From contig NZ_CP042911.1 in assembly GCF_008065095.1 (NCBI RefSeq), forward strand, positions 1,650,001 through 1,682,000: DNA of 32,000 nucleotides, written 5' to 3'. Each line of letters starts with the position of its first letter. Within the stretch, counting starts at the first letter, position 1. The translations under genes and the position numbers were made by a program. The notes below the pieces were generated by a model. The model ran no database searches. It had not been told where the DNA came from and was given only the letters and a program-made list of their open reading frames with translations. Source of the stretch: Gemmata obscuriglobus. Its GTDB lineage: Bacteria; Planctomycetota; Planctomycetia; Gemmatales; Gemmataceae. Shown one piece after another: positions 1 to 32,000 of the stretch.

Positions 1-3000
1 GCGTGGCATGATACGAGAACCTGCGAGAGCGCCGGTGACGTCGTCATAGGAGAAGTCATAGCCTAAGGTATCGTTCCCAGCGCTGAACCCGAAGCGCTCC
101 CTGCCTTTCGACAGCCAATTCGTCAGGTCAAAGTCCGGACACAGCGCCTTCAACTGCTGGTAGACGAAGTATTCGCCGACGGCCCCGAGGACTGCGAGGT
201 AGTCCTCTGACACGCGCGTCCGGGCGCCTCCTCCACTGCCCGCGCCGGGTCGGCCCCGCTTCGTGGGACGTTGCACTGCGCCGCGGGACACCGAGCGGAT
301 GGCTGCGAGATTGAGAGCGGGGTTGACTGCCGCTTCCAGGTTCTGTGCGACCGTCCCGGCCGGCCCCTTGGCGGCGGAGGTTTCGAAGTCCTCGCGCGTC
401 CAGCCGGCGCTGAGGACGTTGAAGGTGGGTTTCGGCGGTGCCGGGGCGGGCGGTGCCGGGATGTCTCCCAGCTCCTCAAATTTCTTCCAGAGTGATCGCC
501 AGTCCTCGACTTCCCGGAATGCAGACCGCTCCTTCATTCGTGCGGCCGTGCGCGGGGCCGCGGCCTCGAGGGCGTCCCGAACGGCGGCGATGACGGCCAC
601 GCGGTTCCCCCAGAAGCCCTGGCTCAGCAGCGTCACCAGTGCGTGCCCCGTGATTGCCGCGGGGTCGATCGTTTCTTCGAACTTCGGCGCGAGCTCGCCC
701 GCCACCTTGAGGACGATGTTCACCGCGTCTCCCGCCTGCTGCGCTCGAACGATCTCGTCGTCCCGCTCGTAGATGCCCGCTGACTTGTCCGGTTCATCCT
801 TCAGCTTGAGAGCGGAGAGTTCCGACGGTGGCGACTCGGAGAGCTTGCGCAGCGGATCGACGAGCTGCGCGGCACCCGCGACGGTGGGGCGGGGCGCGGC
901 GAGCGCGAGGGCATCACGGGCGACGCGGCCGACAATCGCTTCGGGGTTGAGGGTCTCCTCGGCGACCTCCGTAGGCACCGCGAGCCGACGAACGTCTCCC
1001 ACCCAGCCCGCCACGTCGTCCGCGAGTGCTGCGGGCACTGTCGGGCCGGAAGATCGCGGGACGACGAGGTAGGCGAACCAGGCCATCAAGTGACCCGCGA
1101 CGGCATCGCGGGCGGATGTGTAGTGGCGCTCGGAGGGGGCGAAGCGCCACCGCGGCTCGCCGAGCTTCGTGCGAGCGCTCTGCCAGACCGCGACCGAGAG
1201 CCCCAGACCCTTCAGGAGCGACAGCGATCCTTGCGGTTCGTCCACGCGTGATGCCGTTTCCAGGCGCACGTGCAAGTCGGGCCAAGCGAGCCACGCGCTG
1301 GCGGTCTCGGGCGAGCGGGCATGCTGGGACCACTCCCGCCGGAAGTCGTCGAGCGTTCCGTCCGGGTGATCGCGGTCCCAGAGCGCGAGGCAGATCGGTT
1401 GGAAGTGCCGCAGACGGCGCTCGAAGCCCAGGCCGATGGCGACTTTCACCTCCATGCGCTCGGTCGCAGTGGTCCCATAGTCCTGGAAGAATTGGTCACA
1501 GGCACCCGCGCGGAGTTCCTGTGCGTAGGCGGTCCAGAGAGGGCGATACGACGTTCCGAGCAACTGCCAAGTCTCGCTGACGACCTCGTGCGGTGCCAGC
1601 GTGGAATCCACGAGGAGGGCGGGGCCGCCGGCACGCTGCGCATCGAAGCAGGCGCGTTCGGACATCGTGCCCTCGAACCTGCCGCGGATGAGGCTCGTCC
1701 GCGAGAACAGACGCCAGGCGGCGCGGAACGCCTCGTCGGTCGGTAAGGTCGCCTGGGTCGCGCCCTTGAGAATCAGCAGCGCGAGATCCTCCGCCACCAG
1801 CCGCTCCGGAACGGTATCTCGCAGGTAGTCGACGAGGGGAACGCCATGCGCGAGCGGGTTGAAGGGCACGTCGATCGGAAGCTCGCTGACACGGGCCACC
1901 CGCGTTGACCCCAAGAGCGTGCGCAGGGCGTTCACGAGTTCGCGATACGTGTGCTGGAAGCGCCTCGGGAGAACCCACGCCTCCCGGAAACCCGCGACGT
2001 GGCGGCGCCGGATCGAGTCGTCGTCGATCAGCACCCGATCCGTCTCGTTGAGCTTCGCGGAGGTGAGTTCGTCACCCCGGAGGAGCGGCACCGGTGCGCC
2101 GAGCAACGCCTTCACCGCACCGGCCTGCTCGGTGCCCTTGAGCCGTCTGTCGATCGCTTCGTACAGGTCGGAGGCGAGCGCCTCGATGTGCCGCCGCTCG
2201 TCGCTGCCGGCCTTCGGGATGTGCTCCGCGACCTCATGCAGTGCCATGGCCAGCCGCGCGATCGAGGCCTCTTCAAGTGAGACAATCCCGAGCGCCCGCA
2301 GCAGCCCTCGCGCGTCGCCGAACTCGGGCTTCACGCACGTCAGAAACGCGAAACGCTCCGCCTTCGCGTCCCGCGACTCGAGCGGGAGAAACCATGCGCG
2401 CTGCGGGGAGCGGAGGCCGGAACCCGTCGGGATGGTGTCCCACTTCTCGGCGCAGAGCGCGTGTACCCAGAGCGCTGGGACGTCCGAGCTGTCCTCACCG
2501 CTGTGACGCGACAACTTCGCGCCGGCGCTGCTCGCGTAGAGACCCGGCTTCCGGAGCATCGCCTCGACGACCAGCGGCCGAACGGCGTCGTCCTCGAGCC
2601 CGTCGATCCACGCAACCTCATTGAGGTAGAAGGTCTGGCCCGTTTTCGTCTGTGACATTCGCTGGCAGACCGTGCGGAGGTACTGCTTCCACAGCGCATC
2701 GGGGCACGACAGCGGGCGGTCCAACCATAGGTACGGGGTGAGGTAGTTGTAGCTCTTCGCCTCTGCGATGAGCATGGGCTTCGTGGTCCTGCGGATGCGC
2801 GGGCAGTCGGCAACGCCGATGTCCTTCATGCGGTCGAGCCACCACCTTCGATCCGCATCCTTGAAACGCTGGCCGACGCGCTTCTCGAAGCGATCCCACG
2901 GGATGAGCAACGTGTTCGAACGGCTGCCGTAGGCGCGGGCGAGCAGGGCGATGTTCGGGTCGTGCGACCACCCCTTGCCGAAGTAGGCGTTCGTCGGCTC

Positions 3001-5340
3001 CGTCCACGCCCAAGCGTCCCCGGTACCGCTGACCGGAACGAGGAGGCTGTCCGTCGTGACGCGCTGTCGCAACTTCTGCGACATCGTGGCCAGCCAGATG
3101 AGCGCTTGACGCAGCAGAGCCAGCATCCGGTCGTGATCGCCCCGCGCTTCGTGTAGAGCGGGAATCAGGGCGTCGTTGATCAGGATGTCCTGCCGCGGCT
3201 GGCGGACGAGTCCACGGCCGCTGTCCGGGGCCAGCCGCTGAGCGAGTGGGGTGTAGTCTCGTGTCGCCCCGACCCGTATCGTGACCGCGGAGTCGTCGAA
3301 GAATCTGAGCATGGCGGCCACGCCGTCTTCGATTGTCGCAAGCTCGTCGCCAGCGTCTTCGACCGCCTGCGTCTTCTCGGTCGCTCCGGCGGCGCGCGCC
3401 GGACGCACTGGAGGAAAGAACACACGCGCCTTCGCGCTCGACAGGTCTGTCTTGCCGGTGGGAAGGATGACTTGCTCCGCGAGCGCGTCCTGCTGTGTGC
3501 CGAAGCGGTCGAGGACGAAGGTGAAGAACGGTTCCCAGAACGCCGGGCCGTCTTGACGATGCACGCTCGCAGCGTGCTCGAGCAATGAGCGGTGCTCGAC
3601 GCTCTTCTTGAGGTAGGAGCTGTCCGGCACCTCGCTCTGAGGGTTCAGGACGTCGAGCACCTTGCGCGCGTGCTCGAGAAGGATCGGATCGGGTAGCCGA
3701 AAGCCGAACGACTCCACGTTCTTGATTCCGGTGGTCAGTTGCCGGAAGAGTGCGAGGTCTGCCGCCTTGGGTAAGCGCAAGTCGCTGGCCTTGAGGAAGG
3801 CATCCGTGTTGGCGAGTACGACCTCGCCACGTGCGAACCCGTCGGGGGCGTAGAACGCGTCCGCCAGGGCGCCGCGCGTCCGTTCCATCGCCAGTGTCAC
3901 GAGGCGCCGGGTCGTCCGCTCCGGCTCGCGCTTGAACCGTTCCAGCAGCTCGCCCGCCAACTCCACGGCGGCATCGAAGAGCAGATCGTTGTACCGGCTG
4001 TCGAAGTCGATCGCCGTGCGGTCAATCTTCCCGTGAAAGTGCGAGCTCACCCACAGCGGGAGGCCGGTGCTCACTCGCGTCGGGAGCCCGATGCAGAAGA
4101 GGCCCGACGGGCCGAGCGTCGCAGCGGCTTGCTTCTCCGCTAACACGGGTTGGGGGAGCGCCACCGCGACGGGAATTTTCTCGATTCGCTGCCAGTTCTC
4201 TTCCGGAAGCCGCAACGCCTCAATCGCTTCTCGGATCGCGTCCCGCTCGTTGGCTGCGTCTTTGTCGTCACCCTCGCCCAGGAACCGCTCGGCGACCCAC
4301 CAGTCCTGCCCCGGCCCCGGTGGCTCAGCGCTCGCCAGCGAAAGGGCACTACGCAAGCGCGTGGTGCGCAGACGACGGAGCGTAACGCCCGGCGAGAGTT
4401 CTTCCAGTGGGGCAGTCTCCTCCTTCTTCAGCTCCACGCGACAGTCCCGGACGTGGTCCACGATCGTAATCGTGGCGATACCCGGCAGGAACAAAAAGGC
4501 CGTGCCGGTTGGACCACCACCCGCGGCGTGTTTCCCATCCTGCATCTCGTCGATGGCGCTCTCGACATCCGCGTGACGCGTTCCGTCGAGGGGCAGCACG
4601 ACGAGCGTCTGGGTCGTGCGCAGGACGTCCTCGGTGAGGTTGAGTGCCTTGACGCGGTGGTGGAAATGGCCGTCGCTACAGGGAAGCGGGAACGTGAATC
4701 CCGCCGCCCGGCGCGCTTCACGAAGGACCACCTCGGTGGCCGCTGCTGTGGAACCGTTCGGTTCGATCTTGCGAAGGCGCCCCGGCTGCTCCAGGAGCAA
4801 TTCGTCCGCGATGTCGCGCATGTCCGCCAAGAACGTCTCGTCCTCGAACGGCTTGCGCACGATCCGGAAGGCGGTTGGGCAGCCGTCCCACAGGCTCCCG
4901 CCCGGCGCGGCACTGTAGATCTCGGCCGAGTCGGCGACCTGGAAGACGGCCTTGAAACCGATCCCCTTGTTGCCGAGGCACTTATCCGCCTGCTTGTCGC
5001 TCTTGAAGATCGAGGTGATGGCGTCCACCTTCGCTTCGTCGAACGGCTGGCCGCTGTTGCCGATCGCCAGCAGGCGCTCGGTCCAGTGGATCGTGACGGC
5101 CGTGTCCTTCAGGCCCTGCCGAACGGCTTGGTCATTCGCGTTCTGGAGAAGCTCGATCAAAAACCGTCCGTGGTACTCGGCGCTGATGTGCTCCGCGGCG
5201 TTCGCGATCTGGACGTAGTAGGTGTCCTTGTTGGCGATCCCGGAGATGAGGGTGTCGAGTCGACGGTACCAGAGGTCGCGCAGCAGGGACGGCGAACCCG
5301 TGGGAACTGCTGCATTCGCGGGAATCGCCGTGGTCGCCAT
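1..5340 (-). CDS. Giant sacsin/MORC-like GHKL ATPase with C-terminal DUF3883 (NO VEIN-C, restriction-endonuclease-like) domain; 3' end runs off the window (1,780 codons visible)
   Basis: Absent from the ORF track because no stop codon lies inside the window. Hand translation of the minus strand from ATG 5340-5338 gives MATTAIPANAAVPTGSPSLLRDLWYRRLDTLISGIANKDTYYVQIANAAEHISAEYHGRFLIELLQNANDQAVRQGLKDTAVTIHWTERLLAIGNSGQPFDEAKVDAITSIFKSDKQADKCLGNKGIGFKAVFQVADSAE. This contains a GHKL N-box (ELLQNANDQ), a G1-like motif (IGNSGQPF) and a G2 motif (GNKGIGFKAVF). Codons at the left edge read ...AVLGAVGEYFVYQQLKALCPDFDLTNWLSKGRERFGFSAGNDTLGYDFSYDDV, matching the GE..V / W / GYD core of DUF3883. None of the listed minus-strand ORFs in 1-5340 is in this frame (first codon base = 0 mod 3), consistent with one uninterrupted frame. 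Confidence 0.8.
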   Translation of the reverse strand, partial: MATTAIPANAAVPTGSPSLLRDLWYRRLDTLISGIANKDTYYVQIANAAEHISAEYHGRFLIELLQNANDQAVRQGLKDTAVTIHWTERLLAIGNSGQPFDEAKVDAITSIFKSDKQADKCLGNKGIGFKAVFQVADSAEIYSAAPGGSLWDGCPTAFRIVRKPFEDETFLADMRDIADELLLEQPGRLRKIEPNGSTAAATEVVLREARRAAGFTFPLPCSDGHFHHRVKALNLTEDVLRTTQTLVVLPLDGTRHADVESAIDEMQDGKHAAGGGPTGTAFLFLPGIATITIVDHVRDCRVELKKEETAPLEELSPGVTLRRLRTTRLRSALSLASAEPPGPGQDWWVAERFLGEGDDKDAANERDAIREAIEALRLPEENWQRIEKIPVAVALPQPVLAEKQAAATLGPSGLFCIGLPTRVSTGLPLWVSSHFHGKIDRTAIDFDSRYNDLLFDAAVELAGELLERFKREPERTTRRLVTLAMERTRGALADAFYAPDGFARGEVVLANTDAFLKASDLRLPKAADLALFRQLTTGIKNVESFGFRLPDPILLEHARKVLDVLNPQSEVPDSSYLKKSVEHRSLLEHAASVHRQDGPAFWEPFFTFVLDRFGTQQDALAEQVILPTGKTDLSSAKARVFFPPVRPARAAGATEKTQAVEDAGDELATIEDGVAAMLRFFDDSAVTIRVGATRDYTPLAQRLAPDSGRGLVRQPRQDILINDALIPALHEARGDHDRMLALLRQALIWLATMSQKLRQRVTTDSLLVPVSGTGDAWAWTEPTNAYFGKGWSHDPNIALLARAYGSRSNTLLIPWDRFEKRVGQRFKDADRRWWLDRMKDIGVADCPRIRRTTKPMLIAEAKSYNYLTPYLWLDRPLSCPDALWKQYLRTVCQRMSQTKTGQTFYLNEVAWIDGLEDDAVRPLVVEAMLRKPGLYASSAGAKLSRHSGEDSSDVPALWVHALCAEKWDTIPTGSGLRSPQRAWFLPLESRDAKAERFAFLTCVKPEFGDARGLLRALGIVSLEEASIARLAMALHEVAEHIPKAGSDERRHIEALASDLYEAIDRRLKGTEQAGAVKALLGAPVPLLRGDELTSAKLNETDRVLIDDDSIRRRHVAGFREAWVLPRRFQHTYRELVNALRTLLGSTRVARVSELPIDVPFNPLAHGVPLVDYLRDTVPERLVAEDLALLILKGATQATLPTDEAFRAAWRLFSRTSLIRGRFEGTMSERACFDAQRAGGPALLVDSTLAPHEVVSETWQLLGTSYRPLWTAYAQELRAGACDQFFQDYGTTATERMEVKVAIGLGFERRLRHFQPICLALWDRDHPDGTLDDFRREWSQHARSPETASAWLAWPDLHVRLETASRVDEPQGSLSLLKGLGLSVAVWQSARTKLGEPRWRFAPSERHYTSARDAVAGHLMAWFAYLVVPRSSGPTVPAALADDVAGWVGDVRRLAVPTEVAEETLNPEAIVGRVARDALALAAPRPTVAGAAQLVDPLRKLSESPPSELSALKLKDEPDKSAGIYERDDEIVRAQQAGDAVNIVLKVAGELAPKFEETIDPAAITGHALVTLLSQGFWGNRVAVIAAVRDALEAAAPRTAARMKERSAFREVEDWRSLWKKFEELGDIPAPPAPAPPKPTFNVLSAGWTREDFETSAAKGPAGTVAQNLEAAVNPALNLAAIRSVSRGAVQRPTKRGRPGAGSGGGARTRVSEDYLAVLGAVGEYFVYQQLKALCPDFDLTNWLSKGRERFGFSAGNDTLGYDFSYDDVTGALAGSRIMPR

Positions 5341-5812
5341 GGGCTCTGGTCTCGTCGGGGACAGCGGATCGGGCAACGGGTGGGTCAGGCCCGGCACTCC
5401 GCCACATAGTGAATGGTCGTTCCCAAATCCTACTGCAAATGTGACGCGCGGGGTGGCCTTCACCGAAGACTTTGGGAACCGACTACACGAATCGGACCAA
5501 ACCAGAGGGAGCACCGCCGAACCCGAAGAAGCAGACGTTGCGCGCTGCGGTCCGACACACCGAAGTGGCTTCACTACTTGTTCAGGTGTTCCGGCCGTAA
5601 CGTGCTATGACGCTCTTCCCCTAAATTGCTGGGAGTATTGGTGTCGATGGCACCACAAGAACGGGCGATGTCGTCACCAGGCGAGCGACATCTCGCCCGG
5701 TCAGTTGTCCGAACTCGACTCAGTCATCCCTCTAGCTAAATTCTTGGTTTCCCCGGTGAAATTCGGTCCCTATGCACGCATAGGGAAGAAGTGTGAAGGC
5801 CCAAACAAGGAA

Positions 5813-5841
5813 GCGAAGGGGCATCCTGGATGCCCCTTCGC
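5813..5841 (-). terminator. GC-rich hairpin downstream of the 5924-6616 gene (candidate intrinsic terminator)
   Basis: gcgaaggggcatcc (5813-5826) is the exact reverse complement of ggatgccccttcgc (5828-5841). It lies about 80 nt past the minus-strand stop at 5924. On the minus strand the following sequence is cttccttgttt, only moderately T-rich. Confidence 0.35.
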
Positions 5842-5923
5842 GGCACTGCAAGCAGGCACAAATAGACCCCGCAGGGGCACAGGGCGGGGAGCGAACGAAG
5901 GAAGCGAGCGTGGCGGCGCGGTC

Positions 5924-6616
5924 TCAGCCCGGACCGCCGGGGCGCTTGGCGGACGCGGTCAGGCGCGCGACCACCTCCTGCCAGGGCGTGTCGCCGGCCG
6001 GCGCCGGCCGCTCCGTTGCGGCCGCCCGCCACACCGCGATGCGGGCCTTGGGGACGGCCACCTTCACCTCGGCGAGTCCGCCGTCGCGCCACCCGCGGAT
6101 GAGGGCGTCGATCTGCTCCCGCGGTTCGGCGCTCGAGTCCGGGTCGAGCAGCACCCGGTCCCAGCTCACCCCGCGTGTGCCGGCGAGCACCTGGGCCTGG
6201 AGCGCGGCCGCGGACTGGACGTAGTCGAGCAGGGACCCGGCCCACCCGTCCCGCTTCGCTTCCCGGTACAGCTTGCTGGTTCGCACGAACCGCGATACAT
6301 AGGCTTCCGCCTGCGCATCCGCCTCGCGCCGCCGGCCGGCGTCGGGGTCGGGGATGCTCGGGGCGAGGGCGAGCGCCGCTTGGCGTAACCGGCCCGGGCT
6401 CGGCCAGAACCCGGTCGTGTTGGTGTCCCGCACCCTCCCGAAGGCCCGCTCCAGGGTGGTACGGTCGAACTGCTGGAGGGTCTCGATGTATTCGCGGGCG
6501 ATCAGCTCCCAGGCGCGCTCGCGGTCGATGTCGGGATCGGTAAACGGGCGCTCGCCGGGCGAGCCGATGGCGGGCAGCCGGGCCAGGATCACGTCGCGCA
6601 CATCGCGGGCGGTCAT
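5924..6616 (-). CDS. Hypothetical protein (230 aa)
   Basis: Track ORF 5924..6706. I place the start at the internal ATG 6616-6614 (MTARDVRDVILARLPAIGSPGERPF...). Protein-like composition and co-oriented with the parDE block. No family recognised. Confidence 0.55.
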   Translation of the reverse strand: MTARDVRDVILARLPAIGSPGERPFTDPDIDRERAWELIAREYIETLQQFDRTTLERAFGRVRDTNTTGFWPSPGRLRQAALALAPSIPDPDAGRRREADAQAEAYVSRFVRTSKLYREAKRDGWAGSLLDYVQSAAALQAQVLAGTRGVSWDRVLLDPDSSAEPREQIDALIRGWRDGGLAEVKVAVPKARIAVWRAAATERPAPAGDTPWQEVVARLTASAKRPGGPG

Positions 6617-6765
6617 GAGAGGAACGGGCGAGGAGTGAGGTGTGACACGAAGCCTCCGGGCGGTGAGTGGCTCGCTTGTTCTAGCGCGACCGGAAATGCT
6701 TGTCAAACAGAGCCATCCCGCTCCGCCGCTGTATCAGTCGGTCAACTGACTGTGACCGCACCCGG

Positions 6766-6791
6766 GGCGCGCGGCCTTTCGGCCGCGCGCC
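6766..6791 (-). terminator. Perfect 11-bp GC hairpin with tttc loop downstream of parE (candidate terminator, no U-tract)
   Basis: ggcgcgcggcc (6766-6776), loop tttc, ggccgcgcgcc (6781-6791). Located about 135 nt after the parE stop at 6925. Confidence 0.3.
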
Positions 6792-6924
6792 TCAACGACC
6801 CAGTTGGCAGAACGGTCCCGGCCCGGGGCCGGCTGTGGATAACGCTCCCTCGCTTCAGCGCATGCTCGGAGTGCGCGCGCGCTCGCGTTACCCACAGCGC
6901 GCAAGAGAAGGATCCGGGCGTGCA

Positions 6925-7251
6925 TCAGTGCGGGTCGGAGTGAAACAGATCTTCGATGTCGCGAGCGGTGTCGAGGACGCGGATGAGTTGAACGCCGTCG
7001 ACGGTCGGACGGTAGAGCATCACCAGGCGCGTAAACCCGGTGATGTGCCAGCGGCGGACGCCGGCCTCGGTGCCGACCGGCAGGTCGAGCACCGCACCCA
7101 TGCGCGGGTGTTCGCAGAGAGCCCGGAGCGCGGCCTCGGTGCCCTCGACGAAGCGCAGCGCTGTCGCAAGCCCCGCCTCGGCCCAGTAATACTCGGCCAG
7201 TTCGATCAGATCGGTCCGCGCCTGCGGGGTGCGGGTGACCCGATCAGTCAC
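6925..7251 (-). CDS. parE: ParE/RelE-family type II toxin
   Basis: The C-terminal part of track ORF 6925..7422 reads VTDRVTRTPQARTDLIELAEYYWAEAGLATALRFVEGTEAALRALCEHPRMGAVLDLPVGTEAGVRRWHITGFTRLVMLYRPTVDGVQLIRVLDTARDIEDLF, a ParE-like pattern. The GTG at 7251-7249 overlaps the parD stop (cGTGACTGA), the classic TA overlap. Confidence 0.85.
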   Translation of the reverse strand: MTDRVTRTPQARTDLIELAEYYWAEAGLATALRFVEGTEAALRALCEHPRMGAVLDLPVGTEAGVRRWHITGFTRLVMLYRPTVDGVQLIRVLDTARDIEDLFHSDPH

Positions 7252-7516
7252 GCGCCGAACCGTCGCCGCGCGCCTGGAGGTCGTCTCGCAGGTCCGACCA
7301 GAACGACGCCTCGAACGGCTCGGCGGGGCCGCTGTCGAGCCCCCGGCGGATCTCGCCGCGCAGCCACTCCAAGCAGGCCTCGCGCGCCTGCTCTCGCTCC
7401 TCGAGCAGGCGCAGGGCGGCACGCACCACTTCGCTCGCCGACTGGAACCGGCCGTCGCGCACCGTTTGCTGGACGAACGCCTCGAGGTGTGGGGGCAGGG
7501 ACACGTTTAAAGACAT
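7244..7516 (-). CDS. parD: ParD-family (RHH) type II antitoxin
   Basis: MSLNVSLPPHLEAFVQQTVRDGRFQSASEVVRAALRLLEEREQAREACLEWLRGEI... from ATG 7516-7514. This matches the ParD/CC2985-type antidote pattern (SLP..l..fv...v..GrY.saSEvvR.aLRLLee). It sits directly upstream of and overlaps parE. Confidence 0.85.
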   Translation of the reverse strand: MSLNVSLPPHLEAFVQQTVRDGRFQSASEVVRAALRLLEEREQAREACLEWLRGEIRRGLDSGPAEPFEASFWSDLRDDLQARGDGSARD

Positions 7517-7544
7517 GGGCCGACCGTAGCGCAAATCGCCCACA

Positions 7545-7561
7545 ATGTCAAACATTGACAT
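7545..7561. promoter_or_regulatory. 7-3-7 perfect inverted repeat, candidate ParD operator overlapping a TTGACA box
   Basis: atgtcaa-aca-ttgacat at 7545-7561, 29-45 nt upstream of the parD ATG. On the minus strand TTGACA (7552-7547) is followed 18 nt later by TACGGT (7528-7523). Confidence 0.4.
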
Positions 7562-7904
7562 CGCCTAAAGACGGTGGCGTGCCGGCCGCCCGCTCCAGAA
7601 TGGCCGCGGCCCAGGGCTCCCGCTCGAGCGCGGCGGCCTCCTGGACGACCGCGCGGAGCACGTCCATGGCCTCGGCGTTCATGTAGGCGTTCGGGGTCTG
7701 CCCCAGAAGCTGAAGGACTTCCACGATACCGTAGAGCTGCATCCCCAGGCGGAGGAGCTCGACCCGGTCGAGCTCGTTGCCCGCGCCGTTCGGGCCTTCC
7801 AGCGTCGGGTCCGCGTCGAGCGCGCGGTGCAGCACTCGCACCCGGAGCCCGAGCCGGATGGCCTCGGGGATGAGCCGGTGGTGGGGGACGTGCGTGGCGG
7901 TCAT
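7548..7904 (-). CDS. Hypothetical protein (118 aa), immediately upstream of parDE
   Basis: Track ORF. ATG at 7904 is preceded by aaaggaatcagcc (AAGGA Shine-Dalgarno). Helical-looking sequence MTATHVPHHRLIPEAIRLGLRVRVLHRALDADPTLEG... No family recognised. Confidence 0.55.
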   Translation of the reverse strand: MTATHVPHHRLIPEAIRLGLRVRVLHRALDADPTLEGPNGAGNELDRVELLRLGMQLYGIVEVLQLLGQTPNAYMNAEAMDVLRAVVQEAAALEREPWAAAILERAAGTPPSLGDVNV

Positions 7905-8166
7905 GGCTGATTCCTTTCATGGTTCTGAAGTGTATGGCACAACGCCATACCTTCTGCCCATCGGCGAGATTCAGGGGTGGGAGCGGAACACCCCCGCAGC
8001 GCCGGGAATCTTGGAGCGCAGCGCCCGCGAGGAGGCCGACGGCCGGGGACGATTGCCGGCGCGCAGCCGCCGGGCCGAAGGCGGGGTTGGAGCGGAGAGG
8101 GGACGGAAGTCCCCTGAGACGGTGACCGGGACCGGAGCGGGCGGGCCCGCTCCGATCGGTTGCGGG

Positions 8167-8370
8167 TTACTCCTTGGTCGGGGGGACGAGGACGATCCGC
8201 CCGTCGAGCGGGACCGCTTCCAGCTGGACCACGAGGCCCTTGCCGCTCCTGTTGGTCCAGGCCACCCCAACGCGGTTCCAGTAGCTCTTGCCGTCGCCGG
8301 CGTCACGGACGGTGTGTGCGATGTAAGTGGGGGCCTTCTTCGGGTGATCGATGTGGGTGGTGTCGGACAT
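8167..8370 (-). CDS. Small hypothetical protein (67 aa)
   Basis: Internal ATG 8370-8368 of track ORF 8167..8457 is preceded by a strong RBS (acaAGGAGAAGGttt-ATG). Product is MSDTTHIDHPKKAPTYIAHTVRDAGDGKSYWNRVGVAWTNRSGKGLVVQLEAVPLDGRIVLVPPTKE. It resembles small conserved proteins I recall from plasmids and ICEs, but I cannot name the family. Confidence 0.65.
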   Translation of the reverse strand: MSDTTHIDHPKKAPTYIAHTVRDAGDGKSYWNRVGVAWTNRSGKGLVVQLEAVPLDGRIVLVPPTKE

Positions 8371-8462
8371 AAACCTTCTCCTTGTTCGTGTGGCGGTCCC
8401 GGACCATCCGGGGCCTGACGGCACCCCTTCGGAACAGGTCCGCCGGGAGTCTCTCACGTCCG

Positions 8463-8515
8463 CTCAAGGGGAAAATTGGGGGCGACCTTCAGGGGGAGCC
8501 GATTTTCCCCTTGAG
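8463..8515. repeat. 14-bp perfect inverted repeat with 25-nt spacer in a 487-bp non-coding gap
   Basis: ctcaaggggaaaat (8463-8476) and attttccccttgag (8502-8515) are exact reverse complements. The spacer is tgggggcgaccttcagggggagccg. Confidence 0.7.
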
Positions 8516-8857
8516 GGGCCCGCCGGAGCCGGTTCATGGTGCCCGTCTGAAGGCCCCGTGGTGCGAGTCCGCTACGAAGTGGAGGGGGAGTCATCCGCAG
8601 CACCCGAGACGAGACGATGGGAGTCGCCGAATGTGCTACAAGGCTCCGAAGGAATGAGGTTGTGCGCCAGAACGGCTCATGCGTGTGTGCTGCCAGGGAC
8701 AGAGCGCGCCGGCCCGATGTCGCGTGTGCGCTATTAACGGACCGATCCAGCACCCGTGCAAATGTGCCCTGCGGGCTCCTGGGACCGGATCTCGGCGCTT
8801 GCGGGTATACTCACCCATCGCGCGCTGGGTGACCGGGGGCGCGTAACGAAAGCGAGA

Positions 8858-10039
8858 TCAGTCGCTCTTCCTCGGCCGTATGGATAGCGCTTGCCGGGTG
8901 CGTTCGATGGTCGCCCGCAATTCGTCTTCCGGCGGCAGGACCGTGAGGTATTCGGACGCGAACACCTGGGCGTTGATGCCACCCATCGCGTACCGCACGA
9001 CCGTGTCACTCTTCTCGCTGCACAGGATCAGGCCGACGGGCTCGTTCTCACCGGGCTCCGTTAAGTGCTCGCGCGCGTAGTTCAGGTACATGTTCATCTG
9101 CCCCGCGTCGGCGTGGCTGAATGCACCGATTTTTAAGTCAATGACGACAAGGCACCGGAGCCGCCGGTGGAACAGGAGCAGGTCGATTTTGTACCACTGC
9201 GCGTCGATGCGGATCTTCCGCTGGCGCGCGACGAAGGTGAACCCGCGGCCGAGCTCGACGAGGAACCCTTCGAGGTTGCGGATGATCGCTTCTTCGAGTT
9301 CGCTTTCCCCGTACTCGTCCGCCAGATTCAAAAACTCTAACAGGTACGGATCGCGCACCAGGAGCGACGGGTCGATCGCATCTGGTGCCTGCGGGACGTG
9401 GGCCTTGGCGAGCAATTCGCTTTTGTGTTTCGATCCCGCCAGACGCTCATAGAACTGGGTCGAGATCTGGCGGTCGAGTTGGCGCACCGACCACCCGCCC
9501 TTGATCGCTTCTTCTTCGTAGAACTGCCGGGCCGCGGTGCCGGCAACGGTCATCAGCCGGACGTAATGGGACCACGGCAGCGGAAAGGTTTCGGTCGTGA
9601 CCAGTGCTCCCGTCGGCGCCGGTCGGTGTCCGAATTCTCCGCCCGTATCGTGGGTCGCACGGATTTGGAAAAGTCCAGACGGCGTCTGGACTATGTGCCA
9701 GCCGAGGTAAAAGCCGCGGATTTGGAACAGGTTGGACCGCGAGAACCCACGCCCGAATTGCTGGGTCAGGTCCGCCGAAAGCCGCGTGATGATTTCCTCC
9801 CCGTACCCGGCCCGCTCCTTTCCGCCTTGCTCGAACTCAACGATGCGGCGGCCCAGTTCGTAATAGGTCGCGGTCATCACCCCGTTGACCGCCCGGGCCG
9901 TTGCGGCACGAGCGTGAGCGAGAAGTGCGGACAGTTCAGAGAGCAGCCCGTGATACGGTGCGCCCGCGCTGCCGGGCAGAAGCCCCGTCTTCGGCTTCGC
10001 CGGCGTGCGAGATTTGGGGGCAGGTTTCTTTTTGGCCAT
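8858..10039 (-). CDS. YhcG-family PDDEXK nuclease (DUF1016)
   Basis: Starts at ATG 10039-10037 (MAKKKPAPKSRTPAKPK...). N-terminal YYELGRRIVEFEQGGKERAGYGEEIITRLSADLTQQFGRGFSRSNLFQIRGFY. C-terminal IDLLLFHRRLRCLVVIDLKIGAFSHADAGQMNMYLNY, the D..(D/E)LK PDDEXK core typical of DUF1016. Confidence 0.85.
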   Translation of the reverse strand: MAKKKPAPKSRTPAKPKTGLLPGSAGAPYHGLLSELSALLAHARAATARAVNGVMTATYYELGRRIVEFEQGGKERAGYGEEIITRLSADLTQQFGRGFSRSNLFQIRGFYLGWHIVQTPSGLFQIRATHDTGGEFGHRPAPTGALVTTETFPLPWSHYVRLMTVAGTAARQFYEEEAIKGGWSVRQLDRQISTQFYERLAGSKHKSELLAKAHVPQAPDAIDPSLLVRDPYLLEFLNLADEYGESELEEAIIRNLEGFLVELGRGFTFVARQRKIRIDAQWYKIDLLLFHRRLRCLVVIDLKIGAFSHADAGQMNMYLNYAREHLTEPGENEPVGLILCSEKSDTVVRYAMGGINAQVFASEYLTVLPPEDELRATIERTRQALSIRPRKSD

Positions 10040-10370
10040 ACGTGGTTTTCCAAGGGAATCGTCCCGCACGCTATCAGTGCCCGTCAGCAAGGGCAAGTCC
10101 TGACTGTGAACCCTGTATTGGTCCCGGCCACTTGACAAACTGTGGCATGTATTACGGTAACGAGCGCCGGCCATCGCGCTCGCGGCCGTTCGCGACTCGC
10201 TACTACCAGGTCATGACGCGGAGTCAGTGGATGCCGGCGCGGGTCGGAATGGTGATTGAGACACGGCATGCATCGCGCGCGGACGACCGTAAAACGCACC
10301 GGGAAACCGGGCCGGGAAACACTTGGCACGGCTCGTGCATCGGGAGCACGCAACCGCCGTACAATCCCGC

Positions 10371-13019
10371 ATGCTCCGCATCGTCCAGCAGTCCCACGCC
10401 AACGCCGCCAAGGGCTACTACGCCCAGTCCGACTATTACGTCGACGGGGCCGAGTTGCCCGGCGCCTGGGGCGGGCGCGGGGCCGCCCTGCTCGGCTTAT
10501 CGGGTGAGGTGCAGCGCGAGGATTTCCACGCCCTGTGCGACAACCACGACCCGCGGTCCGGGCGGCAGCTGACGGCGCGCACCAAGTCCGAGCGGACGGT
10601 GCTCTACGACTGGAGTTTCGACGTCCCCAAGGCGGTCAGCCTCTTGTATGAGCTAGGCGGTGACGAGCGGATCCTGGACGTGTTCCGGGGAGCCGTGCAG
10701 GACACCATGAACGAGATCGAACCGGAGACCCAAACCCGGGTGCGCAAAGGTGGCGCGGCCGAGGACCGGACCACCGGCAACATGGCCTGGGCGATGTTCG
10801 TACACCGCACCTCGCGCCCGAGCAAAGAGGATCTGAAACCGGACCCGCAGTTGCACGCCCACGTGACCGTGTTCAACGCCACCTGGGATCGGGACGAGGG
10901 CCGGTGGAAGGCGACCCAGCACCGGGACCTGAAGCGCGACGCGCCGTACTGGCAGGAGGCGTTCCACGCGCGGCTGGCGGCGGGGCTCGGGGACCTCGGC
11001 TACGGGATCGAGCGGCGCGGTAAGGACTGGTCGATCGCCGGGATCTCGCCGACCCTCGAAAAGAAGTTCTCGCGCCGTCGGACCGAGATCGACGCGCTGG
11101 CCGAGAAGCTGGGGATGACCGATCCGGCGCAACGGGCCACGCTCGGGGCGACCTCACGACTCAACAAGGTCGACGACGGGATCGAATCGTTGCGCAGCTA
11201 CTGGCGCGGGCGGCTCGACGGCAAAGAGCAGGCGGAACTGGACGGGGTCCGCAAAGCCGCCGAGGGGGGCCTGGCCCCGAGCCGCGCTGTGTCTGTGGAA
11301 GACGCCGTGCGGTATTCGATGGCGCACCACTTCGAGCGGGACGCGGTGGTGCCGGAGAAGCGGCTCCTGGCCGAGGCGCTGCGGTACGGCATCGGGGTGG
11401 TGCGCCCCGAGGGTCTACGGGCGGAGGCCGAGCGCCAGGGGGCGCTGACGACGACCCTCGACGGGCAGCGGGTAACGACCAGCCGGGCGGTACTGGCCGA
11501 GGAGCAGAAGCTGCTCTCCTTCGCCCGCGACGGGCGCGGCACCTGCGTGCCGATCGCCGCCAACCACAGGCTGCGACGGGATTGGCTGAGCGCGGAGCAG
11601 CAAGGGGCAGTGCGGCACGTGCTCGGCTCGTCCGACCGGGTGGTGCTCGCGCGCGGGGTGGCCGGCGCCGGTAAGACCACACTCATCCAGGAGGCGGTCG
11701 AGGAGATCCGCGCCGCCGGACTGCCGGTAGCGGTCCTGGCCCCGACGGCGCTGGCCGCCCGGGACGTGCTGCGCGAGCACTTTGCCGAATCCGACACGGT
11801 GGCCGCGTTCCTGACCGATGAAAAGGCCCAGGCCCGGATGCGCGGGGGCGTAATCTGGGTCGACGAGGCCGGGCTCCTGGGGGTGCACGATCTGGCGCAG
11901 GTGTTTGAGGTGGCGCGGGAGCAGGACGCGCGGGTGGTGCTGATGGGCGACACGCGGCAGCACCGGAGCGTGGCCCGGGGGCCGGCCCTGTCGCTCCTCG
12001 AGTCGCACGCCGGGCTCCCGGTCGCGGAGGTCAAGGACATCCGTCGGCAGAAGGCGGCGTACAAACAGGCGGTCGAACACCTGGCCGCGGGGCGCACGGA
12101 AGACGGATTCGCCGCCCTGGATGTGCTCGGGTGGGTGCGGGAGGCCGGGGAGGATCGCAACGCGACGATCGCAACCGACTATATGGTCGCGACCGGCGGC
12201 GGACAGACGGCCCTGGTGGTCGCGCCCACGCACAAAGAAGGAGAGGCAGTGACGGCGGCCATTCGCGAGCGACGGAAGGCGGCGGGGCAACTCGGCGAAG
12301 AGCGAGCCTTCAATCGGTTGGTGCCGCTCAACCTGACGGAAGCGGAGCGGGCCGACCGGCACGCGTACCGCGGCGGCGAAGTGCTCCAGTTCGTCCGGGG
12401 CGCAAAAGGGCATGTGGCCGGCTCACGGCTCGCGGTCACAGAGCCCGAAGCCGTACCGGTGTCGCTCGCGGGACGGTTCCAGGCGTATCGCCGGGCGGAG
12501 CTGAAGGTGGCCGTCGGAGACGTGATCCGGCTCACCGCCGGGGGCAAGGCGTCCGACGGGTCGCGGCTGTCCAACGGGACCACGTTCACGGTGACCGGTT
12601 TCACGGCCACGGGTGATCTGCAACTCGACACGGGCAAGATCCTGCCGGCCGGGTTCGGGCATCTGGCACACGGGTACGCGAGCACCAGCCACGCGTCCCA
12701 GGGGCGGACCGTGGACCGAGTGCTGATCGCACAGCCGGCCGACACGTTTGTGGCTTCGACCCGAGAGCAGTTCTACGTCTCGGTCAGTCGGGCGCGGAGG
12801 TTGGCCACGATCTACACGGACGACAAGAATGCCCTGCGGGAGGCGGTGCAGCGGGCCGAGTGCCGGGTGTCGGCAACCGATCTGATAGCCTTCCGCGGGC
12901 CGAAACAGCTCAACCGACGAGTGACATTCTTGCAGCGGCTTGCTAGTCTGGCACGCGCGCGACAGTTCGAGGCCGAGCTGGCTCATGCGCGCGACGAGCG
13001 CACCGGACGTGGCGGCTGA
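10371..13019 (+). CDS. MobF-family (TrwC/TraA-like) conjugative relaxase fused to a RecD-like helicase
   Basis: ATG 10371 gives MLRIVQQSHANAAKGYYAQSDYYVDGAE (relaxase motif I with two Tyr pairs). HRTSRPSKEDLKPDPQLHAHVTVFNAT is the His-triad motif III. Helicase Walker A is GVAGAGKTT, Walker B is VIWVDEAGLL, followed by VLMGDTRQH and YASTSHASQGRTVDRVLI. Confidence 0.9.
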   Translation: MLRIVQQSHANAAKGYYAQSDYYVDGAELPGAWGGRGAALLGLSGEVQREDFHALCDNHDPRSGRQLTARTKSERTVLYDWSFDVPKAVSLLYELGGDERILDVFRGAVQDTMNEIEPETQTRVRKGGAAEDRTTGNMAWAMFVHRTSRPSKEDLKPDPQLHAHVTVFNATWDRDEGRWKATQHRDLKRDAPYWQEAFHARLAAGLGDLGYGIERRGKDWSIAGISPTLEKKFSRRRTEIDALAEKLGMTDPAQRATLGATSRLNKVDDGIESLRSYWRGRLDGKEQAELDGVRKAAEGGLAPSRAVSVEDAVRYSMAHHFERDAVVPEKRLLAEALRYGIGVVRPEGLRAEAERQGALTTTLDGQRVTTSRAVLAEEQKLLSFARDGRGTCVPIAANHRLRRDWLSAEQQGAVRHVLGSSDRVVLARGVAGAGKTTLIQEAVEEIRAAGLPVAVLAPTALAARDVLREHFAESDTVAAFLTDEKAQARMRGGVIWVDEAGLLGVHDLAQVFEVAREQDARVVLMGDTRQHRSVARGPALSLLESHAGLPVAEVKDIRRQKAAYKQAVEHLAAGRTEDGFAALDVLGWVREAGEDRNATIATDYMVATGGGQTALVVAPTHKEGEAVTAAIRERRKAAGQLGEERAFNRLVPLNLTEAERADRHAYRGGEVLQFVRGAKGHVAGSRLAVTEPEAVPVSLAGRFQAYRRAELKVAVGDVIRLTAGGKASDGSRLSNGTTFTVTGFTATGDLQLDTGKILPAGFGHLAHGYASTSHASQGRTVDRVLIAQPADTFVASTREQFYVSVSRARRLATIYTDDKNALREAVQRAECRVSATDLIAFRGPKQLNRRVTFLQRLASLARARQFEAELAHARDERTGRGG

Positions 13020-13033
13020 GGGAGGACGGAGCA

Positions 13034-13456
13034 ATGAGCGAGGCAAAGTTCGGCGAGCGGGTCAAGGACGTGCGGCGGATCCTGGCCGAGGTGGCGCCGG
13101 GAGCTGCGCCGGTCGAGGACGACGAGCCACGGCCGTTCGCTTGCGGACGGGTGGGTCATCGGGCGCAGATCGCGGTCACTTTCGCCCGCAAGGACGGGCG
13201 TGCTAAGACGCTCGCGTACAGCCACCTGTACTGCCTGGATACGGACAACCCGAACCTGGGATGCGTGCTCGAGTTCACCCGCCACCGGGTCACCGTGCAG
13301 GGGCGGAACCTGGCCGAGTTGGTCCGGTTACTCGGCGACCACAAGGTGCGGGAGGTGTGCCAAACCGATGAGATGCACGCCCTCGCGCTCGGCCCCAATG
13401 TGCCGGTGGTCACCACCCTTGAGGTGCGTGGCAAACGCGCCGCCGAGGAATGCTAG
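13034..13456 (+). CDS. Hypothetical protein (140 aa) downstream of the relaxase
   Basis: Track ORF. ATG 13034 is preceded by GGAGGAcggagca and lies 14 nt after the relaxase stop. No family recognised. Ends in TAG (13454-13456). Confidence 0.6.
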   Translation: MSEAKFGERVKDVRRILAEVAPGAAPVEDDEPRPFACGRVGHRAQIAVTFARKDGRAKTLAYSHLYCLDTDNPNLGCVLEFTRHRVTVQGRNLAELVRLLGDHKVREVCQTDEMHALALGPNVPVVTTLEVRGKRAAEEC

Positions 13457-13498
13457 ATTTCGAACCCTCAAGCGGGGTGCACGACACCGCACGGTACC

Positions 13499-14137
13499 TT
13501 ACTCCCGCTCGCCTTGACCGAACTCCCGCCCGCCTTGACCGAGAGGTGGGTTGCCGGCCTCGGGCGGAACGCCCGAGAACACGGCCCCGGGCGCGGCGGC
13601 CAGGGATGTCAGCCGCTCCGCCGCGAAGTGCGCCCGTGCGGCATCCGGAGCGTTCCGTTCACTGTGTAGGAACTCGCGATAGGTCGCCTCGAACGACGTC
13701 AAGAAGCTCAGCGCACCGGTGCAGATCTGCTGGAGCTCGAGCTGCTCCGCTCGGCCGGTCGGGACCGCGTACCCCCACGCAATGCGGCACCGGTTGTAGA
13801 CCACGTCCACCACATCCGCCGCACGTCCCCCGACAGTGGCCCGGTAGGCGGGGCCGATCTCTCTTTTGGCTGCGACCCAAACGCCCGAGCGCTGGGCGAC
13901 CAGCACGCACGCGACGGCCAGCACCGCCCCGACCAGGCGCCGCGTCCCGGGGCGCTCGGTGCCGTCCGGTAACCGAACGGGGCCACGAACCAGGCCTAGC
14001 CACGGCTCGTCCGGGCCGGGCGGCCACGACTCGAACAGCCGGGCCAAGTACCCATAGGCAATCGCCATTTCGTAGGCCAGCCGGCGGGCCGGCGGCGGGC
14101 TCGGCCACGCGGCCGCCACGTCCGCGCCGAACAGCAA
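13499..14137 (-). CDS. Hypothetical protein, probably a 5'-truncated remnant abutting the MITE
   Basis: Track ORF (non-ATG start). The frame stays open upstream to the MITE edge at 14167. Protein-like sequence (..RLAYEMAIAYGYLARLFESWPPGPDEPW..YNRCRIAWGYAVPTGRAEQLELQQICTGALSFLTSFEATYREFL). It vaguely resembles C-terminal domains of nucleotidyltransferase-type proteins, but I cannot support a family call. Confidence 0.4.
   Translation of the reverse strand: MLFGADVAAAWPSPPPARRLAYEMAIAYGYLARLFESWPPGPDEPWLGLVRGPVRLPDGTERPGTRRLVGAVLAVACVLVAQRSGVWVAAKREIGPAYRATVGGRAADVVDVVYNRCRIAWGYAVPTGRAEQLELQQICTGALSFLTSFEATYREFLHSERNAPDAARAHFAAERLTSLAAAPGAVFSGVPPEAGNPPLGQGGREFGQGERE
13501..13542. repeat. 21-bp tandem duplication (20/21 identical) at the 3' end of ORF 13499-14137
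   Basis: actcccgctcgccttgaccga (13501-13521) is followed directly by actcccgcccgccttgaccga (13522-13542). It encodes GQGGREF/GQGERE at the C-terminus. Confidence 0.85.
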
Positions 14138-14167
14138 CCGCGCGGCCCGCGCCCAGGTGGCGAACCC

Positions 14168-14332
14168 TAGAGCCTGTTATGAACCTGGAGCGTGTGAAAA
14201 CGCTTTGATTTCAGCGTGACGGCACGTGCGTGCCAGACGGCCGCGCCCCTTCTTCGATGTCCCAGCCCTGCGAAAACGCAAAAACGCCGGGAAAACGAGC
14301 GGCGGGCTCACCCAGGTTCATAACAGGCTCTA
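14168..14332. mobile_element. 165-bp MITE-like non-autonomous element with 21-bp perfect terminal inverted repeats
   Basis: tagagcctgttatgaacctgg (14168-14188) is the exact reverse complement of ccaggttcataacaggctcta (14312-14332). If the outer TA is a target duplication, the TIR is 19 bp (gagcctgttatgaacctgg). The interior has no ORF and carries several GAAAACG-like motifs. Confidence 0.6.
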
Positions 14333-14334
14333 AC

Positions 14335-14962
14335 CGGACCGCGTCGCGCTCCGTGGCGATGAGCGGGCTGACCGGGACCGGGCAGATGGGCAACCCGAAC
14401 AGGTCGTCGAACAGGCGGCTCACCGCCCGCTTGCCCAGGCGGCACGACCCGGTGAGCATGGCGGCCACCGCTTGGGCACGGGGACCGTACCCGGTGACCG
14501 CGTCCGCGGTCACCGGGGCAACGGTGGTAACCCCGCACCGGGGGCACCGGAGCCGATGGCACCGGTACTCGACCACGTGCGGCTTGACGACCGGGGTCTC
14601 GTGCACCTGGTGCACGCGCGGTGTCGGGTCGTCCCCGACCAGCGGGTGTGCGCACCCGCGGCACACGTCCGGCTTGAGGGCCCGCACCTGATCGGGCGGC
14701 AGCAGGTGCGCTCGGCCTTGGGGTGCCCCGGTTGCCCGCCCCGACGCTTCTCCGACGGCCCATTGGGCGGGGCCGGCTTCACCGGCGGGCCATCGGACGA
14801 CGGGGGCTTCGACGAGTTGGTCGAGTTCTGGTTCAACCGGGCCTGGAGATCGGCGACCGTGGCTCGCAACTCCGTCACCGCCGCTTCCAGCGCGCGAATG
14901 TACGCCACCACCGACGGTGGCAGATCGGGTGGCAGGTCCGGCGGTTGAGGAACAGGTGCCAT
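14335..14962 (-). pseudogene. IS66-family transposase, N-terminal fragment with a frameshift, truncated before the DDE domain
   Basis: From ATG 14962: MAPVPQPPDLPPDLPPSVVAYIRALEAAVTELRATVADLQARLNQNSTNSSKPPSSDGPPVKPAPPNGPSEKRRGGQPGHPKAER, the leucine-zipper/NSxNSSKPPSSD/GGQPGH signature. The continuation (LLPPDQVRALKPDVCRGCAHPL..VHQVHETPVVKPHVVEYRCHRLRCPRCG, the zf-IS66 region) is in another frame, switching near 14700-14712. No DDE region follows. Confidence 0.75.
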
Positions 14963-15064
14963 CGCGTCCGTTCGATTACGGAACACCAGCTCGTGAGGCA
15001 ACCCCGCGCCGACGCGAGTAAAAAGACCTGGAAAATGCACAGCTCGCATCCCGTGAATGCTTAC
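14335..15064 (-). mobile_element. IS66-family element remnant (left end and 5' part only)
   Basis: The outer terminus on the minus strand reads GTAAGCattcacggg (15064 downward), matching the conserved 5'-GTAAGC(G) start of IS66-family IRs as I recall it. It contains only the N-terminal third of the transposase and is cut off at the MITE. Confidence 0.65.
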
Positions 15065-15327
15065 AATTCGCGGAAAGTCGTCATGACGCGTTGCGGCTCA
15101 CAGAGACCATGAAAATGGGGGGCAGGCGATCGGTTACACTGATAGGTGGTCCGCCCCGGAGCGAGGCCGCACGGTACTGGTGCTGCAAGCCCGACAGAAA
15201 GTCTGGCCGGACGGTCCCACGACCACGAGACTGTTGCCCCCGGCGCCCGCGGGGAGCACGCCGAGCAGAATGTTCTGACCCCATCGCCGTCCCCGGGGCG
15301 GGCCGCTCTCCTTGAGGAGGATCGGCC
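15065..15327 (+). ncRNA. Candidate bridge RNA (bRNA/seekRNA) region in the IS110 left non-coding end
   Basis: Call by position only: IS110-group elements encode their guide RNA in the 5' non-coding end. By hand I see a 12-bp long-range helix with one bulged A (15118-15130 with 15283-15294). The 7-mer TCCCACG (15215-15221) is complementary to CGTGGGA (16669-16675) at the right junction. Confidence 0.3.
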
Positions 15328-16584
15328 GTGGACACCGTGTACCCGCACTGCGCCGGGTTGGACGTGCACAAGGATACCGTGGTCGCGTGCGTCCGGCACC
15401 ACGATGGCGGCAAGCGGGCTCGCCAGGAAGTGCGCACCTTCGCCACCCACACCCGGGCCCTGGAGGAGCTGGCCACATGGCTGGCGGCCGAGGGCGTCAC
15501 CCATGCGGCCATGGAATCGACCGGGGTGTACTGGAAGCCGGTGTTCAACGTCCTCGACGGCCGGTTCACGCTCCTGCTGGTGAACGCCCAGCACATCAAG
15601 CAGGTACCCGGGCGCAAGGCCGACGTGGCCGACTGCGCCTGGATCGCCCAGCTGCTCCAGCACGGGCTGCTGACCGCCAGCTTCATCCCACCGACCCGCC
15701 AGCGCGAGTTGCGGGATCGGACCCGGCACCGGTCCCAACTGGGGGCCGAGCAGACCGCAGCGGCGAACCGGGTCCAGAAGGTACTGGAGGACGCCAACAT
15801 CAAGCTGGGGAGCGTGGCCAGCGACGTGCTCGGGGTGTCCGGCCGGGCCATGCTCGACGCCATCATCGCCGGGCAGGACGACCCCGCGGTACTGGCCGAC
15901 TTGGCCCGGCGCCGGATGCGGGGGAAGATCCCGTAGCTCCGGGAGGCGCTCCGCGGGCGGGTGACCGAACACCACCGGTTCCTACTCAAGGTGCTCCTGG
16001 AGCACATCGATCAGCTGGATCGGCTGGTGGCCCAACTGGATGCCCGGATCGCCCAGCTCACGGCTCCGGACGTCGAGGCGCTGAACCTGCTGACCACGAT
16101 CCCTGGAATCCAGAAGCACACGGCCGAGGTGCTGCTGGCCGAGATCGGGCCGACCGTCGACCCGTTCCCGACGGCCGGGCGATGCGCAAGCTGGGCCGGG
16201 ATGTGCCCCGGCAACAACGAGAGCGCCGGGAAGCGGCGGACGGGACGCACTCGGCGCGGGAACCGGTAGCTCCGACAGGCCCTGGTGCAAGCCGGGTGGG
16301 CCGCGTCCCACTCGAAGAAGACGTACCTGGGCGCCCGGTACCGGCGGATGGCCCGGCGGCGCGGCGCCAAGCGGGCCCTGCTGGCGATCGGGCATACCCT
16401 ACTGGTGATCGTGTATCAGGTGCTCCGCCATCGGGTGGCATACCAGGAACTCGGAGCCGACTTCTACGACCGGCTCCAACCCGAACGGTTGGCCCGCAAC
16501 CTGGTGCACCGTCTGGAGCAACTCGGACACAAGGTGACCTTGGAGCCAAGCCCGACGCCCGAGCCGGCAGCACTACCGGAGTAA
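15328..16584 (+). pseudogene. IS110-family transposase (DEDD N-domain plus C-terminal Ser domain) interrupted by two in-frame TAG codons
   Basis: Three track ORFs (15328..15936, 15961..16269, 16285..16584) are all in the same frame (1 mod 3). Read through, they give one typical IS110 transposase: GTG start after GAGGAGGA, then VDTVYPHCAGLDVHKDT, MESTGVYW, KADVADCAWIA ... KIP*LREALRGRVTEHHRFLL ... SWAGMCPGNNESAGKRRTGRTRRGNR*LRQALVQAGWAASH. The TAGs are at 15934-15936 and 16267-16269. Confidence 0.85.
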
Positions 16585-16639
16585 TTTTCAGAGCAGTACA
16601 GCTGTGAACGGATACCACGGCGAATTGCAGTCAGAAGTG

Positions 16640-16677
16640 TCAGAGAAAATCCCACGCCCGTTTCCGAGCGTGGGATT
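16640..16677 (-). terminator. Intrinsic terminator-like hairpin after the GP88-like gene
   Basis: aatcccacgc (16648-16657) and gcgtgggatt (16668-16677) form a 10-bp stem with a 10-nt loop. On the minus strand it starts 6 nt after the stop at 16683 and is followed by UUUUCUCU. Confidence 0.45.
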
Positions 16678-16682
16678 CGCGG

Positions 16683-17342
16683 TCACTGCCGCCAACACTG
16701 GCCGCAGTTCCCACAGTTGACCCCGAACCGCTGACCGGCTGGGGCCTCGTTCGGGCACACCAGCGGCAGCGAGAACGTGGGCCGCGCGTCCCGCAGCGGG
16801 TCGTCGCGGAACACCAGGTTCCCGGCCACCGGTTCGTCGACCGCGGTCTGCAACCAGGCCACCCGCGCCCCTTCCGGGAGCGACTCGGGCATGCCCGTCT
16901 CCGCGTCCGCCGAATACCAGGCGCGGACGTTGCCGAACCCGGCCACCTGCGCCAGTACCGGCGTCATCGCCTCCACCCGCCACGAGCGGGTGTAGAAGTA
17001 AAACGTGGCGACCGGGCACCGGTGGAACACCGACGCCCACTTCGCGGCGTAAGCCGCGTCATAGAAGTCGCCGGACACGTGCACCCGCACCACCAGCGCC
17101 CCTTTGGAACGCACCTCGGCGACCATGCGATCGGCGAAGTCCGCCCGGCGGGACTGCCGGAGGCACCACCGCAGCCGGCGGCGCACCTTGTCGGTGCGGA
17201 ACCGCCCGCGGGTGGCGTAACACACCGACTCGCACACCTGCGACCGGCCCGGGCAGGTGCCGACCGCGGGCAGGTCGAAGTGGTGAATCGCCCGGCCCAG
17301 CTTGGCGTTGCCCAGCGCCAGTAGCGAACGTAACGTAGCCAT
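16683..17342 (-). CDS. Cys-rich phage GP88-like protein (family assignment tentative)
   Basis: Track ORF. ATG 17342 follows GAGGAcagag. MATLRSLLALGNAKLGRAIHHFDLPAVGTCPGRSQVCESVCYATRGRF..., ending CPNEAPAGQRFGVNCGNCGQCWRQ. The NxKLG...LPA..tCPG.S..C...CYA opening matches my memory of the GP88 domain family. Confidence 0.6.
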   Translation of the reverse strand: MATLRSLLALGNAKLGRAIHHFDLPAVGTCPGRSQVCESVCYATRGRFRTDKVRRRLRWCLRQSRRADFADRMVAEVRSKGALVVRVHVSGDFYDAAYAAKWASVFHRCPVATFYFYTRSWRVEAMTPVLAQVAGFGNVRAWYSADAETGMPESLPEGARVAWLQTAVDEPVAGNLVFRDDPLRDARPTFSLPLVCPNEAPAGQRFGVNCGNCGQCWRQ

Positions 17343-17518
17343 GCTCTGTCCTCATGTGACAGGGCCACGGGCCGGGGGGTGCGACCAACACCCGCCCGGC
17401 CCACTTTGATTCCGCCGGACCATCCGACGGAACGCGACGAAAAGCCGCACAACGCGGCCAGTCGTAGCGCGTTCCCGCGAGAGTTGAAAGAACTATTTGA
17501 ATGTGCTACTGAGGTGGC

Positions 17519-17728
17519 ATGGCCAAGAAGCACCCGATTCCGGACGCCCAAGTGGCGGCCTTCCTGAAGCACTACAAGTGGCTGCTGGCGGGCAAGCCGC
17601 GTGAGCGGCTCGCGTACCGCATCATCGAGCGGCAGCGGGAGGAGATCGCGCGGCTGCGCACCGAGTTGGATACGCTCCGGGCCGCGGACGGTCAGACGTG
17701 GGCCGAGCGGGTCTCGGCGGACCGGTAA
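17519..17728 (+). CDS. Small hypothetical protein (69 aa, coiled-coil-like)
   Basis: Track ORF. ATG preceded by GAGGTGGc. MAKKHPIPDAQVAAFLKHYKWLLAGKPRERLAYRIIERQREEIARLRTELDTLRAADG. Divergent from the GP88-like gene. Confidence 0.5.
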   Translation: MAKKHPIPDAQVAAFLKHYKWLLAGKPRERLAYRIIERQREEIARLRTELDTLRAADGQTWAERVSADR

Positions 17729-18255
17729 GATCGGACCCTCAGCCGCGCGGCGCGCCCGACTTCGGTCGTCCGGTTCCGAACGGCCAATTCACCTCGCGGG
17801 CCGTCACGTTCTCGGATCGTCGCGGCCTATTCGATCAGATCACAGGTATCACCCGGCCGGTCTCACATGCCGGACATGTGCGGCCGATCGCCAGTAACTC
17901 ACCGGCGCCTCCGATCGCTGCGCGCGAGCGTGTCAACGCGGTGTCGGGGCCCATCCGGTCACGTCGGGACAGAACGCGCTCGGCGGCGATTCGACTGCGC
18001 CGTATGTGCAGGTGTCCGGGTGCGAACGACCGTGCTCGGGACGTGGGACTGTCAGGGGGGGAACGTGACTCGATCCTGCCCACGCGTGATCATCCAGGGC
18101 ATTGCACGCGGTTCGAGCTAAATCTCGGACTTGGTGGTGGCTAACAACTGCAGCCCTTCTTCCCTCTGTTTACCGTCTGCGCGCTGCCTTCTTCCGGACC
18201 GCATGGTCACGAGTTGGGCGGATGATGTTGAGGTGTCGGCGCCTGGCGGCACCGG

Positions 18256-18483
18256 CTAATCGCCGGGCTCGGCAGCCCGAAGTGACTTCTCGACTTCCAG
18301 AATGACCTCGGCGGGGGACAGGCCGACGGCGCGCACGAGCCGGATGAACACCTCGATGGTCGGGGTGCGCTGGTCTCGCTCGAGGAGGCTCACGTACTCC
18401 CGCGTCAGTTCGGCTTTGACGGCCAGCAGTTCCTGGGTCATCTCGGCCTTGAGCCGCGCCTCTTTTAGCAGTTTTCCGAACAC
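18256..18483 (-). CDS. XRE-family helix-turn-helix transcriptional regulator (75 aa)
   Basis: GTG start at 18483. FGKLLKEARLKAEMTQELLAVKAELTREYVSLLERDQRTPTIEVFIRLVRAVGLSPAEVI is a canonical HTH_XRE/Cro-C1 pattern. Confidence 0.8.
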   Translation of the reverse strand: MFGKLLKEARLKAEMTQELLAVKAELTREYVSLLERDQRTPTIEVFIRLVRAVGLSPAEVILEVEKSLRAAEPGD

Positions 18484-18520
18484 CCCCCGACGCTACCACT
18501 TGACGCCGGGCCAGTCTGTG

Positions 18521-18544
18521 AACTATAGTTACGTAACTATAGTT
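18521..18544. promoter_or_regulatory. Perfect 24-bp nested palindrome, candidate operator between the divergent XRE gene and ORF 18704
   Basis: AACTATAGTTACGTAACTATAGTT equals its own reverse complement. Each 10-bp half (AACTATAGTT) is itself palindromic, and the halves are joined by ACGT. TATAGT (-10-like) occurs at 18524-18529 and 18538-18543. TTGACG lies at 18500-18505, 18 nt upstream of the first. Confidence 0.6.
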
Positions 18545-18703
18545 GCCATTCAATTCCCTACCGTCGCACCTCCCACTGGGCGACGGCGATTGGAGTCTGC
18601 TCGCCCCGATTCGGACCGTTCGCCCGAACTTCGGAGCCCGTTTCCGCGGCGCGGTGCACAGGCCGCGCCCGGCCCCCGACCGCCTGTGCCGAGGAACCGG
18701 TTC

Positions 18704-18991
18704 ATGGGTCAGAAGCAGAAGAACGTCGAGACGGTGACCGATTACGCCGACGGCCGACACTTCCTCCGCCTGCACCGCGACATCGTGCTGCCCGCCACGG
18801 CGTGCGAGGCAGTCCGCCGGCACCTGTCGGCGAATCGCTGGGCCGAGGCCAAGCAGATTGCTCTGGAGCACGCCCCGGCGGACGCTCGAGAGGAGATCGA
18901 GCTATTCTTCACGGCGACGGCGGAGCGGTTGGCGGATCCGGTGACAGCTGGCGTCATGGCACACGAAACTCCCCGTCAGGACGCGTCCTGA
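18704..18991 (+). CDS. Hypothetical protein (95 aa) divergent from the XRE regulator
   Basis: Internal ATG 18704 of track ORF 18302..18991 is preceded by GAGGAaccggttc. MGQKQKNVETVTDYADGRHFLRLHRDIVLPATACEAVRRHLSANRWAEAKQIALEHAPADAREEIELFF. No family recognised. Confidence 0.5.
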   Translation: MGQKQKNVETVTDYADGRHFLRLHRDIVLPATACEAVRRHLSANRWAEAKQIALEHAPADAREEIELFFTATAERLADPVTAGVMAHETPRQDAS

Positions 18992-19119
18992 GGCCCTCCT
19001 GTCCCAATAGATGCCGCGCCCGGCAACCGATGACTGCAACCGGTCAACGGCCGGGCGGTTCACAGGTACTGATTTCATGATTGCTTGACATTTTTTGAGT
19101 GTTGTGCAACCATGCGCCA

Positions 19120-19392
19120 ATGAAGTTCGAATCCGCACTCCCTCCACACCTGGAACAGTTCGTCAGGGACCAACTCGCGACCGGTCGCTTTCGGTCCGAG
19201 GGCGAGGTGGTTCACACCGCCCTGCATTTGCTGGAAGGGCAGGCCCATTCGCGCGAGGCCGACAGCGCCTGGCTCAAGCAGGAGTTGGACAAGGGGCTGA
19301 GCAGTCGGCCGGGCGAGCCCATCACCCGGCAGTTCTGGGACCAACTCCGTGCCCGGGTGCGCACGCGTGCGGGACGAGGTGATGGCGCCTGA
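19120..19392 (+). CDS. parD: ParD-family (RHH) antitoxin, second copy
   Basis: ATG 19120. MKFESALPPHLEQFVRDQLATGRFRSEGEVVHTALHLLEGQAHSREADSAWLKQELDKGL is collinear with the ParD at 7244-7516. Confidence 0.85.
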   Translation: MKFESALPPHLEQFVRDQLATGRFRSEGEVVHTALHLLEGQAHSREADSAWLKQELDKGLSSRPGEPITRQFWDQLRARVRTRAGRGDGA

Positions 19393-19714
19393 GCGGACCA
19401 TTCACAAGAGCGAGGTGGCGACCGCCGACCTCACCGAACTGGCGGATCACTTTCTCGAACGCGCCGGCCCCGCCGTCGCGCTGCGGTTCCTCGATGCGGC
19501 CGAGCACGCGTTCGAGCAACTCGTCGCGATGCCGCGGATTGGCGCCGTGCTCGGGCTCGACGAACTCCCGTACGAGGACATCCGGCGCTGGCAGATCGAC
19601 GGCTTCGGCCGCCTGATGATTCTGTACCGGGAAGTGGCGGACGGCGTTGAAGTGATCCGCGTCTTGCACGCTGCCCGCGACATTCCCGCGGTACTGCGGA
19701 CTGTACCGGCGTAA
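19382..19714 (+). CDS. parE: ParE/RelE-family toxin, second copy
   Basis: ATG 19382 overlaps the parD stop (19390-19392) by 11 nt. MAPERTIHKSEVATADLTELADHFLERAGPAVALRFLDAAEHAFEQLVAMPRIGAVLGLDELPYEDIRRWQIDGFGRLMILYREVADGVEVIRVLHAARD. Confidence 0.85.
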   Translation: MAPERTIHKSEVATADLTELADHFLERAGPAVALRFLDAAEHAFEQLVAMPRIGAVLGLDELPYEDIRRWQIDGFGRLMILYREVADGVEVIRVLHAARDIPAVLRTVPA

Positions 19715-19773
19715 GGGCATATAGGTGAGAGACGCCTATGCGAGGGATGCGCGAGGCTTTAGCACCGCTCCAA

Positions 19774-20832
19774 TCAGTATTTCAGGACGTACGCCGGCGA
19801 GCGGCTGAGCCGGTCGCGGTTGCGAATGTAGCCAAGGGTGGTTCGCGGATCTGCGTGGCCGGCGAAGTCCTGCAGATCCACGATGTCGGCCCCGCGCTCC
19901 CGCGCCGTCGTCAGAGCCGTCACCCGGAACGAGTGGACGGTCACGTGCGGGTCCAATTGCAGTCGCCGGACATACCGCGCGACCAGCACCTGCACCGCCC
20001 GCCGCGACAGCGGGGCGGCGCGGAACCCTTCCCTTCCACCGCCTCGGGCCGTCCGCACCGGGCGGAATAGCGGCCCTGTCGCGCCCTGCAACCCGGCCGT
20101 TTCCAGCCACGCGTCGAGCCGCTCGAACGCCTCCGGATGCAGAGGCACACGCCTCTCCTTACCACCTTTTCCACGGATCTCCAGCACTTTGTGCCCGCCG
20201 CTGGTCTTATAATCTCCTACACGCAGGCGGCACAGCTCGCCCACCCGGCAACCGGTGAACGCCAGCACCGCGAGGAGCGCGCGATCCCTCACACCTTCGG
20301 GAGTCTGTGCAGATGTGGCGTCGAGAAGGCGGCGACAATCCTCCGGAGTCAGGGCCACCGTCTTACCATCGCGCGGTACCGGCGGCGCGGCCACGAAAGC
20401 GGTGTCGGCCGGATTCGGCCCCTCGTATCCGTACGCTCGCAGGTAGCCGAACAGGGATCGGACGACCGAGAGCTTGCGACTGATTGCCGCGTTCGTGAGC
20501 CCGGCGGCGAGCAACTGGTCGCGCCAGGCGGCGATGTGTCCGGGGCGGACGTGCGGCAATTCGTCCCACGCTCTAACCGCTATGCCAGCATGCGCCATGA
20601 ACTGGTTCAAGTCGCGGGCGTAGCCGGACCGGGTTTCGACCGAGGGCGAGCGGGTCAGCCACGCCGATACCGCCTCGGCGAGTTGGGAGCGGAGATCGTT
20701 AACGGACGGTAAACGCTGGTCGGGTGTGTTAAGGGTCGGGAGGTGGGTCACGGATAGTACGCGAAAAGTGTGTTTCGCGCAACAAAGCCACATCGTGCGG
20801 CATGTGTCAATGAACTTCAGCATTGGCAGCAT
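19774..20832 (-). CDS. Tyrosine recombinase/integrase (XerC/D-like); start codon uncertain
   Basis: Track ORF 19774..20841. N-terminal SAM-like core-binding region (SGYARDLNQFMAH..HIAAWRDQLLAAGLTNAAISRKLSVVRSLFGYL). Catalytic region RDRALLAVLAFTGCRVGELCRL, KGGKERRVPL, HSFRVTALT, AGHADPRTTLGYIRN (R..K..HxxR..H..Y). Candidate starts are ATG 20832, 20823, 20793 or GTG 20751, and none has a clear RBS. Confidence 0.85.
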   Translation of the reverse strand: MLPMLKFIDTCRTMWLCCAKHTFRVLSVTHLPTLNTPDQRLPSVNDLRSQLAEAVSAWLTRSPSVETRSGYARDLNQFMAHAGIAVRAWDELPHVRPGHIAAWRDQLLAAGLTNAAISRKLSVVRSLFGYLRAYGYEGPNPADTAFVAAPPVPRDGKTVALTPEDCRRLLDATSAQTPEGVRDRALLAVLAFTGCRVGELCRLRVGDYKTSGGHKVLEIRGKGGKERRVPLHPEAFERLDAWLETAGLQGATGPLFRPVRTARGGGREGFRAAPLSRRAVQVLVARYVRRLQLDPHVTVHSFRVTALTTARERGADIVDLQDFAGHADPRTTLGYIRNRDRLSRSPAYVLKY

Positions 20833-20939
20833 GTATCTCAATATACTGTGCGCGGTGAATTGACAACGCTCGTAATGCTTGACCGGCTTCTTGGTTTATG
20901 TCAGGGTTTGGCTGCTTGTCACAACACACGGAGGCTGCC

Positions 20940-21197
20940 ATGCAAATCGAACACGTCATCCTCGGAAAGGGTGGCCGACTGGTGATCCCGATCACAATGC
21001 GTAACGAGATCGGAATCCAGGCCGGCGACATTCTCGTGCTGGAGTCGGACGGTGACAGCCTTCTGGTTCGCACCCGCGATCGGGTACTGCGCGAGGTGCA
21101 GGCGTCCTTTGCCGACATCGTACCAGCGGATGTGCTGCTATCCGATGAGCTGATTGCCGAACGACGTGCCGACGCCGAGCGTGACTGTCGGAACTGA
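20940..21197 (+). CDS. vapB: AbrB/SpoVT-fold antitoxin (VapB/MazE-like)
   Basis: ATG 20940 follows GGAGGctgcc. MQIEHVILGKGGRLVIPITMRNEIGIQAGDILVLESDGDSLLVRTRD is a SpoVT-AbrB swapped-hairpin pattern. Overlaps the PIN gene. Confidence 0.8.
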   Translation: MQIEHVILGKGGRLVIPITMRNEIGIQAGDILVLESDGDSLLVRTRDRVLREVQASFADIVPADVLLSDELIAERRADAERDCRN

Positions 21198-21570
21198 CAC
21201 CGTCCTGGACGCCTCGGCCCTCCTCGCGTTGCTCCGGTCCGAGCCGGGCGCTGCGCGTGTCGCGGCCGCACTCGACGGCGCGGTCATTTCGGCGGTGAGC
21301 CTAGCCGAAGTGCTCACCAATGTGGCTGCTTACGGCAAATCGCACGCTGTGACCTCCGCAATCTTGCGGCTACGACTGCCGGTGATTCCGTTCGACGAAG
21401 TGCAGGCCGGCCACGTGGCCGACTTGCCGCAACCGCCCCACGCCGCACGTCTGTCATTGGGCGATCGGGCATGCCTGGCGCTGGGGCTCGTTTATGGCGT
21501 GCCGGTACTCACCACGAACCAGGCCTGGGGGGCCTTTAATACTGGCGTTCGCGTCGAGATCATCCGTTGA
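21181..21570 (+). CDS. vapC: PIN-domain toxin (VapC-like)
   Basis: GTG 21181 (17-nt overlap with vapB; the track offers 21154). VTVGTDTVLDASALLALLRSEPGA...ISAVSLAEVL...LSLGDRACLALG...VLTTNQAW follows the PIN acidic-residue pattern. Confidence 0.8.
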   Translation: MTVGTDTVLDASALLALLRSEPGAARVAAALDGAVISAVSLAEVLTNVAAYGKSHAVTSAILRLRLPVIPFDEVQAGHVADLPQPPHAARLSLGDRACLALGLVYGVPVLTTNQAWGAFNTGVRVEIIR

Positions 21571-21692
21571 GTGCCGGTCACACTGCACATGGTATTCCTC
21601 TGGCGGCGCGCGCTTGACCGGGAAGCGATCCCCAGCAACTGGTTAGATCTGCCCCACGCTGTCGTATATATCGCATATTATAATAATGTAAA

Positions 21693-21720
21693 TTGACATA
21701 TTTTAATATAAATGTATTAT
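21693..21720 (+). promoter_or_regulatory. Near-consensus sigma70-type promoter inside a strongly AT-rich patch
   Basis: TTGACA (21693-21698), 16-nt spacer, TATTAT (21715-21720) with TG just upstream. It is embedded in about 90 bp of almost pure A/T (21660-21745), 87 nt upstream of ATG 21807. Confidence 0.45.
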
Positions 21721-21806
21721 ATATAAATAATGAATCAATCACTGCGATTGTTTCCGCTGCTGCTAAAGCACCGCTGTAACGAGTTGTGGAACTGTGAGAG
21801 GGGAGT

Positions 21807-22589
21807 ATGGATCCAGTTAAGGTGAATGTCGGCGACTTCGAGACGAGTGAAAAGGCTCTTAAAATCTTCTTCCGTAATAACGCCAAGAAATTTCCAGATG
21901 GTGTCAGTTTAAACATCGACCACCGTCAATCGGACGGGGCGATCGAGGTGACCCTTTGGAGTTACAAGTCCGAGCAGTCGCACGTTGCCGAAGCCAAAGA
22001 GCAGTTGCAGAAAGATTTCAAACTTTCATTCGGCCCACTTCAGAAAACTGGTCGCGGGTCGACGTACTACTTCACCGAACAGAAGGTGAGCGCGGACGAG
22101 TTCATCGCCTTTCTGAAACGGGTCGATCCCAAAATCGACTCCAAGCTGATCGATTCCTTCAAGCGGGACTACGACGCACTCGAAGCCGAGCGGAAAAAGA
22201 AACCGCCTCAGGTCCCAACCGATGTTCTGGGAAGTGTTACGATTGGGTTGCGAGACAAGTTCGAAGCAGCGGCAGTCGCGCTCGACACACTCTCGGGTGG
22301 CGCGGCGTACGGTAACGAGGCCCATACGCTGTTCTTCCAGGCACTCGCCCAGGTGCGGAGCGGGGCGAGGCCGGAGGCCGTCGTGCGGACGCTCAAGAGC
22401 GCGATCACCGCCCTCGATGCGGAGGCGAGCGAAGGCACCGGCACTGGACCGGCCTCGAAAGTGAGAATGCACTTGGTCGGATTGCAAGGGGTGCTTGCGG
22501 AGACCCTGAAAACCCCGGTCGAGGCGACCGTTTCTGCGGGAGCCCCCGCCGTTGGAAGGCAATCCCAGCGGACGTCCCTATCAATTTAA
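21807..22589 (+). CDS. Orphan hypothetical protein (260 aa) with a low-GC 5' half
   Basis: Track ORF. ATG follows GGGGAGt. MDPVKVNVGDFETSEKALKIFFRNNAKKFPDGVSLNIDHRQSDGAIEVTLWSYKSEQ... The first ~400 nt are visibly less GC-rich than the Ala-rich helical 3' half. No family recognised. Confidence 0.6.
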   Translation: MDPVKVNVGDFETSEKALKIFFRNNAKKFPDGVSLNIDHRQSDGAIEVTLWSYKSEQSHVAEAKEQLQKDFKLSFGPLQKTGRGSTYYFTEQKVSADEFIAFLKRVDPKIDSKLIDSFKRDYDALEAERKKKPPQVPTDVLGSVTIGLRDKFEAAAVALDTLSGGAAYGNEAHTLFFQALAQVRSGARPEAVVRTLKSAITALDAEASEGTGTGPASKVRMHLVGLQGVLAETLKTPVEATVSAGAPAVGRQSQRTSLSI

Positions 22590-22731
22590 TAATTCACGGA
22601 CAGATGGCTCGACGCGACCCGCGCAGTTGACCTCAGATCTCTTGGAAGGTGCGGGACTCGTCCCCACAGGTCTACATCGAGACCGAGCGGTTCGTAGCCG
22701 TGATTCGAAACGCGATTGGGCAATCGGCGAG

Positions 22732-24993
22732 TCATTCCTTTGGCTCGGTTCGCCAGGTCAGCACCCGCGCGCCTTGTTCGGCGATTTCCGAAACGGTCAG
22801 CCCCGACCGCAGACCGGTACCGTACATGGCACGTTCCAGCAACTGGGCGATGGGAGCCTGGGCTGCGTACCCCCGCTGCTGGCCCCCCGGCTGGGTAAGT
22901 AGACCGAAGTCCACTGGAGGGTTGGTCGGAGCGGTAACGATGGCCACCAAAGTTTCCGGCCCGAACGGCGGCTCGTTGCTGATCCCACCGACCACTGTGG
23001 TGAACGATGCCCCCGGCTCCAGAGCTTTGTTGAGTTCATTGCGCGCCGGGTGGAACAGGGTCACCCGGTACTCCGGATCGACTATCAACAAGGTTACCTC
23101 CAGGCGTTTGGTCGAACTGGTGTTGGTAACGCGGAACGAGATCCGGTCCCCCGGACGGAACGCCCACCCGCCTTTTGGCCGTTCGAGAACCTGGCCGGGG
23201 TCGTTCTTGGTCCGGTGCACGAGGACTTCGATCTTCACCTCCGCCCCCAGGGCACCGCGGCCTCGCTCGGCCTCCAACCGCACCCCCACGTCAACCAGCG
23301 CTCGGGCGCGGTGAATCGTCTTCAGTTTGGCGACTAGCGCCGCGCCGAATTGTTCAGCGTCCAGCGCTGGCAGTAGTACGGGCAACACACGGCCCGACAC
23401 CCCAACCAACCGTGCCTCGCCCGCCGACGCCCGTACCAGGAACTGTGCCGATGCCTCGTCGGCCACCAACTCGAACACCCCTGTGTCCGCTTTGGGCAGC
23501 GTGCGGAGAGCGTCACCGATACATCGAATGACTTTATCCCGCTCCCGCTGATCGGCCGGTACCGCCAACCGCAACCGGCCGACCGAGTAATCCACCGCCG
23601 TCACTTCGCACAACCCGTGCATGGGGAGCTCAACCGGTTTGGCCGTTTTGTCGTATTCGGTCGCCGAGACGACCGATTCCAGCGGGCGGGTCTCGGTCAC
23701 ACGGGCATATCCCACCGCGCGGGGGCGTTCCTTCTCTCCGGGCGGCGAGTACACGCGTAAGACGCTCCCGGGCGTGATCCCATGCAGGTCCCCAACGTTA
23801 ACCACGTGTTCGCCCCGAACGCGGGCGAGCGTAAGCGTCGGCCGGGCCGGCTTATTAGTGCCCAACACGACCCGGTCCTGGCCCGCCCCCTCGGTGCTCG
23901 GACTCGGCGCTCCTTGCGGCCGCGCGAGGTATCCGGCCTGCACTCGTCGGGTCAGCTCGCGGTAAGTGAGTGGCGCCCCCGAAGCGGCCGACTGTTCGAG
24001 CTCGCGCACCAACGAGTAGGTCAGCAGCCCGTGGTATTTCGCTCCGGGCGAGTCAGTTGGTTGGAGGCACTCGGGAGTGGTCTCGTACTCCCGGCAAGCG
24101 AACGTCGCCACCAGGAGTTCATTCGCCATTCCGGGAGTCAGAGAGGATCCCTTGGCACGCTGTTCAGGCGCTGGCCTTCCGGTACGCATGGCCGCCCGCC
24201 CGCGCGCCTTGGCCAGTTCCGCGGGCGGGACTAGCACACCGCCCGGGAGTTGCCGCACGACCTCTCCTTCACGATTCATCGAAGCCGCGTGGCAGCAGTC
24301 GAAGACTGCCCAGACGTACGCCTTCTTGGCAGTAATGGCGGCCAGCCAGTCCCGGATCTCTTTGTCAGCGATGGCGTTGGGCACCCGCTCCTTGCGATCC
24401 TTCCACGGCCTCACATCGGCCGGTAGGAAGATCTCGTCGATCCCGTCCGACTCGGGGGCGACCGGGTCCGGCGGGTCAGACTCGGGCTGGCGATCCCCGT
24501 GCCCGGCCAGGAGCACGACCACCTGGTCGCCGGGGCGGGCGGCTTCGGCCAGTCGCTTGAACTCGCGGGCGATGCTGGACCGGGTCGGCCGTAACTCGGA
24601 CTTGCCCTCATCCTCGGTCAAACAGACCACGTTTTCAGCCGGGAACCCGTATCGCTCGATGAGGGTGGTCCGCATGAGCCGGATGTCGTTGCCGGGGCCG
24701 CTCAGGTGGCTCGCCGGGGCCAAGTGATCGTACTTCGTGACCCCGACGAGTAGAGCCCGTTTGCCCACATCCATGGCCCGTGCGCGCGGAACGAACTCGT
24801 TCCGCGTTTTCTCGTCGAGCGTCACGGCGGCAGCCGACACCCAATTGGTCTCAGCCGACGGAACGGCAGGCTCGACGCGATGATGCTCACAAACCGGCAA
24901 AAGGTGAGTTGAGGTGAGGCCGAATCCCAACCCACCGAGGATGCTCGCCAGGACGCCGAGAGCGACGTTTCGGCGGACGCGATTGTGAAACAT
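22732..24993 (-). CDS. Membrane-anchored caspase-family (peptidase C14) protein with a DUF4384-like C-terminal domain (753 aa)
   Basis: ATG 24993 follows GAGGAatcggc. N-terminal anchor is RRNVALGVLASILGGLGFGLTS. Caspase core is RALLVGVTKYDHL...GPGNDIRLM...VVVLLAGHGD (catalytic His)...VWAVFDCCHAAS (catalytic Cys). The C-terminal VKIEVLVHRTKNDPGQVLERPKGGWAFRPGDRISFRVTNTSSTKRLEVTLLIVDPEYRVTLFHP fits the DUF4384 pattern. Confidence 0.9.
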   Translation of the reverse strand: MFHNRVRRNVALGVLASILGGLGFGLTSTHLLPVCEHHRVEPAVPSAETNWVSAAAVTLDEKTRNEFVPRARAMDVGKRALLVGVTKYDHLAPASHLSGPGNDIRLMRTTLIERYGFPAENVVCLTEDEGKSELRPTRSSIAREFKRLAEAARPGDQVVVLLAGHGDRQPESDPPDPVAPESDGIDEIFLPADVRPWKDRKERVPNAIADKEIRDWLAAITAKKAYVWAVFDCCHAASMNREGEVVRQLPGGVLVPPAELAKARGRAAMRTGRPAPEQRAKGSSLTPGMANELLVATFACREYETTPECLQPTDSPGAKYHGLLTYSLVRELEQSAASGAPLTYRELTRRVQAGYLARPQGAPSPSTEGAGQDRVVLGTNKPARPTLTLARVRGEHVVNVGDLHGITPGSVLRVYSPPGEKERPRAVGYARVTETRPLESVVSATEYDKTAKPVELPMHGLCEVTAVDYSVGRLRLAVPADQRERDKVIRCIGDALRTLPKADTGVFELVADEASAQFLVRASAGEARLVGVSGRVLPVLLPALDAEQFGAALVAKLKTIHRARALVDVGVRLEAERGRGALGAEVKIEVLVHRTKNDPGQVLERPKGGWAFRPGDRISFRVTNTSSTKRLEVTLLIVDPEYRVTLFHPARNELNKALEPGASFTTVVGGISNEPPFGPETLVAIVTAPTNPPVDFGLLTQPGGQQRGYAAQAPIAQLLERAMYGTGLRSGLTVSEIAEQGARVLTWRTEPKE

Positions 24994-25075
24994 GCCGATT
25001 CCTCAAGGGGTCAAGAGGAGCAAGGGTAACGCCGGTTAGCATCGCCCATGCGTTTTACTCAATCATCGGCCCGAT

Positions 25076-28000
25076 TTATCTCCAGTCGCCAGAGAGAACG
25101 AACGCCGCCCAGAAGTGTGGGGGCAGGACCTCCTTACCGTCTTGACCTTCGGGCCGCAGCCCGCCCCGCTGGCTATTGGTCAACATCCACAACTGGGCCT
25201 GCCGCAGGGCTTCCGCTTTGGACACGTTTTTTTTGGTATCCCACAGCCGGGAGTAGAACTCGCGCATCAGTTGGTGAGTGTGCTCGTCCTTCACCGCCCA
25301 AAGGCTGGCCACCACGGTCTGGGCGCCGGCCGTCTGGAGGCCTCGCTGCAACCCCAGCACACCCTCACCGCCGGCTACCTTCCCGCGCCCGGTGTCGCAC
25401 GCGCTGAGCACCACCAACTCGGCGTTGCTCAGATCTAGTTCGCCGGCCTCGAGGGCCGTCAGGATGGCCTGCTCCTTGGGAGTGCCGGGTGCGTTCACCC
25501 CGGCGAATACTACCCCCGACAGGAGTCCCGGGTGCCGGCCCACTAGAAAGCGATCCATCTGAAAGCCTCGCACCGGCCGCTGGTCCGTGTCGAGAGCCGA
25601 TTTCTCGGTCTCGGCGGCGAAAAATCCATGTGTAGCTAAATGTAAGAATGTTTTCTTGGGCACTGCATCCACGAATGCGGTTTTGGTGGCTAGTTCCCCG
25701 CGCAGTACCTTGGGCGCCGGAGCATCAGGGAACGTCTCCTCGAACTGCGCCCGCAGGTCATTCACCTCGCTCTTGGATCCCGGCAGGCGGTCGTACGTGG
25801 GGACCCTGGGTAAGCGAGTGTCTGTCGGGGCGAGAGCGGGTTTGTCGGCGGGCTGCCCGAAGTCGATGCCACCGGCTAGCAGCAACCTCGGAGCGGACGG
25901 GCCAACCGTCTTCTTCGCCAGCACCTCGGGCAACAGGATCGGCACCGGGACCACGGCGAACGCATACTTGTGCAACAGGAACTTGTTCTCCTCATCCCCA
26001 GGCAGCGCGGCGAATGGCAACCCGTGCAACGGGCCGTCTGGTGAGATGAGCACCGTCTTGACACCATCGCCCAGGTGTTTAGCGAGAGGTTCCCAGACAG
26101 CCTTGCGGAGTTCGACCGCTGGGTCCGGGTTGCCAGCAGTCGGGAGGCGCCCGGATCCTTGGGTAGACCTCCATCGATCTACCAGCTGGGCAATCGGTTC
26201 CGATCGTCCAAGCGGCACCAGCGTTACCCCACCCTTACCCGGCCGCACTACGAACGCCAACAACCGCTGCTCGGTTACCGGTTCCTGCCTACCCTTCGTA
26301 GGCGGGCATATGTGCCAATACTCCCGGAAGTCGAGCAGGGTAGTACATTCGGGTACCGCAGCCCGGATATCGTCGCCGCCCAGTTCGCCCTTGGTACGGA
26401 ACACCTGATACGCCGCGCTCCGCTCCGATAATAACCGCTCTAACTCGGCCCGCCGCTCCCGTCGCCCTTGTAAATATGTCTTGAGATCCACTGACTCACA
26501 CGGTATCTCACCAGACGCGCTCGGGAGGGCGGCGGCGAGCAACTGGCGATCAACCACAGTCAGCTGACGCAGCAGGTCAGCAGTAGTTGGGTCCTTGGGG
26601 TCGCGGAGCGCACGAGCCCACCTCTGTCGAGCAGCCACCGCCCCCTTGAACGCCCCTATTCGGTGATACGTTGTTGACGCATCCCGGCCCGGATCAAGCA
26701 CCACCGAAAGGTACAACGAAATCGCTCTCTGTGCCTCAGCGGCCATAGAAAGTTGCTCGGCCTCGGCCTGACTGTTCGCCAATCGCGATAAATTGACCTG
26801 ATTTATTGCCAAAGATTCACCAGCCAATCTAATCGTATCGTGCGAAAGACTGTGACTCACTATATCAACAAGACATATATTATATAGGTATAGTGATATG
26901 TCGGGGTGGTCCTTGGGCAGGGCCTTGCGGCAGATGTCCAGTGCCTCCTCGTGGCTCTTCCGGGCACCCTCGAGATCCCGCAGGTCGCACTGCAAGACAC
27001 CCAGGTTGTTCAGGCTCCTGGCGATGTCGGGGTGACCCGCGGGCAGAGCCTTGCGGTAAATGTCCAGTGCTTCCCGATAGCTCCTCTTACATTCCTCGAG
27101 TTCCCGCAATTCGTGCTGTACGACACCCAAGTTGGTTAGGCTCAAGGCGATGTCGGGGTGATCCTTGGGCAGGGCCTTGCGGCGGATGGCCAGGGCCTCC
27201 TCGTGGCTCTCCCGCGCGGCTTTCAACTCCCCAAGCATCCCCTGCGCGGCACCCAGGTTGTTCAGGGTCGAGGCGATGTCGGGGAGAACTGCGGGCCGCA
27301 TCTTGCGGTGGATGTCCAGTGCCTCCTGGTGGCTCTTCCGGGCGCCCTCGAGATCCCGCAGGTCGTGCTGCGCGTTGCCCAGGTTGTTCAGGCTCATGGC
27401 GATGTCGGGGAGAACTGCGGGCCGCATCTTGCGGCGGATGTCCAGTGCCTCCTGGTGGCTCTTCCGGGCGCCCTCGAGATCCCGCAGGTCGTGCTGCGCG
27501 TTGCCCAGGTTGTTCAGGCTCATGGCGATGTCGGGGTGACCCGCGGGCAGGGCCTTGCGGCGGATGGCCAGTGCCTCCTCGTGGCTCCTCCGGGCGCCCT
27601 CGAGATCCCGCAGGTCGCGGTGCGCGACGCCCAGGTTGTTCAGGGTCGAGGCGATGTCGGGGAGAACTGCGGGCCGCATCTTGCGGCGGATGTCCAGTGC
27701 CTCCTGGTGGCTCTTCCGGGCGCCCTCGAGATCCCGCAGGTCGCGCTGCACGAGCCCCAGGTTGTTCAGGGTCGAGGCGATGTCGGGGTGATCCTTGGGC
27801 AGGGCCTTGCGGCGGATGGCCAGTGCCTCCTGGTGGCTCTTCCGGGCGCCCTCGAGATCCCGCAGGTCGTGCTGCGCGTTGCCCAGGTTGTTCAGGCTCA
27901 TGGCGACGCCGGGGTGGCCCGCGGGGAGGGCCTTGCGGCAGATGTCCAGTGCCTCCTGGTGGCTCTTCCGGGCGCCCTCGAGATCCCGCAGGTCGTGCTG

Positions 28001-29218
28001 CGCGACACCCAGGTTGTTCAGGGTCGAGGCGATGTCGGGGTGATCCTTGGGCAGGGCCTTGCGGCGGATGGCCAGTGCCTCCTCGTGACTCTTCCGGGCG
28101 CCCTCGAGATCCCGCAGGTCGTACTGCGCGTTGCCCAGGTTGTTCAGGCTCATGGCGACGCCGGGGTGGCCCGCGGGGAGGGCCTTGCGGCAGATGTCCA
28201 GTGCCTCCTGGTGGCTCTTCCGGGCGCCCTCGAGATCCCGCAGGTCGCGCTGCACGAGCCCCAGGTTGTTCAGGCTCATGGCGACGCCGGAGTGGCCCGT
28301 TGGTCGCATCTTGCGGCGGATGTCCAGTGCCTCCTGGTGGCTCTTCCGGGCGCCCTCGAGATCCCGCAGGTCGCGCTGCACGAGCCCCAGGTTGTTCAGG
28401 GTCGAGGCGATGTCGGGGTGATCCTTGGGCAGGGCCTTGCGGCGGATGGCCAGTGCCTCCTGGTGGCTCCTCCGGGCGCCCTCGAGATCCCGCAGGTCGT
28501 GCTGCACGAGCCCTAGATTTGTCAGACCGAACGCCACTAGCGGGTCATCTGCTCCTAGCCCTGCTTTCCAAATACAGACCGCTTTACGATAACCTTCTGC
28601 GGCCTCCTTTCGGTCGCCTAAGTTGGCTTGTAACAGCGCCAGGTTGTTGAGCGATCGCCCGAGATCCGGGTGCTGCACCGGCAATAATTTGCGACGAATC
28701 GCCAGAGCCCGCTCGTTCATTGCCTTTGCGTCATTGGTGTTCCCGAGAACCCCCTCGATACGCCCGACAGCATGCAGCACTTGCGCTATCTCTACCGTCT
28801 CCTCGCTAACAAATGCCCTATCGTACATCTCCAGTGCCGACCGCGCGATCGCGAGGGCCTTTTCCGGTGCAGTTATCTCAGCTTTCTTCACATTCTCCTC
28901 TGCAGTCAGTGCGGCGACGAGGGCCTTCTGTTTGTCGGTAGTCAACCCCGCGGCGGCCTCGGCCAGTTTGAGCGTGTGCTCGGCATCGAACGTGCGCCAA
29001 TGCTTCGGGCCGTCGATCTCCCGCGACAGCTTCGCGCACTTCGTGGCCGGGCCAATCGCCTCAGCAAACTTGCCTTCTCGAAGCAGCGCCGTCACCTTAG
29101 CTCCGGCCTCAGCACGTTGCTTGGCTCTCTCTGCCGACGGTTGCGCGGCCGTTATGGTTGGGCCGGCCACCAGATCGAACGCGAGCACCAGCCCCATCAC
29201 CAACCGGGAACCGCTCAT
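25076..29218 (-). CDS. Secreted TPR-repeat / CHAT-domain protease (1,380 aa)
   Basis: ATG 29218 follows AGGAGtgcgccc (the track start 29242 is a TTG). Signal-peptide-like MSGSRLVMGLVLAFDLVAGPTITAAQP. About 15 kinesin-light-chain-type 42-aa TPRs (NLGLVQRDLRDLEGARKSHQEALDIRRKALPKDHPDIASTLN). C-terminal CHAT domain has HLATHGFF (His) and VVLSACDTGRGKVAGGEGVLGLQRGL (Cys). Confidence 0.9.
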   Translation of the reverse strand: MSGSRLVMGLVLAFDLVAGPTITAAQPSAERAKQRAEAGAKVTALLREGKFAEAIGPATKCAKLSREIDGPKHWRTFDAEHTLKLAEAAAGLTTDKQKALVAALTAEENVKKAEITAPEKALAIARSALEMYDRAFVSEETVEIAQVLHAVGRIEGVLGNTNDAKAMNERALAIRRKLLPVQHPDLGRSLNNLALLQANLGDRKEAAEGYRKAVCIWKAGLGADDPLVAFGLTNLGLVQHDLRDLEGARRSHQEALAIRRKALPKDHPDIASTLNNLGLVQRDLRDLEGARKSHQEALDIRRKMRPTGHSGVAMSLNNLGLVQRDLRDLEGARKSHQEALDICRKALPAGHPGVAMSLNNLGNAQYDLRDLEGARKSHEEALAIRRKALPKDHPDIASTLNNLGVAQHDLRDLEGARKSHQEALDICRKALPAGHPGVAMSLNNLGNAQHDLRDLEGARKSHQEALAIRRKALPKDHPDIASTLNNLGLVQRDLRDLEGARKSHQEALDIRRKMRPAVLPDIASTLNNLGVAHRDLRDLEGARRSHEEALAIRRKALPAGHPDIAMSLNNLGNAQHDLRDLEGARKSHQEALDIRRKMRPAVLPDIAMSLNNLGNAQHDLRDLEGARKSHQEALDIHRKMRPAVLPDIASTLNNLGAAQGMLGELKAARESHEEALAIRRKALPKDHPDIALSLTNLGVVQHELRELEECKRSYREALDIYRKALPAGHPDIARSLNNLGVLQCDLRDLEGARKSHEEALDICRKALPKDHPDISLYLYNICLVDIVSHSLSHDTIRLAGESLAINQVNLSRLANSQAEAEQLSMAAEAQRAISLYLSVVLDPGRDASTTYHRIGAFKGAVAARQRWARALRDPKDPTTADLLRQLTVVDRQLLAAALPSASGEIPCESVDLKTYLQGRRERRAELERLLSERSAAYQVFRTKGELGGDDIRAAVPECTTLLDFREYWHICPPTKGRQEPVTEQRLLAFVVRPGKGGVTLVPLGRSEPIAQLVDRWRSTQGSGRLPTAGNPDPAVELRKAVWEPLAKHLGDGVKTVLISPDGPLHGLPFAALPGDEENKFLLHKYAFAVVPVPILLPEVLAKKTVGPSAPRLLLAGGIDFGQPADKPALAPTDTRLPRVPTYDRLPGSKSEVNDLRAQFEETFPDAPAPKVLRGELATKTAFVDAVPKKTFLHLATHGFFAAETEKSALDTDQRPVRGFQMDRFLVGRHPGLLSGVVFAGVNAPGTPKEQAILTALEAGELDLSNAELVVLSACDTGRGKVAGGEGVLGLQRGLQTAGAQTVVASLWAVKDEHTHQLMREFYSRLWDTKKNVSKAEALRQAQLWMLTNSQRGGLRPEGQDGKEVLPPHFWAAFVLSGDWR
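26897..28534. repeat. 13 x 126-bp near-identical in-frame tandem repeats (the TPR array of the CHAT gene)
   Basis: Unit boundaries fall at 26897, 27023, 27149, 27275 ... 28409, each starting (g/t)atgtcgggg. Units 27275-27400 and 27401-27526 differ at a single base by my reading. Variation is confined to a few codon blocks. Confidence 0.9.
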
Positions 29219-29272
29219 GGGCGCACTCCTGCAGGCTGTCAAAGAGAGATTCGATTCGTTGTCGTAAGCACG

Positions 29273-31069
29273 TCACTGGTGTCGGAATGCCACCCCATCG
29301 AGTACCGGCACGTCTTGCAACCGCTCGCGGAATTGCTCCAGCCGACGCTTCACCGGGCCACCGTCCGGGAACGACATCGCCCGGCTCAGGTCCCGCTCCC
29401 TGGCCCCTCCGGCGGCCACCTCGTCGGGCCGCACGCGCAGGAACAGCCCGCCCGGCTCCAGTGCCGGCCATTCGTCCTCGGTCGCCCACGACAACCGCAA
29501 CTCGTCCGGAGTTGGCGCGCGGTCGGGTCGGGCGCACATGAACACGAACTCGGTGCCAGCGGGCGGGAGCAATTCCGTGCCGGTTCCGGCACCCGGCCAG
29601 ATGGCCTCATAGGCGGTTGATCGCCGTTCGTACGTTTCGAGTACTTCTAACCGCCCGGCGCCGTTAACGTACACGAGACTGGCGTGCATTCCTGCGGGCA
29701 CCCGGAACCGCACCTGCAACTGGTCTCCGGTCTGAAGCGGCACGACCTCGGCCAGCGGTTTCGGATCGAACCCTTGCCGACGAACCAGCACGGTCAGGTT
29801 CGCATTCTCGCTGATCGTCGGCGTAGCGGCCGGGAGCGAGCGGACGGCGAGCCAGCGGCCACCGACCACCGCTGCACAGAAGAGGCAAACGAGCGCAGCC
29901 GCCACGACAACGCCCCGCCGCGTCCGGTACCACGGCACGCGCACCGCGTCCCGCACGGCCGCCGCAAACACCGCGGCCGAAGCGTGCCGCGCAGCTGGTT
30001 CGATCTCGAGCGCCTGTTCGCACGCGTTTCGCAGGCCGGTGGGGGCACCCGACCGGGCCAGGGCGGGCCGGGCCCAGTCGCACGCCCGCGCGCGGCGGAA
30101 GGCCGTGTTCAAATCCGAGTCGGGGTAGAGGGCCGAGCCGGTGAGCAGGAAGTACAGCACCGCGCCCAACCCAAACACGTCCGTACGCGCCGTGACCTCG
30201 CCGCCCTGCGCCTGTTCCGGGGACAGGTAGCCGGGCGTTCCGGCGGGACCGCCGGGTAACCCGTCTTCCCCGGCCCACGCCGGTCGGAACCACGCCACCC
30301 CGAAGTCGAGCAGTTTCGCCCCGCCCTGGCCGTCGACCATGATGTTGGCCGGCTTCACGTCCTGGTGGACCACGCCCGACCGGTGGGCGTGGTCCAGTGC
30401 CGCGGCCACGTCGGCCACCATCGCGGCGATTCGGGCCGGGTCGGGGCGGGTGTCCAGGGCGTACCGGCTCAGCGGGCGCCCCTGAACGTACTCCGTTACG
30501 ATGAACGGGCGCCCCTCGCACTCGCCCTGGTCGTAGATCCGGACGATGTGCGGGTGCTCCAGCCCCTTGAGGAGCTCGCCCTGACGGGCGAACCGCGCCC
30601 GCCAGTCCGACCGGGCCGTTCGCTCGGCCCGCATCCACTTCACCACGACCAGGCCGCGCCAATCCGGGTGGTAGCAGAGGTACACGTCCGCCTCGCCGCT
30701 CGCCGCAAGGTGGCTGTTGACGGGGTATCGGCCGATTTGTGCCGGGAGCGTCCGTTCCGCCGGAGGTTCGAGGCCGCCGTCCGTCGCGCCGGCGGGGGGC
30801 GGTCCGTCCGGGTCGGCCAGGCCCGGAAACCGGTTGAGGTACGAGTGAACGCTCGGCACGGTGAGCTGGTTGGCGACGTGCCGCTGGACGTCGATGGCGA
30901 TGAGCTCCTGGATCACGGCGCGGGCGAGGTGCGGCGGCGCCCGCCCGACCAGTTCGGCGATCCGGTCCCAGTTCGCCGGCCGCCAGTCTCCGTCAAACAA
31001 TTCCGCGAGCCGGTGGACCGCGAGTGCGTCGGCGGACGCGGCCGGCGCGGTCGAGGCAGAGTCGGTCAT
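29273..31069 (-). CDS. Transmembrane Ser/Thr protein kinase with a DUF4384-like extracytoplasmic C-terminal domain (598 aa)
   Basis: ATG 31069 follows AGGGGGAacg. The N-terminal [11 protein letters not shown]...LIAIDVQRH...YLNRFPGLA motif is common in planctomycete kinases. Kinase motifs are [28 protein letters not shown] and [12 protein letters not shown] segment is [23 protein letters not shown]. The C-terminal [53 protein letters not shown] is DUF4384-like. Confidence 0.9.
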
Positions 31070-31206
31070 CGTTCCCCCTTAGAACAACGGAACCGCCGCC
31101 AACCGCTGGCGCGGAGCGCCGCCCGACACTATCTCCCGAAAATGAAGCACAGTCAGTATAATCGGGGTCACAGTCATATCCAACACTCAACCTTAGCAGA
31201 GCGCCC

Positions 31207-31797
31207 GTGCAAAACGATGGCTCGGTCACAGACCTGTTGCTGCAACTCCGCTCGGAGGCCCCGGCGGTCCGGGACCGGGCCGCGGGGGAACTGCTCCAGC
31301 GCTACACCCCGGAACTGCTCGCGCTGATCGCCGGCCGGACGCAACCGCGGCCCCGACAGCGGGCGGACACCGAGGATGTGCTGCTGAGCTTCTACAACCG
31401 CCTCCGGCGCGGCACGTTCGACCTGGCGAACCGGGACCAGTTCCTGCACCTTGTCGTGAGCGTCGCCCTGAACACGGTGCGTGCGGCCGAGGGGCGTGAG
31501 CGGCAGCGGCGCGACGTGCGCCGGGGGCAACCGCTCGACGCACCTGAGGAAGGCGGCCGGGGGGTGGACCGGCCGGCCCCGGACGTCACTGCGGAGGTGG
31601 TGACCGAGGTCGCCGAGGAGATCGAGCGGCGGCTGACCGGGCTGCTACCGGAGTGCCGGGAGGTGCTGGTGCTGCGGCTCGACGGCCGCACGACGGAGGA
31701 TATCGCCCGGACGATCGACCGCACCCCACGCACCGTGGAGCGCCGGATGGAGTTGGTGCGGACGCTGTGGCGCGACGACATCCTGGAACCGAATTAG
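31207..31797 (+). CDS. ECF-type RNA polymerase sigma factor (planctomycete Sigma70_ECF type)
   Basis: GTG 31207. VTDLLLQLRSEAPAVRDRAAGELLQRYTPELLALIAGR...EDVLLSFYNRLRRG (region 2-like) and CREVLVLRLDGRTTEDIARTIDRTPRTVERRMELVR (region 4 HTH). Divergent from the kinase across a 137-bp gap. Confidence 0.85.
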   Translation: MQNDGSVTDLLLQLRSEAPAVRDRAAGELLQRYTPELLALIAGRTQPRPRQRADTEDVLLSFYNRLRRGTFDLANRDQFLHLVVSVALNTVRAAEGRERQRRDVRRGQPLDAPEEGGRGVDRPAPDVTAEVVTEVAEEIERRLTGLLPECREVLVLRLDGRTTEDIARTIDRTPRTVERRMELVRTLWRDDILEPN

Positions 31798-32000
31798 GCG
31801 GCAGCTCGCTCGACCGCGGTTGCGGGTTACCCGTTGCGGCCACCGGTCGCACAGGCGCATGGCGGGAGCGGTGCCCGGCCGGTGCGACCCGTCTTCTCGC
31901 ACCGTGCTGCGCGACGGCCGATTCGTGATAGCACATCGCGGAAGAGTGTGGTCATGCGTCTCGCGGTGACAACGGGGCGCACGGCGGTCAGGGGGGGAAG

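Follow-up and report, generated by a model that had tools for sequence, protein, structure and literature searches.

The internal loops of bridge RNA, also named seekRNA, reportedly pair with target and donor DNA. In the loops of IS621, the 5' strand repeats the left half together with the CT core, and the 3' strand complements the core and the right half, followed by two handshake bases (PMC11208160, PMC11208158). The authors of the IS621 work described bridge RNA structures as diverse.

The window analysed here is a 32-kb piece of the Gemmata obscuriglobus genome (9.0 Mb, single contig). Within it, positions 15078-15327 very probably represent the left end of an IS110-group element that targets an IS701-family repeat and carries, on the plus strand and ahead of its recombinase gene, the gene for a bridge RNA. 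That this left end encodes a bridge RNA had been claimed in an initial annotation of the window, and the claim was borne out by a covariance model and by the covariation of guides with junctions. The same annotation described a 263-nt gap at 15065-15327, which does separate an IS66-like tip (GTAAGC in minus-strand reading, last base 15064) from the transposase GTG at 15328. Its view that the gap holds no credible ORF is reasonable, the ORFs there being of the usual high-GC kind, and the conservation of 15065-15327 is explained by RNA structure.

The IS66-like element carries a DUF6444 fragment on the minus strand (14510-15049). A search for the other end of this element found no matching inverted repeat, and it is therefore considered truncated. 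Perfect 21-bp inverted repeats, 123 nt apart, lie between the relaxase region and the IS66-like fragment (14168-14332). Further upstream, positions 10323-13019 encode an 898-aa TrwC-type relaxase-helicase (PF08751, AAA_30), from which it follows that the IS cluster sits in a mobilisable island.

Downstream of the gap, an IS110-family transposase pseudogene occupies 15328-16584 on the plus strand and contains in-frame TAG codons at 15934-15936 and 16267-16269. Its product matches DEDD_Tnp_IS110 (PF01548, E = 1e-25) and Transposase_20 (PF02371, E = 3.8e-22), and scores 274 bits against the NCBIfam model NF033542, "IS110 family RNA-guided transposase" (cutoff 140). It thus has the N-terminal DEDD RuvC-like domain and the C-terminal Tnp domain with a catalytic Ser that mark the IS110 group. 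The protein also aligns, distantly, to the IS621 recombinase (PDB 8WT6, E = 7.5e-16, 61 bits), with GLDVHKD, MESTG, KADVAD and NNESAG in register and the DEDD and Ser motifs aligned.

The genome holds a second copy of the element (copy 2, L002), 97% identical and matching window positions 15065-16601. At the two TAG sites copy 2 reads CAG (Q) and TGG (W), and it has frameshifts. Both copies are pseudogenes, because the window copy has the TAG codons and copy 2 the frameshifts. The two TAG codons themselves are plain nonsense mutations and do not point to recoding.

A scan of one genome per species returned 148 transposase relatives, of which 80 loci were kept. These loci belong to Planctomycetota, Acidobacteriota, Actinomycetota, Chloroflexota, Alphaproteobacteria and others. 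One intact orthologue, L026 from a Gemmata MAG, has an open transposase frame. With nhmmer, the non-coding left end itself was detectable at the nucleotide level in loci from Ignavibacteria, Terriglobia, Hydrogenedentota, Brocadia and Actinomycetota. In the alignment ATGAAAA was invariant and the 5' hairpin covaried, and two modules, each composed of a stem, an internal loop and a hairpin, were conserved.

In the MAFFT seed alignment (n = 12), 94.4% of cells in the four helices were paired, and 17 of the 27 base pairs showed compensatory changes. When pairing partners were moved by 1-3 columns in the same seed, 28-49% of cells were paired. Comparative folding across homologues had been suggested alongside the initial annotation, and in the larger set it revealed a conserved, covarying structure: among 64 distinct sequences, 94.3% of cells were paired and compensatory changes were seen in 24 of the 27 pairs, figures that come from an alignment (A9) fitted to the covariance model, which favours pairing. 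Three G-U pairs were invariant or nearly so (12/12 in the seed, 47-63 of 64 in the larger set), which identifies the plus strand as the RNA strand.

The covariance model, R1, was built here from the orthologues and covers only the two conserved loop modules. Its seed excluded five rows that MAFFT had shifted by one column in the target loop, and R1 later recovered all five. Searching with R1 yielded 81 matches at E <= 0.01 across 82 sources, all but one directly upstream of a transposase and on the same strand; nearly every one of the 80 related loci, which come from many phyla, had such a match. The window contained a single match at 15165-15294 (106.9 bits, E = 6e-21), and the two matches across the 9-Mb genome were the two IS110 copies. 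The left end therefore shows what is expected of a bridge RNA gene: its non-coding sequence, read on the strand of the recombinase, contains a structured RNA that is conserved and has two stem-loops with internal loops.

Support for the RNA comes from this model and from covariation, not from published covariance models. An Rfam 15 scan at E <= 10 returned no relevant family and only chance matches (mir-1180, ivy-DE). Single-sequence folding of 15065-15327, also put forward with the initial annotation, gave nothing above shuffles (z = +1.08); the same was true of 15160-15296 (z = +1.38), and the conserved fold was not recovered from either segment.

The RNA region has a 5' stem-loop, P1 (15085-15097, plus strand), which forms the pairs G85-C97, C87-G95, G88-C94 and C89-G93 around a GTT loop and corresponds to the covarying hairpin of the orthologue alignments. 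It is followed by the nearly invariant element of the RNA, AUGAAAAU. Within it, TGAAAAT (15110-15116, plus strand) is nearly invariant and constitutes the left copy of a subterminal inverted repeat, the partner being ATTTTCA at 16584-16590. Across families this repeat is 6-8 bp long, its left copy lies within the RNA region, and its two copies covary (GAAAAC/GTTTTC, GAAATC/GATTTC, GAAAC/GTTTC).

Between ATGAAAA and GAGGCCG lies a variable first module (15117-15164, plus strand), a stem with a hairpin, conserved neither in sequence nor in length (alignments A4, A5). The target-binding loop module (15165-15208, plus strand) has an outer stem GGCCG (15165-15169) / TGGCC (15204-15208) and an inner hairpin TGGTGC..GCCCG (15178-15193); both helices were 96-100% paired and showed compensatory changes. 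The donor-binding loop module (15209-15292, plus strand) has an outer stem GGACGG (15209-15214) / CCGTCC (15287-15292) and an inner hairpin at 15232-15260. Compensatory pairs numbered 8 of 8 in its outer helix and 7 of 9 in its inner helix among the 64 distinct sequences.

The single-stranded sides of these loops differ between families, yet they track the junctions of each element. Comparison of loop nucleotides with insertion flanks had been envisaged in the initial annotation, and covariation was indeed found, but at guides other than those it proposed. Judged from the alignments, the real guides are most plausibly 15170-15178, 15194-15203 and 15261-15268.

The signal was very strong for the 3' strand of the target-binding loop. 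Its guide at 15194-15203 (plus strand), ACAGAAAGTC (ACGGAAAGTC in copy 2), shows identity with the left junction CGGAAAG+TC (15071-15079). In this junction, which lies directly upstream of the 5' hairpin, the left target half is followed by the core AG and by the element's first two bases. Across 58 distinct guide sets, the cognate median was 9 of 10 matches and the non-cognate median 4, and none of the 2,958 non-cognate pairs reached 9. The cognate match to the left junction exceeded the non-cognate median in all but two of the 58 sets.

The 5' strand gave a significant but weaker signal. Its guide at 15170-15178 (plus strand), CACGGTACT (CACTGTACT in copy 2), is complementary to the core and right target half AGTACAG (16595-16601); in copy 2, 7 of the 9 positions match in fixed register, contiguously across AGTACAG. 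Over 47 families, the cognate mean was 4.40 of 8 and the non-cognate mean 3.51 (permutation p < 5e-5), and at least 6 of 8 matches were reached by 21% of cognate and 3% of non-cognate pairs. The column-by-position analysis showed an antiparallel diagonal as a trend. Scored over 600 nt, the complementarity of the 5' guide to the right flank was not significant, and significance was confined to the fixed register beside the right end. Complementarity to the right flank was weak in many families; four CAVYKV copies, for example, have unrelated right flanks. Taken over both strands, the target loop matches and covaries with both target halves including the core, with 7-8 nt per side in the window's own family.

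The donor guide lies on the 3' strand of the second loop (15261-15268, plus strand) and reads CCGAGCAG (CAGAGCAG in copy 2), corresponding to the right end and core CAGAGCAG at 16589-16596. The match covers 7-8 of 8 positions. From family to family the guide changes together with the right end (CAGGGCAG, CGAACCAG, CGAGTCAG and others), with a cognate median of 7 of 8 and a non-cognate median of 5. On the left-end side, the donor loop's 5' strand agrees with the DNA only at the core and one base, and a column-by-position search for RNA columns that covary with the first bases of the left end found none beyond 2 nt. This type of analysis is partly circular where it concerns the left junction and the right end, the sites having been located using the guides; the independent tests of the guides are the cognate versus non-cognate comparisons (58 guide sets; 47 families).

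These comparisons bear on a reading in which the left end would be a leader or regulatory region of the transposase (promoter, attenuator or translation control) and the end repeats would be DNA sites bound by the recombinase. Such a reading would fit the Shine-Dalgarno sequence found inside a hairpin directly before the transposase GTG, and direct or inverted repeats in the DNA could, in principle, account for the matches at the ends; a scan of the left end of the integrated copy for promoter-like and terminator-like sites, which found none, has also been counted on its side. However, the matching segments vary freely between families and follow their own junctions, to the point that no non-cognate pair attained the cognate median. 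They are also located in the single-stranded sides of internal loops, between helices that covary and carry strand-specific G-U pairs, and the protein is homologous to IS621, for which RNA guidance has been shown (PMC11208160). A leader region is therefore very improbable as the explanation of the left end.

Under the preferred bridge RNA reading, the guides spell the target TTCGCGGAA-AG-TACAG. The predicted empty site, obtained by joining the two halves, is TTCGCGGAAAGTACAG, which occurs 20 times exactly in the genome and 18 more times with 1-2 mismatches; a control pattern gave 2. The empty sites form inverted pairs about 1,460 bp apart: they are the 18-bp repeats at the two ends of a 1,476-bp element, which encodes an IS701-family transposase of 457 aa (NF049999, 345 bits). 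The idea, raised in the initial annotation, of reading target specificity from the guide RNA thus proved workable, with a target found 20 times. The position of the IS110 element is explained by its guide, in which the tip of an IS701-family element is spelled out; the Gemmata obscuriglobus genome still has about 20 such ends that are unoccupied.

The IS701-family element, with its 18-bp repeats CTGTACTTTCCGCGAATT, is present in about 19-20 copies, one of which lies at G000:C1:3930089-3931564 (L113:1501-2976). Many right-hand IS701 repeats read ...GGAAACTACAG, in which a C replaces the G of the IS110 core.

In other families, the empty-target test gave no enrichment for G008 and G002 (26 and 19 matches versus 24 and 28 for the control). 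In a Terriglobia genome, enrichment was about threefold (52 versus 17), with no exact site. The target read-out was cleanly confirmed only for the window's own family.

The limits of the element can be drawn from these results. Its extent was taken from the comparison with copy 2, and the core was placed from the guide alignment and from a tandem RE-LE junction in a relative. The 2-nt core AG is assigned to 15076-15077 and 16595-16596, because the two pairings overlap there and the column is nearly always AG. In the relative L064, which carries a tandem pair, the right end ...TTAG joins directly to the first base of the left end, which confirms that the element starts directly after AG. The true limits are consequently about 15078-16596, and the ends defined by homology, 15065 and 16601, include the target halves. 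The element proper (plus strand) is about 1,519 bp long, where counting starts at the base that follows the left core and includes the right core AG (16595-16596).

The tandem pair itself, L064:988-3597 in an Actinomycetota MAG, consists of two IS110 copies in direct tandem, in which ...CGCCTTAG abuts the first base of the next left end. This junction is the donor junction expected of a circular form.

Given these limits, the non-coding ends measure 250 nt on the left (15078-15327) and 12 nt on the right (16585-16596). The long left end, the short right end and a 7-bp subterminal repeat as the sole inverted repeat agree with the IS110 group. At the right end (16584-16596, plus strand), ATTTTCA (16584-16590) overlaps CAGAGCAG (16589-16596), which comprises the left donor half and the core. 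A Bryobacterales MAG (L094, L097, L103) offers a separate observation: its right flanks after position ~2630 contain tandem repeats of the IS110's own terminal 12-mer ATTTTCATAGGA, in at least 3 units.

Outside the element, the left target half AATTCGCGGAA and the core AG (15076-15077) make up the retained flank 15065-15077 (plus strand), which is the inner part of an IS701-type terminal inverted repeat. This flank is common to copy 2, where the sequence is AATTTGCGGAAAG. The retained right target half TACAG (16597-16601, plus strand) is the tip of the IS701-type inverted repeat and completes the 16-mer that occurs 20 times in the genome. The window IS110 sits 5 bp inside the tip of an IS701-type repeat. 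A right-end remnant of the same IS110 brings the right ends in the genome to three; all three run to ...CAGAGCAGTACAG and then diverge, the sequence beyond TACAG being unrelated. Both junctions carry the same AG core, and both copies and the remnant lie in the same target sequence, as is expected of the IS110 group. Both AATTCGCGGAA-AG and TACAG are kept between copies because the guide demands them.

The flanks could also be explained if the homology-defined ends 15065 and 16601 were the true ones, so that AATTCGCGGAAAG and TACAG belonged to the IS110 element and the likeness to IS701 were secondary. The sequence outside the 18 bp is, in fact, the tip of another IS and not IS701 interior, and the 18 bp travel with the IS110 in both cases (2/2). 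However, the joined 16-mer is an exact IS701 terminal repeat with 20 occurrences; position 15069 is C or T, varying as flanks do; corresponding bases differ between the copies of relatives (L032 versus L041); and the L064 tandem junction starts the element right after AG. We consider true ends at 15065 and 16601 very improbable.

Under the preferred limits of 15078-16596, the state of the flanks leaves a point to be accounted for. In both copies, merely 18 bp of the IS701 repeat remain and are followed directly by the tip of another IS, and the rest of the IS701 element was absent beyond the neighbouring IS in the window and in copy 2. If the IS110 had inserted twice independently at almost one and the same base, and the IS701 interior had then been lost each time, the coincidence would be an unexplained one. 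The neighbouring tip in the window (15047-15077) belongs to the IS66-like fragment. In copy 2 (L136:1483-1519, 2433-2451), the neighbour belongs to the IS5 family, measures 951 bp, occurs as a single copy and has 19-bp repeats of its own.

The pairings first suggested for this region fared less well than the RNA itself. The motifs were located as ATCGCCGTCCCC at 15283-15294, TCCCACG at 15215-15221 and CGTGGGA at 16669-16675. The G-rich arm is present, and spans 15117-15130 (14 letters), one base off the 15118-15130 given for it. The 12-bp helix between 15118-15130 and 15283-15294 can be drawn in the window sequence but is not conserved: in 17 orthologues 51.8% of positions paired versus 51.2% after shuffling, with no covariation. 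Its 3' arm pairs instead with GGACGG (15209-15214) in a covarying helix. As for the 7-mer TCCCACG, its partner CGTGGGA had been placed at the right junction and is in fact found 73 nt outside the element end at 16596. Copy 2 reads CCCCACG in place of the 7-mer, and CGTGGGA is absent from its flank. Both pairings are possible in the window sequence, but with the helix at shuffle level among orthologues and the 7-mer's partner past the element, in the hairpin of a neighbouring gene, there is practically no chance that this helix closes the RNA and that TCCCACG guides it to CGTGGGA.

The motif CGTGGGA is one arm of a hairpin at about 16650-16677, directly downstream of a minus-strand GP88-like gene (16683-17342). 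This hairpin (TCCCACG ... CGTGGGA, 16650-16677) is probably a terminator-like structure of the GP88-like gene, and it is the source of the 7-mer match. As a guide and target pair the 7-mer was rejected as a chance match; comparing 263 nt with about 100 nt of flank on both strands, a few such matches are expected by chance.

Both genomic copies carry lesions in the system. When compared with copy 2 and with the cognate DNA, each guide of the window copy shows a single substitution (G15173, A15196 and C15262). Copy 2 has perfect guides, but besides its frameshifts one pair of the second module's outer stem is disrupted. The window copy, with its two nonsense codons and a mismatch in every one of the three guides, is inactive, and neither genomic copy can be active. 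The expectation that the guide RNA is retained was correct in that it survives in sequence despite the interrupted transposase, but with one substitution in each guide the bridge RNA gene of the window is decaying, as is its transposase.

The 3' strand of the first (target-binding) loop module would pair with the bottom strand over the left target half and core AG and over the two element bases that follow, and the 5' strand of that module is complementary to the core and the right target half. The 3' strand of the second module repeats the right end and core. By analogy with IS621, the recombinase-bound RNA would bring together the RE-LE junction of the circular element and the target, and recombination between the two would take place at the core.

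The mechanism class is already known and the element is dead, and the biological surprise is accordingly small. What is gained is that an unannotated 250-nt gap becomes a named RNA gene and that the limits of the IS110 are corrected. For a large IS110 clade, the analysis also provides a covariance model and a read-out rule: the sequence of the left junction is given by the 10 nt that form the 3' side of the first conserved loop.

Certain elements of the IS1111 group resemble the window element in that they, too, are inserted within the terminal inverted repeat of another mobile element, always at one position and in one orientation. The window element differs from them in that their guide RNA is predicted in the right end and their subterminal repeats are long, whereas the RNA of the window lies in the left end and the host is an IS701-family IS.

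The likeness to IS621 is more extensive. Both have a homologous DEDD/Ser recombinase, a long left end with a very short right end, and an RNA that is encoded on the same strand as the recombinase and contains a 5' hairpin and two internal-loop modules. In the target loop, and in part in the donor loop, one strand repeats and the other complements the DNA around a 2-nt core that takes part in both pairings. Two target-loop bases after the core match the donor, like the "handshake" bases, and the target is a repeated genomic sequence in both cases.

Several features set the window element apart from IS621. The protein similarity is distant (61 bits). The clade has an extra variable module (15117-15164) between the 5' hairpin and the target loop, and a covarying subterminal inverted repeat of 6-8 bp whose left copy is inside the RNA region. 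The left-end donor side of the window element is read only at the core and one base. The guide geometry described for IS621 was not seen: the 3' strand repeats the left half and the 5' strand complements the right half. Against the published descriptions (PMC11208160, PMC11208158), the core on the RNA sense strand is AG (CT on the opposite strand) and the order of guide strands in each loop is reversed. Turned round, however, the window scheme is the IS621 scheme with a CT core; in the RNA, as in that of IS621, CU stands at the end of the 5' strand, and AG with 2 further nt is found in the 3' strand. Because turning the DNA round makes the two geometries equal, it is the orientation of the RNA and recombinase genes, taken against the polarity of the site, that is inverted.

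It is possible, though on balance doubtful, that this widespread clade uses a distinct bridge RNA architecture, with genes inverted relative to the CT core (guide-strand order opposite to that of IS621), a handshake-bearing strand that dominates target reading, a third, variable module and a covarying subterminal repeat of 6-8 bp with its left copy in the RNA. In such an architecture, the subterminal repeat could let the RNA pair with the right end. If real and undescribed, it would widen the design rules for bridge recombinases, and the possible variation in guide geometry relative to IS621 may interest those who engineer them.

Follow-up and report, generated by a model that had tools for sequence, protein, structure and literature searches.

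The window analyzed here, a stretch of 32,000 nucleotides from Gemmata obscuriglobus, encodes a module built of known parts in a new arrangement. With a probability of roughly 0.5, we read it as a planctomycetal module in which two extracytoplasmic clan-CD proteases are accompanied by an accessory kinase-sigma layer and work in the way proposed below. The protease pair forms the conserved core; the kinase and the sigma factor are found in roughly one-third to one-half of the loci. The earlier note on this DNA had described instead a sigma/kinase pair with dedicated protease cargo.

Gene layout and predicted proteins

The genes and associated features have the following positions in the window.

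31207-31797, plus strand: ECF sigma factor, GTG start, 196 aa
31070-31206: divergent intergenic region between the kinase and sigma genes, 137 bp, containing TATAAT at 31157-31162 (plus strand)
29273-31069, minus strand: Hanks-type Ser/Thr kinase, 598 aa
25076-29218, minus strand: TPR-CHAT protease, predicted to be secreted, ATG start (alternative TTG start at 29242)
26898-28513: tandem array in the TPR coding region, 126-bp (42-aa) unit, 12.8 copies, 83% matches, no indels
22732-24993, minus strand: membrane-anchored metacaspase-like C14 protease, 753 aa

The minus-strand genes are separated by 54 nt (kinase/CHAT) and 82 nt (CHAT/caspase), and each has its own Shine-Dalgarno site: AAGGGGGA for the kinase, AGGAG for the CHAT gene, and GAGGAA for the caspase. 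Because AGGAG lies 8 nt upstream, the ATG at 29218 was favored over the TTG at 29242 as the TPR-CHAT start. No terminator-like site was detected on the minus strand between these genes; the CHAT-caspase spacer contains a moderate fold (-29.4 kcal/mol, z = -2.07) that has no U tract. The short spacers, individual Shine-Dalgarno sites and terminator-free junctions are signs of a predicted operon. The minus strand of the divergent region carries a sigma-70-like TGGATA-16-TATACT, which overlaps the TATAAT, and the equivalent regions of two related loci (L016 and L076) contain a similar TCAGTATAA(T/C) box. The window region has sigma-70-like -10 boxes in place of an ECF-type promoter, and no common ECF-type bipartite motif was found, which weighs against a sigma-driven operon. 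ORF, Pfam and hydrophobicity analyses bore out all checked details of the earlier note (coordinates, spacers, Shine-Dalgarno sites, TATAAT, domains and topology), and Pfam found Sigma70_ECF, Pkinase, TPR_10, CHAT and Peptidase_C14 in the four proteins.

The kinase consists of a conserved N-terminal extension (aa 1-110), the kinase domain (29954-30736; Pkinase, 4e-34), one transmembrane (TM) segment and an ectodomain. The TM segment is the lone hydrophobic segment, located after the kinase domain at aa 383-410 (29840-29923). The 175-aa ectodomain (29279-29800) comprises a DUF4384-like part followed by a helical tail, and both TM segment and ectodomain are conserved across 17 homologues. The catalytic residues (K144, D237, N242 and DFG) are intact. 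The glycine-rich loop, a feature absent from the earlier note, is degenerate compared with the family sequence LGxGGQxxVY; two canonical glycines are missing, so the kinase might be weak or a pseudokinase.

The metacaspase-like protein has a TM helix, a disordered linker, the C14 fold (23884-24762; Peptidase_C14, 7e-17), beta-rich middle domains and a C-terminal DUF4384-like beta-sandwich (22744-23238). The TM anchor (24910-24981, sole hydrophobic segment at aa 9-28) is conserved among homologues. The dyad residues H165 (24499-24501) and C234 (24292-24294) are invariant in 30 homologues. Two further residues, D103 of GPxND and D232 of DxCHSG, are also invariant and may correspond to the S1 aspartates of MCA2, which would form the acidic pocket behind Arg/Lys specificity. 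The best PDB sequence matches were AtMC4 (1.7e-13), Yca1 and MCA2. The AF2 model (mean pLDDT 80.8) gave AtMC4, AtMC9, GSU0716, Yca1 and MALT1 as top Foldseek matches with a probability of 1.00. By fold and sequence, the C14 domain is metacaspase-like and fits the metacaspase/orthocaspase class, Peptidase C14B, with a predicted caspase-hemoglobinase fold and His-Cys dyad. The likeness to the gasdermin and Craspase proteases invoked earlier is therefore architectural only, and the nearest relatives are AtMC4, Yca1 and MCA2.

DUF4384 (PF14326) was among the profiles that the earlier note had listed for searching. Matches were found in the caspase C terminus (E = 0.0026, 18.3 bits) and in the kinase ectodomain (E = 0.016-0.025, 15-16 bits), but all were below the Pfam gathering score of 27 bits. 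The domain was matched by 7 of 16 kinase ectodomains (best E, 3e-4), and several caspase homologues have precomputed PF14326 matches. Alignment of the two regions with hhalign gave a local probability of 64% (E, 6e-5); the structure model of the kinase ectodomain was poor (pLDDT 54). Together, these comparisons give moderate support for a DUF4384-like character of both regions.

The TPR-CHAT protein contains about 15 TPR_10/TPR_12 repeats (26783-28864; TPR_10, 5e-123 in 15 stretches) and a C-terminal CHAT domain (PF12770; 25085-26122; E 3.5e-63, 214 bits, cutoff 24). Its dyad, H1205 (25628-25630) in ATHGFF and C1282 (25397-25399) in LSAC(D/E)TG, is intact and kept in all ungapped homologues. 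The N terminus is signal-peptide-like (29144-29218, sole hydrophobic segment at aa 14-33), and the signal peptides of the partner proteases are conserved among homologues. Apart from the kinase domain and the sigma factor, every part is predicted to be extracytoplasmic, as had been proposed. The TPR array appears from its sequence to be a recently homogenized 126-bp tandem repeat. The same array is a break point of short-read contigs.

Conservation of the gene set in planctomycetes

The gene neighborhood was compared, using naive ORF calling, among 40 related loci that had 7 kb or more of sequence on each flank. A second secreted caspase-fold protease was present beside the anchored caspase of about 750 aa in 31 of the 40 loci; partners of the CHAT type were found in 21 loci and large C14 partners in 14. 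A Hanks kinase was present in 21 loci (with the window-type ectodomain in 13) and an ECF sigma factor in 15, and partner protease, kinase and sigma factor were all found together in 10. The gene order differs from locus to locus. In the locus L084 (61% identical), the sigma gene is followed divergently by kinase, WD40-C14 and caspase genes; the second protease, TPR-CHAT or WD40-C14, is interchangeable between close relatives. In L015, L020, L042 and L047, sigma factor and kinase lie inside the protease operon.

The control comprised 80 generic-kinase loci (715 kb), whose taxa were not matched to those of the caspase loci. It contained no CHAT, no C14 and no kinase with the window-type ectodomain (Fisher P, about 8e-14 for CHAT and about 1e-12 for the ectodomain). 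This ectodomain was found in 22 kinase ORFs of the caspase-anchored loci, compared with 0 of 92 control kinase ORFs. An ECF gene was present within 10 kb in 15 of the 40 well-flanked loci, where about 11% would be expected (P about 1e-5). In a reciprocal search from the ectodomain, both matches with enough contig (2/2) adjoined C14 and CHAT-type genes. In Novipirellula (L060:12236-16399), directly after the caspase, a kinase, a TM segment, a TPR-like repeat region and a C14 domain are fused in one chain. No other gene family recurred near the module in the related loci.

The conservation of the four-gene neighborhood, one of the tests set by the earlier note, spans Gemmatales, Pirellulales and Planctomycetales and greatly exceeds the control background, although the order varies. 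This recurrence across planctomycetes indicates that the four-gene set is probably a single working unit. In about half of the loci the protease pair has no kinase or sigma gene nearby, indicating that the pair works without them.

The sigma factor, the proposed working and its alternatives

The sigma factor matched Sigma70_ECF (3e-8, 34 bits) and r4_2 (4e-8) in Pfam; every NCBIfam match was below cutoff (Sig-70_plancto1, 34 bits against 184). Motif alignment placed D54-T-E-D57-V-L-L-S61 in σ2.2, with S61 (31387-31389) at the position of the conserved Glu of DxxDxxQE. Ser occupies this position in 18 sigma factors, including that of the window, with the motif DxxDxx[Q/L]S. A kinase lies within 6 kb of 17 of these 18 (14 adjacent and 3 more within 6 kb), and the ECFs in the same loci that are unlinked to kinases keep QE. 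The association between Ser and kinase is statistically modest (P = 0.04), and Ser at this position may just mark a single sigma lineage.

ECF43 sigma factors are defined by replacement of DAED/DxxD with an uncharged (Q/S)TTA carrying the phospho-acceptor Thr (PMC13147305, PMC8999054). As in ECF43, a Hanks-type kinase is co-encoded and an anti-sigma factor is not; in keeping with the reading of the earlier note, the sigma gene has no anti-sigma gene downstream in its own direction, and the next gene is on the opposite strand. Assignment to ECF43, implied by the earlier analogy with EcfP/PknT, was rejected, as both Asp residues of D54-T-E-D57 are kept. A genuine ECF43-type motif, QPTALVHE, was recovered from an Acidobacteriota locus (L035) and served as the positive control of the alignment. 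In kinase-linked planctomycetal ECF groups the DAED-like motif is retained and Ser/Thr residues occur close to it (PMC8999054); for ECF59/60, a Ser acceptor has been suggested (PMC8103513). The window sigma factor is likewise planctomycetal, kinase adjacent and anti-sigma-free and has a DAED-like motif with Ser nearby; by these sequence features it resembles these groups rather than ECF43. Outside the window, a conventional ECF sigma gene followed by a gene for a small TM protein is convergent to the sigma gene of the module.

The core of the proposed module would be a membrane-anchored metacaspase-like enzyme with a C-terminal DUF4384-like domain and a secreted protease made of a signal peptide, a repeat scaffold and a C-terminal caspase-fold domain. 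The accessory layer would be a single-pass Hanks kinase with a DUF4384-like periplasmic domain and an ECF sigma factor that lacks a co-encoded anti-sigma factor. Both the kinase and the anchored caspase would sense an envelope or periplasmic cue through their DUF4384-type domains. The kinase would then phosphorylate the sigma factor, most plausibly at S61. In this sigma lineage, Ser replaces the RNAP-contacting Glu of σ2.2; phosphorylation in σ2.2 gives back a negative charge, which makes contact with RNAP β' (PMC13147305). The activated sigma factor would raise transcription of the kinase-CHAT-caspase operon, and the proteases would cut periplasmic or surface substrates, probably after Arg/Lys at P1 by analogy with metacaspases. 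We infer the direction of signaling and the sigma dependence of the operon from sequence only. Of the "kinase-gated protease" put forward earlier, the association held up but not the direction, as sequence cannot reveal information flow. Given the common DUF4384-like domain and the kinase-TM-C14 fusion, parallel outputs and protease-to-kinase signaling fit equally well.

Canonical ECF signaling starts with a periplasmic protease. The proteases might accordingly be the sensor rather than the output, a reading that we consider unlikely. The repeat-scaffold protease would capture a ligand, and the caspase would cleave or release the kinase ectodomain, possibly via like-with-like contact. The kinase would thereby be switched on and the sigma factor would activate a regulon elsewhere, in place of regulated anti-sigma proteolysis. 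It is favored by several observations: kinase and caspase have a DUF4384-like domain in common, the fusion unites both activities in one receptor, sigma factor and kinase lie inside the protease operon at the four loci named above, as is usual for regulators, and no ECF-type promoter was found upstream of the operon. The pair often occurs without kinase or sigma factor, however, and hence needs substrates of its own; moreover, the cleavage site in the ectodomain is only postulated and the DUF4384 homology is weak. A specific form of this path is rather improbable: the scaffold protease would capture an extracellular protein cue and activate the anchored metacaspase, which through its DUF4384 domain would contact or cleave the matching DUF4384-like ectodomain of the kinase, and the kinase would then switch on the sigma factor by phosphorylating the σ2.2 Ser. 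If true, this would be a protease-to-kinase-to-sigma path taking the place of anti-sigma proteolysis; it could be passed on by a conjugative element and would sometimes be condensed into one kinase-TM-caspase receptor.

The following genes flank the module in G. obscuriglobus.

19774-20841: tyrosine integrase (Pfam search)
10323-13019: TrwC relaxase-helicase
about 3.4-5.9 kb past the sigma gene: TraG/VirD4-type coupling protein and ParB

Relaxase, integrase and toxin-antitoxin genes lie on one side, ParB and the T4SS coupling protein on the other, and integrase, relaxase and coupling protein are on one chromosomal segment (contig > 1 Mb). Judged from these genes, the module is part of an integrative conjugative-type element, which the earlier note had missed, and it would travel there as cargo. 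A neighboring 260-aa ORF had no Pfam, PADLOC, NCBIfam or PHROG match and was absent from all other loci.

This location would suit a conflict or defense system of the mobile element, in which TPR/WD40 arrays recognize invader or competitor proteins, the caspase-fold proteases are the effectors and the sigma factor adds a transcriptional response, on the model of the Aravind-group caspase/CHAT, gasdermin- and Craspase-type systems. The swapping of the sensor-like repeat domain between close relatives, the homogenized TPR array, a PADLOC "caspase" match of 8e-19 and the published precedent of ECF-sigma-coupled caspase systems (PMC8195603) point the same way. In contrast, the conserved signal peptides and membrane anchors imply an extracytoplasmic location of the proteases, which sets them apart from the known Abi, gasdermin and Craspase systems, and mobile-element genes were absent from all other module loci. 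The caspase reached only 37.2 bits with the NCBIfam model caspase_w_EACC1 (cutoff 140). Pfam/PADLOC annotation detected no STAND NTPase or gasdermin near the module (the earlier note had also found no gasdermin-like gene in it) and no cas gene among the annotated window ORFs, and there was no further recurrent family. We regard a conflict function as quite unlikely.

Sigma factor and kinase might also be mere neighbors of the protease pair, with the sigma factor controlled otherwise, for example by a 134-aa anti-sigma-like protein encoded just past the window, and neither regulating nor responding to the proteases; this is very improbable. In its favor, kinases and ECFs abound in planctomycete genomes (a mean of about 40 ECFs each; PMC7826278), sigma density exceeds that of the control only about 1.6-fold at the caspase loci, the promoters in the window's intergenic region are sigma-70-like and a conventional ECF sigma gene with its small TM protein is convergent. 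Against it, the 134-aa protein belongs to the operon of that other sigma factor, the window-type ectodomain occurred only beside the caspase, ECF genes are enriched there, a kinase-C14 fusion exists, and the four components have kept company despite many rearrangements in three orders.

Comparison with known systems

The preferred reading, a protease pair with an accessory kinase-sigma layer, has partial counterparts. TPR-CHAT Csx29 of the type III-E CRISPR Craspase and the proteases of gasdermin systems share the combination of TPR and CHAT and the use of caspase-fold effectors. However, Csx29 is a cytoplasmic protein whose gene accompanies gRAMP/Cas7-11 and a CRISPR array, whereas the window protein has a signal-peptide-like N terminus; gasdermin systems have an adjacent gasdermin gene, and none was found beside the window caspase. 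The EACC2/EACC1-caspase systems (Kaur et al. 2021, PMC8195603) likewise combine a caspase domain, a repeat protein (TPR, DUF1822) and an ECF sigma factor. They have been described as conflict systems directed against invaders, with adaptors of the EACC and TRADD-N types (PMC8195603), while the window set includes a kinase and proteins with export signals and scores far below the EACC1 cutoff.

In Myxococcus, Anaeromyxobacter, Haliangium and Sorangium, a C14 gene is conserved beside a sigma-70-family factor, and many bacterial metacaspases have N-terminal TM helices or signal peptides (Asplund-Samuelsson 2012, PMC3501461). These operons belong to another phylum, and no kinase, second caspase-fold protease or common ectodomain is described for them. 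ECF54, compared by description, is an anti-sigma-less ECF beside a CHAT protease for which proteolytic control has been proposed; its conserved neighborhood contains CHAT, subtilase and carboxypeptidase genes (PMC8999054), but it is actinobacterial and has no kinase link.

The ECF43 pairs EcfP/PknT of Vibrio parahaemolyticus and EcfK/PknS of Xanthomonas citri also place an anti-sigma-less ECF beside a single-pass Hanks kinase with a periplasmic sensor. An N-terminal extension precedes the kinase domain, as in PknS (PMC13147305), and the proposed logic, σ2.2 phosphorylation supplying the RNAP-binding charge, is the same. The window differs in its motif, DTEDVLLS, with the candidate acceptor Ser four residues downstream, in its DUF4384-like rather than TPR ectodomain, and in its linked genes, which encode proteases rather than T6SS or polymyxin-resistance functions. 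For ECF59, ECF61, ECF62 and ECF217 (Jogler 2012, Casas-Pastor 2021), the texts consulted mention no caspase or CHAT neighbors. These groups are planctomycetal, kinase adjacent and anti-sigma-free (PMC7826278, PMC8999054, PMC8103513) and have a DAED-like motif with Ser/Thr nearby, and the window sigma factor is like them by description rather than by group models.

Gene content and intergenic signals

The four open reading frames were present at the coordinates proposed in the earlier note, and their Pfam matches were as follows.

31207-31797 (+), ECF sigma factor: Sigma70_ECF (3e-8) and region 4 (4e-8)
29273-31069 (-), Hanks kinase: Pkinase (4e-34)
25076-29218 (-), TPR-CHAT protein: TPR_10 in 15 stretches and CHAT (3.5e-63)
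22732-24993 (-), caspase: C14 family (7e-17)

The spacers of 54, 82, and 137 nt, the TATAAT at 31157-31162, and a Shine-Dalgarno site before every minus-strand gene were confirmed. The earlier choice of ATG 29218 as the CHAT start was kept over an upstream TTG because this ATG is preceded by AGGAG. As had been claimed, no terminator-like site was found between the minus-strand genes; the CHAT-caspase spacer folds into a hairpin of moderate stability that lacks a U tract. The proposed topology also held: the kinase has a single hydrophobic segment, located C-terminal to its kinase domain (aa 383-410), and each protease has one at its N terminus. No Rfam families or tRNA genes were found in the window.

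An alignment of the regions between sigma and kinase in close relatives gave no motif in common with the window. An exhaustive bipartite-motif search of the three loci whose sigma factors are most similar also gave nothing, a TCAGTATAA(T/C) box alone being common. An ECF-type promoter was thus not found by either approach. In the version of the module with a WD40-C14 protease, a conserved 112-aa ORF without a Pfam match lies between sigma and kinase (fetched loci L006:1243-1733, L007, L037, and L084:4015-4353); it is absent from the window. At L016:1883-2145, a sigma-caspase intergenic region, there is a long near-perfect inverted repeat with arms of ~35 to 40 nt (GGCGCTTTGGAGTGCGGCGCTCGGCGCCGCTTTCT...).

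Recurrence of the module across genomes

To place the window among its relatives, 80 genome loci were fetched with a caspase-family profile, along with further contexts, and annotated by tblastn and iteratively built HMMs. The census was restricted to the 40 loci for which 7 kb or more of sequence was available on both sides. A second caspase-fold protease was encoded within 3 kb in 31 of the 40 (TPR-CHAT in 21, large C14 in 14), and a kinase within 10 kb in 21, with the same ectodomain as the window kinase in 13. An ECF sigma factor was present at 15 loci, kinase and sigma together at 13, and partner protease, kinase, and sigma at 10; two loci had none of the three. The components recur together in related genomes of the Gemmatales, Pirellulales (Rhodopirellula and Novipirellula), and Planctomycetales, which upholds the proposed four-gene neighborhood, but their order is variable:

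Sigma, divergent kinase-partner-caspase: window, L006, L007, L037, L084
Sigma-kinase-CHAT-caspase: L028
CHAT-caspase-sigma-kinase: L042, L047
Kinase-caspase-sigma-CHAT: L015
Sigma-caspase-kinase-C14-C14: L020

Loci of the Isosphaeraceae encode the kinase together with CHAT and the caspase. Among Acidobacteriota, the caspase adjoins different, TPR-type kinases, and in one such locus (L035) it comes after a genuine ECF43-type sigma factor. Unbiased clustering of all neighboring ORFs gave no further recurring family except a secreted protein of ~250 aa in a subset of loci (L028:9044-9892, between CHAT and caspase; L065:7987-8757; L073; L016:409-1149; L051:1004-1738), which is absent from the window. 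Judged by eye from the sequence, its C terminus ("GDGDGDLD...VYD") may be a pre-peptidase (PPC-like) domain.

A kinase-anchored metagenome scan gave generic kinases only, because the search pattern was derived from the kinase domain, and its loci were reused as a control. In these 80 loci around generic Hanks kinases (715 kb), no CHAT, no C14, and no kinase with this ectodomain was found, and 11 ECF sigma factors were present. Against this control, which is not taxon matched to the caspase loci, the Fisher P values were ~1e-12 for the ectodomain and ~8e-14 for CHAT. Planctomycetes average ~40 ECFs per genome (PMC7826278), and relative to the expectation from this number an ECF within 10 kb at 15 of 40 loci has a P of ~1e-5. 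Alignments of the ectodomain varied too much to serve as the seed of a metagenome scan, and word-indexed protein searches with the ectodomain were insensitive, returning just 3 and 5 proteins. Both ectodomain-anchored matches with usable contigs (2/2) lay beside C14 and CHAT-type genes.

The analysis shows that the core of the module is a conserved pair of proteases, predicted to be extracytoplasmic, whose association with a Hanks kinase and with an ECF sigma factor lacking an anti-sigma factor is frequent and specific.

The module of G. obscuriglobus sits within an integrative conjugative-type element, whose genes include the following.

8858-10174, YhcG/DUF1016 nuclease
10323-13019, TrwC relaxase-helicase (caspase side)
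~15580-16584, IS110 transposase (caspase side)
16683-17342, GP88-like gene, phrog_1392 (caspase side)
~18256-18441, HTH gene
~19120-19714, ParD/ParE (caspase side)
19774-20841, tyrosine integrase (caspase side)
~20940-21570, MazE-like/PIN VapBC (caspase side)
L169:5210-7659, ~3.4 to 5.9 kb past the window end, ParB and TraG/VirD4 coupling protein (sigma side)

Since no element gene recurs in other loci, mobility is a trait of this copy and not of the family; the location suggests that the module is an exchangeable trait. Positions 21500-22600 have a GC content of 0.57, compared with ~0.67 elsewhere, and contain strong sigma-70-like promoter matches (e.g., TTGACA-16-TATTAT at 21693-21720) upstream of an orphan 260-aa ORF (21807-22589). 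Searches of Pfam, NCBIfam, PADLOC, and PHROGs gave no match to this ORF, which lies downstream of the caspase, and none of the fetched loci has a homologue. It was rejected as a substrate or partner on these grounds and is probably a mobile-element gene.

The two proteases

The caspase family is ~750 aa long and conserved over its full length, with H165 and C234 ("DxCHSG") invariant. The caspase annotated by NCBI in G. obscuriglobus is 100% identical but has 702 aa, starting 51 codons downstream of the 753-aa form, and so lacks the conserved N-terminal membrane anchor (window 24841-24993). The 753-aa form is favored because the homologues and a GAGGAA Shine-Dalgarno site agree on it. By sequence and fold, its nearest solved relatives are metacaspases (AtMC4, AtMC9, Yca1, MCA2, GSU0716, and MALT1). 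In the AF2 model (mean pLDDT, 80.8), a TM helix is connected by a disordered linker to the caspase fold, which is followed by beta-rich middle domains, a long helix, and a C-terminal beta-sandwich. A fold search with the whole model matched the caspase domain only and gave no matches to the middle and C-terminal domains.

The CHAT dyad of the partner protease, H1205 and C1282, is conserved. In the closest relatives, whose caspases are 61 to 65% identical, the middle gene encodes not TPR-CHAT but a WD40-C14 protein of 1150 aa with a signal peptide, WD40 repeats, and, at its C terminus, a C14 domain whose dyad is intact. The two partners are interchangeable versions of one design, consisting of a signal peptide, repeats, and a C-terminal protease domain. 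A signal-peptide-like N terminus was predicted for 28 of the 39 partners of the CHAT type and for 13 of the 24 of the large C14 type, and many of those lacking one appear to be truncated or mis-started ORFs.

The TPR coding region at 26898-28513 is a tandem array of a 126-bp unit (12.8 copies, 83% identical, no indels). Public short-read assemblies are interrupted within this array, which also generates long spurious antisense ORFs, e.g., 26893-28650 (+), 585 aa. At L086:12544-15570 (the same locus as L008), where both kinase and sigma are missing, the gene after the caspase encodes a protein of 1008 aa with Trypsin, HEAT, Peptidase_C14, and FGE-sulfatase domains.

Kinase, sigma factor, and relation to known systems

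The window kinase retains the catalytic residues K144, D237, N242, and DFG. Its glycine-rich loop (window 30680-30710, aa 120-130) is degenerate compared with the LGxGGQxxVY of the closest homologues, and nucleotide binding may be weakened because two canonical glycines are lost. The family layout is invariable: an N-terminal extension precedes the kinase domain, and a single TM segment connects the latter to an ectodomain of 175 aa with a conserved C-terminal end ("...LR..L....EGVAF.H"). DUF4384, which the earlier note had named among the profiles to be searched, was recovered from the window only as a sub-threshold match, in the caspase C terminus and the kinase ectodomain alike. It was the sole recurring family among the ectodomains, matched by 7 of 16. 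Profile-profile comparison of the ectodomain with the caspase C-terminal domain aligned a 67-column DUF4384 core (local probability, 64%; E, 6e-5), and the predicted strand patterns are alike, with an ectodomain model (pLDDT, 54) too weak to be searched by fold.

Kinase and protease are fused in Novipirellula sp. SH528, where a single 1387-aa protein (L060:12236-16399), encoded directly 3' of the caspase, has a Hanks kinase domain at its N terminus and a C14 domain at its C terminus, with a TM segment and then a TPR-like region between them; the fusion is also present at L063:3494-5954. Its predicted inside/outside arrangement matches that of the separate kinase and protease proteins of the window. 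Further kinases near module caspases have TPR, WD40, or FGE-sulfatase ectodomains, and the same domain types are also fused to partner proteases. Kinases and orthocaspases alike are known to carry DUF4384 and FGE-sulfatase as accessory domains (10.1101/2025.01.12.632604; PMC7475262; PMC3501461).

The earlier note drew an analogy to EcfP/PknT, which belongs to ECF43. In that group the σ2.2 DAED/DxxD is exchanged for an uncharged (Q/S)TTA, and Thr phosphorylation brings back the charge contacting the RNAP β' subunit (PMC13147305, PMC8999054). The corresponding stretch of the window sigma is D54-T-E-D57-V-L-L-S61, which retains DxxD and has Ser in place of the Glu of "DxxDxxQE"; membership in ECF43 is ruled out by this motif, and the analogy fails on this defining feature. 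Ser at this position was found in 18 sigma factors of the fetched loci, with a kinase adjacent in 14, within 6 kb in 3, and a contig edge in 1, and the ECFs without a kinase link in the same loci retain QE. The Ser-kinase association is modest (P = 0.04), and the Ser may be a marker of a single sigma lineage. In kinase-linked groups other than ECF43, a DAED-like motif is retained and Ser/Thr residues lie close to it, and in ECF59/60 a Ser is the proposed acceptor (PMC8999054, PMC8103513). The Ser-kinase association agrees with these published notes.

No anti-sigma gene was found following the module sigma among the genes next to it. At L169:3513-4568 (window ~31988-33043, mostly past the window end), the gene for a conventional ECF sigma factor (205 aa, QE-type σ2.2) precedes that for a candidate anti-sigma factor, a protein of 134 aa whose C terminus contains a TM helix; this pair is convergent to the module sigma.

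We infer that the kinase would phosphorylate the sigma factor, with S61 as the candidate site, and that the sigma would drive the kinase-CHAT-caspase operon. The proteases may be the output of kinase and sigma, as modeled earlier; they may also be a parallel output responding to the same cue as the kinase, or the input to the kinase. Candidate roles are envelope remodeling, surface-protein processing, breakdown of imported or hostile proteins, and defense. Membership of the module in the gasdermin, Craspase, or EACC1 systems was rejected by family-model searches and the clustering of neighboring ORFs. To our knowledge, the mechanism of kinase-activated ECF sigma factors is understood for ECF43 alone, and the σ2.2 Ser-for-Glu exchange offers a specific candidate phospho-site for the uncharacterized non-ECF43 kinase-linked groups. 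These predictions are directly testable because G. obscuriglobus is cultivable and genetic tools exist.

Each component and several of the pairwise links are already known. Planctomycetal ECFs linked to kinases have been described, as have myxobacterial operons that combine a metacaspase with sigma factors (PMC3501461) and caspase systems that include ECF sigmas (PMC8195603), and ECF54 has CHAT genes nearby (PMC8999054). In the literature, the four-part exported module was not found described, with the proviso that C14/CHAT neighbors may figure in ECF group descriptions, and no description was found of the TPR-CHAT/WD40-C14 swap, the ectodomain shared by kinase and caspase, or the kinase-caspase fusion. 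Bacterial caspase homologues have been discussed chiefly as cytoplasmic death or defense effectors. The module is a widespread instance of paired caspase-fold proteases predicted to act extracytoplasmically (pair in 31/40 loci), and it genetically ties such proteases to Hanks-kinase/ECF signaling, with the natural kinase-caspase fusion in support.
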